From Microthyrium microscopicum (lineage: Eukaryota), in assembly GCA_010405405.1 (NCBI GenBank), contig MU004230.1:1584627-1648626 (forward strand): a stretch of 64,000 bases of DNA, read 5' to 3'. The notes beneath the pieces were generated by a model, which worked only from the letters and a program-made list of their open reading frames with translations, searched no databases and was not told the DNA's origin. Position numbers and translations under genes: made by a program. This document shows positions 1 through 64,000 of the stretch, piece by piece (the stretch's first letter is position 1; the number at the start of each line of letters is the position of its first letter).

Positions 1-9
1 ACGAGGACT

Positions 10-690
10 ATGGGTCATGTCGATCCTTCTGCGCCCGCTTATTCTTCACCCGGTCGAGTTCCTGTGGCTATTGCAAAGGCAAGACCGCAAATTCCAAGGT
101 TCAGCTCTTCTTCGTCACCCGGACAAGTACATGTAGCAGCCCCCAAGGCTAGAGAACAAGTTGATCCTCGTTTAACCCCATCGTCTTCACCCGGTCAATT
201 ACCTCTGGCCTCATCAAAGGCCAAGGCAGCAATGGAAGATCAACCCACGTATTCTTCTTCTTCGTCTGATAAAGCCTCTACAGCAACCCTCAAAGCAAAG
301 GGACTAGCGGAAGATCGGCGAAGCTCGTTATCGTCCGTTGGTCAAGCCGCCGCAGCCAAGCCAAAAATGAAAGAACCAGCTAGTCGTCCTAGCAGCCAAT
401 CCAAGTCAGCTACTAATGTTGCAAAACGAACCAAGTCTACCCCTACAAAGTCTTCTGAGAAGTCATTAACCCCTCGGCGGGTCAGCTCCACTCCTGGGCG
501 AGTTCGAATATCGCAGTTGATGTACGAATTGAGATCAGAAGACGAGGATGATGAAGACGAGCCTGCTCAGATTGAAGACACTGCAGGTGAGACATCTCAA
601 TACGAAGAGGAGACTGAGGACGAAGACATTCTCTTGATATCGGCGCCACAAGCTTTGCGCAAGAAACAGCCAAAAACTGCAATACGATAA
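10..690 (+). CDS. C-terminal part of a low-complexity Ser/Pro/Lys-rich hypothetical protein (probably begins upstream of the window)
   Basis: 226-codon ORF with repeated SSPG..P.A..KA units and an acidic patch; frame is open back to base 1; no recognisable domain. Confidence 0.5.
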   Translation: MGHVDPSAPAYSSPGRVPVAIAKARPQIPRFSSSSSPGQVHVAAPKAREQVDPRLTPSSSPGQLPLASSKAKAAMEDQPTYSSSSSDKASTATLKAKGLAEDRRSSLSSVGQAAAAKPKMKEPASRPSSQSKSATNVAKRTKSTPTKSSEKSLTPRRVSSTPGRVRISQLMYELRSEDEDDEDEPAQIEDTAGETSQYEEETEDEDILLISAPQALRKKQPKTAIR

Positions 691-734
691 GAGTTGTACT
701 CTGTTCGTTTAGTGTCGCCATTGTTGTTGAGGTA

Positions 735-2240
735 TCATGCATTCAGTACAGCATCTAGCGAGAGTTCGTCATCATTGCCAACAGCGCCAACCTGATCCCA
801 GAATTTGCTTAGATGTCGAGTTCCTATAGCAAGCAGTTAGTACAATATCATGTTAAGCAGGGAAGATTCTCTTCAGAATATCACATACCTGAATCGCATA
901 GAATCGTGACAATCCGGTGTCCTTTCCCTAGTTCTAGAGCCAGTTTTGTTGCAGCCACACAGTTTACGGCACTGGAGCTGCCAACGAAGATACCGTCTTT
1001 CTCAACAAGCCATCTCGCCATAGCTTTAGCTTGCTCGTCGGTTACGCGAATTGCATCCGTGACCAATTCACGCCCGGCCTCGAAGTTGTTTGTCACGCGA
1101 TTGATACCAATACCCTCAACGATCGTGTCGACTTGGTGCCTCCGTCTCGTGCCTTCTCGCTCCTTCGGGTCAAACATGACACCATACTTCACCCTATTGT
1201 ATAGCCCACTGCCTTCCGGATCAGCAAGGACTACCTTTACATCGGGAATCCTCGGCTTCAAATACAGCGCAACCCCAGAGATTGTTCCGCCCGTGCCAGC
1301 GCCTGCTACAAACGCATCGAGTCGACCGCCAACTTGCTTGTAAATCTCCGGCCCAGTTCCCTCGAAGTGCGCTCGCCAATTCGCCTCGTTCTCAAACTGG
1401 TCTGCAAACACCCCGTGTCCGGGTATGTCGTTTGAGGCAGTATGTTCGGCTGCTAGACGTCGTGCGCGGTTGACAAAGTGATCTTCTGATATTATAGGTG
1501 ATGGGCGGACGCGCTCGACTTCTGCACCCAGTTTGAGGAGGAGGTCGGACTTTTCTTTTGCCTGATCGTCGGGCATGCAGCTGGGTTGGGTCGGTTAGTG
1601 GTGGATTTGGGTGGCTTGGGGTTGGGGGATGTACATGTGTGCTAGATAGCCTCTGGCGCGACAGATGGCGGCGAGAGAGATCCCTTGAGGTGTTTAGAAC
1701 GTGGTTTGGGAGTAATGCATATTATGGTGGTTACCTGTACTGCCTACTGTGCCTTCATATATCTTGTCTCCGGAATATGGTCTCAGTACGCCTTCGTCTT
1801 CTGCGGCTTTGATGATGCTTAATGCTACGCGATCTTTTGGGCTATTGCCTGCGCCATTGAGAAACTGAACCACAATGTTAGCTACAAATTCCACAGCGCA
1901 AGTGCAAGATACTGACCTCTGCCTTAGCCAATATCTCACATCCTGTGGCTTCTGAAAGCGAGCGAATCTTGAACAGCGGTGTATTTCCTATACACCCTTC
2001 TATGCCTACTGGTATTTCCACATCTGTAGTTCCCTCTCTTGCTACCGTATGATCTTCCAGATGTACGGAACCTCGCCAGAATTGTGACACTCTGCGGCCG
2101 GATGTCGTGGTCGAATACCGTCGCATGCGCCGGCGAAAGCGACGCTCGAGGTCTGGATATACATCTTTAAACCCAAGTGTGAGTAGTACACCGGCAACTA
2201 TGCCTATACCTACGTAAAATCTTTCCCGATTATCCAACAT
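735..2240 (-). CDS. cys12: Cysteine synthase-like PLP enzyme (fungal cysteine synthase 2 / Cys12-Mcy1 type) with N-terminal membrane anchor; multi-exon
   Basis: Spliced pieces give IGNTPL..., GAGNSPKDRVA (PLP lysine), EGTVGSTG, GAGTGGT, IVEGIGINR, GSSSAVN and ILCDSG|TRHLSKFW; last exon ends TGA at 735-737; hydrophobic YVGIGIVAGVLLTLGF near the N-terminus. Confidence 0.9.
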
Positions 2241-2396
2241 TTTATGGTCTGAAGTGATAGTGGCCGTGAAACGAAATGATCTCGATGTTGTTGGTAAAGG
2301 TCCAAGCTCCAAAATTCATCTCAGTGCAGATCCGACGCAGAGCTTCAACACCAGTCCCAAACTTCTCAATCTTTCCCATTCCGAGGAGCTGGAGAT

Positions 2397-4062
2397 ATGG
2401 ATCTGCCGCTGGTCAATCGGATATTCAGGCGTCTGTTCGCTCACGAAACATGCTCAGTGCTGCGCTCCGCCCGACCTCGAAGCCGTATTGGACAAACGAC
2501 AGTCCGGTACTATGCCTCTCAATATCGCGAAAAGGACGTGAGGAAACCAACAAGTCTGGCAGATGTCATAGATCGCGATTCCTGGAACAAGCGATCCGAG
2601 TTCTTCCAAGATGATATCACAGATGAATACTTGGTGTATCCCGTGATGACGGCTGAAATGCTAAAGAAAAGAAGGACAAGGCCGAAACGAGTCAAGATGT
2701 TGATGCGCGAGTTCATTGAAGGTATGAAAATCATTGTGCCAATGACTACCTCAAAATACTGATACAGAAGATAGACAGTCTTTATAATCCACACTACGGC
2801 TACTTTCCCAAGGAGGCCCATATTCTCTCCCTCGAAGAACCCTTCGATTTCAACTCCATGAAAAGTCTCTCCGACTTTAACGTAGTCTTGGAAGAACGAT
2901 ATATCAGCTACGAAGACGAACTCGACCGGCAATACGACGCAGCCCAACCCTTCGAAAAGATAGCGGAAGCGAAGAACCGCGACGTAGCGACCCCCAAAGA
3001 CCTGCGTCAAATCTGGCAAACGCCTACCGAGCTCTTCAAACCATTTTACGCGGAAGCCATGGCCCGTTACATGGCCACGCAGTACAAGCTTTCCCAATAC
3101 CCCTACTACGACCTTCTCATCTACGAAATGGGCGCTGGAAACGGTACTTTCATGCTCAACACGCTCGACTATCTTCGCGACGTCCACCCCGACGTCTACG
3201 ACCGCACACAATTCAAAATAATAGAGATTTCCTCCTCCCTGGCACACCTCCAACAGCGCGCCGCATCACGCGGCCATGAGTCAAAAGTGACTATCATTAA
3301 TCAGAGTATCTTCGACTGGGACACATACGTCTCCTCGCCCTGTTTCTTCGTCGCGCTCGAAGTCTGGGACAACTTTGCCCACGACTGCATCCGCTGGGAC
3401 CCGCGGACGAAAGAGGCATATCAAAGCTGGGTCGTCATTGACCGACAAGGCGAGCTACACGAGTACTTTGAGCCGCAAATTGACCCAGTGGCCGCACGGT
3501 TCATGCGCATTCGTGACGAGGCGGTTAGTGTGCCATGGCCACATCCGTTGGCACGGCGGGACTGGGGACGCAAGTTGTTTGCGCAGTTGCCAGGCAGCGG
3601 GATGAAGGCAAGATTGACGGTGCCGGAGTATTTGCCGACAAGGCTGATGCAGTTTTTCGATATTTTGCATAATTACTTCCCAGCGCATCGGTTACTGTGC
3701 GGCGATTTTAATGGGTTTACGAGCGAGGTGCCCGGAATAAATGCGCCGGCGGTGCAGACGCGATTTAAGCGAGAGATGGTGGGTGTGACTACACCTTTGG
3801 TAAATTCTCTAGGTTATGAGTTTGAGACAAAGTGCTAATGTGGTGATTTTAGGTATCGCAGGGTCATTTCGATATCATGTTCCCCACGAACTTTCCGGTC
3901 ATGGAGCAGATCTATAATGCCATGACAGGCAAGCTAACGCGCGTCATGTCACAAGAGGAGTTTTTGAGGCGATGGGCATATACAGAGGAGACGAGGGTGA
4001 AGAATGGCGAGAATCCGCTGTTGGATTGGTATAAAAATGCCTCTATGATGCTGACTCTATAG
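2397..4062 (+). CDS. NDUFAF7: Mitochondrial SAM-dependent methyltransferase, MidA/NDUFAF7 family; 3 exons
   Basis: REFIE|DSLYNPHYGYF, WQTPTELFKPFY, YEMGAGNGT (SAM motif I), ALEVWDNFAHD, FDIMFPTNF; introns ~2722-2773 and ~3800-3852; Arg/Ser-rich presequence-like N-terminus; start uncertain. Confidence 0.85.
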
Positions 4063-4316
4063 ATATTTCGCTGCCTTCTGTTCCAATTCATGTACATACG
4101 AGCTGGAAGCTGACATAGGCATTATCGGCAGAGCGAAGGCGTGCTCGATATACTTTTTTTCTGGCCCGCGAAGCTACCAGATCAGTAGATATCAATGCAT
4201 AGTACAAGAGCCACACCGGGCTCAGAACTCCCCATATACAATGCATCAGTAAATAACAATACCCTTTTGAACGTCTCTACCCATCTAGAACCCATCTAAG
4301 CGACGTCTCATTTCTT

Positions 4317-7300
4317 CTAAAAACTTCCTTGTTTCCTAGTTTTCCTTCCCGCTTCAAAATATGCAGGCGGAGCATTTTCTTTAATAAATTGCTCTCGCAC
4401 CTCCACCGCCTTGCCTTCCCACTCGCGCAAGGTCTTTTCATATTCCGCTGCCACACCGACGCCCTGCTCGCGTCCGTCCTTGCAGCGCGAAATGTAACGC
4501 TGCTTGACTTCTGGTTTTGCGTTGCGCCATTCGAGACCAAGTTGAGCGCGGATCTCATCTTTACCAACTTTCTTGCCCGGCTTCTGCGTTTCCAGGTCCG
4601 TCTTGCAGCGTGCCCACTCATCTTTCGTGTATAGTATATACGGGTTGAGCTTTTGCTTAGCTGGTGGGATTGGGCGCGGGCCAACCGCGGCGTGGATGGC
4701 AGAAGCTATGCGCGCTTCGTATTCGACGCTGGCGTGGTCGAGCTGGATGCTCGCATAGAAAGGGTCGGGCTTGTCAATGGGTTCCCAGATGTCGACGTAT
4801 CCGAATTTGGGCTTCTTGGCACTGCCAGTTGTAGGTGTGGCAGCAGGACGGCCCTTTGTTGGTAAGGCGGGAAGCGGGAGTCCGGTGGGCGTGATGGGCC
4901 CCAGTACGGCGTCGATGACTTCAGAAGCTGCGCGCAGGCCTGAGAGATAAGCGCCATGTACTGTTGCAGGATGTGAGCCACATGTAGCTTCACCAGCAAA
5001 ATGTACAGGGCCAACGGGACGCGCCATTACGTCGTAATCGCCTTGGAGAGTGCGCGGTCCGACGAAGGAGTAGGTCCCGCGCGCAAACGGGTCACGGCGC
5101 CAACGGGTAACAATAACTTCGGCTGGGTTCGGTACTTTATCAAGCTTGAACATTGTTGCAAGACGTTTGGTCACATCTTGGACGAGATCTTCGTTACTGG
5201 CTTCTTCGGCTTGATAGGCGGCTCCACCGGCCATCAGAGCTGAAAGAACGGGACGACCGCTGGTCTTGATACAATTCCAGAAAAGGTAGAAGCGACCGCG
5301 CGAGCCCATGTAGCTGTGCTGACTCATTGAATTTCCATGAGCGGCGTTGAGGAGACCATAGATGTCTTGGTCAGGGTCCCAAAAGCATTCATCAAAGACA
5401 AGGACAACCTGCGATAGTTAGAAAAGCCATGGAAGCAAATCAACTGCCAATTACCTTGTTCAACAGACCAAACCCCATCCTCTCTATACACTCTGATTTC
5501 CATTGAGGTAGCGGTGGGTTGAACTTGATGTCTCCGCTCTTCAATACACCGAGTGGAGCTGATAAGACCATTCGATCTGCTTTGATGACTTCGCCATTGG
5601 AACACTTTATGGATACTGTCTGCTCGGACTTGTTTTCTGTCCCTTGAGATACATGTATTTCCTCAACAGTCTGACGAAATTTCACTTCCAGTGGATATGG
5701 AAGCTTCCAAAGTCCGCGCGGAACTTGTGTATAGCCTCCGATGATTTGACTGTGACTACCTTCGAATTCGTTGCCAATGTCTTGATCCCAGCCAGCCAGA
5801 CTGAGTTGGTTCAAGTTTGCAGCATTAGCATACTCGAGATTCGCATGATGCCAGTTGAGCAGACGAAAGTCTTGTTCTGTGAGCTGAACCATCTCTTGGT
5901 ATTGTCGAATACCTTCATCAAGTGCTTCACCTAGAGTTGGGTATGGTGTATGTAGAACCGGTAGGAGATTGATATTATGGTCATCCTTGATTGATTCTTT
6001 CAGACTCCACCCAATCTCTTTTGCGGCTTGAGCAGCAGGTAGCTTTGCTGTAGGTCGACCAAGCTGATATTGACGTCCAGCGAGCTTTTCTACTCCAACA
6101 GCGGATTTTTCGGGAATGTCTGCATTCATGGAAATGGGATTACCATCGTCAACATTAACTTCCAAGCCTTCATCCTCAAGCATGGACAGTAGCTTATCGT
6201 CCCCAGTGCTACCTTCTTTCGAATCTTCGGAAAAGGCAACCATTTTTCTGTCTCCTGCCACGGTCCGTACAGTGGGAAGCTTATTCCGGAATGCCGATGC
6301 TCGTTCTAGGATGTCATTCCATAACTTTTCTACCTTCAAGTCCTGTTCGGAATCTACTTTCTGGCCATCCGCGTCATAAAGGGGTGAATTGATGTCACGA
6401 AAGAGATGATAAGGAATTGCAAGTTGTCCACGGATGATGAAACTCAAGGGATTGCCATGATCGAAGCCTGTCACGATCTGGGCTCCCATTTCAACAGTAC
6501 TGCGCATGCCGTGAGAGAGGCCGCCTTGTTTTAGTAAAGGATGAGAAAAGACTCGTCCGCCGATTCTCTCTCGTCCTTCCAGAACAATTACCCTTGGAGG
6601 CTGTTCCTTTCGTTTGGCAAATTCGCTCGCGTAGTGTTGGAAGAGATGTTCTAGATGTCTTGCACATCCTAAACCAGACATGCCTGCTCCAATAACAACA
6701 ATGGTTTTCCGTTTTGTTGATTTGATGATGCCGCCTAGAGGTGGTACTGGTGCCTCTACACATCCAAAGTTTATGTAACCAGTTCTCAACAGCCACTCAA
6801 AAGCAACGAATGCCAAAGGAAAATATCGAGCTTCCTTTGCGCATCCAGCGGCTTCTAGTTTGGTCACTGCCACCAGAGGATTTCGATGCCATAATCGTAA
6901 TATTCCATTCCGAATATTCAGATAAATAGTGACTTGCGGCTTAGTGATGAATGATCTAAGAAGCTCGTACTCTCCGGGATGTAGAGCGTAGGGATTTAGT
7001 CGTGATGAGTATGCAGCCAGAATACCTTGACGGGCATATTCCATCCAGGACAACCTGAGAGGTATAGATGAACGAGCGGTAGGTTCTGCGACTGGTGGAG
7101 CGCTTGGTTTCTGAGGACGCTTCCGTTTTATACCTTTTTGAGGGGTGTTCGCGAAGAGTTTTGTGTCTCTATAACGGTTTAGTTCAATCTACTTGAAGTG
7201 AGAGAGTCAAACCTATGTGCCAGCTCATTTGTGTTATACAGAGCCGAATCCTCGTTGTCAGAAAGGGATATTTTCACATTAGGAGATTGAGTTTCAGCAT

Positions 7301-7791
7301 GACCTAGGGGAGTATATACGGATTTCGAATTATCCGAGACTCGATAAGTATCACTGATAAATGGTCCAGGACTAACGCCATCGAATCCAAGTCCTTGCTG
7401 TGCCAGAAAGGAAGAAGTATGAACCGGAGTGTCTCTTACGTCGGAACTGTTCTGGTCTGAAGTTGAAGTTAAATTGTTGAACTGGGTACTTGATTGCATG
7501 GATTCACTATATTGCTCAAACATGTCCAGATCATGATAATCAAATGTTGGGTCCGTCATTTTGGAAACCTGGTCGGTCGGTTGATGCCCGTTCGAAGGTT
7601 CGATCGGCTTGTCGCTCAAAATGCCAATCTGTATATGTTCTTGTTCGTTCCGGGACCATGTTTGGAATGAATCCCCTCGCATATTATATTACAGAACGGT
7701 TTTTCGTGACCATTGACGATGATTCGAAGTCGAGGCTGAGGTCGGAAGTGATGTTCAGAACTTGATGGCTCCGAGTCGAAATATTGCCCAT
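4317..7791 (-). CDS. LSD1: Lysine-specific histone demethylase LSD1/Aof2-like (SWIRM + FAD amine oxidase + C-terminal HMG-box-like domain)
   Basis: SWIRM (YLNIRNGILRLW, GYINFGC), VIGAGMSGL, LEGRERIGGRV, GFGLLNKV, WRRDPFARGTYS, HFAGEAT..HPATVHGAYLSGLRAA, then NPYILY...LGLEWRN; introns near 7629-7692, 7169-7212 and 5409-5454; start inferred from gccATGg at 7791. Confidence 0.9.
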
Positions 7792-8242
7792 GGCAGGCCG
7801 GTGGATCCAGCAATACAGATGGGATGAAACAAGAGAAGAGATGTGTGTCTCGTATGATACAGTAAGAGAAGACTTGATCAATAATTAGGAGGGAAGAAAG
7901 GAGGGGAGGATAGGTTGAATTGACTTTTGCTGGAGCTGCACCAGATTCCCGGAGTCTAGCAATGGGTTCGGAAGACCGCAGGCAAAAAGCTCCTGCAGCT
8001 TAGATGTTTCCTAACACCTCCAGATTTCGCTCTTTCTGAAGACGTTGATGCCGTCCTGATATTTGTCGAATTTCGCCGTCCCGAGATTATTCTGGAGTTT
8101 CTGTCACCTCTCTCATCCAAAATCCACCATCTCAAAACCAGTCACATGATCTCCAACTTCACTCCTTAATTTGGCAAGTCGCGATCATTCAACGCGACCG
8201 TAAAGCGTGTATATCCCCTCGAATTCCAGAAACAGCGCTCTA

Positions 8243-9640
8243 ATGGCGGGAGCACGCAAGTACGAAGGTTTGCCGGATATAGTAAGTCGCACTGCTGCTG
8301 TGCGAGAACTGGACTAACTCTGAAAGGATGCTGCCGCGCCAGATATTTATGAGACCCCTGACCTCGCCGACGATGTTTCTACGCTACAGGTACAGAAACA
8401 AACATATTGATCGAGTTCATGTTCTGATGCATTTCAGGAGACTTCTGCGCAATCACCTTCAGACTCATCAGACGCGGACGAAGGAGCCTCAGAGTCTAGC
8501 CCAGCAGACTCTCGAGTCGACAGACGGCATACCAAAGCAAACAAAGCCAGATCCAAATTTCAACCATCGCGCGTCAATGCTGACGATGTCGATTTTTCCG
8601 ACCGACTCAACTTAAATCGAAAATCATATCGAGCTTATAACCGTCGGCGCCCTGGCCAGTATGACGATGATCCCGAAGAATTAGGCGACTTTAGCGACGA
8701 TGAAGAAACGCTAGATCAAAAGCTCACACGGTTACGACATGAAGTTGAGCAGTTAAAAGTCACACTAGAGGAACAGAAAGAGTCTGCAGAAAGCAAAGCC
8801 CAAGAGGAATTGTACACAGATGTGCTTCAAATTAGCGATCAGCTGGACGCTATCACTACAGAAAGAAGAGGTGGCACTAACGGCGCACATCCTGACTTTA
8901 GGCGAACAGTACATTCGTACACTGAAAAGAGCCAACAACTGGTGGCAAAAGAAAAAGGCTCTTCAAGTAGAGGGCAAACGATAGAAGCGACAGACCACTC
9001 TCAACTACTCCAAACCCTCTCCAAGGCTGCCGAATTTGATTCTCGGCTCAATTTCTTAGAGAATGCTCTAGGTTTGAGCGGCTCAACGCTGCCTGACTCG
9101 AGCGAAACAAGCACAAAGCTCATTCTGCCCACTCTGGGTAGCCTTGAACAGTTGGTTGGGACCGCAACAGCTCAACCGACTCAACTAGAGGCGGCCCAAC
9201 TCAAAACCCGTCAGCTACTCAAAGATGCTGAGAGACTTAGCAAGCTGCGAGTGGAACAAAGCGAGACTGGCCAGCCTCCATCCTCGGCAACAAACGGTGA
9301 AAATGGTCATGCTGCACCGGATAACCAGGAACAACTCTCCAAAATCAATGCCATATATGGCATCCTTCCGACAATAGACTCTCTATCACCTTCCCTCCCC
9401 CTCCTGCTCGACCGCTTACGAACACTTCGACTACTCCACTCGGGTGCAGCGGAAGCGAGTTCAACACTCGATGACTTGGAAAAGGCGCAAGAGGAACAAG
9501 ATGATGAGATTGAGCAATGGCGAAATGCTCTGGGCAAAGTCGAAGCCAGTCTCAGTGAAGGACAGGACACATTGTCCGAAAATATGGAAAATATGAGCGC
9601 GTGGGTGAAGGAATTGGAGGGAAGAATTGGCAAAACTTGA
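8243..9640 (+). CDS. DCTN2: Dynactin subunit p50/dynamitin (Jnm1/RO-10-like)
   Basis: MAGARKYEGLPDI|DAAAPDIYETPDL N-terminus typical of dynamitin; ETLDQKLTRLRHEVEQL, LPLLLDRLRTLRLLH and a coiled-coil C-terminus; two short 5' introns. Confidence 0.85.
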
Positions 9641-9866
9641 TTCTTTGTATGATACCCTTGACGATGATGCATTTTAGCCAGAAGCCAGACCTTTGAATAG
9701 CCAGCATAAGCATTGAATGACCATTAGCCTTTCTCATTAAACTGTTTCTTTGTAGCTTTCGCCACCAATACCTCAAATGTCCCTTGAACACCGTCGCAAT
9801 GCTTGTAAATGTAATCCGCCACTCTTCTTGACACTTCCACCAATGACCCAGTCCAAACTTGATCCG

Positions 9867-10158
9867 TTACGAATTGGCATCGATGTCCGCCCAAGCCGAT
9901 TTGACCTTGATATTCTTCTCTTTCGTTTTCTCATAGTTCTCTCTCGTCCGCGCAAGACGGGCCGCTCGTAAACACTTATTCAAGTCGCGTTTGGCATCGG
10001 CGCAGCCATTCAGTGCGCTGTAAAGAAATCCGCGTGCATGGCATGCTTCTAGAGCGTACATGACTTCTTCGCAACCTAGTTGGTTGTCAGCAATGCGCTG
10101 GTAGCCGCGAGTTGGGGAACAGACCGACGTTGTCTTTGGTATGGAGAAGGGGATGCAT
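9867..10158 (-). CDS. CMC2: COX assembly mitochondrial protein Cmc2-like (twin Cx9C)
   Basis: MHPLLHTKDNV|GCEEVMYALEACH...GCADAKRDLNKCL; two Cx9C motifs; one intron ~10077-10124. Confidence 0.85.
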
Positions 10159-10401
10159 GTTTGTTGATCGCTTGGAGAGTTGACTCGCCCTTTAGGTTAT
10201 TGAGACACCAGTATGATCTTTTGTTCATTGAATTGGTGATGGCGACGAAGCCAAAGTCGGTGATAATTCGGGATGTGGCCCGAGCTTTGTATCGTAGCCA
10301 CTTCCGTAGACATTTATTCGAAGCTCAAGGCTGAGTTACCCAACATTTTCATCAAACTAGCTTTTCGAAAGAACCGATTCGAAGCACAAGATCTGGACAT
10401 C

Positions 10402-11014
10402 ATGGCACAGCAGAGAGTATCTGCGCAAAAGCAGCAAGGTACACGACCCAGCGCCGCGGCCTCAGAACCAAGATATTGATAGTCCATAAAAAAACAGAGC
10501 TTCAAGTACAATATCAAAACTACAAAAACACCCTCCAACAACTCGCACAAAAAATCGGTGACGTCGAACAAGAGGCCGAAGAACACAAGTACGTCTCTTT
10601 TCCCCTCCAAGCAAAAAAAAACCAAGGTGTTTGTTGCTCAGTATACACCGCCTACGCCAATCATCCCTCACCGCCAATCATCCGCAAATGCAAAGCGCCT
10701 CCATGCTGAAATCTTTTTTTTGCAAACAGGTTAGTACTAGAGACATTAGAACCGCTGCCGGCAGATCGCAAGTGCTTCCGCATGATCAACGGCGTGCTGG
10801 TGGAGCGGACGACGAAAGAGGTGATTCCAGCGCTCAAAACCAATTCGGATGGGCTCAAGCAGGTGCTGGATGAGTTGGTGACGCAGTACAAGAGCAAGCA
10901 GGATGAGATGGAAAAGTGGAAGGTGAGTTTTTACCCACATGAATTATGTTGCTGGAATGTTGTTGACCATTCACGTTATAGAAAAAGAATAATGTCACGG
11001 TTGTGCAGCAGTGA
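10402..11014 (+). CDS. GIM4: Prefoldin subunit 2 (4 exons)
   Basis: ELQVQYQNYKNTLQQLAQKIGDVEQEAEEHK|LVLETLEPLPADRKCFRMINGVLVERT...MEKWK|KKNNVTVVQQ*. Confidence 0.92.
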
Positions 11015-13881
11015 TTTGTTAGATGATACCCTCAATGCAATTTGTTGAATTCGATTACGTCTATGGGCTTTGTGGTGTTTACTAATTGGTATGTTGTGTT
11101 GTTGATGAAGCTAGCGCATGTGTTGCAGGATGAAGTGGACCCCATTTTAATAGCAAGGAGAAGCAAAGTAAAAAACGCGGAGTGTTGGGCGAAGTCAGGT
11201 GTTTGACGGTTCATGTAGTCTAGCACAATTGCGGAAGTCGAGGCAATTCTACGTTGGACGTTTATTGGGTTTTGAAAAGAAAAAGTGATACAGGTTATGT
11301 TGGACTCTGGATTTATGCAGCTCATCATTAGCTGTTGCTACGGAAAAGGCCCCCAACCGGCTACAAGTCCTAGTCGAATGAACAGTTCACCAGGCGAAGG
11401 CGTCAGCGAAGCAGCTCTTGGGGGAAAACGTGGTCAACGTGTGCAAGAGTTGTTTTCTTCTTTTGTATTAGCAAGGCTGAGCCGTTCCCCTTGTTGTTAG
11501 CTAGTAATGTATTATGCACGATGACCTGGCGACAACCTTCAAGTGTGAAAGTAATGTTCAATCGACATGCCAGTCCGCAGCGAGGAAAAGGCAATCAAAG
11601 GCTATATGCAGCTAAGTAAAAGGATTTCGTCTCCAGATTTATTTGTGACGAACATTTCATGCTGACAATTGTGCAGATCATGGAGAGTTTTGTCGATATC
11701 AAAAGATATGAGTTGTCTAGCTCAAGTATCGGCCAGTCAAACCATTCAAGCTTGATATCAGAAATTCCTTGCGATCACCGCCTGAAAGTACTGGGATCAA
11801 GGATAGAGGTTAGTTTTCTTATCCTCCAGTTTGCATGATGGAGTAAATTGTCCCATTTTTGGCATGAATTCTGCGGTATCGGCCGGATAGAACCAGATGA
11901 TGGTGTGGAAGAGAGGAGGCAGAGCATGCAAGTTAGACGCCGGCTCATAGCGGCTGTTGACCGCAATTTCAACCTCTAGCCACGGAAGAGGGAACAGAGA
12001 GCATGGAGAGCACTTGAAAAAATGCTCAGGTTCTAGAAGTTGTATATCAAAATTTGATGTGTAGAGTTGAGTTGGAGCTGATATGCTCTTATATCACATC
12101 CAATGTGATACCGTACTTGTGGTGCGTAGTAACCAGTCAAGCCAGTATTTGGTGACCAATAGAGAAATTTCAAAGTCATTTTCACAAACAGCGAAAGGGG
12201 ATTCGCGGAGCAGACATTATAGCGTCCAAGGCTTCCTCTCAGGGATATTTGTCTCAAGCATAAGCCGTGCCAGGTCTTTGATTGGACTTATGCACCTCCC
12301 CCGCCGACAACTTGCTCCAATGCTGCAGTCTGATAGTTTCTCTCTGCTAGATGCGAACTGCAACTCCAGTAGTCTGGGTCCAGGTTTTCCAAGGACAGGG
12401 CTTTGCCAACGACTGTCCTGTTGGATCCCAATAGGCTGAACAGCCAACTTCAGAGAGAACAGCACGGGAGCCACGGGCGGAGGAACGATCCGTGAGGCGG
12501 GAACAGCCTTTTAGTGATGAACGCGGTTGATTTTTGTTTACATTGATAGGCCAACAGGGCTTTGAGAGCGGTGATTGGACCTGGGAGATGGTGTTTTGAT
12601 TTGCAGGTGGTGTTGAAAGTGGAGAGTTGAGATGAAGCAATCAACTCAATGCTCCTGGTAACGGTGATTGCAGGCCAATTTAAGAAGATGAGAAGATGAA
12701 GATGATGAGAGAAGAGGCGACAGAGAGTATTGATGGTGTTTCCCGGTCCGTAAAAATAATGGAAGTCCAGAAGTCGTACTGGTTGCTGCTGTCAGGTGGG
12801 CATCGCAGTTGACCATCCACCTCAAGGCTCAAGCTCACTGCCCAACCGCAACTGCAAGCTCAACTCCAAACCTCCAACCTCTTCCCCAAATTCTCTATTT
12901 CCACCTTAGCTGCCTACTGCAACTTCAGACGCATCTCCAAGCTCGTCATAACCCACCGCGACCATTCTATTCCAGTCGCATTGTTTGATCTGTCTAGTCC
13001 GCTCAAGATATACCCCCCGCGCACATGCAGGTAGGCTTGTAGTCGACACACAGTGCAGTAGATCGGGCCTTACACCCCTCTGAGTTGTTCACGGAACAAA
13101 TCTCCCCTGCTGCAGCCAACACGAAAATCCTCCCAACGGTACGTGGCTCTCTTGTCCCGATACCCAGTTTGTTGCCTTGTGCTTGACATTTCCCTTCGCG
13201 ACGTCAGGCGGCAGTTGTACGCGGTGCCTCGACTCTACGCCGCCCAGTATGCATCCATCGCGGCCCTGAGTCTCGCCTTGTTGCGACATGCGCCCTCGCG
13301 ATGAGCCTGTTGTTGTGCCAGCAATAGCTTTGCAGCCAGCGCTGTTCTTCTCGGGGCGTAGACAACAGGATCAAAGCAACTCCGCGCCAGCTGGGACTGT
13401 CTCTATTGTTGGAAACGCTTTGCGACGCGTGGGGTGCGTTGGCTCTTATGCTAATTGCTTTCCTACGTGGTACCGCCATAGTGTCATCATCGTCAAGGCT
13501 GTACTTTCCTAACGCGCGCCTGAGAGGCTAACTTACACCGTAGTTTGTCCCTCCACGTCTAGTACCTTCATCACCCCAGACCACACCAGCGCATATCGAA
13601 CTCGTCCGACCACTCCTCATCCGTCCGCGCTACCGCGACCGCTCATCTTGACCTGCAGCCTGTAGCTCGTCTAGCCTGTCGAGCTAAGCCTTTGCTCTTT
13701 GACTGCAGAAACGAGCCGCCTTCGTCGTACAGGACTGCTTGTCACGACGCACATCCAGATCGGTAGCATAGTCTCTAGCACAGTGACGTGTACGCCAACA
13801 TTCTGCATAGCCGGAATCAGCCAGCACACCGTTTTCGAGTAGCAGTAGGCCTCCGAGCCAGCTGCAGGACGCCGAATAATT

Positions 13882-14944
13882 ATGTCGTCCTCCCCGAAGC
13901 CCGAAGATGGTGATGTTGCACCAACTCCTGAGGAGCAACTCGAGAAAAATATCACTTCTGTACCAGGAGAACCCGGGATGGATGACCACGAGGTAGAAGT
14001 CAAGGAACAAGACAGATGGCTTCCAATTGCCAATGGTAAGTTTGGTGTTCCCCTTGCTCTCTCTGTTTGCGCTCTTCTTCCATCGAATCAACGATTGCAG
14101 CATTCCTGAGGGTCATCCTGACTGGAACCGCTTGCTTTCACCCCAACCCGCCATTCTATCCAACCATTCGTCAGTTTAGACACTGTTCCCCTGCATCAGA
14201 ATATCAAAATTGGTCGACGTGCAGCTGTCACATCTACTATGAAATCTCCATCCCCAGAAGAGGCGGAATCTCCCGCTACCAGCAACTCTAAAACGTCTTC
14301 CAATCATATCAATTCGGATGCTAACATTGGTAACTTCGCTCCAGTTGCTCGTATCATGAAATCAGCATTGCCAGACAATGCGAAAATTGCCAAAGAAGCC
14401 AAAGAATGCATGCAAGAGTGCGTATCAGAATTCATCAGCTTCATTACGAGCGAAGGTATATATCAACTATTACGCGCTTTATTCTTGTTAAACTAATATC
14501 ATCTTCAGCATCCGAAAAGTGTCAACAAGAGAAGCGAAAAACAGTCAATGGAGAAGACATCTTATTCGCAATGACTTCACTCGGATTCGAAAACTATTCA
14601 GAAGCTCTCAAAATCTACTTGGCCCGTTATCGCGAGGTAAGCTGCTAGACTTTATTTCCTGACATGCCCATAATCAATCCTCCCCTAAACCCCCTTTTCT
14701 CCCCTCTACATATCAATGGACATGTCACTGAACAATTGGTACTGATTTCGTCCGCGAGTCCTTCGTTCAAAGCCAAAAACCCGGCAGTGGACCCGGCCTC
14801 GCTGGGCCAGCAGGGCCAAATGCTGCCTCCAACGCATACCCAACAGAATCTACCGACCTAGGACTTGGTGGCGATGTGGATGCAGAGAACGACGCGTCTG
14901 CGCTCGACTATTCGCACAACGGCAACGGTCAAGTCGAGTATTAG
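13882..14944 (+). CDS. hapC: CCAAT-binding complex subunit NF-YB / Hap3 / HapC
   Basis: [77 protein letters not shown] histone fold; introns 14036-14344, ~14456-14508 and 14637-14758. Confidence 0.95.
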
Positions 14945-16093
14945 GAGAAACTGCTATGATCTTCTCGCACGCCGCGAAAGTCTCGTCAATGGTAGAGCAC
15001 AAATGCGCCAGTGGACTCGTGGAGAGGGGATTTCTTGGGACGGGTTTGCAAGGCTTTGGGAAATGGGTAGATATTTTGCGCACAGCTGGCTGGGTTCCGG
15101 AACTAGCGACGGGTATTCTGAATGGGAATTATTTTCTTGCGATTCTCTCCCACATCTTTTCGAGTGTGTTTGCTCTTGCGTGTCACACCGAAAGTTTCGC
15201 ACGGCCGATACTTCTTGGCTGTGGTACGGGATTCTTTGTAGCCGTGTCGTACGAGTACGGTCGATGAGAGTTGACAGACAGGCTGCTGTAGCTTTGTATG
15301 ACATGTGCGACTACTGGTCCTCGGATTGACGTTGTAGCATCCAGCCTTGCTGGAAGCGCATTTGGCGGTCTGCGTACAATATATAAGAGATTGTCATATA
15401 GGCTGAAAGGCGTCCTGCTTTCAGCTGTTGGCATTATATGCATTAGCAAGTAGGACTCTTCCCGTCCTTGCTACCGCATGCTTTACATAGCGTGCTGTTA
15501 GTGTATTCCATTTCGTCCCTGGTACTGGGAAATATCCAGAGTATCCCGTCAATGCCGTTGGTGGTTGGCTGATATCTTATTGGTCGAAAATACGAGGCAA
15601 GGCTGATGAGCAAGGCTGAGATTCGTTCTTATCACTTCATGTTCTTAGCAGCTCTCTCATGGTACATCCATGACTTTCAATCAGGGACAAATCTAACCGT
15701 TTTCAATTGACCAGTGCGTTCAAGTTCGGCTGCCAAAAAACGACTCTACCAGCATGTAGGAAACTGTAGGCCGCTGGCGAATTGTCCAAACATGGCACGT
15801 TTGACATGCTTTACTGTCGCACATGGGAGCCTCTACAATGTCTGTAAAATAATGCCTTGATATTCGTAGATGCTCAGGGTACAATAGATAAACCGACTTG
15901 GCAGGTTTACTTGTGCATTTTGTCATCAAGACGACTATCACCAAGAAAACACTATTTGCTAAAAATAATCCTTTAAAAAGCAGAAGAGCAGTCTGTCAGC
16001 GTCTTCCGAGAGAGACATCTGATGTTCTACCAGCGCGGTCTTCGACCGCGGTCCAATGGACCTACCTAGCGCAGCTCTCCAGCCTTCACTCTA

Positions 16094-17623
16094 TTAAAGG
16101 AAATCCACTACTAGTATATCATATCCTTAATCAAAACTACCTGCTGGCTCTACATCTCGAGTACCGTCTTTACAAATGGCTTGAAGAACCCCTTCGTCTT
16201 GCTGAAGGACTACACAGCCGGCAGGCACATGATAACAATCAGCTTGTTGTCCAGACCATCTGCAGCCATCATTCCCACCTGAAACAAGATTCCCTCTAAA
16301 TTGAAGATCAGCTTATGTCTGTAGTGATAGTGATCAATGTGCGACAGCAACTTACGGTTTGAAAAGAGTAGCAATGAGATATCTCAGGTTATATGCAATC
16401 TGGCGATTTCCCAACCTTTTTGGGTGAAAGGCAGATGCTTGAACAAGAGCAATAGTAGCATCCGGCCAAGCCTCCGTGTCGCGCTCTTGAAGTTTTGGTG
16501 CAGTCTCATTGTTTGGTTGTCGTTCAGCTACAGCTCGCCGGAGGTCATTCCCATCTCTGGGGGTTGGCCATCCAGAATTTCTCTCTTCAAGGTTCGAGTC
16601 GATGGCATTGAACCAGACATCCTCATTGGTTGCTCCTCGGGGGTCATCTCCCCTGGATAGTTCGCAAAAGCGATGTGTGTCCCAGCTACTAGGACTTGCA
16701 TCGGGGTCCACGAATTCAATCCTGCCATTGCGGTCCTCTCGATTTACTTCAGCTACGGCCTGTGCAAGAATGCGGTTGGCTGACGCGATCGCCCCGTTAA
16801 TATCATTTCGAATCTTGAAGCGTAACTTCAATGGGGTGAACCAGTCGCTTGGAAAAAAAGTCTTATCGTCACAGACGTCGTTGGCAAAAGCTGGAGCAAA
16901 GAACGCAGGGTAGCCGGTTACAAAAAGTATCCCTCCTGGTGCAAGAGCTCTGTTGGCTACTGATCGAATCGTTGCTCTAACATTGGCCTCATTCCATACA
17001 TTCCAACCACCAAGTTTAGTTTGAGCTGAGCGGATTGCCATATCACACGCTAACGACGCGGCTGATTCACCAACGAAGCCTGTTTGTGCGTAGCTAGCAT
17101 AAACGCATTTCTTCTACAAGAGATTAGACTGATTCAATGTAAAGTTGCCACATTACTTACCACGACTTCCCCGAAGCCATAATCGTTTCCGGTAATAGAA
17201 AGTGTTGCGACTTCAAACGTATCCGTGAGACTTTTTAATTGACCATCTATATCTTTCATAACAGCACCTGAGCAAGAGACAAAGTCATTCAACTGTACCA
17301 CATGCCCATCGTTAAATGCTCGAGGTACAATTGTTGTTAGCCACCATGGATACGCGCCATCTTGTCGACCACACGTGTCTGATATCACAATTAAGCTTTT
17401 TACAAGTAAAGCGAACTCAATAAATCCAAGTGGCACGGAACTTACAGTCTTTCCGGTCCCTAGAACTTTTCAAAAATTCTCCAGATCCAATTCCAGCAGA
17501 GAAACTGTCCCCAAGTGCTACGAAAGAGTTTGGCAGCCGCCCAAGAGAAACCCATTGATTCGCATTGATCAGGATAGGTCCAAGGGCCAAACCCACACAG
17601 GCGGTCATCAAATGACCTACCAT
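16094..17623 (-). CDS. Secreted SGNH/GDSL-type hydrolase with a short Cys-containing C-terminal extension
   Basis: Hydrophobic N-terminus, FVALGDSFSAGIG, SCSGA, TLSITGNDYGF, VTGYPAFF and AFHPK motifs; splicing after 'LFKP' adds an exon (GCRWSGQQADCYHVPAGCVV..AICKDG) and a terminal exon ending TAA at 16094. Confidence 0.8.
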
Positions 17624-18120
17624 TTCGAAGAAATCTGTACTGTGTTTTGCGTGATGCGTAGCGCAATATAACTCAAGGAGGTAAACGAAGACAGTAAAAA
17701 CGAGCGTTGGCAGACCAAGAAGCTAAAATCTAGCACCCAACAGCAGAGATTCTATCCATCTTATATGACCAGACTGCATAATGCTCGTTGGAGTAGCCAT
17801 GTAGTACCGCCAAGTTCTATGTACTTTCGCTAAACACAAAGACAGAAATTGACCTCCAGGAATGCGGTCTAGATCTCTATCGAGGTCTGTTACAAGCAAT
17901 ACAATTCGGGGTAGCCGAGACTACTGTCAATTTCCTGTTCTGCGAGTGATACAATGTTAGAGCCATTTTATCAGTATTGGTAATAAGTTAGCCTTGAAGA
18001 TGTGCTTGTACGCAGGTCAAAGACTGAATGTCTCAATTCTGTCAGACCTACAGCCGTCCTTAATTTCAGCTCGCAGCTGTGCTATAAGTACAGAGCACTG
18101 AAAGAGATGCGGCTGATATT

Positions 18121-19373
18121 CTATTGGTAATACTCCTCAAGGATGGTTACGCCGGTTGTATAGGGAAACACGACTTGGAGGCCCGACCGTGTCTGAAAAT
18201 TCTGAATGGAAGATAACAAAGCACTTACACCATTTCCAAGACAGGTAAATTTCCATCTTCTTAAGATTACCGCTCCAATGTACAAGTTAGCACCTGCATA
18301 CACTTTGATACTTACCTGGCCTAGGTAGGTACTTATACATATCTTTGATAACGTAACGCAAGTCTGTTTGGAAGGAAGGTGGGACATTGAATGAGCTTTT
18401 CCAAAGCTGAGTATAAGTGAAGAGACGATTGATCGAATGCATCCATATGCGTTGCCATCAAAGATGGAGCATACTTGGTCCAGTGAAAATTGTAGGTCAG
18501 AGTAAGACGGTGGCCTTCAGTGACTTCGAATACTTCGTGCTCACAGTCAGAGAAGAATGCTGCCCACTGAATAAATTTGGAGTCAGTATTTGACCAGTCG
18601 AAGTGAACCTCGCGACCAGTATGTCGCACAACTAAAGCACCCTTTTAGAAATATTAGGGATTCGCCACGACTGTTAGAAGACATGTACGAATCTTGATGT
18701 GGTGTTGGTAGACAGATGACAAGCGAGCCCATCTGATCTACAGAACGCGGTGTATCGACATGTGGCTTGAACTTTCCCGAGGGACCAGAGTAGACATTGA
18801 GCTTGTACAATTCTGCTCGAACACCATCATGAGCCGCATGGTAGTTTCGGGGTGGTCCGCCTCGAGCGAGCGCTTGGGCAACGGTGTGCATTATCTTATT
18901 GTTGGAGAGATTGAAGTTGGTACAGAAGTCTTCCACATCCATTTTGCCAGCCTTGCGATATTCTTCATCAAGGACTCCTTCAATACCTCTTCCGAGAGTG
19001 GCAGGCTGACAATCCGCCAATAGTTGGTAGAATGCATCGTAGTTGTGATTGCCGACACGATCAGGTTCATCCAGTGGAAAGGTAACTTTGAGTCCACGAC
19101 CTTCTTCCCTACTATCCTACCGAATAGTAAAGGGATCTTGCTTAGTTGGGTCGTTTGACACGGGGTCAATGGTACCTCCAATCGTAAAGCGGCTGAAAGT
19201 ATTAGAGACATTTTTTAGGAGGGCCAGTTGATTGTCATTGCCTTCATCCACAACTGGACCTGTATTTAAATAACGTTAAAGCCATGAACTTCGGAGCAGG
19301 TGGGATTTATACCTTCAAATATCTTGCCTTCGGATAACTCGCCTTCAGGAAGGGGCAACTGTGTCTGCGACAT
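18121..19373 (-). pseudogene. 2OG-Fe(II) oxygenase family gene, disrupted
   Basis: CQPATLG, YRKAGKMD, ELYKLNVYSGPSGKFKPHVDTP (HxD), WAAFFSDCEHEV..VTEGHRLTLTYN; in-frame TAG at 19117-19119 (FTIR*D) and an intron donor reading AT instead of GT at ~18692; 3' end unclear. Confidence 0.75.
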
Positions 19374-20184
19374 TTTGGTCTGTTGTACGTGGATATGAAG
19401 CGAATCAAGGTTCTAAACAAAACTGGGAGACTTTGACGAAAGCTCACAAGTTGTAGCAGAAGATGAAGAAGTGCTGTGTTTGCAATGGGTGCGTTAGGAA
19501 GGGCTATGTGAGATAAGTGTTAATTTCATATTGTCGAGGGAAAGTGTGTATCTTCCAGATCTAGAAGTGAATTAGTCGTTGAGGTGTTACATATTAGTAG
19601 CCTTTCTCTGAACTCTACCTCAATTAGAGGCGGAATGAACACGGTGGACTTGTAATCAGCTGGACATTGGCCCTTCCTGCTTGTTTAACTCGTGAATACA
19701 TGACGAGAGGAATGCCGAAAGAATTGTCACACACGAGTCGGAAGGTATAGCGCTTGGTAAATAACACACTTTGGGTTTCTCATCTCGGATCTCAACTCTA
19801 ACGACAACCTTTTGGTATGATCTGGTAAGCCGGAACTCTAGTGTTTATTGCAAGTGCTTGCTGAATATGTTCTTGCTCGTATATCAGAGTTGACGCGCTT
19901 ATTCTCTGGAGATATAAGCTTCTACTGCGAAACATTATTTCACTATAATCTATTCCTCGACCACGAAGATTGTCAATTTAGGTACTTGTGAAGTCGAGTT
20001 TCTCGAAGAAGATAACTTGCTACATACCTAGGTACCTAGGTTCTTAACTTTGACATATCATTCCAGTATGATGTCGATCAGAACCCAAGAAGGATCAGCT
20101 TTAAACTTCTTCAATCACCAGCTCAAGTTCGAACTTGTCTAAGTGGAAACTCAAGAAGCTCTTGATGCAGCATAATGGCAGATA

Positions 20185-20257
20185 TCCGTAGACAACACCC
20201 ACCGCCGTAGGCAGTGGGGGACGCCTAAACGCTACGGACAGCTAAACGCTACATGTT
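20185..20257. repeat. Left terminal inverted repeat of the DNA transposon
   Basis: tccgtagacaacacccaccgccgtaggcagtgggggacgcc...acatgtt is the reverse complement of 22954-23026 with five transitions. Confidence 0.92.
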
Positions 20258-22953
20258 TTATCTACACCACGGCCATCTAATAACCACGTAATATTATTTA
20301 ATGAAAATTTAGGAGATATTTAAAACGTATTATATCTATTATATATTTTATTTTAAAAGAAAAATATTATAGTTTAAGAAATTTGTAATGTAGTAATAAA
20401 ATTAAGATTAAGATCAATTCTAAGGTAGTAATTCTTCAAATTTACTCCTACAACTTATTATTATTAGGTCTAAAGTAAAAATATAATAGCATATAGCATA
20501 TTATCTCCTAATCTATATTTTTATTAAATGCAGCCTATAAATTAGCAAGAAGTACATTTATATCTACCCTAAATCATAACTATAGACTCATATATTCTAC
20601 TACTTATAGAAGTATACACGCGCAAGCAACCTCTTTAACTTCTTACTTCTAGTTCTTAATCGCAGTATTATACTACTTTAACCTATTAATTCCCTCGCGT
20701 TTAGCTTCATCTCAAAGCTAGTTTACCCTATAAGTAAGTCGTAGGTACTTATTAAGTATTATTTAAAGTAGCTATAGAATTACTAAGTAATATAGTAGTA
20801 ATCTCTACATCTTTTAATATAGATCGTTATCCTAAGCCCGCTATTTAACTAAAATTAGCTCTAAAGTATTAATATTGCGGAAGAAGGGAACGTTACTAGC
20901 ATAAACTATACCTCCTTATTAAACAAAGTTAACTTAAGCCTAGTTACATCTATTCTAATATATATAGGCAAAATAAGAGTTATAATAGAACTCTAAGAGA
21001 GTTAAATAAAGATTATCCTACGTAAGGATTCCTTGCTATAGGGCCTAGAAGTTTAATCTTTAACGCACACGTATTAGCATATCTAGCAATATAGGAAAGA
21101 ATCTTAAGTAGTTAAGCGCCTAAGATAATTACTAACGAAGTTCTTATAGATTCAAAAGAGTACGCTATTTAGTAAGTAATTCCTCTTCATCTTTACTCTC
21201 TTTAACGTCACTCTAGTCCTATAAGATATAAAGATTTAGCAAATTCGCAAATAGATATCGTAGCACCTCTAACAGTTTAAAAGGCTAAAAACTACAATGC
21301 CTAAAGCTAGATTTAATAGAATTTAGCTTTATAACTTTACGTCTTATAGATTTAATAGTAACGAAGAAGGTTTACTTATTAAATTCACCTAATCCAGCCC
21401 ATAGAGCTTTATTAAGGTATTTAACGTAAAAATGCTTTCATTACTAAAAGATTACGATATCTAAAGATTATAAGAAGTACGTAGTATATAGTAGTAGTTA
21501 AAAGATTATAATCTTACGCGCGTCACAAAAAAGGGTAAAGGGACGCGTTAAATAGCTCTCATAGCTATTAAGAAGTAGTAATCTATACTCTCCTTACTAA
21601 GTTTAAGCTAATAATTAATCAAAATATTATATCCATAGGAATCCAAGAATATTATTCAAATAACCTAATTCTAATATTCCTACGATATAAAATTAGTAAG
21701 TTATTAATATAAATAAGGAAGCTTCCTACTAATAGCTAGATCTTTATCTTTAACTTTACGAAACTACCACCCCTAGATTATCTAGCCCTTAGTAATAATC
21801 ATAAGACTAATTATATATCTAGCTATAGACACGCCCTCTATAATAGTAATATTCTCCCTCTCTCCAAAGCTCTAAATATAGTAGTTAAAATAACTATATT
21901 CTTTACCTATAGGAACTATTGCCCACTAACCTTTACTAACACCTATTCTAATGCCTATTTTATCCATATTCTAAGTATCTACAGGCTATATTTTATATTA
22001 ATTAATAGTCCGTTTATATTTCTACATAAAAGCTTCAATATTACTATAGTCTATAGCCTTTCAACGAGCAACCTTAAGAGGTTCTTACTTTACAATCTTA
22101 AACTACAAGTATAGTTTTATAAAGCGTCTAGGCTACTTTTAGCCTATAGAGAAAGGATTTAGGGTATCTAGCGGCATACTATAGCGAAAGATATCGTTAG
22201 CAGCATCTTAAAAGTATTTAAATCATAGAGAGACACTAATCTTAAAGAGTTTAAGAAGATAATCGCATAGTGCTTTATCTTAAACGTCATTCAGCCTTTG
22301 GTTATTCGTAGCGCGCTTTAATTTAGAGCCCTAGAGGTTAAGGAATCAGCGTCAAATTCAATCTTTCTTAAGCAGTTTAAATATTCTTTCTATAGTACGA
22401 TAAGGTGTCTTCAGATTAGTAGATAAGTATAAAATTATACTCTCTAGAAGCGTCTCTTCTTACTAATATATAAGCTTCATTACGAAATTGTTTTTAGTTT
22501 AGTATTACAAAAGTAGTAGTAGATTTAGTAATTTATCTTTCTAATATAAAGAGCTAGGACGCGTTATAGTTACAAATCTAGCCTATAAACGCAAAATCTT
22601 AGCAAAGCATAATAATAATATCTTTTAACCTAAGTAACTTCAACTTAACATCAATCATTTAGAACATAATAAATATTTATTAAACTAATACTATATATAA
22701 TTCATTACTTGCTATTTATGCTCTCTTTTTTAGATTTAAAAAATATCTATTATAGCAAAATTAGCTATAACCTAGCCAAAAAAACTATCTTAAAATATGT
22801 CCCAAATCAGTATCGTTCTATATAGCTAATATTATAATTCTTATTAAAAGCGCGTAAAAATTTTATAGGATATAGAAAAGTAATAAATCTAATAGCACTA
22901 TTATTTTAAGAATTATTTATTAGGTATTTATTATTTAAATATACAGTGTTTAT

Positions 22954-23026
22954 AACATGTAGCATTTAGCTGTCCATAGCGTTCAGGCGTCCCCCACCGC
23001 CTACGGCGGTGGGTGTTGTCCACGGA
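22954..23026. repeat. Right terminal inverted repeat of the DNA transposon
   Basis: aacatgtagcatttagc...gggtgttgtccacgga followed by TA. Confidence 0.92.
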
Positions 23027-23403
23027 TATCAGAGTTGCTATGGACGGGCTATACATTTTCTCCGTCGTTAGTGGCCCACACAGGAATCAACCTCGTTGGC
23101 CGCCTTGACGGAACACAGCTAAGAGCTTCGAAATACATTCTCGACGTACTCGTCCACCAATAGATATGGCATCCGAAAGTCACCATAAGGCCTCGGATAG
23201 CGTCCCGAGATTTCGGTAGGACCGAGTGGCTTTTGCAAGTGTTTCTCTGACCCCAACATCTGAATAATAAATGTACAGATAGAATTAGTCATGGTAGAAA
23301 TGACAGGTGAGTTTGATATAACCATGACCATCAAAAACAAACGCTCTCGTGCGGCTGGGGATGAAGTTGCATGTTCAAAAAATGTCTAAGGATCAGAGGA
23401 ACA

Positions 23404-23945
23404 CACGTGGGCAGTACGGAAGCTCTTATAGGAAGAATAACCCACGGGCCAAGTCGCGCCTAGACTCCTTACCACGCGAGGCATCCTCCGCCGAGCCTCA
23501 TTGCCTTCTTACTACTACTTCTTCTTCATCATTTCAGCGTATTTAGTCTTCATCGCTCGCACTGCCAAGTTTGCCAAACTTCCTTTCCCACCGTCAAAGC
23601 AACCCAAGGCCCCTCGTTGGCTTGGCTCACAATCTGGGCTCGGCTTCTGCGTGGGCAATATGAACACTAGTAGCTATAGACATTGACACCACGCCATGAA
23701 AAAAGATGGGGAGTTCAAGATTCTACTGATCATTTCGATGGTCCACTGGAGCGAACCAAGACTTTTGGGAGAGATATCATGCAAACCAAGACTTTGATAA
23801 AGGTCTGGACGACTACTCAAAAAAGTGGCTGCGATGTCCTCAGCGCGAATCATCCTTTAAGATAAGAAAACGTGTTTAGGATAGATTGCGGCAAAGTTAA
23901 ACTGCTCTGCCTGTTCACGATGTGTGTAGGTCAAGCTGAGCCAAG
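23404..23945 (+). promoter_or_regulatory. Candidate phosphate- and pH-responsive promoter (bHLH PHO boxes plus PacC sites)
   Basis: CACGTG at 23404, AACGTG (reverse of CACGTT) at 23869; GCCAAG at 23448, 23564 and 23940 and CTTGGC at 23621, all within 700 bp upstream of the phosphate symporter ATG. Confidence 0.6.
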
Positions 23946-24081
23946 ATGGAGAGGCGAGAATGTCAGATCCGATAGCCCAATACCCACGCCTATGTAGGAC
24001 ATAAAACGATCTGTTTCCCAAGTTATCCCTTGTAAATCAATATCGATTCCACAGCCGAGTACCTGGATACCTACCGCCAAC

Positions 24082-26173
24082 ATGGTGCTCACTCAATATA
24101 CCTACGTGTTCGTCATTGGCACTTTCTTTGCCATGCTAGATGCCTTCAACAATGGTGCAAGTAAGTACAACTGACAGTAGTAACTGGATATACTCTAACC
24201 GCCCAATAGACGATGTCGCCAACGCCTGGGCTACCAGTGTCTCGTCTAGATCCATCACATATAGACAAGCAATGATATTCGGTACCATCTTTGAAATGCT
24301 TGGTGCCATTACTGTTGGTGCCCGAACTGCCGAAACGATCAAGAACGGTATCATTCCCAGTACCGCCTTCAACGGCAATGCCCCAGTACAGATGCTTGCT
24401 TTCACCTGTGCGTTAGCAGCAGCATCATCATGGGTTATGTGGTGCACCCGGTAAGCTTTTCTCGTGCAAACCCACATTTTTTGACGATGTCCGATGGAAA
24501 CTAAACAATCATATCTCCCATACCACTTGCTGGCTACCAAAGAATGCGATGGGTGTTTTATGATCTCCCACGAAATGACCATTTGGTCTTTTCAGGCGTG
24601 TTAGCTCCTTTCCTTATCTTATACTAACGAATTCTAGGCACTCTGCTCACGTCTCTTCAACCTACTCGCTTATCTCAGCCGTTGCTGGTGTTGGTGTCGC
24701 AACTGTTGGCGCTTCCAAAGTCCAATGGGGATGGAATGGCGGCAAAGGAATGGGCGCTATATTCTCTGGATTATTTATGGCTCCAGCTATCTCCGCCGGC
24801 TTTGGTGCTACCATTTTCATGCTGATCAAACTGGTTGTCCACCTGCGAAAGAATCCTGTTCCATGGGCCGTTTACACCTCACCGTTCTTCTTCCTCATCG
24901 CTGGCACTATTTGCACATTATCCATTGTGTACAAGGGTTCCCCGAACCTAGGCCTCAACAAGAAGCCCGCTTGGTATGTTGCATCTGTCACCATGGGAAC
25001 CGGTTTTGGTGTCGCCCTTCTCGCTGCTTTGTTCTTCGTCCCATATGTACACGCAAGAATCATCAAGAAAGATGCTAGTGTCAAGTGGTGGATGTTCCTC
25101 ATGGGCCCATTGCTTCTCAAGAGGCCTGCCGTGGCTCCTATTGACCATGCTATTGTGCCCAACTATGCCGTGGTTCAGGATGATGACGATGGGAAGTCTA
25201 CCAAGACCGCAGTATCCCTCAGCGAAAGCTACGATGCTGAAGCAATCAAGGATGCAGATCAGATCGAGAAATCTGCTCAGGTAGCTAACAAAGAAGTCGA
25301 GCTAAAGACCTATAAGGAGATCCAGGCCGAAGGCGACGCCAAACTCAAGGCCAAACTGCTGAAGAAAAGGGGTCCTCTTGGTTGGGCTATGCGAACCCTT
25401 GAAGCAAACCCTATGGGTGCTGGCCAAATTTACGAGTTTCACAACATCAAGATCCTTCTCAAGCGCATTCCTGCTAAGATCTGTGTTGGCCTTTTATATG
25501 GCCTCCACTACGACATTCACGCTGCTCAGAGCGGAATTGCTGGTACACCCGAAGGAGACCGCATGGCACGAGTGTATGCTGCAGCTAAGAAGTACCCCAA
25601 TGAAGTAGAGCACACCTACTCCTTTGTCCAGGTTCTCACTGCCTGCACTGCATCCTTTGCCCACGGTGCTAACGATATCGGAAACTCTGTGGGACCTTGG
25701 GCTGTCATCTATTCTACCTGGCATACAGGCAAGGCCTCTTCTGCTAAGCAAACCGTCCCCATATGGCAGCTTGCTGTTCTTGCAGCAGTCATCTCACTTG
25801 GTCTTATCACTTATGGATACAACATCATGAAGGTCATGGGTAACAAACTCACATACCACTCTCCAAGCAGAGGTAAGTCCGTCCAGTCCATGACTTAGTT
25901 CATCTTGCTCACTTTTTCCCTTCAGGTTGCTCAATGGAAATGGGTGCTGCCATTACCGTCTTACTCTTCTCCCAATACGCGCTTCCTGTGTCAACCTCCA
26001 TGTGCATCACAGGCGCAACGGTTGGTGTTGGTCTTTGCAACGGTACCTTGAAAGCAGTCAACTTCCAGCGCGTTGGTCTTTTAGTCCTCGCTTGGATCTT
26101 CACCATCCCCATTGCGGGTACTCTCGGTGGAGTCACGATGGCACTTTTCCTCAACGCTCCCCACTTTAAGTAG
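24082..26173 (+). CDS. PHO89: Phosphate-repressible Na+/phosphate symporter, PiT family (Pho89 / Neurospora PHO-4-like); 4 exons
   Basis: LDAFNNGA|NDVANAWATSVSSR, HVSSTYS, SFAHGANDIGNSVGP and LPVSTSMCITGATVGVG; both PiT GANDxxN signatures present. Confidence 0.95.
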
Positions 26174-26699
26174 AAACTACTGAGAAGTCTACAGCTTCTG
26201 GCCATAAACTTCAGCTTTTAGTGTTGTTCTGTTCCTGGCTGCTGCAAAATATACAGGTCAGTCATGTTGAAAGTGATGTAGATAGCAGTACATTCCATAT
26301 TATAATGTTTTATTCCATGTTTATAAGTTGTCAACACAGCGATATCTCAATTGAGAATTTTGTTAAAAGTCATTCCATGTGGACCCTATTTGGTTTGCAA
26401 CACTCCAATTTGAGCTGATGGCATTCATCTTTTGTATTTGTAAGCCGACGCAACTAAAGGTAACTCGTGCTCACATGTCGACAACTACTTCATAATGCCG
26501 AAGTCTTGTACCACGACTTCACTGTACTCATATCCATTTGCTATATATATTGCCAAGCATAGCGAATCATTACATTTTTTGATACACATGAGTGTAAGTA
26601 TTCAGTCTGCTTTGTAACCTACTTGGCTTTCTTGAATTCGGAAAAACACCCGACTTTCACCCGCTGAGATGTTGAGCAAAGACTTGGATGTTATACGAC

Positions 26700-27565
26700 A
26701 TGCTCAATAGGGAAAGACTCTCATCAAGCGATGACTGGCACGATGTAGTGGACCGCAAAAAGAGGAAACAAATCCAGGATAGACTAGCTCAACGAGCCCG
26801 AAGTAAGTTCCTCTAGCCCAGACGCTTCAGACTTACTATCCGCATTGGAATATTTCGCAAGAAGCTTCGGTTTTGAGATGTTGGTTTCCACTGATAGGGA
26901 AGGATGATATATGGATTTTGTCTCATAGAATGTAGAACTAAGGTCTATTTCACTCACTTGACTAACAAATGACAACAGGAAAGCGGCTAGCTAAAGACAA
27001 AAAGTCAATACCGAATGACACACCGACTGGTATCAACAAGACAATAGGCCTTCAAGCTGGTCAAGTTCAGGCATCAACGGATTGTCAGTGTTCTAGGGGT
27101 TGCATTTGCTCAGTCAATCAGTTTTCGAGCGATCACAGCTCAGTGACGGACACATCAGTTGAGCATCATGCCTCGTATGTCGAACCTAAAGCTCATTCCT
27201 TCAATGCAATCTTGATGCAAACGGGAAAACTCCTTGGAATTCGCTGCGGCATGAGCTTTCCTTGTAAATCCAACCCAGCACCACGCGACACACCGGAATG
27301 TCTACAACCTACACTTTTACAACTTTCAGCTGTCCATTGGCAGTGGATCGATCGTTTTCCTTTCCCAGATTTCCGGGACGAGATAATACTCAATAGCGGC
27401 AATATTGACGAAGAAGAATTTCTTGAGGATTTATTTAGTATAGACGCTTTTACCTTGTCACGAGGAGGGAATCCATTTGACTTTTCGACTTACACCATAA
27501 ATCCGCATTTTCAGATCAGATGGGGTTATTTGTTTCCGAGCTTCCCTATGGAACCCACCGATTGA
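26700..27565 (+). CDS. bZIP-like basic-region / DUF3425-type putative transcription factor
   Basis: Exon 1 DDWHDVVDRKKRKQIQDRLAQRAR, intron ~26803-26978, exon 2 with LQPTLLQLSAVHWQWIDRFPFPDFRD and F..RWGYLF. Confidence 0.78.
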
Positions 27566-27672
27566 AAGAGTAGAGAACAGAGCGCGGTCAATGAGAACCA
27601 GTAAAGGCGATGGAGACTATGTCAATTCATTTGTTTTCTGGTTGATAATTGCCAGGAATTGCTTTCAGATCT

Positions 27673-28498
27673 TTACACGTTCTCCCCAGCTACTACTCTG
27701 ATGATACGAGTTGTTTCATCCACTCGACTTTGGAACGGGAAGTGGCCGCCATCAAGTTTGTGAACATCTACCGACTTTCCTGACGCTTTCTCAATGTTTT
27801 TGATGCAAAGATCCTGCGAGGCTGGCTTCACAACCTGATCTTTCTCCATGTATAACCAAGACACTGGCACATCCTTATAACCCGCATAGGCCAAGGCTCC
27901 ACCAAACGACACAGCGGAATGCTGCGGCCACTGTTTGGCCAGCTTTAACGCTTCTTCGAATGGCATGTCTGAAAAGCAAGCTTTTGCACTCTCCTCTGGC
28001 TTCAGCGACAAATATCCGTCGTCCTTCTCACTCTTAGTTTCATCCTCTGTGTAAAGTCAAGAATTGAGAGCTTGCCTCAACTTGCATATAGTCTGCAGTC
28101 TTATCGCCCATAATGCTTGATGACAGTTCGCCCACAGCAGGGACTATTGCCGCTACATATAACATTTTCACAACACCTCCTCTTTTTCCTTGTGTCTCTC
28201 GTTGCGACTTCGCCAAGCCTTTCATGCTTTCACTTGCTGGAATACCGCCATAGGAATGAGGAACGAGGACCATGTCATGGCCTTCGTCGGCGAGTTTTTC
28301 GACTCTGGCACGTATGAAGTTCGCATCGTCGTACATGGTTGCCGGTGGTTCTGAATCACGACGGCCGATTGATGGAAAGACGATTACATCGACAATAGGG
28401 TATCCAGCTGACTTGAGCTTGTCCACAACGGGATCATAGAAGGAGGCTGGTGTGAAGGAACCGGCAATGATAACGATTGCGGGCTTTGTAGTGGACAT
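27673..28498 (-). CDS. Alpha/beta-fold hydrolase (Abhydrolase_6-like)
   Basis: IVIIAGSF, LVPHSYGG nucleophile elbow, EKDQVV (Asp), GGHFPF (His); one intron ~28026-28074. Confidence 0.88.
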
Positions 28499-29081
28499 GA
28501 CTGTGACTGAGAAATGAAAAGCTACGTTAAGATAGCTAGAGCGTGAATGAACAGATTTGGAATTCTGGACTTGTGTTGTTAGAATGTATGTAGGTGAATA
28601 TCACAGCGAGTTGGCCCTATTTAAGCATTTTTGAGGATAGTTGAGGAAATAATAGTTCTGATTTCAACTGTCAGAAAGCATCAGAATTGCCGATGGAGCA
28701 CTGGTTAGCTCACGGATGATCACGCCCTTTTGAGCTCCAGCTGGATACACAGATACAACCTTCATGTAATCACTGGATTCTGACTTTTGTACTTGTGAGC
28801 TGACAAGCCCTACGGAACCAGAAGATCGACATTCTGACAGTCAAGAATGTCAGAAATTAGTGCGCCCACAGTACCCTTGGCAAACCGACAAGCTCCGAAT
28901 TGCATTATAAATGCCGACATAGGAACGATATATCATGGTGATATCAGCAAATTGTTTGAGATTTATCATATTGACCACATCGAACGGTTAAATACCCTGT
29001 TATTGCTGTTTCTTCCTAACTTGACACAGTTTTTGACAACAAGCATAATTCTTGTCAATCAGGAAAGGGAGATGAATCACT

Positions 29082-30392
29082 TTACCTGATTGGGTTGTTT
29101 CCTGGAAGAGCAGGGACCCCTATTGGTGAAGTTAGTTTTATTCGCACAAATGGTACGATTAGTGAACTTACATCCTTCATAGCTCTCAGTCAAGCGCTTC
29201 TTCTGCTGGCAGGCGTTGGCTTGTGCCATGGACTGTGTTTTGAGAGTTGGGCAGCTAACACCGCATCCTGCGTTCATAGCTCGTTGTAAAGCATCTCCCT
29301 TCCAACCGAATACGTAGTCGGCATGTTGTCCGTAACCAGTTGGGTCGCCGGTCGTGAAGACGAAGGGTTGACTTCCATCAGCTGGCCACTCAGCCTTGTT
29401 GTTAAATTGGCGGGTATCCCACATGGTTTCCATGAAAAGTTGGGGAATGCGAACTGGGTGAGAGGCTGGGCAGGCACCTCCACGGTTGCCGTTACCGTCA
29501 GCAGGGTATGCAACGTGGCTTTGATGGTCCGGAGAGTCGAGATTCTTGCCATCCCAGCAAGTTGGGAAATAGATGTTGGCGCGGATGCCCTGGGAACAGG
29601 TCTTTTTGGGGAAGTGACGAGTATCTTTGCCAGTTCCTGGTGCTCCACCATAACCGTCATTGTCGAAGCAGCGGAATGACAGACCTAAAACACCTCTATC
29701 TTTAGCAACGTCGGATCGTGCTCCAGGCTTGCCAACAATCATGCGAAATCCCTGATGAGATTGTTAACAGGAACATGCATAAATGCAGATGGAAATCTAC
29801 GTACTGGCCTGAATGCAGTGACATTGGTCTTTCCATCATAAGGCGCGATGTAGTAGATTGTCATTCCACCGTTCTGTCCGTTTAGGCCAGCGTTGGCCAT
29901 TTGAGGAACACGCTTCATTGTGCCATTGCGAGAACGGAAGTACATAACAGCTGTCCAGTAGTTCGAAGTGTCTTCGGTAAAGGTACACGAAGTGCAAGTC
30001 GACTTGGCTGAAAGATCCCACTTGGGATCCATAGAGATATCGAAAGCATTCTAGACTGGTAAGTTTTTGAACTTGGGTATCGACGGAGGAGATACATACA
30101 CCACCAACAATCTAAAGCTGTTGTTAGATCAATGAGACAATTTTGTTTTCGAACGAGTTCAGTCTTACCTGATGCAAATGTGGACTTGGGCTAATTCCTG
30201 GGCTCCCTAAACTAGACCAAAGTCAGTGTTTAGGTCTATCAGATTGCACTGGACTGATCTAGAAATTCTTTCCATTACTTACGGATCTGACCGTTCAACA
30301 AGTAGCTGATTGCATGCAAATCGCATAAAAGCTGGGCCAGCAGATACATAATGCGCGAGTAGCGCCAGTGCGGTAACAACGTTCCACTGCAT
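29082..30392 (-). CDS. Secreted DUF1996-domain protein (multi-exon)
   Basis: Signal peptide MQWNVVTALALLAHYVSA, MRFACNQLLVERSDP, SPHLHQ, CTSCTFTEDTSNYWT, FPTCWDGKNLDSPDHQSHVAY, GDPTGYGQHADYVFGW; ends PALPGNNPIR*. Confidence 0.88.
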
Positions 30393-30524
30393 CTTCGCCT
30401 GCAAAGATTTTGATTATGAAAAAGAATGTATAGAGTTGGATATAGAGTAGTAAAAGTCCAGATATCCAGTCGTACTAATATATATGTACACCAGCTGCAA
30501 TTGACGCACCAATATCAAGGACGG

Positions 30525-30664
30525 TAAAAAGGCACAATATAAATCGTATAGTAGTAGTAAGATAGTATTATTAGAGTCCTCCCTCTAAGGAAGGATATAT
30601 AAGCTAAGACTACCTGCTAAAGATACCCTAACGCCTTACCCTTTTAGGAAAGCATCTTATATTA
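30525..30664 (-). repeat. LTR (3' LTR of the minus-strand gypsy element)
   Basis: Direct repeat of 47297-47436 with only C/T and G/A differences; short purine run (minus-strand aggggca) just inside it. Confidence 0.9.
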
Positions 30665-31989
30665 TATGCCCCTATTTAAAGAGATAACTTATCGTCCTTA
30701 ATAATATATAGATAGCTATAGTCTAATAAAATACTAAGTAGAAGAGTTTAAGATCTTTAATTAATTAAAAATAAATATATAATAACTTAGTCCTCTTTAT
30801 TTTCCTATATTAAAGTAATTCTACGCCTCTTCTTAAAGGCTTAGATTAGTTTCTTCTTAAGATTACATATAGGTTCCTAGGTTATATTACTTAATAGGTA
30901 TTTTATCTATTTAATAAAGTATTCCTTATACTATTTAGTATTATGTTCTTAGCTATAAACCTATTAATATTTAAGTAACTTCTTAATATTCTACTACTTC
31001 TTACTATTATCCTTAATAACTAGTAATAATTATAATAAAAAAGAGCATTAAAAAAGATTTATAGTATAGTTAAGAGCTAGCTTAATATATTTAATAGAAA
31101 TAATTAGATATATCTTTAAGGACTTAGAAAGATTTAGTTCTATAGCATTACTAAATCCTAAGACTCTTTTAATAGTATATAGGCTAATTTTTTTTATACT
31201 AAACTTACCTTATTTACCTAGTACTTTATATCCTCTATATAAACTTAGCTTAACTAAAATAATATAGGCTTTCTTTCCTTATCTTAAATTAAGAGTCTTA
31301 AGTCGCTAGTTATTTAATACCTTTATTTAAAGTCTTATAAAGGCTAAAGTATTAGTAGCTTCTCTTTACTACTCTTTTCTTTATTAAAGAACCTCTCCTT
31401 TAGAGAGATTATTAGAGTCTAAAGCCTTTATAGTAAACTCTACTCTAGTACTATAATTCTTTCTATATATTATTTTATATAGTAAGTATCTTATAGCTAA
31501 TATAAATAAAGAGTTTATTTATCTTACTAAAGTTAGTAACTAATCTACCTAGCCTTTAATTTTATTAGTAAGTTAGAAACGTATAGTAATCTCTACTATT
31601 TAATTTATTTATTTAGATTAGCTATTAGTTTATAGATAATATACTATTAATACTATATATGCTATCTTTTATATAGTAAGTAATATTTACTAGAAACCTC
31701 TAAGAAACTTTAAATCTCTATTAGAAATTATAGCTTAAGGAAATAGCTAGTTTATATACCTAGCATAGTATATATAAGCCTATTACTCTATAGTCTAGTT
31801 ATCCTAACTAAAAACTAAGAGAATTACCTTAGTATATTTATTAGTAATAGTAAGTAGTATATTAAATTTATTATCTTTAGGAAGTTTTATAATAAAATTA
31901 AAAATCTATATATAGAATATATATAGTACGCTATATATAGATTTAGTATTTCTATAAGGTCTATACTATTATATCTATACCTAATTATA

Positions 31990-34900
31990 TATATATAAAT
32001 CTTGTTTATTATCTTTTAGCTATGCTAATAGGCTATATAGACGCTACTCTTACTTTTAGAAAAACCCCTATAGGAAAACCTATAGTATTCCTTTAGTTAC
32101 CTTCTAGTAGCCTTATTCTATTATTGTTATGACACCCTCTTAGTCTACTGCTTCTAAATAGAAGGACTTATATTATCTCTCTATAAACTATAAGCCTACT
32201 AAAGGAATTCTAGTTAGTAGGTTAATATAGTAAGTAACTAGTAGTTACTAACTACTAAGGGCCCTATATAGCTTAAGCATACTATATATTATATAGCTTC
32301 TACGCTATGCGCTAAGATCTTAATCCTTAATACTATCCTTATTACTAGTTTCCCTTTTAGGACTTATCTATTACCTAATTACTTAAGGCTATAGCGTTCC
32401 CTAAGATAAGTTAAATTTAGCTTCTTAGCGCCTATTTCTATTTAGTATTACCTTATTATTAAGTTTTTACTATTATAGTTTAATAAGTTTCTATTAATCT
32501 TCTCCTTCTTAAGGACCTATAGCTATTATCCTTATATAGTTAACTTTCTATATAGTTTTATAATAGGCGTATATAATACGTATTTCTAAGTTTTTATAAT
32601 TAATTTCTATCCTTAATAGGCTTTAGTATTACTATAGCCCTTAGCTATATTAAGCCCTTTCTTTTAATATCTATTAAGTAAGGTATTTATAATACTCCTT
32701 AGCTAAGTTTTTCCTATTAATCTATACTCTTTAATACTATATAATAGGCTACTAAATAGCTACCTCTAAGTTTCTAGTAGTTTATATAATCTACTTTTAG
32801 GGTATAAAGTATTTTAAATCTATATAGTTTTAGTTACTTCTTCCTCTCTAAGTTTCTATTATACCTCCTACTCTTCCTAATTCCTTTTCTAAGGGTAAGT
32901 CCTTTATAGGCTCTTCTTCCTTCTCTTCCTTACGCCTTTAGATACTTAGTAAACATCTTATGCTTATAGGTACCCCTTTTCTATTATCTCTAAAGAAGGT
33001 AAAAACTACTCTATCTATAAACGTTAAAAATACTACTTTATTCTTAGACGTAAAATTAGCTAGTTCTATTCTAGCTCTTATTATAAGTCTTTTAGTATCC
33101 TTTTATATATAGTATTAACTATTATAATATAGACTATATACGTCCCTAGCGCGAGAATCTATTTATGCTATCTCTAAGTATTATACTATTATATAGAGTT
33201 ACTTAATAGTAAGTACTTAGTTAGTTTTAGTATGCTTACTATAGTAATTACCTATATCTATAGTTAGGCTAGCCCTAGCTAGTATCCTTACTCTTATTAT
33301 AAAGAGTAATATTCTAAGTATAAGGCTATAAGTATATCCTTACTCTTAATCTTCTACCTTTTCTAATATTATAGTAAAATACTAGTAAAGTTAAAGAAGT
33401 AAGGTAAGTACCTCTAACGCGCCTTTAATAAAGTAATAGCTAACCTAGTTAACCTTTATTAAGGTATTAAGAAGTATATATCGTTAGGTATAGATAAGAA
33501 GGCTACTAAGTAAGTAAAGGTTATAAAAGGTTTAGTAAGTAAGTTTACTAGCTATAGAGCCTAGTTTGCTTCTACTATAGCCTTATTAGCATAGTAGAAG
33601 AAGAAAAAGCTAAAGGTTAATATAGCTATGCTAGCTACTAATTTAGCTTACCTATAAGCTATCTTGCTAAAGCTTTATACTTAAAGTATAAAGATAGATT
33701 TATTAGTAGAGATATCCTAATTATTAAGTAGGGTAGTAGTATTATTTAATAAAGAGTAGTAGATAGATATAGAATAAAATTAATTATGTTCCTAGACTTA
33801 GCTATTTCTTTTATAATTATATATTACTAGCCTATTAGTACTATAGTATTATAATTAGTTATTTATAAGATCCTTAAGTCTTAGTAGTTCTCTATACGCC
33901 TTAAGGTTTATTTCTATAATCTTTTTAGTTAGCCTAAATTACTAAAGAGCTCTACTCTTTAATAACTATCTAGCTACTATCTAGGCATTTCTTAGATTAG
34001 AGAGTATATAAGCCTTATTTAGTATTATTACTTATTCTAGTAATCTTTCTCTATAATATTATAGGTAGTTTAGTAGTATATAGTAAACTATTTATTACTA
34101 ATAACTATATAGGTACTATAGTAGAGAAACTATTAGTACCTATATGCTATATAGCTAGTTGTTAAGTTTAATAACTTCTAATTATATAAGGAAGAGCACT
34201 ATTACTTATATTTTATTAAGATTATTATAAAGCTTAATTAGTTAGTTACTTTATAACGTTCTCTATACTATAGTAGTATACTACTACGTTCTTATAAGCT
34301 ATACCTAAGTATCTATCTAGAGCTTATAATAATATACCCTAATTAAGGATATCTTTAGCTCTAGTTTAGTTTTTACCTTCTTCTTCTTCTATAATGTACT
34401 ATTTATTAGTTACGTTACTTACCTATAATTAGCATCTTACTTCTACTTTATCTCTAATCTCTTCTTTTATTGCTTTAGTATATTAACTTCTTAAGCTATA
34501 ACCTTAGTTATATGTATCTATACTAGTTTAAGCGTTACTAAGCTTCTTAGTTATTACTACTAGAAAGGTATCCTTTAGTTCCTTAGAAGATTTACCTAGT
34601 ATACTTTAGTAATAATTTTACTTATCTTTTATATTACTATTAAGTCTTTATTCTTATTAGTATATTCCTCTACTAAGACTATAGTATTTATTTAGAGTAG
34701 TTTAACTCCTATTTCCTTATTTAATAAAGTAATAAGAGTTCTTTAGTACTCTTCTATTATCTTATGAAGTATATTATTCTAAATTGCTACTAGTAGTTTA
34801 TAATAATCCTTTAGCACCTTAAGAAATAATAATCTTAAACCCTATACTTATACTCTATATATAAAAGTTAGCCTAACAACTACTATATAAAGAAGCTTTA

Positions 34901-37900
34901 TCTTTCTAAAGACTAGTCTCTATTCTAACTACACTATTCTTAAAAGTACTACTACTTACTTAAATCCTTTAGTTCTAGTCTTTTTAATATAGTCTTTCTA
35001 GTTTATTCTTCTATTTACCTATATACTTAGTACTCTAATACTCTCTAGTATAAGCTTAGTAAATATACTATCTACTATTACTATAGATTATAAGTTTACT
35101 TCTAGGTAGTAAATATTCTAAGTAAAGTATATTACTTAGTACTTATTAAGAGTAAACTTTACGCTATATCTAGTTACTTAGTTAGTATACTTTTAATAGG
35201 CCTCTTTTAGTCTTATATAGTTTTCTTAGGTAATATTACCCTATATAACTAATATAGTATTATCTATAAACCTAAATCTAAAAATATTATTACTTACGTC
35301 TTAGAAGTATTCTAGTAGTTCTAATATAAAGAAGAGAAAGAGGATAAGTAAAAGGAAGAATCCTTAGGAAATCCCTATATTAGTTATTATTACTAGGCTC
35401 TAGTGCTTAGTAAATATAATTTAGGTTATATAATTAGTAGCAAAGCTTACTACTATATTAATTAGCTATTAGGAGACTCTCTTTATCTCTAAGATATAAA
35501 AGAGTCTCCTTAGATTAATATTATTATACGCTCCTTAAAGATTAAGGCTAAGTACTAATACTATAGCTCTTATATTTCCCTTCTATGCTACCTTAATAGT
35601 ACTCCTTAAGAGCTATACTACTATTAGTATTAACTACTCTACCCTAGTCCTTATCTAGTTCTAGGATAGTAAATTATTATCTTCTATAAGTTAAGTAAGT
35701 CTATTAGTAATAATCTTTTTAACTAGCTTTACTATAGTATTCTTAAGAGTAATTAGCTAATAGGCTAATAGTAGTAAATAGTCTTTCTTACCTAGCTTTT
35801 TTAATACTAGCATATAGAATTACTTTAAGTATTCTAAAATTGTGCTACTTATTAGTATTCTACTAATTATAGGTACTAGTCTTTTACTAAATTCTATTAG
35901 TTTTAGATTATTACTCTCCTTTTTAAGCTACGCCTTAAGCTTAAGAGCCTTTAAAACCTTATTTAGTATATTAATAAGTCTTATCGCTTTATAATTTAGA
36001 AGGCTATTAATTATATAATCTATCTCTTTTGCTATTACCTTATAGTTTATCTTTAATTCTAGGGATAGGATAGCGTCCTTTATATTACTTAGGTTTATTA
36101 CCCTAATTTAAAGAAAGAACTTTATAGATAGTATATCTACTTTACCTTAGTTATTATAAGTATAGTTATTACTAGTTATCTATCTAAGTACTAATAGGTA
36201 TAGGTCTTCTTTTAGTTTACTAGCTTTAGCTTTTATTTATTTGCTTATTCTCTATAAGCCTTAGTTCTTATAGCGCTTATAATCTTTTATAATCTCTTCT
36301 ATAAAGGTTTACTAAGATACTACTTTATTCTAATGTAGAGATTTCCTTAGCTAGGCTATAACTAATTTATATATATACTTATTCTAGTCGTTTTTTATCT
36401 AGAAGTATCTTTTCCTTATATAGCGCTTCTTCTATATTAGTAGAGTAGTTATAAGTAACTACCTATATAAAGCTTACTTTAAAGGTTTTACTTTTAGGTA
36501 GTAAATCTCTAGTACTTTTATTATTACCCTATATAAAGCTTCTATTAGTATATCTTTAATATCCTATAAGCTATTATTTATATATTTAATAAATTATTCT
36601 ATATCTAGTTTTTATATATTGTACTATACTTTTAGTACGTATTTTTCTTATCCTAAGGTAAGCTAAATTAGTACTAAGATATAATCTTCTATTAGTACTT
36701 AGATATTAACTAAGCTATAAAACTCTAGTCTTTCTTAAAGGAATTAGGATATAAATATAAGATTAATTACTATCTTTACTACTCTTACTCTCCTTTCCTT
36801 ATATAACCTATAGGTTAGCTCTTCTTCTAATATACCTAGGTAAAGTCCCTACTAAATTATATTATAAAGTAAGGTATTTACTTAGGATTTAGTAGCTAAT
36901 ACTACGCCTCCTTATTAATAGTAGTAATAATTAAAGTCTCTTACTAATAGGATCTCTTCTTTTACCTTATTAATTACTTTTATTAGTATTAGGTATTTAA
37001 TAATATAGTTATAGTTACTTACTACTAAGCCTTTATTATATATATTAATAATTATTAGTATTATATACCTATGCTAAAGGCATAGTATTAAGACGAATTA
37101 ATTATAATATCTTACTTACTAGTCTCTTATATTAAGCGCCTTACTTATTATAAAGTATACTCTTAATTAATTATTCTAGTTATATGCTAGAACGTAGCTA
37201 AGGAGGTAGTACGTCTTTCTTAGCTTTATAATTCCTTTAAGGTCTTAGACTACTATAATTAGTTACTTAGTATTATCTAGTAAATTAAAGAATAGCCTTA
37301 CTTTCCTCCTATTTAACTTCTTATAATTATATTATATAATATTAATACTATTTATCTAAGTCTATTATTTAAATTCTACTTATTTTATTACTAGAGGTTA
37401 GCCTAAGGTTATTTATAGCCTATTCTACTCTCTTATAGTTATTTTCTTATTAGTTTTCTAGGGCGCTGTCTCTTATAGTTTATAAGCTATTGTTACCTCT
37501 ATTAAAGTTAAATATACTTATAATTAATTTCTAAGTACCTTAGACTAGGTTGTTATATACTTTATCTTTTACTTCTTATAATGCTAATAATTTTCTAGGG
37601 TTCTTAGTCTCTACTTTTCTTTTCTTTATACTATTTACTATAGTGTATCTATTATTATTTATAAGCTAAATTAGTATAATTTAGGTAAGCATTATAGCTC
37701 TTATTTATTCTATATATCTTTCGTTTACTACCTAGAATCCTTTTATACTCTTAAAGTAGGTTTAATATACTTTATATATATTCTTCTACTATGTATAGTA
37801 TTCCTAGCCTTACTCTTTCTCTCCTCTTCTTCCTCTCTTATTATCTTTATAGTTAGAGTACTAGACTAGGCTTATCCTAATATAGTCCTTAGTATTATAA

Positions 37901-39117
37901 TTGCCTATATATTTGCTATAGTTTAGTTTATACTAAGTATAAGCTATTTATATATAGCCTTAGACTTAGTAGTAAAAGTACTATTTAGTAGTATATTTTA
38001 GGTTATATAATCTAGTAAAGAGCTCCTTTACCCTAATAATAAACTTCTTCTAAATAACCTTATTTCTTATTACTATTATTAAGTAGTATAGCATAAGTAA
38101 TCTCTTAATATATACCTTTCTATACTTTTCTAGTTCTTCTTTTACTTATTTATACTTTATATCTTTATAGAGCTACTAGACTACTCCTATTTCTAAACGT
38201 TTAAATCTTATCTTATTTCTATTAACTAGTTCTTTAATTAGTTTGCTATTATCTATATTCTTACTATAGGCTACGTCTAGTTTAAGTAAAGCCTTTAGGA
38301 TCTCTACTAAATAGTTTTATTATAGAACCTAAACCTTATCTAAGCCTACCTAGCGTAGCCTATTTTAGATATAGTCCTTATCTAATTATATATTAACTAT
38401 AATATTAATATTCTTACTAGGTAGTAGCTTAATAGCTATTACCTATAGGATAATTTTCTTAATTTTTTTAAATAGCTTTACTCTATCCTACTTATCTTCC
38501 TCTAATATATTTTTAACTACTTTTATAATATTAATTTAGACTATTAGGCTTATAAAGAGGGCCCTTTAGTTAGGAATTAGTAGGTTAAGTCCTTTTATAA
38601 CCTTTGCTTAGAAGTTAAGGGTTATTTTAATCTTAGTAATCTACTTTATAATTATATTAAGTTTTTAGTTAAGACGTACCTTAAGGCGTATTAGCAAAAG
38701 AGCCCTATTTATAGTTAGAGCTAAGTAGAATACTAGTTATTTAATATAGTCTTATGCTATAACGAAGAATATATAGTATTATATAAAATTAGCTATTAGC
38801 TAATTAAGGAATAGTTATATTAGATCCTCCTCTTTAAATATAAGTCTTCTTAATAGTACTTTAATTCTTTTCTATGCTTTTACGAGTAGTAGTTTTAGGT
38901 TATCTTTTTGTTTCTATATTGCCTTATTTTTAATATAGGTAGCCTCTATAGTAATAATGGCTATCTATTACAAATCTTTATTTATCTTTATAGCGCTAGC
39001 TATTACTTACGTCTAGTTAAAAGTTACACTATTATAATAGTCTTAATAAGACAAATCTAATAATAATAGTTTTATAGAATAATTCTAAGAAATTAATCTT
39101 TTAGTACGATAATACTT
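31990..39117 (-). mobile_element. RIP-inactivated non-LTR retrotransposon (Tad-like LINE) nested in the gypsy integrase
   Basis: Exact 14-bp TSD tatacctaattata at 31976-31989 and 39118-39131. De-RIP minus-strand motifs: ORF1 zinc knuckles CFHCxxxGHxxxAC and CGKCxGNHDTKDC (~37880-37980); APE endonuclease LLVGDFNxHH..WGG (~36910-36955) and VIDLTF; RT KKPGKKDY..YRPI, LDLQGAYDN, GIPQGSPLSPILF, FVDD (~35260); C-terminal CPCG...H...C (~34060-34120). Confidence 0.88.
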
Positions 39118-41670
39118 TATACCTAATTATAATAAGAATAATATTTAATATAGTTTCTAAGTAATTAAGAAAATTCTTTAATATAGAAGTTTTAATTAAT
39201 ATAATAGTAATATCTATAGTAGCCTATATAACTCTATTTATTATATATTAAGTAGAGTATTTCTAGTACTACTCTACGTAGTAGTATAAAGTAACGCTAG
39301 TAATTAAAAGTATTAAGATTCTAGATAAGTTTATTATTATTCTTAAAGAAACACAATTTAGGAGACTCTTCTATAGGTAATATATTAATTAATAATTTCT
39401 AGTACATATTATTCTTATAGCCTTTAATAATTATTATTTTCTAGGCTTCTTTTATATATATAAGGGTAATATTATAAATATAGACGTTACTTAGTTTCTC
39501 TAAGTTTAGCTCTAACTCTAGATCTAGTCCTATAATTAGTAATCTTAAGAATATATTAGGAATAGTATTTTATTTACCTAGTTTATACTAAATATTAACT
39601 CTAAACTACTATATAAATATACTTACCTTTACTAAGTTTAAATTATTTCTTTCTAGTAATATTAATTTAAGAGAAGTTTATCTTAAAATCTAAGTTATAG
39701 TAGCATAGTCTATAAAAACTATTATCTAAAGATTAGAGGCTTAAATCTAAGCCTTAACTTTACTAACTAACTAAACTAGACCTAATACCTTAAGCTAGGT
39801 TAAGTAATATTATAATTTAGCTAAAGTAAGTATACGTAAGAAAAAGGCTAGTAGTAAGATTTTTAACTACTTAATCTCTTTACTATCTATTAAATCTCTT
39901 TTAACATAGTACTAAATACTACTATAGCCTTTCTTACTTAAATTAACGTCTTTATAAAGGCGCTTATTAGCGTTAAAATAATATAGAATATTTAAAGCCT
40001 TACTTCTTAAGTAAGTTTATAAGGTATTAAATATAAGCCTTAGCTCTAGTATCTCTTTAATATAAATGTAATATATAAATACTATACGTCCTAACTTGCT
40101 CTTAAGTATATCTTTAAGAAGCTTAGTCTCCTTAAGCTTAAGGAACGTAGCTATCTATATATAATAGTAAATTATAATTCTTAGCTATTCTATTGCGCTA
40201 TTAAAGTATTCTAGCTATACTAAAGTCTTTAAAAAGGTAAAAGTAGTTAGAGTAAAGATTTACTTCTCTATATAGCCTATACTAGTTCCTATAACTTACT
40301 TTTCTAGGATTATTACTATAGAGAATCTAATTATTACTTTTTCTACTACTAGCATAATATTATTCTTATTATACTTATTAAGAAAAGTTTTAATATATAG
40401 ATAGTACTCCTTAAATAAAATACTCTTAATAATATAGTTATTAATATAGGCTCTTAGCTAGGCTTAGTAAAGGTAAAAGAGTTAGTTATTATAACGTTAT
40501 ATATAAAGTAAAGAGTTATAGTAGCTTATTAATACTATATTTATATACTCTATACTATAGTATATAATTACTATAAGAAGGTAATAATAATCTCTATTAA
40601 CTATAAACTAGTTAAAAAAACTTTTCTTATTAAAATACATAATATAAGTTTTTCCTTTTAATATTTTATAAACGTCTAATATATCTAGGATTAGGTAGTT
40701 ATTATAGACTATAAGTCTATTTAATTCTCTTATATCTTAAACTAATCTACTTTTATAGGTAATAGTTTTATTAGCCTAGTAGAAATTCTTCTAGATAATA
40801 AATATTAGCTAAGTAAATAGTATAGGGTCCTTCTACTAGTCTATTTTTTTATCTTTATAAGCTTAGTCATAGGTTTTATTAATTAGAGCCTTTTCTATAA
40901 GTTTTACTAAGTATAGTTTATTTCTTAACTTTTAACTTATAGCTATATGCTAATTAATAATTAAAGGAATTTTTAACTAGTCTTTTTCTTTCTACTTAAC
41001 TAGCCTAATATTCTCTAAAAATACCTTTAGATATTATTATAGAATTTTATTATAAGCTTTACATTATGTATTATTTCTAAAAGTTATTATACTAAATAAT
41101 AGTTTTCTAGTATTTTCTAAATCTATATTAAAATATAGTCCTACTTTCTCTACTAGAGTTTATAAACTAGCTAAGTACTAAGAATTAATTTACTCTACGT
41201 TATTTTCTTTAGCTTTTTCTAATATAGTTTAGTTTAGATCTTTCTACCTAAATTTTAGCTACTTCTCTCCTAGTAATATAATATGCTTATTATAAACTTC
41301 TAACTATAGTAATATATCCTACATAGTATCTAATATATTTTATTTATCTATACTCTTAAGTTATAATCTCTTATAAATAAAAACTAGTAGTAAGATTTTT
41401 TAGTTATCTAAAGTTTTTAGTAGCGCTAGCAACTTTTCTAAAATAGCTATATAGTCTATTAAAGCTAAACTTTTTAGTAAGGTTTTTAAAGCTTTAGAAA
41501 TTTCTTAGCATATAAAAGTAGCTTAGGTAGAGATTAGAGGGGCCTACTATAAAGCTATAGAAGCTAAGCTTATTTAAGAAATATCTTTATTACTTATTTT
41601 AGATTTACAAATTTTTAGCTAGGGTATAGAGATTAGCTTAGATAAAGCTAGGATTAGCTACTACTACTCT

Positions 41671-41934
41671 ACTAAAGCTAAGCTTAAAAAAGAATTTAAT
41701 TATAGCTTAATTAGAGCTTACTAAAAATTTTACTATAAAGTAGGGTAGCTTTTAAGTAAAGGTAAAGTAAGCTCCCTAGCTATAACTAAAACTAAGCTTA
41801 AAGAAGAATTTAATTATAGCTTAATTAGAGCTTACTAAAAATTCTACTACAAAGTAGGGTAGCTTTTAGGTAGAGGTAAGATAAGCTCCCTAGCTATAAC
41901 TAGAACTAAGCTTAAAGAAGAAATTAATTATAGC
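41671..41934. repeat. 114-bp (38-codon) tandem repeat, ~2.3 copies, inside the gypsy coding region upstream of RT
   Basis: Unit starts actaaa(g/a)ctaagcttaaa at 41671, 41785 and 41899; copies differ by transitions. Confidence 0.85.
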
Positions 41935-44900
41935 TATAATACGTAGCTTAAGCCTAAAGCTCTTAAAGTAGAGATAGCCTAAAAGTCCTTTAAATTTCTA
42001 TATAATTTTTATATAGTAGAATTATATATAGTAAGTATATATATTTTAGATTAAGCTTAGGCTATACTAGTAGAAATCTTTACTATATTTAAAGTAGATT
42101 ATAAAATTAATAATAAAATAGGTAGCTTAAAAAAAACTAGTTAATTTAATATATCTACTATAATGTTTAATACTTATTAAGTTATACCTATTAAAAGTAT
42201 AATCTTATAAGTAGTAATATATTTATTTTAAGGTACTTAAGAATAATTCTTTATAGTAGAAACTTTTACTATAATATTTATACTTATAGCTAAGTTTCTT
42301 TTAGCGTTAAGTTCTATAGAGCTTCTAATAGCTATAGAGCTTACTACTATAAGTATAAAGTTATTTATATATAGCTTCTTAGGACCTTAAACTAGTACGT
42401 TAAATCTCTAGACGTTAGGATTATTATTTAGTCTTTAATAGAAATAGGCGCCCTCTAGTATAGTAAAAGCTATAAAGAAATAAATAGTAAGTAGTTTATA
42501 AGCTTTATAATCTATAAAGTTCTAAATAAACCTAAGCTTAGAGTTTTAAAAAATAGTTATAAGTTACTATATAGTATTATAAATTTTTAAGAAGTAAGTA
42601 TCTAAGTTAATAATACTTAGTACTATGCCTTCTTACCTACTAAGGAAAAGAAACTAGTAAGAAATAAATAAAAAAGATTTATTAAGAAATAAATATTTTC
42701 TAGCTATAATAATTTTAATTATAACTACTATATAAGGAGAGATTATAATATTAGTTATAGCTTTTATAAGTTATTTAACTTCTACCTATCCTATAGTAAA
42801 TATAATAAGAAAAGTCTAAAAGAATTCTAAGTCCTTTAATCCTCTAGATAAATTTAGTCTCTCTTTAGGCTCTCTAGTTAAGTATAGTAATCTCTTTGTC
42901 TTAAAATCTAATAAAGCTCTAATTAGTTCTAATATATCTATTATAATTAAAAGTAGTCTATCTAAATTCTCTATAACCTAGAACTCTATTTTAAAGTAAA
43001 GTAGCACCTTATCTTCTTAATAATTATATTTATAAATATAGATTAGTAGTTTAATATATAACTTTATCTATATTAGCTTATTATATATATAAAAAGTTAA
43101 TAAAGAACCTTATATTATAATAGTAGCTTCTAGCGCTATTTACTTTAAAGTAATTACTCTAATATAGCTAGGCATAGTATTACTATTTACTATAAGCTTA
43201 TAAAGAGTAGCGTTATATTTAAAAGAGATTAGCATAGTAGCATAATAATAGCGCTTAAAGTTTTTGCCTTTTATTAATACTAGTTTTTAAGTTAGCTTAA
43301 TAATTTTAACTCTAGCGTTAATAGCTATATAATTAACTTTTATTATTATTTACTATATATTTACTATAGTAAACTTTACTACTCTAAGCTTATTTTCTTT
43401 ATATTAGTATAACTTACTTAAGTAATAGAATAAAGCATTATATAAGTTAAAAGTTATATAATAGCTTTAGTATTTATAAACTTATAAAGTATCTATATTT
43501 ACTATCTAAGATACTAAGTTTATATAGTAGCCTTCTCCTTTAGATTTATAGACGTCCTCTAAGTCTAAGGCCTTATTATTATTTTTATAGTCTAAGTACT
43601 AATCTTAATCTTAGCTATATTACTCCTAATCTATAAAGTTTTACTCCTTAGATTAATTTCTATCTACTTCTATATAGCCTTAGCTTCTATTCTATACTTC
43701 TAGCTCCTAAGTATTACTTATATAAAAGACTTATAAATATTTATTAAATAGCTTACTATTAAGAGTAGTACGTTTTTAGGAGTTCTTAGTAAACTCTCTT
43801 AGTAGGTTTATACTATTAAGATATTTCTATAGTTACTAATTTAAGTTCTCCTAATTATTTATTATATTTTTACTTTTTTAATATAATATTTATACTTACT
43901 AGTAGTTTTAGTTAGAGTTTTAATTTACTTTATTATAATAACGCGTATATTAACTATTACTTAACTAATTATTCTAGTTATAGTATAAGGAAAAATTTAC
44001 GCTTCTAGAATTTAAATAATTAGAACTTATATAGAGTTTTATAAATAACTTATAATATAGTATAGAGTTTAAAAATCTATACTTTAACTCTTTAAAATAG
44101 CGTATAGCTAACTCTTACTATATATCTTTTCTACTTATTAGGATCTATATCTAATTACTAATATTAGTACTATAAACTAGCTTTAGTATTTTATATTATA
44201 ATTTAATATTAAGTTTATTCTAAGCCTAGCATAACTAATTATAATCTTTAAAATTAGCATTGCTTACTTTTTAATAAACCTATCTAAACTATCTAATAAG
44301 TCTTTATTTCTCTACTATATTTTATAAAGAGTAAATTAAAGCTATATTTAAGGCAAGTTCTTTTATAGCCTAATTTTAGTTAAGTATAAAGTTTTATAAT
44401 AACTAGTTCTTCTAATTATTAATTACTAAGCCTTCTTAAAGCTTTAATTATTATATTAAACTTAATAATATATAAAGTTTAAGTATAGCGCTACGTAAGT
44501 ACTTAAAAACTCTTATATATATAATATAGGAAAGACTTTATAAAGTAGCATCCTAAAATTAATCTATAAATATATAAATATCTTAAAATATAACTTTACC
44601 CTTAATTATAAAGAAGTCTAAATTACTAAAGCTCTAAAGATAGTTAGGCTAAAAGTTTTTAACCTATCTAGCTTTAAACTTCTTATAATAGCCTCTCTCC
44701 TTATTATCTTTAGGATTACCTTAAGATTACGTATTTTAATTATAGTTCCTAGTTTTAAGCCTATCTAATAAAACTTTAATTAAGTATAGAATTACTAAAA
44801 AGAAATTAAGGTTATTATTTACTAGCTATAGAAACGTATTATTACTATATTTTAGAAATATATTTCTTAGTATACTTTCTATATAGGCTATCTCTACCTA

Positions 44901-47296
44901 CGTCTCTATATAAGAAACTTATACTCTTTTAGCCTATAGTATAAAAGTTAGCTAAGGAAGAAATTGCCTAATAACTCTTAGCTAAGACTATAATTAATTT
45001 ATTCTAGAAGCTTAACCTCTAAAAAAATAAAAAGAAGTATCTATATAAAATAGAGTTAGTAAACTTATAACTTTCTTTATAAATTCTACTTCTAACCTTA
45101 TATTCTTTTACTCTAATACTTCTATATATTATTATATTTACTTAATTAAAGTTTATAGCTTCTCTCTATTATTAGTATTAAAGAATAATATTATATTTAA
45201 TATAAGCTAAGAAAAACTTTACTTATCTTCTAGCTTAGTTTCTAACTATACTAGTTAGCTTAGAAAAAACTCTAGTATTAGGGTACGTCTAGTATATAAT
45301 AAATCTAGAGGTAGTCTACCTACTAATACTAAAGATAAGATAGTCTCTAACTCTATAGTAGTTAATATAAGATCTATTAAATTAATTTACTAATATAGAG
45401 TAAAAGCTATAGATACTAATTACTCTATTATATATTATAGTATTATATTTCTAATAATAGGCTAAGGTATTAAGACTTAATTCTTTACTTAGTCCTTTAC
45501 GTTTACTAATAAGATTATAGAAATAGCTTATATTACTAATCTAGCTCTTATTTCCTTTAGATTAAGAATTAGTCTTTAAAGTAAATAGACTAAAGCCTAT
45601 ATAAGTAGTAGTAATTAAACTTATAGTCCTAAAAGATACTAAACTTTTTTTACCTAATTATTAATTTCTTTTCTCTCTACTTTAAAGTTCTACTTTAAAA
45701 CTATAAAGCTAGTAGCGTTTATATTAATAAGCTAAAGATTATTAAAATTCTTAAGTAGCTTTTTATATTTCTTATAGCTATTAACTAAAGCCTAACTATA
45801 GATCTAGTATCTTTATACTTTTTATTCCTTACTTAGTAGTAGAAGCATAAAAACTAAAAACTCTTTCTTTCCTTAAGACTTTCTAAGTTAACTTTATAAT
45901 TCTTTTTTATATAGATTTTATAGCTCTTAATAAGAGAGCTAAAAGTTTTTAAAGTAATTTTTTTCTAGATTATTTACTACTAGCTCTTTTAGGCTAATAA
46001 GATCTAGCTTATCTCTTAGTAAGCTAATATTCCTACTATAAATAATAAACTACGCCCCTATTAATTTAGGAATATTATTTATATTTAGGTTATTAATAAT
46101 AATAAGGGGAAATTCTTTGCTAGCTAAAAATTTTTAGAGCTAGACTTAGAAGTTTAAAAACTCTAAATAGTACTCTAGCTACTTATAGTAAGTAACTTTA
46201 CCTATATTTATAGGAGCTAAAAGAGATCCTTTACTAGTAGTAAACTTTAGTTACTAGTTAAGTAAGCCTACTATAAACCTATAAGCTTATAGTTTTTTAT
46301 AGCTAAAAGTTTTATTATACTTTTAAAGTATTAAAAAGGTACCTCTACTAGTAATTCTTTATTAGAAGAAAGTTAGAAGTAATAATTATAGCTAAACTAG
46401 TAGAAAGTTTTAATAAAGAAATACTTTAGTAGTTATTTAGCATTAATAAAAAATCTATTAGTATAGTAGATAATTTTTAAGTATAGTTAAGAATTATAGC
46501 TAGGTAGCTACTATGCTAACGCTATAGAGAGAATCTTATTATGTTTACTAATATACTAATAACTATTAAACTTTTAGAAAAGTTAGAGTCTAAAAGCTAA
46601 AAAGATTTTATTAAAGTCTAATTAGAAAATAGTATAAGAAAGAGAGATACTATAATAGTAATATAAATAAAGGAGTTATATAAAAAGATAGATAAAAAGT
46701 TATTATAATAAAAGATAATAAAAAGTAGTTATTAAAAATAATAATAAGAGAGTAATAGTCTAAGAAGATAATAAAGGTTAAGGTAAAAGTAACTTATTAA
46801 GAATTAGGCTACCTATTTTAAAAGTTATTACTAGAATAACTATACTATAGTTAAAAGTTTAGTAAGGCAATTAGTCTTACGTAGTAAAAACTTTATAGAC
46901 TTAGTAAGTATATATACTAATTTATAAAGAGTATAGTAGTTTTAGAGGAAGAGCTAGTAGTAATATATTAGTAACGCTTTAAATACGCTATAAGTATCTC
47001 TAATACCTATAGGGTAGGTAGTTATATATAGTATTATTTTTATAGTAGATAAAAAGAGTATAAGTAAAGAAAATAAGGTTATTAAGAAGAATATAAGGTA
47101 TTTAGTTAATCTAGGCTATTATACTCTCTAGAAAACTAAATTTTATAATAATGCTCTTACGAAGAGAGGAAAGAGTTATATTTAGTAATTAATTATTAAT
47201 CCTTTAACGCGCGTATCTTTAAAGTTAGATTTAATCTTTTAATAGTTAAGATAATAACTAGCGTCTTAATATTTAGAGTAGCTTATTACTACTATC

Positions 47297-47436
47297 TAAA
47301 AAGGTATAATATAAATCATATAGTAGTAGTAAGATAGTATTATTAGAGTCCTCCCTCTAAGGGAGAATATATAAGCTAAGACTACCTACCAAAGATACCC
47401 CAACGCCTTACCCTTTTGGGAAGGCATCCCGTATCA
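47297..47436 (-). repeat. LTR (5' LTR of the minus-strand gypsy element)
   Basis: taaaaagg...cccgtatca; ends in CA and begins TA (RIP form of TG); followed by TSD GACGG. Confidence 0.9.
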
Positions 47437-48431
47437 GACGGACGGACTAGCAACCTTATTTTCACTGCCAGCAGCATTATTCCAATGTATAGAGGTATTA
47501 AGGGTTCGGCTGGCAATCAATCCTGATCACTGTACCGGGTAGGACTTGTCGAAATGTATGAAGGTAGGGCTTCCACTTGATATTCCGCTGTTCTATTTCG
47601 GCCAGACTTCTAAATGCAGAGGTGGAGAGTAAATGATTGTCCGGAGTGATTCCCACCAATCTGTGGAGCGGGATCATATATATTGGTATCTTCGCAATGA
47701 ACTCGAAGCTTTAGGTTCAATGATCCACACCTTATTTGCTTATAATTGCTTACCATGCTCAGGAATAGGATTCAGTAGCATAGTAGCAATCAGAGACCAA
47801 AATCTCCATAAGATTGAGTCTCCACCTCCTATTTGCCATAAAGTTGAATGCTTACCTTGTATATCACCCTGCAATCCTCCATTGTTCTCCGTGTTGACTT
47901 CAGCATCCCACTTGGCGCAGACAATATCGACATTTTGGCTTCATTCTCTTTCATGTGATATCTGTCAAAAGCAGTTGACTTTGAATCAACAAAAACATGT
48001 TCATTGTGGGAAGAAATAGAGCCATTAGTTGTTCGAGCTCAAAGGACTCATGAGTCTTGTCGGTGGATCATCCTATTCCTGCCTGGCATCCTGGATACAG
48101 TAAAGTATTGGCCCATTACGAACAATGTGAAAAATCGACGATTTACCAACTTCATCTTGCTGAGTCCTGCGACATAAAATTTCAAATCATTATTTACACA
48201 ATTGCTGAAATGTCCTTCTTTTCAAAAAGAGTACAATCTGAATGTCCTTGGAGCCTTATAGCCTGAAGTTACTCTAGCGTCATTGACTCGGTAATGACGA
48301 CGAGGCGTAGCGTACTCTTCAACCTTTGAGATGTTTTCCAGCCTCCAGGCCATCAATTGAAATTCAACCAGTATTTCTGTCGATTCCTTTTCAGCATTCA
48401 TAACTTGAAAGTTGGTAGTCTTGTATGGAAA

Positions 48432-49394
48432 ATGACTCCAGAGACCGGCAAAAAGCGAACTCTTGACGCGTTCTTCGCGCCAACACCATCCAAGAAAGTA
48501 CGCGTCTCGGAAACCTCAGCTCCTCCAACAACTCATGAAGCATATCCATTTCCAATCTCTCAATTGCCAACTGAACTTGTGGATACATTGGGATTCTCTC
48601 CAGAAAATGAAGGCGAAGTCATCAACAATCAGCCTCATCTAGATCTACTCTACTTCAAGCCTTATATTCCAAAATCCATCACCAGCGAACTCTTCACGTT
48701 CTTACGCTCTGAACTGCCATTTTACCGCGTCAAGTATACCATCAAGCGATACGGTGTCTCAACAGACATTAACACGCCGCGATACACGACTGTTTTTGGC
48801 ATAGACAACACTACTCGATTTGATAATGATGGAAACCCTATAGATGCCAAAACTGAACGTCTCCTCCCGTCGAATCACTTTCGCTGCAAGCCTAGGCCGA
48901 TACCAGAATGTTTGGAAGCTCTACGCAGAGTCACTGAAGGCACCACTGGACAAACTTTCAACTTTTGTCTCGTGAATTACTACGCCACTGGTGATGATAG
49001 TATCTCCTATCATTCTGATGATGAACGATTTCTAGGAACCAATCCTGCCATCGCATCATTTTCACTCGGGGAGCCGCGAGATTTTCTCTTGAAACATAAG
49101 CCACCAGCTACAGGGAAGTCGGAAGGGAAACAAGCAGTATCGAAGCCCTTGAAATTTACTCTTGGTGCCGGAGACATGATTTTGATGAAAGGAGAAACCC
49201 AAGCAAATTGGTTACATAGTATACCAAAACGCAAAGGTATCGAGGTTGGGAAAGGGCGCATCAATATAACCTTTCGCAAGGCAATGGTGAAGGAAGGCAC
49301 TGAGAACTATTACAACTATAATGTTGGCAATGGTCCAGTCCACAAATGGGATTCAAGTCGAAAAGAAATGGTTCCCTGGACCGCGAGTTCTTGA
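48432..49394 (+). CDS. AlkB-family 2OG-Fe(II) dioxygenase (ALKBH2/3-like DNA repair)
   Basis: FNFCLVNYYATGDDSISYHSDDE (HxD), IASFSLG..RDF, WLHSIPKR and RINITFR; intronless. Confidence 0.9.
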   Translation: MTPETGKKRTLDAFFAPTPSKKVRVSETSAPPTTHEAYPFPISQLPTELVDTLGFSPENEGEVINNQPHLDLLYFKPYIPKSITSELFTFLRSELPFYRVKYTIKRYGVSTDINTPRYTTVFGIDNTTRFDNDGNPIDAKTERLLPSNHFRCKPRPIPECLEALRRVTEGTTGQTFNFCLVNYYATGDDSISYHSDDERFLGTNPAIASFSLGEPRDFLLKHKPPATGKSEGKQAVSKPLKFTLGAGDMILMKGETQANWLHSIPKRKGIEVGKGRINITFRKAMVKEGTENYYNYNVGNGPVHKWDSSRKEMVPWTASS

Positions 49395-49749
49395 ATTCAA
49401 GAACCAGTTGGAGTCGGCATGCTTTGTTGCTTGGGCTAGTGGGCTCTCTCTCTATATCAAGAGTCTGAGGCTTGCATGAAATCGAAGTCAAAATACAACT
49501 AATTTAATTAGCATACACTCACTTCTCAAATAACCAAGGTGATGGCATGAGGTATCGCATCAAGTGGCTGTTGCCATCTGAGGGGTTCTCCACTTAGGAT
49601 GATCTCATCCGGAGCTTCGTTGCGATATAAAAACTGCTACTTGCTAGCAATTGGTATTAGTTCTTTAAAAAGATCTCAAACCCTGTTCATAAATCCTGCT
49701 TGTGTCAATTGCCTCCATATTCCACATTGAATTTACATCTCCAACCACA

Positions 49750-50895
49750 ATGGCATCCTCGTCCTCCCAAAGCCCTCTTGCTCGTTATCGCCAATTGGCG
49801 CCCACAGCATCAGTGCGAGTATCTCCTTTGTGTTTAGGTGCTATGACATTTGGCGAACATCAGAAAGAACGATATGGAGAAGTGACTAAAGCAACAGCCT
49901 TCGACATCCTGAATCACTTCTACGACAACGGCGGCAATTTTATTGATACTGCAAACACATATCAGCATGGCCAATCTGAGGAATGGCTCGCTGAATGGAT
50001 GATCAACCGAGGCAATAGAGATGAAATCGTGCTTGCCACTAAATATACTTCACCATGCGAGACTCATCATGCGAAAAAGATTCAAGCAAATTTTGGAGGC
50101 AACGGCACAAAGTCGATGAAGATCGCCCTCGAAGCTTCCCTGGCCCGCCTGAAAACAACTTACATTGACCTCTTTTACGTTCACTGGTGGGACTACACAA
50201 CTACGATTTCAGAACTGATGCATAGCCTGAACGATCTGGTTGTTGCCGGTAAAGTGCTCTATCTTGGAATCTCAGATGCTCCAGCTTGGGTAGTCTCGAA
50301 AGCCAATGAATACGCACGCTGTAACGGATTACGTCAATTCGTCGTGTACCAAGGGATGTGGAACTGTGGCATGCGAGACTTTGAAAGAGATATCATCCCG
50401 ATGTGTCGTGCCGAGGGAATGGGATTATGTCCATATGGCGTTTTAGGCCAAGGAAGGTTTCAGACGGAAGCTGGCTTCCGCGAGCGCGAGAAGAACCCCG
50501 AAGGACGGAATTTGATACCATTGTCCGACCATGACAAGAAAATCTCTCGAGTTCTGGAAGACATTGCCAAGGCCAAAGACGTGGAAATTCTCAATATTCC
50601 ACTCGCATACGTGCTTCAGAAGACACCTTACGTATTTCCCATCGTCGGCGGACGGAAAGTTGAGCACTTCAAGGGCAGCATTGCAGCATTAAAGGTCTCA
50701 CTATCTGAAGAGGACGTAAAGAAGATTGAATCAGCGTACGATTTCGATTACGGGTTCCCCCACACTTTCCTAAGTGGCACGATGTTTGATCTGTCAACAC
50801 CAAGGAACGCAGAAGGCCCGGGAGACGTGTGGTTAACAAAGGCGTTGGGAACCTTTGATTGGGTCGAACAGCCAAAAGCATTGAGACCAAATTGA
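49750..50895 (+). CDS. Aldo-keto reductase, aryl-alcohol dehydrogenase / norsolorinic acid reductase-like
   Basis: VRVSPLCLGAMTFG, GGNFIDTANTY, VLATKY, YIDLFYVHWWD, GKVLYLGISDAPAWVVSKAN and VFPIVGGRK. Confidence 0.92.
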   Translation: MASSSSQSPLARYRQLAPTASVRVSPLCLGAMTFGEHQKERYGEVTKATAFDILNHFYDNGGNFIDTANTYQHGQSEEWLAEWMINRGNRDEIVLATKYTSPCETHHAKKIQANFGGNGTKSMKIALEASLARLKTTYIDLFYVHWWDYTTTISELMHSLNDLVVAGKVLYLGISDAPAWVVSKANEYARCNGLRQFVVYQGMWNCGMRDFERDIIPMCRAEGMGLCPYGVLGQGRFQTEAGFREREKNPEGRNLIPLSDHDKKISRVLEDIAKAKDVEILNIPLAYVLQKTPYVFPIVGGRKVEHFKGSIAALKVSLSEEDVKKIESAYDFDYGFPHTFLSGTMFDLSTPRNAEGPGDVWLTKALGTFDWVEQPKALRPN

Positions 50896-52101
50896 GGTCG
50901 TGAAGTCGTATGCTACCTCGAGCTAGACGGAACGGGTCTCGAGGATGGTATACGGAGTTGGCTGTCGGTCTTGAGAAGCCCAGATCTACAGATATAGGCG
51001 CGTCGTAGACTCATGCCTCGGCGGACACCTTCTGCTGGATTGTGACAAGCAGCGGAGCCACATATCAGGGCAACAAAGAGAAAAGAATAGTAATTGAGCA
51101 TGACAAACAAAAGGAAATGTGTTGAGATCGTCTCCTGAACTTAGTCTTTCCATAGGTTCACCGTCCAAGCGCCTTCTAACTTCGGAACGGCCCGCTTCTA
51201 AACAAGCCACCAGATCAGTCTATCTAACTTAAGTCAACTCCCACAGAACAAGTTTGATTTATTTTCTTAAATTGTAGTCTAGACTAGGAAATAATCCTCG
51301 CCCGGGGTTCGAGTTGAAGTTGGCTAGGCGGCTACATTGTCGGCTAGCTCACCAGGAGAACAAAGATCAAAGGCGGGAAGACGACATGCGGAATGCTCAT
51401 CAGCCCTGGGACCGACTACAAATCGGGAGCTCTGTACTGGAAGGCTTAGACGCTACTGGACTATCGATGGCATGATTTGCATCTATCATCTGCATTACTG
51501 TCCGTTAATGGAATTGCGTTATGTTGATTCCACCAACAGATCAAAGCTGTAGCCGCCACCTGTTTTGCCCAATATTTTGTCTGTACTCAACCAACTAGGT
51601 AGTTACAACTTACTGCTCAAATGCTCATTGACTATTGGTCTTGATCAAGTGATAAGATTCTTGCGCTTGGGAGACTCGCGTTTAAATAGTCTGGTCGTCG
51701 AAATAGCCGGTCCCAGATAGTGACGATGTCCATTGATAGCTCTGCAGGAAACGCTTGCAATTAAAACCCAGCATTCCAAGATTGGACAAAGCTGGTTTAG
51801 CTTGAACCAACCCTGAGCTGAGCGGCATATGATTCGATCTTCGCGATGCTCCTTGTTCTTCGAGTGTTCTTTGTTTCAACCTCAAAATACCTTCATTGTC
51901 TATCGTGAGCGCACTGACTCTATCATCTCTCACTAAACACTTACAACCCCAACACCTCGAGTACTTTATCTGCCTTGCTAAGCCTTCAATCTCTATTAAC
52001 TAAAACAGTCGAACCCCCTTTTCCTTCCACAAGGCTGTCTTATCCTCCACAACCGCGACCGTTGCGACTCAATATCGTGCGCAAAGGCAGATTCGGAATA
52101 C

Positions 52102-53565
52102 ATGGCATCACACAATCGAGTTTTTCATCAATACGTGCCCCAGGAAGGACGCGTTGTGGCTATGAGCCATGCCGATCAACGAGACAAGTCCAGGTTGAGA
52201 CAGCCTAGTTCAGACAGCATGTTCTACGATGCGGTTCCCAATCAACAAGACTCAAGGCCGATAGCCGTGAGGCCTACCAAAACAATATCTTTCGATAACT
52301 GGGATGAGGATGAATACCCAGAAACTCTGTTGAGTGTCAGTCCAGAATCTCCTGGAATGCTCAACGTTCGATTGCCAACGGGTACTAGGCGATCAATGCC
52401 TCACGATCCATTCAATATCGCAAGAGGTAGGAGGCTGAGTCGAAGTCAAAGTGCGCGAAGCGAACCACCATTACCTAGAACGAGAGAGCTGCCAACAATG
52501 CCGAAAAGTCCACAGCATCGCAGTGTCTCGAGGGGCCGTAAACAACAGTCCAATCGGCAATCCGATCCAGGTACAGCAGAGCAGCAGCGTACTAGGAGTG
52601 CTTCAAGGAATCCTCGCCTCAAGAAACTTATGACAGAGAGAGACCTGGATGATATCAATACAGGGCGTAGGTCTGGTGAAATGTCACGCCTCTCAATCAA
52701 GAATACCCCTGTTGAGCTCTACGGTCAACGCACAGGAAGGCCCAAAATCGATTCGGGCACACTACCCCCCCCTTTGCTCCGCCACTCGATAGAAGCAAAA
52801 CACAGGAAGAAAATCAGTGCTGAATCATACCCCTCGCCAGTACATTTGTCCAATTGGACCACATCGCACTATGAAGAAGACATTTGGTCTCGGTCAAGAT
52901 ATCTGGCAGGTGCAATTCAGGTAGAGCCATCTTTTGGGCTTTATGCTATTCCAGTAATGACAGCAATGGATGTTCTGTGCCAATCAGAAACCATCAATGA
53001 TGACCAGGTGATAGACGAGATTGTGGATTTCTTCAAATCCTATGGTTTCGAGCCTGTAGCGAGCGAACTGGACCAATACTGGATGCAGGAACGTGCAGTA
53101 GAGCCCAAGAGAATATCAAAGGCCACTACTACCTCATCTTCACTACCAAAGTCTGTGAAATCGCCAACGGGATTCTCAGATACGTCTTCGGTCACGTCCC
53201 ACTTACACCCGGGTTCAGCGTCCGAAAAGCGCTGGTCTGGCGGCCAACAATCTGCCATTTCGGCTGAAGGCGCAGCGTCGCACAAATCATCATTTGATTC
53301 GCAGCGAAGCACCTCTGTCGATCCAGTCCTTTTGTTGAAGCAAAGTCCTGCACCTTCAGGCTCTGCAGCTTTACCCACTACTTCACCCAAAAGTCCCGGT
53401 GGACAATCCCAGGAAGAAGATGGGTCGCCAGGACCAGGGCCGATGCTTAATCAAAACCTAAAAGTAGGCAAACAGTCGCCAGCGCCGAAGTCGGCGTTGC
53501 CTAGCCTCCAGTCGAGGAGCAAATTCTCTATAAGGAGAATTCTCGCAAATCGAAATTCCAAGTGA
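52102..53565 (+). CDS. Hypothetical Ser/Pro/Arg-rich protein
   Basis: 487-codon ORF, mostly disordered, with one ordered-looking patch (YLAGAIQV...IDEIVDFFKSYGF...LDQYW). Confidence 0.7.
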   Translation: MASHNRVFHQYVPQEGRVVAMSHADQRDKSRLRQPSSDSMFYDAVPNQQDSRPIAVRPTKTISFDNWDEDEYPETLLSVSPESPGMLNVRLPTGTRRSMPHDPFNIARGRRLSRSQSARSEPPLPRTRELPTMPKSPQHRSVSRGRKQQSNRQSDPGTAEQQRTRSASRNPRLKKLMTERDLDDINTGRRSGEMSRLSIKNTPVELYGQRTGRPKIDSGTLPPPLLRHSIEAKHRKKISAESYPSPVHLSNWTTSHYEEDIWSRSRYLAGAIQVEPSFGLYAIPVMTAMDVLCQSETINDDQVIDEIVDFFKSYGFEPVASELDQYWMQERAVEPKRISKATTTSSSLPKSVKSPTGFSDTSSVTSHLHPGSASEKRWSGGQQSAISAEGAASHKSSFDSQRSTSVDPVLLLKQSPAPSGSAALPTTSPKSPGGQSQEEDGSPGPGPMLNQNLKVGKQSPAPKSALPSLQSRSKFSIRRILANRNSK

Positions 53566-54591
53566 ATGGAGATGTAAAGCGAAGGGGGCGCAGTCATGCA
53601 ATGCAGAAATCAGTCAGGAATGCAGACAGTCGTTGGTCGGGCAAGAAACCCAAAAACCGAGAGAGCCTTAGCCTTAACGGGTGGCCGCTTTGAGCTTGGG
53701 TTCGAACGTTGGTGACTTGTTCAATTAAGCGTGGTACGAGGGCTTTTTTCTGGAGCAGTCGGGTGCGCGCTCCATTCAGCCTTGTGGTGCATATATCCGG
53801 TGAGAAGCCGTGGAATGCAAAGTCAACTCGTTGCCTTGTTTGAGCCCACTTTTGGTCCAGTAAGCAAGATTAGGCGACCGACCAGTGAGGGCGCTCCATG
53901 GGCTGACCGGCAGATAGACTCCGAATAAGCAATGAAAAGTCGTGTCACTCGCCAGGAAAGACTGCATGAGCAGGCCTTGAGGCACCAGTAGACTTGCTGG
54001 AGGGTAGATAGTGGTGGATGGAGGAAGAATGCCGCGAACTGGAGTCTTAAGGATCGGCGAAAGAAGATCCAGAGAATGCTCAGAAAGATCAAGGCGACGA
54101 ATCACATCAGGAGTATTACGCCTCCTTACGACCTTTGCACCTTCGACAAATCTGATTTCTGGCAGTCCTGCATCTTTCAACTTGCTTTACTGCTGGCCCC
54201 CGGCTGAGTTTCGCTGGGCTCCATGGCCGACCAGGTTGGTCATTGGCAATCATCGACATGCCACCCGTTCCAAGCTCAAGAGTCCCAAGGTGATGCATTT
54301 ATACCATGCATTTGTTATGCAGTACACCGCTGGCGTCCTCGCATACTCACCACGCAGCCGCCATTCCCCGTTGTTTAACGATCCACTCATGGTCAAGCCT
54401 TAGAAATCTACATATCCAGCCTACTTCCTTAACAATTTTGTGATCGTCGCCACCTCGTCGTCTATTCCTTTCTGCCTCTCTTCTATTTAACTATTAGTAC
54501 TACTAGATAGTACCTATTGGACTGTCTACTCCTACCTACTTTGCTTCATCCTTCGCCCTTATATAGCCTCACTGCCTGCTAACTTCTAACC

Positions 54592-56371
54592 ATGGATTCA
54601 TTATATTCATCTTCTGGTCTACCCATCAATCCCGACCAAGTCAGTTGAACACATCCTATGTTGAAGTATGTGCTTGCTAATCTTAAACAGTTTCTTCATG
54701 GTGTCGGCGGCAGCGCCTTGGATCGCCAGCAAAACCTGTCGACTGATTCAAATCGTTCATTTACACTTGACTGTGAAGAATACTCTCCAACACAGCCAAT
54801 GCAAATGACTGAAAGGTCATATTCACATCCCCAACATTCAAATTGGCTTTACCAAACACCCAGCAATTCGAACACCACCAGCAGCACTCATTCCCCTCTG
54901 AAGACTATCGAGTCTACCACACCTGAATTGAGGATAGGAGTATTCGACCCTGCGGAGTATGTCGCCAGCCTACCTATAGACAACGACCAGACTCTAGGTC
55001 AACTCACGCTTTCAAATCCCTTCGGCACTGACGCCCCATACGCTCCTCACGCAAACACTTTTGGACACTGGGATCAAGAAGCATTCTCAGCAGACATGAG
55101 CCGATCCGCTAGCCTCGCCAGCCACGCAGGAAGCAGTGTCAGTTCATTCCCAACACCCTCCGACATGGTCCGCATGCCTTCTGGCTCTACTCAATTCTCC
55201 TACTTTGGCGATGCCGAGCAACCCCAATTCGGCAGTCTCCCAGACGGCATCACCACTTCTTACCCTTACCGGCCATCCCGCACTTCCTTTTCCTCTCAGT
55301 CCTCTCTTCTATCCCCTCTCTCTGCCACAGGCATGAAGCGCTCCAGCTCCAACTACAGCACCGCCAGCTTCGTCTCCGATTCACCAACCAGTCCCGCCCG
55401 CCTAGCACCACCGCGCAGACAGTCCACCAAGTCCACTCGCTCTATCGCTCCCAAAGCCACGTCCACCATCGAGCTGACCGAAGACCACAACATGGTGCGC
55501 ATAAAGAGCTCCGACGGGACATCTCGCAAAGTCGGCGTTCTCCAACGCCAAAAAGCACCACCCATGGCCGCTCGCCAAGTGCCAAATAAACTCCTTTGCA
55601 CAGAATGCAACGAGCATCCAGGTGGTTTTCGCGGAGAGCACGAATTGACGCGCCACACAAACTTGCGCCATGCGACGAAACGCAAGATGTGGAAGTGCGT
55701 AGACAATCGGCCCCGTGATAGCAGATTTGCGATGCCACAGATCGCGTTGATCAAGTGCCGAAATTGCCAAGAAAAGAAGCTTTATGGGGCGTACTACAAT
55801 GCAGCTGCACAGTAAGTGTGACAGAAAATACCTATCACATAACCTATACTAACGATCATCTAGTCTTCGCCGCGTGCACTTCAATCCCAAGCCCAAAGGC
55901 CGCGGACGCAAAAACGGCAGCGAGAAACGCGGTGGTAAAGCCGGTGGCAACAAACCGCCCATGGACGAGCTCAAAACTTACTGGATGTGTGAAGTCGAAG
56001 TGAATGATAAAGCTGCCGGAGCCAGCAAATCAGCCGACGAAGAAGACTCCGAATCCACCTCGGAAGAGGACGAAGAATATCAGGACGAAGAGCCGCATGA
56101 GCCACAGCGACAAGCGATGAGCAACGCCGCAGGACTCCAACATGGTATCCAGCAATTTGAGAGTCTAATGTCGCAAAACTCAGGAGCCTCAACAGCCTCA
56201 GCAAACGGGGGCTGGTCAAACAGTTTCGGTGCTGACAACAGTACATGGCAAGAACATGGCGAGCCTATGGGCTTAGCGGTACCGCGATTTAATGTGCCGA
56301 TGGAATCTTACAATGGTGGGGATGGAGCGTACATGCCGCAGCAGCCAGAAATGCAAACCCACTGGAGGTAG
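54592..56371 (+). CDS. Fungal C2H2-like zinc-finger protein (KLAP1/DUF7896-like putative transcription factor); 3 exons
   Basis: CTECNEHPGGFRGEHELTRH...KMWKC, KCRNC..KKLYGAYYNAAAH|LRRVHFNPK and EKRGGKAGG..PPMDELK.YWM; introns ~54640-54690 and 55812-55863. Confidence 0.8.
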
Positions 56372-56845
56372 TAAGGCGAGCATGACACGCTTTATGCTGG
56401 GTTCGTAAGATTTCGGATTTCTTTCACGGTTGTTTCGTCTTTGTTTACTCATATTTGCATTGCAGCATGGCGCTGGTGGCAACGTTCACGGATTTTATGT
56501 AGTATCACGACTGCATGAACATTATACAATGGAAATTTATTAGATATAACGATAGTCTTGCGACAACAACGCGCATACATATGAGAGAATTATGAACACT
56601 TTTTATTCCTAACTAACTCCTCAATGATTTGTGCAATTGACTATGAACGTTTCGTCCTCGGTCCGGTAAGCGTTTAGTTACACGACTTGCACATGCAATG
56701 ATAGCAGTTGTAGGTTAGCAAGGTTTACTTCATTACTCTGACATTTGCAAGGTCAACTATCGTTACCCAAAGCCTAATCATCTGCCCATTACGATTGCCC
56801 AACTACCATTTCAAGCCCAATACCCAACAAGAACCCAAAGTTTTC

Positions 56846-59800
56846 TCACCACTCCGCCCCAGGACCAGCATCCTCTTCAGTCTCTGTCTCCACAAACGCG
56901 GGCCGGAAATCTACTCCCTCCGTTTTCTCCATAATAGCAATCTTATATCGCCGGTCTGTGATCCATGTAGCATCATCGCTTGGCTGACGATATGTGTTGG
57001 CAGGTATGGCGCCAGTCATCATATATTCGTCTTCGCCCTCCATATACTTGCCTCCGAAGGGAACATGGCCGGCTCCTTCTACAAATCGATCTTCGACTGG
57101 CTGGCGGCGAGAAGATGAATGAGGCGCGATGTCATGAGGCTGAGAACGATGTGATGAGTGGTGTGAGGAGGCAGTCTGTCGACTATCCCTAGAATGATCT
57201 CGCGAACGAGGCAAAGACTTATCTCGAGATCTTTCCTCCCATCCTACATGAAGGCTGGAAGGGTGGTGAGAATGCTGCTCATGCTTATCCAACTCCCAAG
57301 TACCATTGTCACGAGGGTATGCACCAGGCACGGCATCATCATCAACAACAATGATCGATTCTGAGCCATAAGAGTAGGCCTGAGTTCGAGCCGGTGGATT
57401 AAAGTTGAGAGCGGAGACAGGAGGAGTGGGACGTGATCGGCTAGTCTCATGATGATAATCATTATAACTTAAGGTTCGAGCAGCCGGAAGGCGATATACT
57501 TGTTCACGATGACGGCTTGTGGTTGTAGAGTCACTACTGTCGGTCGAGAGTGTTGAAGCAGTTGTAACGGATGATTGGTGATTATGTGAGTTGCGACTTT
57601 TTGCTGACTCTGGGTATATGGTTTTAGTATCGTCCAATTGGTCTTTCGTGTCCCACTCTGCATCAGGAATCTGGTCATTCTTCTTAGGTTGACCAGTTTC
57701 CTAGGCCCAATCATCTCTAACTGAGTGACCAGATCTAGCAGAGGCCGGTTTGGTGATTTTTGTGGATTTGACACCCCATTCTGATCCGGGCGAGGCTTGA
57801 GGTGCCGATGGCCATGCCCAGTCCGTCCTGTCTGTGGCTTCAGGCGGTGGGGATGGTTTTCTAGGTCGAGAGACATGTCGGACACCCGGAATGGGCATCG
57901 AGTCCTCTGATGCTACCGAGCGAATCGAGGCTTTTGAAGTCCAAGTGTCTTTCGGAGCTGGAGCTCGGCTCGTTGCCACTGACTTCTGCGAGGTCGAGCC
58001 GCTATGCTTTTCTTGCAGCGAAGAGTCCTTTTGTCGTTTCGCTGTGTGAGATTGTCGTTCATCCCAGGATGCGTTATCCGCTTGCTTCTTCTCAATATAA
58101 ACATGATGAGCACCTGAGGTGATTCGTTTGCGAACTGGCTCACCCCAGCTATTGTCACTACCTCCATGGATTGATTCCTCAAGGCGAGGAGAGTCAGGAT
58201 TGGATGCTTTACCTGGCTGACCCCAACTATCAACACTAACGTTTTTTTGATCTTCTTCAACTGTGGGAAGACTTTTACGTAGAAGACGCTGAGATTTGAC
58301 CCATAAGTGACTTCGGCGTGAACCAACGTCAGATTCGTTATCTCGCTCGCGTGTGATGATGATGCGGCGCGATCGGTGTCTCCGTTCTTCTTTTGAAGTC
58401 GTATCAGCAGCATGCTCAGAGGTTTCCTCATGGTCTGTGTCATCGTGGTCGTCTTTGTGGCTTTTGACAGGTTTCTGATGTTCATCGCTCTTCTCACTTT
58501 TCTGCTGTTGGGTGTCTTTCTTTTGCTTTGTAACTTCCTTCTTTGCTCCCTTCGTCTTTTGCTCTTGATCGCCTTTCTTGTCAGCCTTATGCTGCTTAGT
58601 CTTGGGCTTCTTAAGTTCCTCGAACTCAGACCATGACTCTTCTTCCAGCGAATACGCTTGGTCCTTGGGTGTTGACTCCACTTTCTTGCCTTGCTTTCCC
58701 GACTCTGATTTTTCCTTTATCTGCTTAGGTTCCTCGACTTCAGATCCAGAGTCCTTTTCTGCATTTTCTTGATCCTTGGGTTTAGACTCCACTTTCTTGC
58801 TTTGCTTTCCAGGCTTCACTTTCTTCTTGTGCTGCTTAGATATTTCGACTTCGGATTTGGTGTCTTCTTCTGCTGAATCTTTTTGGCCCTTAGATTTAAA
58901 GTCCACCTTTTTGTCGTTTTCCTTTGGCTTTGATTTCTTTTTGGTTTGTTTCTTAGGAGGCGGCGCATGCGAGCCATCGCTAGAGGCCTCATCATCGGTG
59001 TAGATGATGCGAGTCTCTCTCAGTTTCTTTTCCACCTTAATACGCTCGCAGCGAGAACAATCCACATCAACAACCTTTCGACCTGGAATTAGAGGGTGAT
59101 CTTTATGATAGCCAGAGGAACGAGGAGCTTTGCATGTTGCGCACTTATGCCAAGGTCCTGTCGGAGCCTCTTCTTCAGGCTCATCATCTTTAAGCTCAGT
59201 GATTTGAGCTTGAGGAATCTTAGGAGGTGGAAGTCCGGTTCGGCTGAAGTCTTGTTGATAACCATTTGGTGGCGGGTAGATATTTGGTGGTGCGTATCCG
59301 CCTGGTGGTGGATAACCATATGTATTTTGTTGATAAGGATTCTGATCATATCGTTGATAGCCAGCAGGAGGAGGAGGGGGAAGACCTGGCAGATTCTGCT
59401 GACCAAAACCTATCTTATGTTAGCTTGGTCATTGAAAGTGGTACCAATCAATGCTACGGCATTTGTTCCTCACATCCCGCAATCGAAAACATGAACCAAT
59501 TCGAACGGAGGAGACTTACCAGAATAGTATGGTGGAAGCTGACCCGTGCTGTTGTAAAGCGCGGCATCTTCCATAGACAGTACGGCTGGAACTGGGGCGC
59601 TCGTCATCTTTGCCTTCGCAGTCTCTTTCTTCCCTTGACTTTTCGCTTTTTCTACAATTACGGGCTGCGGGGCTGTCACGATGGTCGATTGCGCACCAGC
59701 TAGTGGTGTCGGACCCGTGATAGGACCTCCTGGTTGAATGCTGTATGCTGGAGCAGCAACACTATATTCGCTCTGTAGAGGTACCGGGCTCAATTTTCGA

Positions 59801-60114
59801 GCGCTCTTGCGAACCCAAGCGTTGCGCTGGAGTCCTTCGTGACGGACACCTTGTCGAAGCGCGAGGTTGTCAAGACTCAGGCCTGGGATAACAGCTTCCG
59901 CGAGACTGTCGAACAGCGATGGTTGGATCTTTCGGCGAAGGGTGATGTTGACGATTTGCTCGGGGCCGTCCTTGGTTGGTTTGCTCTGAACGATAAAGTG
60001 CTTGGGAACTGTTGTGTGAGGCTGGTTTGGCGCGGTGTAGGGTACAACTTGCTGGTTCGTGTTGACTGGTACAGGATCTTCTGGAGGCCAGACACGGACT
60101 TTCTTGAACTTCAT
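56846..60114 (-). CDS. Large low-complexity hypothetical protein with a CxxC-RS-YH-HP-CxRC motif, interrupted by one in-frame TAG at 57701-57703
   Basis: Exon 1 60114-59520, intron ~59519-59410 (GTAAGT..GCTAAC..TAG), exon 2 includes CATCKAPRSSGYHKDHP...CSRC and runs to TAG 57701; the same frame then stays open for ~285 more codons to 56846. Confidence 0.65.
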
Positions 60115-60786
60115 CACAACCTGAAGATGATTATAGATGTGATGAAGGAGCTGTCAGAGGACAGCAGTGTGGGAGGAAAGAATGTTCAAGGAGCGATGCG
60201 GAGAGACTGCCGTCGATGCCAGAAGATATGAGGAGGAGCGATTGAGGTGAGTTGATGGGTGCAGAGATGAAAGCTGTTCCAGGCACAACAACAGGCGTAG
60301 ATAGAGCGGTAAATAGGCTGAAGGGTAATGCTCAGGCGAGGAGTTTGTTGTTTTTGTTGACTTGCTGTATCTAAGGAGCTGAGGTAGGTAGTCCAGCACT
60401 GAGTATTCCAGAGGCAAGAGCAACCCGCACGCTCCTGCCATGAATTGACCAAGGAGGAAGGCACGAGGCTCCTACCGACCCCTTAGCTCAAAATCTCCCA
60501 ATTCAACTTCCATGCTCTTGAAGTCTACCAGTTAGGTAGGAATTAGTATATCAGAAGAGAAACAAACAGACAGACAGGAAAAGGCATTGATTTAGACCCA
60601 CTGCTTTTATCGCAACGAGTACATCTACAACCCAACCCAAGTTCACACGAGAAAAACGCCTCATAGCCCTTCCATGCCACAAGCTTCATTTACAATGCAT
60701 ATTTTACACATTTTTTAAACCCAAGCTCCTGTGCTTGATAGCATATCAAAATAAATTCCGTACTCCCAAGTGCTACAAACCATCAT

Positions 60787-63262
60787 CTACTCCGCACGTA
60801 GCACACGAGCACCCCGACGCTTGGGCGTCTTCTTCTTCTTGTGGCCCTTTTCAAACGCAACGGCTGCGCCATGGTCACGGCCGAGGTTATCGAGAGGCTT
60901 GACTTTATAAATGCGAATAATCCAGTTTTCACTGGTAAATGCCTCTTCAATGGTGGACAATTGAGGGCTCTCTGATGGCAGACGGACTCCACGTACTCTA
61001 TCTGTGGGTTGACCGCCTGGGAATAGCTCGTTGTACTTGTAGTATGACATCTTGTACCTATATTGCGTTAGATCTACGAATTAAGACTTTAGTGCCTAAC
61101 TTACATTAAGCTGTTTTTCATGGTTGGTGTTGCCTCATCGTCGACACGATACTCGCCTCGGGCGGTAAAGAAGTCTCGCTCTTTGACTTCCTTTGGCCAA
61201 ATACCTTCGGCGATACGGATCATCCAAAGGAACTTGTTGATATCATCACCAGAGTAGCCTAGAAGACCACCGTAGACAACAAGAACATAGTCAACCTCAT
61301 GTTGGCGCATGATTGGGTAGCTGACTTCTTCGCGAGAAGCCATTGCCTTTCCGACGGTCGCAATATGAGTGTTGTTCCAAGTATTGTTGTCAACGAGAGT
61401 TGGTCGGTCAGCCATACCACCAATCTGGTAACCATAATCCCACCATGACATAACTTTAGCGTTTTGTGCAGTGTTCTGTCGGAGCCAGTAGTATGCCTCA
61501 CGGTAGTCATCAATAATATGTTGAGAGCCATCTGGCCCACGGCTGGCAAGAACCACGGATGGGGAAGAGTAGGCGTTAGATGTGACCCAGGTGCAGTGAG
61601 CAACGAAGATGAGTAGATATAGCGTGCTGGAGCCAACAATGGTTAACTTGGAGAAGAATGAGTAAATTCCAATGAAAGGAGTGCGAGTAGATCGAAGGCC
61701 TTCTGGTAGGAAAGACGTAGGGTCGTGTGAAGCCGACTTTGTGGGTGCGTCGTTGTTTTCGATCAGCTTGGGATCTGGAGTTGGGGTGTCCGCGCTTAGG
61801 TAGACATCCAGAATAGTCGACAGAGCCATAGCCGCTGCTACACAGACAATTGGTGTAAGAGTAAGCATCAGACGAACCATGACGCCTGCGAAGTAGCTTG
61901 CAAGGACAGCATAGATGACAATGAAAACATGCTCATCCTCAAGAGTCTTGAAGCATAGGTAGACACCAGCTGGGAATAGCCACATGAGCATGTTCAAGTC
62001 AAAGAAGAAAGCTGGCCAAGCAGTAGGTTGATGTTCTGAGACTGATGCAATGATTGGAATATGAATCTTTGCATATCCAGTGTCCCAAAGTGAGTAGAAA
62101 CGACCGGTCCAGGGGGCAATGACGCCAGATACGGTCAAAAGGACCAGTCCACCAAAGGCAACAACGAATATGATGAAGACGAGAGATTTAAGGAGGGTCT
62201 GGAACTGGCGGCTGGGAAGCTGGTTTCGGAAGAACTCTACACCTCCGACGAGCTGTAGCAGTCCGAAGACACCTATAACAGTCAGCCTCAAGTTACATGA
62301 TGTAAGATTCTCAACATACCAAGAGCAGCCATGTGTTCGCTACTGCGAATAGGCAAGAACCCAACAAATGGAATTTGCATACTGGCTAGCGTTCCGAGCG
62401 CAAACCAAGTCGTATAGCTGACATACAACCGGGGGCTATATCTGCCCATACAGATCAAGACGAATGCATGAAGGGGAAGCAAGTTGGTGATGAAGACGTA
62501 TCCACCCCAGGCTGACACCATGTATCCGTAGAACAATGCTGTTAGTGCTCCCCACATAGCTGATCCCTCCTTCAATGACTTGATCCAGAGGTAGAATGTA
62601 AAGACCAGGAGGAAAATAGCAATGGCCTCATTGTCATAAGATCCAGCGACCGAACGAGAAATGTAGCCTGGGGCAATACCCATGAAGCAAGCGGCGAGGA
62701 GACCAGCAGAAGGCGATGGGGTCATTTCAGCTGTGAAGAGATATGTCGCGAACGCAGTGAGACCAGAGAAGGCTGGCGCAAGGAGTACGCAAATGTTTCG
62801 AATGTCAACGGGGAAGGTGAGGAATCGTAGAATGTGGTAAATGACACCGCTCGTCACCATGAGACCTGGGTAGAGGGTACCGCCTGTAACACGACCTAGA
62901 GGATGCCATGTTCCTATAGTATCACCGTTAGAGCTATCACAAGTGTGCGCGACGTGGAATACTAACGGTCATCAAACCAGTCCCAAAAGGAGTAGAAGCC
63001 ATTCTCAACGAGATATTTTGTCGCTCTGAAATTGAACCACGGATCAACTAGATGGGATTAGCGCCTGTTCAAGGTATGTGATCGTTTCGCCAGCTAATTG
63101 TCACATACATTCGTGTATTATACTCTCAAACCGAATTACTGAGAATAGTCGACTTGATATAGCGGCCGCCGCAATGAAGATGAGAATGATCACTCGCAGG
63201 AGTGAACGTGTGCTTCGGCCGCTTTCTCCTTTGAGAAATACTTCCTGGGCCTGAGAGGCCAT
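60787..63262 (-). CDS. STT3: Oligosaccharyltransferase catalytic subunit STT3 (5 exons)
   Basis: [71 protein letters not shown] and [10 protein letters not shown]. Confidence 0.97.
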
Positions 63263-63738
63263 GGCCGATTGATGAAAATCGTAAAGGAGGGACGGGGTGG
63301 GTGGAATAGAATTGGTGACAGTCTTGGTGTTTCTCAACAAAGTTTCCCAAAGAACACGACGACAGTTATTCAGGAGCTTGACACTAGCGTAGCTTCCGCC
63401 AAGACTTTGGAGCTGAGTGGTTGGCCAATCGGAGAAAATGCGGGAAGGGTTTCAGCCTTTTCTCAGCCTTTTCTCAGCCTTGCTCAATGGCCGTCAGTCG
63501 CGGAACAAACAAATAGTATTCACGGAGCAAGACATGGAGACGACACTTGAGCCGAATAAATTATATTTTCAAATCGTGTCACTTCAAGTCGTTGATCAAA
63601 AGTCCGAGAAACGGCCACTTTTAGCTAAATGCTCACCTTGAACGCCACGAAAATGTAGAAAAGACGCTTAAGTGCATGCTCTTCATGCAATACAATGCTC
63701 CAAATGCTATTGATCGAATCAAACCCGCTTCAAGTTGC

Positions 63739-64000
63739 TTACTTCACTGCTTCAGTAGGACACTGCTCGCATAAATCGTGATCACAATTTGTGCAGCGAT
63801 TACCGGAAATCTGTGCAAGACTTATCTGTTGGCACTCGCACTGTAATGAAATCAGTACATCATCATGTTGAAATACTGGGGCAAAACTTACACAATGAGT
63901 CACGAAGTTCTCCGCTGACTGAATATGTCGAGACCGCTTCTCTCCTGGCGTATCATAATCATCGCCCATGGAGGAAGCACCACGCTTACGAGGAGCCGGC
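63739..64000 (-). CDS. C-terminal fragment of a protein ending in a Cys-rich putative zinc-binding motif
   Basis: Frame open to the window edge; after removing a GTAAGT..ACAG intron it reads FVTHC|CECQQ...RCTNCDHDLCEQCPTEAVK*. Confidence 0.55.
   Translation of the reverse strand, partial: PAPRKRGASSMGDDYDTPGEKRSRHIQSAENFVTHCVSFAPVFQHDDVLISLQCECQQISLAQISGNRCTNCDHDLCEQCPTEAVK

Follow-up and report, generated by a model that had tools for sequence, protein, structure and literature searches.

A single in-frame TAG interrupts an otherwise intact gene of the leaf fungus Microthyrium microscopicum, and conditional A-to-I editing, by which the stop would be read as Trp, is its best reading, held with a confidence slightly on the favourable side of even. 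The gene lies in the window, the stretch of 64,000 nt of DNA that was analysed. The reading starts from direct observation of the stop, an intact coding-like tail behind it, retention in RNA, an editing-type sequence context and a TAG at a conserved Trp of AMA1 in the same genome. Restoration of the reading frame by A-to-I editing had been proposed in an earlier, sequence-only reading of this DNA. Context, stem-loop potential, the AMA1 TAG and an Ame1-like paralogue speak for that proposal, whereas the only RNA run is unedited and the searches returned no orthologue, so neither an ancestral Trp at the site nor selection on the tail can be demonstrated.

The interrupted gene

The gene is encoded on the minus strand in two exons, and the locus is single-copy in the M. 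microscopicum genome. Exon 1 (59520–60114) opens with the ATG at 60114, in agreement with the start of the annotated protein, and holds 198 codons and one base. Intron 1 (59410–59519; 110 nt, GTAAGT...CTAAC...TAG) is spliced in an RNA contig. Up to the stop, exon 2 (57704–59409, to codon 767) encodes a P/Q/Y-rich part, a K/E-rich part and a low-complexity part with spaced Trp residues. The translation also contains a CxxC...H..H...CxxC motif (C288–C319; 59048–59143), a possible zinc site. With intron 1 (59519–59410) removed, the joined frame has 1052 codons and one internal stop, the TAG at minus-strand 57703–57701, which is codon 768. The strand reads GATGATTGGGCC TAG GAAACTGGT, and the A of the stop, the candidate edited base, is plus-strand T57702.

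Around the TAG the same frame is open for 572 codons on one side (57704–59419) and 284 codons on the other (56849–57700). The tail (56846–57700) closes with the terminal TGA at 56848–56846, and its first in-frame Met comes near the end (GGKYM). The description from sequence only, of a single UAG in an otherwise intact gene of about 1050 codons with some 285 open codons behind it, was thus accurate. The same holds for a DWAW that it had placed about 40 codons before the TAG: this motif (W729/W731) stands 37 codons ahead of DWA*, and Trp recurs in D/S/E/T-W contexts on both sides of the stop.

Scored for coding character with a codon-position model that had been trained on 88 long ORFs from the Microthyrium genome, the tail reaches 0.09; for 88 coding tails the median is 0.148 and the 5th percentile 0.058. 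The other five frames over the tail score between −0.12 and −0.39, and the 3′ flank scores −0.31. At the base composition of the tail, the probability of 284 open codons arising by chance is about 1e-6.

No Pfam family is found in the protein. Searches for relatives (region 480–857; Cys/His motif; phmmer with the last 470 residues against 1.84 billion representatives) matched only its own annotated protein, and Atlas matches all fell below 0.9. The Cys/His motif belongs to no family found and has no paralogue elsewhere in the genome. The check for orthologues with TGG or a conserved TAG, proposed with the sequence-only reading, therefore returned none for this gene.

An orphan, low-complexity protein for which no relatives were found, with a tail near the low end of coding scores, also suits a different history. 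The stop could be a recent nonsense change (e.g. TGG>TAG) in a dispensable orphan gene, in which case only the 767-aa protein would be made and the tail would simply be undecayed. Such a truncation is unlikely on balance but carries real weight. A change of TGG to TAG is also a RIP-type TpG>TpA change, and 30–48 kb of the window, some 10 kb from the gene, is a strongly RIP-like block. The earlier statement that the region shows no RIP-like composition fails for that block and stands for the gene itself, whose indices (TpA/ApT 0.58, (CA+TG)/(AC+GT) 1.32, composite about −0.7) are not RIP-like. This absence of skew counts against truncation, with the proviso that a lone leaked RIP hit would leave no trace in gene-wide indices.

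RNA across the stop and the annotated intron

The RNA comes from one run, in assembled contigs from which rare forms are lost; the tissue is not on record, and contig depth reflects expression poorly. The run behaves as RNA, with eight introns skipped within 52–64 kb of the window. One contig (2906 nt, depth 18.8) matches 56784–59407 with 0 differences and 0 gaps over 2624 nt, and crosses intron 1. In this contig intron 1 is spliced, a 51-nt stretch around the stop is kept, and the unedited TAG is joined to the tail and to a 3′ stretch beyond it (56784–56845). A separate transcript for the downstream part is contradicted by this contig, which spans both stop and tail. An assembly or sequencing error, with TGG or CAG as the true genomic codon, is contradicted likewise. 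The RNA contig gives the same letter without a difference over its matched length, and an error is scarcely credible. No A>G at the TAG (T>C at plus-strand 57702) occurs in the contigs of this single run, and unedited RNA is also what a plain truncation would yield.

The annotated M. microscopicum protein is identical to the translation of the gene except for a 17-residue gap over the stop, where the public gene model removes a 51-nt GT..AG stretch (57671–57721) as an intron. The sequence-only reading had seen no convincing donor/branch pair that would remove the stop. A GT..AG pair (57721–57671) does flank it and is used by the public model, but its branch is off-consensus and the stretch is unspliced in the RNA contig, which contradicts a constitutive intron. 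The stretch could instead be a conditionally spliced intron, removed at some stage along with the stop to give the annotated 1035-aa protein. In favour of this, the public model uses the stretch, its length is divisible by three and usual for the neighbourhood (47–61 nt in seven of the eight nearby spliced introns), and one of those introns has a GTTAG donor. Contigs drop rare forms, and the meiosis-specific splicing of yeast AMA1 described in PMC10776026 offers a precedent. Conditional splicing is nevertheless improbable, since the contig retains the stretch, which has no CTRAY branch and an A at donor +6, whereas CTRAY and a T at +6 are present in each of the eight introns verified by RNA. 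The 51 nt also score as coding (0.24 and 0.20), and the acceptor lies in a stem in both predicted folds. The public intron is probably a gene-finder artefact, as for PUK1 of Fusarium, where a false intron was annotated over the stops (PMC7306014).

Sequence context and predicted folding

Editing sites in Fusarium prefer C/U at −2, U at −1, A/G at +1, +3 and +4, and G at +2, and 8.7 % of sites conform to all six preferences (PMC9600606). The target site, C-U-A-G-G-A-A, agrees at 6/6 positions. The U at −1 had been cited in the sequence-only reading as favouring editing; every UAG has U at −1, and taken alone this position carries no weight. At the four positions that UAG leaves free, 44/1022 in-frame TGG codons and 2/58 terminal TAG codons of the Microthyrium genome match the preferences throughout. 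A random stop would fit these four positions in about 4 % of cases and would have a stem-loop such as the one described below in about 0.5–2.5 % (30–60 nt flanks), and both figures tell against truncation.

The 101-nt segment centred on the stop has the lowest folding energy among 77 segments along the CDS, and no other segment has a z-score as low as the two that overlap the stop (−2.9 and −3.8). A long hairpin centred on the A is predicted at 57668–57735, extendable to 57748–57652, with the UAG in a 10-nt apical loop (57706–57697). In the 71-nt hairpin the UAG occupies the 10-nt loop in 63 % of sampled structures. In segments of at least 77 nt, a two-hairpin fold that is better by 2.2–3 kcal/mol pairs the A (96–98 % of samples). 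The minimum-energy folds leave the A in a loop for segments of 41 and 71 nt and pair it for those of 51, 61, 81 and 101 nt; a hairpin-loop position in two of six folds is ordinary, as 216/500 controls do as well.

If the A is required to sit in the apical loop, the best stem-loop has an energy of −34.4 kcal/mol, a value judged by a statistic devised after the hairpin had been seen. With 50-nt flanks this value is reached by 0/600 and 2/400 TGG-to-TAG controls; it is equalled by 4–10/400 controls with flanks of 30, 35, 40 or 60 nt and by 70/400 with flanks of 20 nt. Among terminal stops it is reached by 1/150 (a TAA).

A 7-bp stem starts 4 nt past the stop, and the folding segment there is the one with the lowest z-score in the CDS. 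Both features would suit low-rate ribosomal read-through of the UAG, with the downstream hairpin helping and the RNA unchanged. Structure-stimulated read-through is known from retroviral UAG-G and from alphavirus and Drosophila stem-loops. The target is like these systems in having a stable predicted stem just 3′ of its stop, and unlike them in its short spacer and in showing neither a leaky context nor evidence of a pseudoknot. UAG-G differs from the leaky UAG-CAR, and the start of the stem would fall within the ribosome footprint. Read-through is accordingly rated a decidedly improbable account.

AMA1 and other genes with candidate stops

An AMA1-like gene of the same genome (C7:1976886–1980962, +) is interrupted by an in-frame TAG (FSPGAI*NVGG) that separates open stretches of 342 and 141 codons and has no branch signal in its vicinity. 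Among 80 related metagenome loci, 55 contain the motif around this site (score of at least 17, against less than 12 for the other 25, a clear gap). At the Trp position 53 of the 55 have TGG and two have TAG, these two representing one distinct segment. The nearest relatives of the Microthyrium gene have TGG in a 46-row tree (100/97), from which five rows with stops in the match, the two TAG loci among them, and 30 loci were left out. Neither truncation nor read-through explains why an otherwise intact AMA1 should have TAG at a conserved Trp. The A of the AMA1 TAG is in a hairpin loop in 5/6 folding windows, a result of at least five being seen in 99/500 controls and 3/30 TGG orthologues, and the context is poor at −2, +2 and +4.

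AMA1 is a meiosis gene known to be rescued by editing, and FgAMA1 of Fusarium is PSC33, for which six independent TAG origins are described in PMC10776026. The Microthyrium TAG may or may not correspond to the FgAMA1 PSC site, and may already be shown in figure 4 or the supplement of that paper. It is the best single test of editing in the Microthyrium genome. This AMA1 Trp is TAG in a further fungus as well (two loci), where the A falls in a hairpin loop in 6/6 windows. Separately, the second AMA1 intron of Microthyrium has apparent AT...AC ends, read by eye; four relatives share its position and one lacks the intron, which is possibly regulated.

An ADA1-like (SAGA-Tad1) gene at C4:999309–1000637 (+), which came to light by chance because a deaminase locus adjoins it, has 198 coding-like in-frame codons behind its terminal TAG. 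The A of this TAG is in a hairpin loop in 6/6 windows. AMA1 and ADA1 each fit the preferred editing context in part only.

A survey of stops with coding-like tails gave no excess of TAG in 664 kb. Over 924 kb, coding-like tails of at least 100 codons follow 2/58 TAG and 0/92 TAA/TGA stops, a difference that is not significant (p=0.15); one of the two TAG cases was dropped as a shadow frame. The intron filter of this survey removed 88/238 stops, the target TAG among them. Behind the 150 non-intronic stops of coding-like frames the open tail has a median of 13 codons, the longest being 198.

Genes with Fusarium PSC counterparts (PMC10776026 table S1; PMC13251820) were also screened. The kinases gave 138 matches, 36 of them with stops; in the 30 that were read, including all 19 with TAG, every stop was intronic by eye, and no PUK1 orthologue was identified among the kinase matches. 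No TAG was present in 149 WD40 matches, and no stops in four RasGAP matches. SPO11, SPO22, CDC20, CDH1 and four methyltransferase genes have no non-intronic in-frame stop over the parts covered. The lack of a significant TAG excess and the absence of such stops from the SPO11, SPO22, methyltransferase and kinase loci weigh against editing. The DBF2 terminus is obscured by an intron.

Candidate editing machinery

In Fusarium, residues MV500-501 let Ame1 bind Tad3, and the context of these residues in FgAme1, as given by primers, is NPWSMG-MV-RAEKA (PMC11087585). The same paper lists Microthyrium with two Ame1 orthologues; many of its listed Dothideomycetes have two copies, so that duplication alone says little. 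Three DUF726 genes are present in the Microthyrium genome, one at C7:56177–57214 (−) and two in tandem at C1:947325–952798. The exact MV residues are absent from all three. The C7 copy, NPFSVG-LV-RADKA, comes closest with residues that are similar but not identical, and the C1 copies have RT and LA at this site. Among the best 120 of 1959 matches, a ranking that favours look-alikes, the first MV position is K/R in 106 and M/L in 12 of the 118 readable, and G-LV occurs in the C7 copy alone. L or M at the Ame1 site is also found in the Mil1-type paralogue and 11 other homologues.

Five matches to OTT_1508-like deaminases (PF14441) are located on C4, C7, C14 and C15, at least one of them with HAE...CxxC. 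None of the five is on the contig of the target gene (C1), hence none in the window, and a pattern search over about 9 kb around the matches turned up no convincing zinc-finger ORF. The deaminase copy at C4:2247703 adjoins an AT-rich block.

Proposed mechanism and relation to known systems

Under conditional editing, the target would be a gene of the premature-stop-correction (PSC) type. The usual mRNA has intron 1 spliced and an unedited UAG at codon 768; it would yield a truncated, largely disordered protein of 767 aa, or be degraded. The A would be deaminated to inosine under a particular condition, most likely while the fruiting body develops, and UIG would be read as Trp to give a protein of 1052 aa. 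The likeliest editor would be Tad2-Tad3 with the C7 DUF726 (Ame1-like) paralogue, and the second choice an OTT_1508-like deaminase. Stage specificity, and with it a switch between long and short isoforms, is inferred.

The target would work most like PSC editing in Fusarium graminearum, in which pseudogenes such as PUK1 (PSC03) and FgAMA1 (PSC33) are corrected (PMC10776026) by a Tad2-Tad3-Ame1 editor (PMC11087585). Like PUK1, it has its stop hidden by a probably invented intron (PMC7306014), here a single in-frame UAG in an intact frame. It also shares the preferred −2 to +4 context and encodes a disordered hypothetical protein. Among the Fusarium PSC genes, 50/71 encode disordered proteins and 43 are hypothetical (PMC10776026), and the Microthyrium genome likewise has a TAG at a Trp of AMA1. 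The target departs from Fusarium PSC genes in host class, in the absence of observed editing, in being without a known orthologue and in an Ame1-like paralogue with LV rather than the exact MV. In addition, once the folded segment is longer, only the second-best structure leaves its A in a hairpin loop.

A second likeness is to OLD-ZAO of Neurospora crassa, for which PMC12754623 describes UAG-to-UIG conversion, U at −1 and a hairpin preference, with an enzyme of the OTT_1508-like deaminase class that has five matches in the Microthyrium genome. The target differs from OLD-ZAO in being neither a C2H2 factor nor accompanied by a deaminase match in the window. The third is to sexual editing in Pyronema confluens (Pezizomycetes), for which an independent origin tied to an extra Ame1 copy has been proposed (PMC11087585). 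In P. confluens editing was shown by RNA, whereas for Microthyrium it is a proposal.

The host belongs to the Dothideomycetes (Microthyriales), outside the Sordariomycetes. The sequence-only reading had anticipated that the stop would be more notable in a host outside the lineages known to edit, and this is the case. No report of A-to-I mRNA editing in Dothideomycetes is contained in the literature searched, a body with most subscription papers outside its scope. PMC11156358 treats it as unsettled which classes of Pezizomycotina edit mRNA, and PMC10776026 records stops at PSC sites in single species of other classes, where editing is 'yet to be determined'.

A bolder reading, tentative and somewhat short of an even chance, is a third origin, in which Microthyrium would have its own developmental A-to-I system beside those of Sordariomycetes and Pezizomycetes. 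A duplicated DUF726 protein would have converged on the Tad3-binding surface of Ame1, with LV for MV, and the system would gate the orphan gene, AMA1 and hidden tails such as that of ADA1. If so, fungal mRNA editing would extend to Dothideomycetes, probably by convergence, and Dothideomycete gene models would hide stops in invented introns. The Microthyrium genome offers named single-base tests (T57702 of the window, the AMA1 TAG and the ADA1 TAG) together with a candidate cofactor.

Neighbourhood of the gene

No tRNA genes were found in the window. Directly upstream of the target gene and on the same strand is an STT3 oligosaccharyltransferase gene (60787–63451, −) with four RNA-confirmed introns. 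On the other side, convergent with the target gene, is a DUF7896 gene (54649–56371, +) with two RNA-confirmed introns and high contig depth. A 521-codon open frame with no Pfam family (52000–53565, +) lies inside an unspliced RNA contig of 5.5 kb. Positions 30001–48000 form an AT-rich block with a GC content of 0.21–0.29 and a strong RIP signature (composite index 1.0–1.9).
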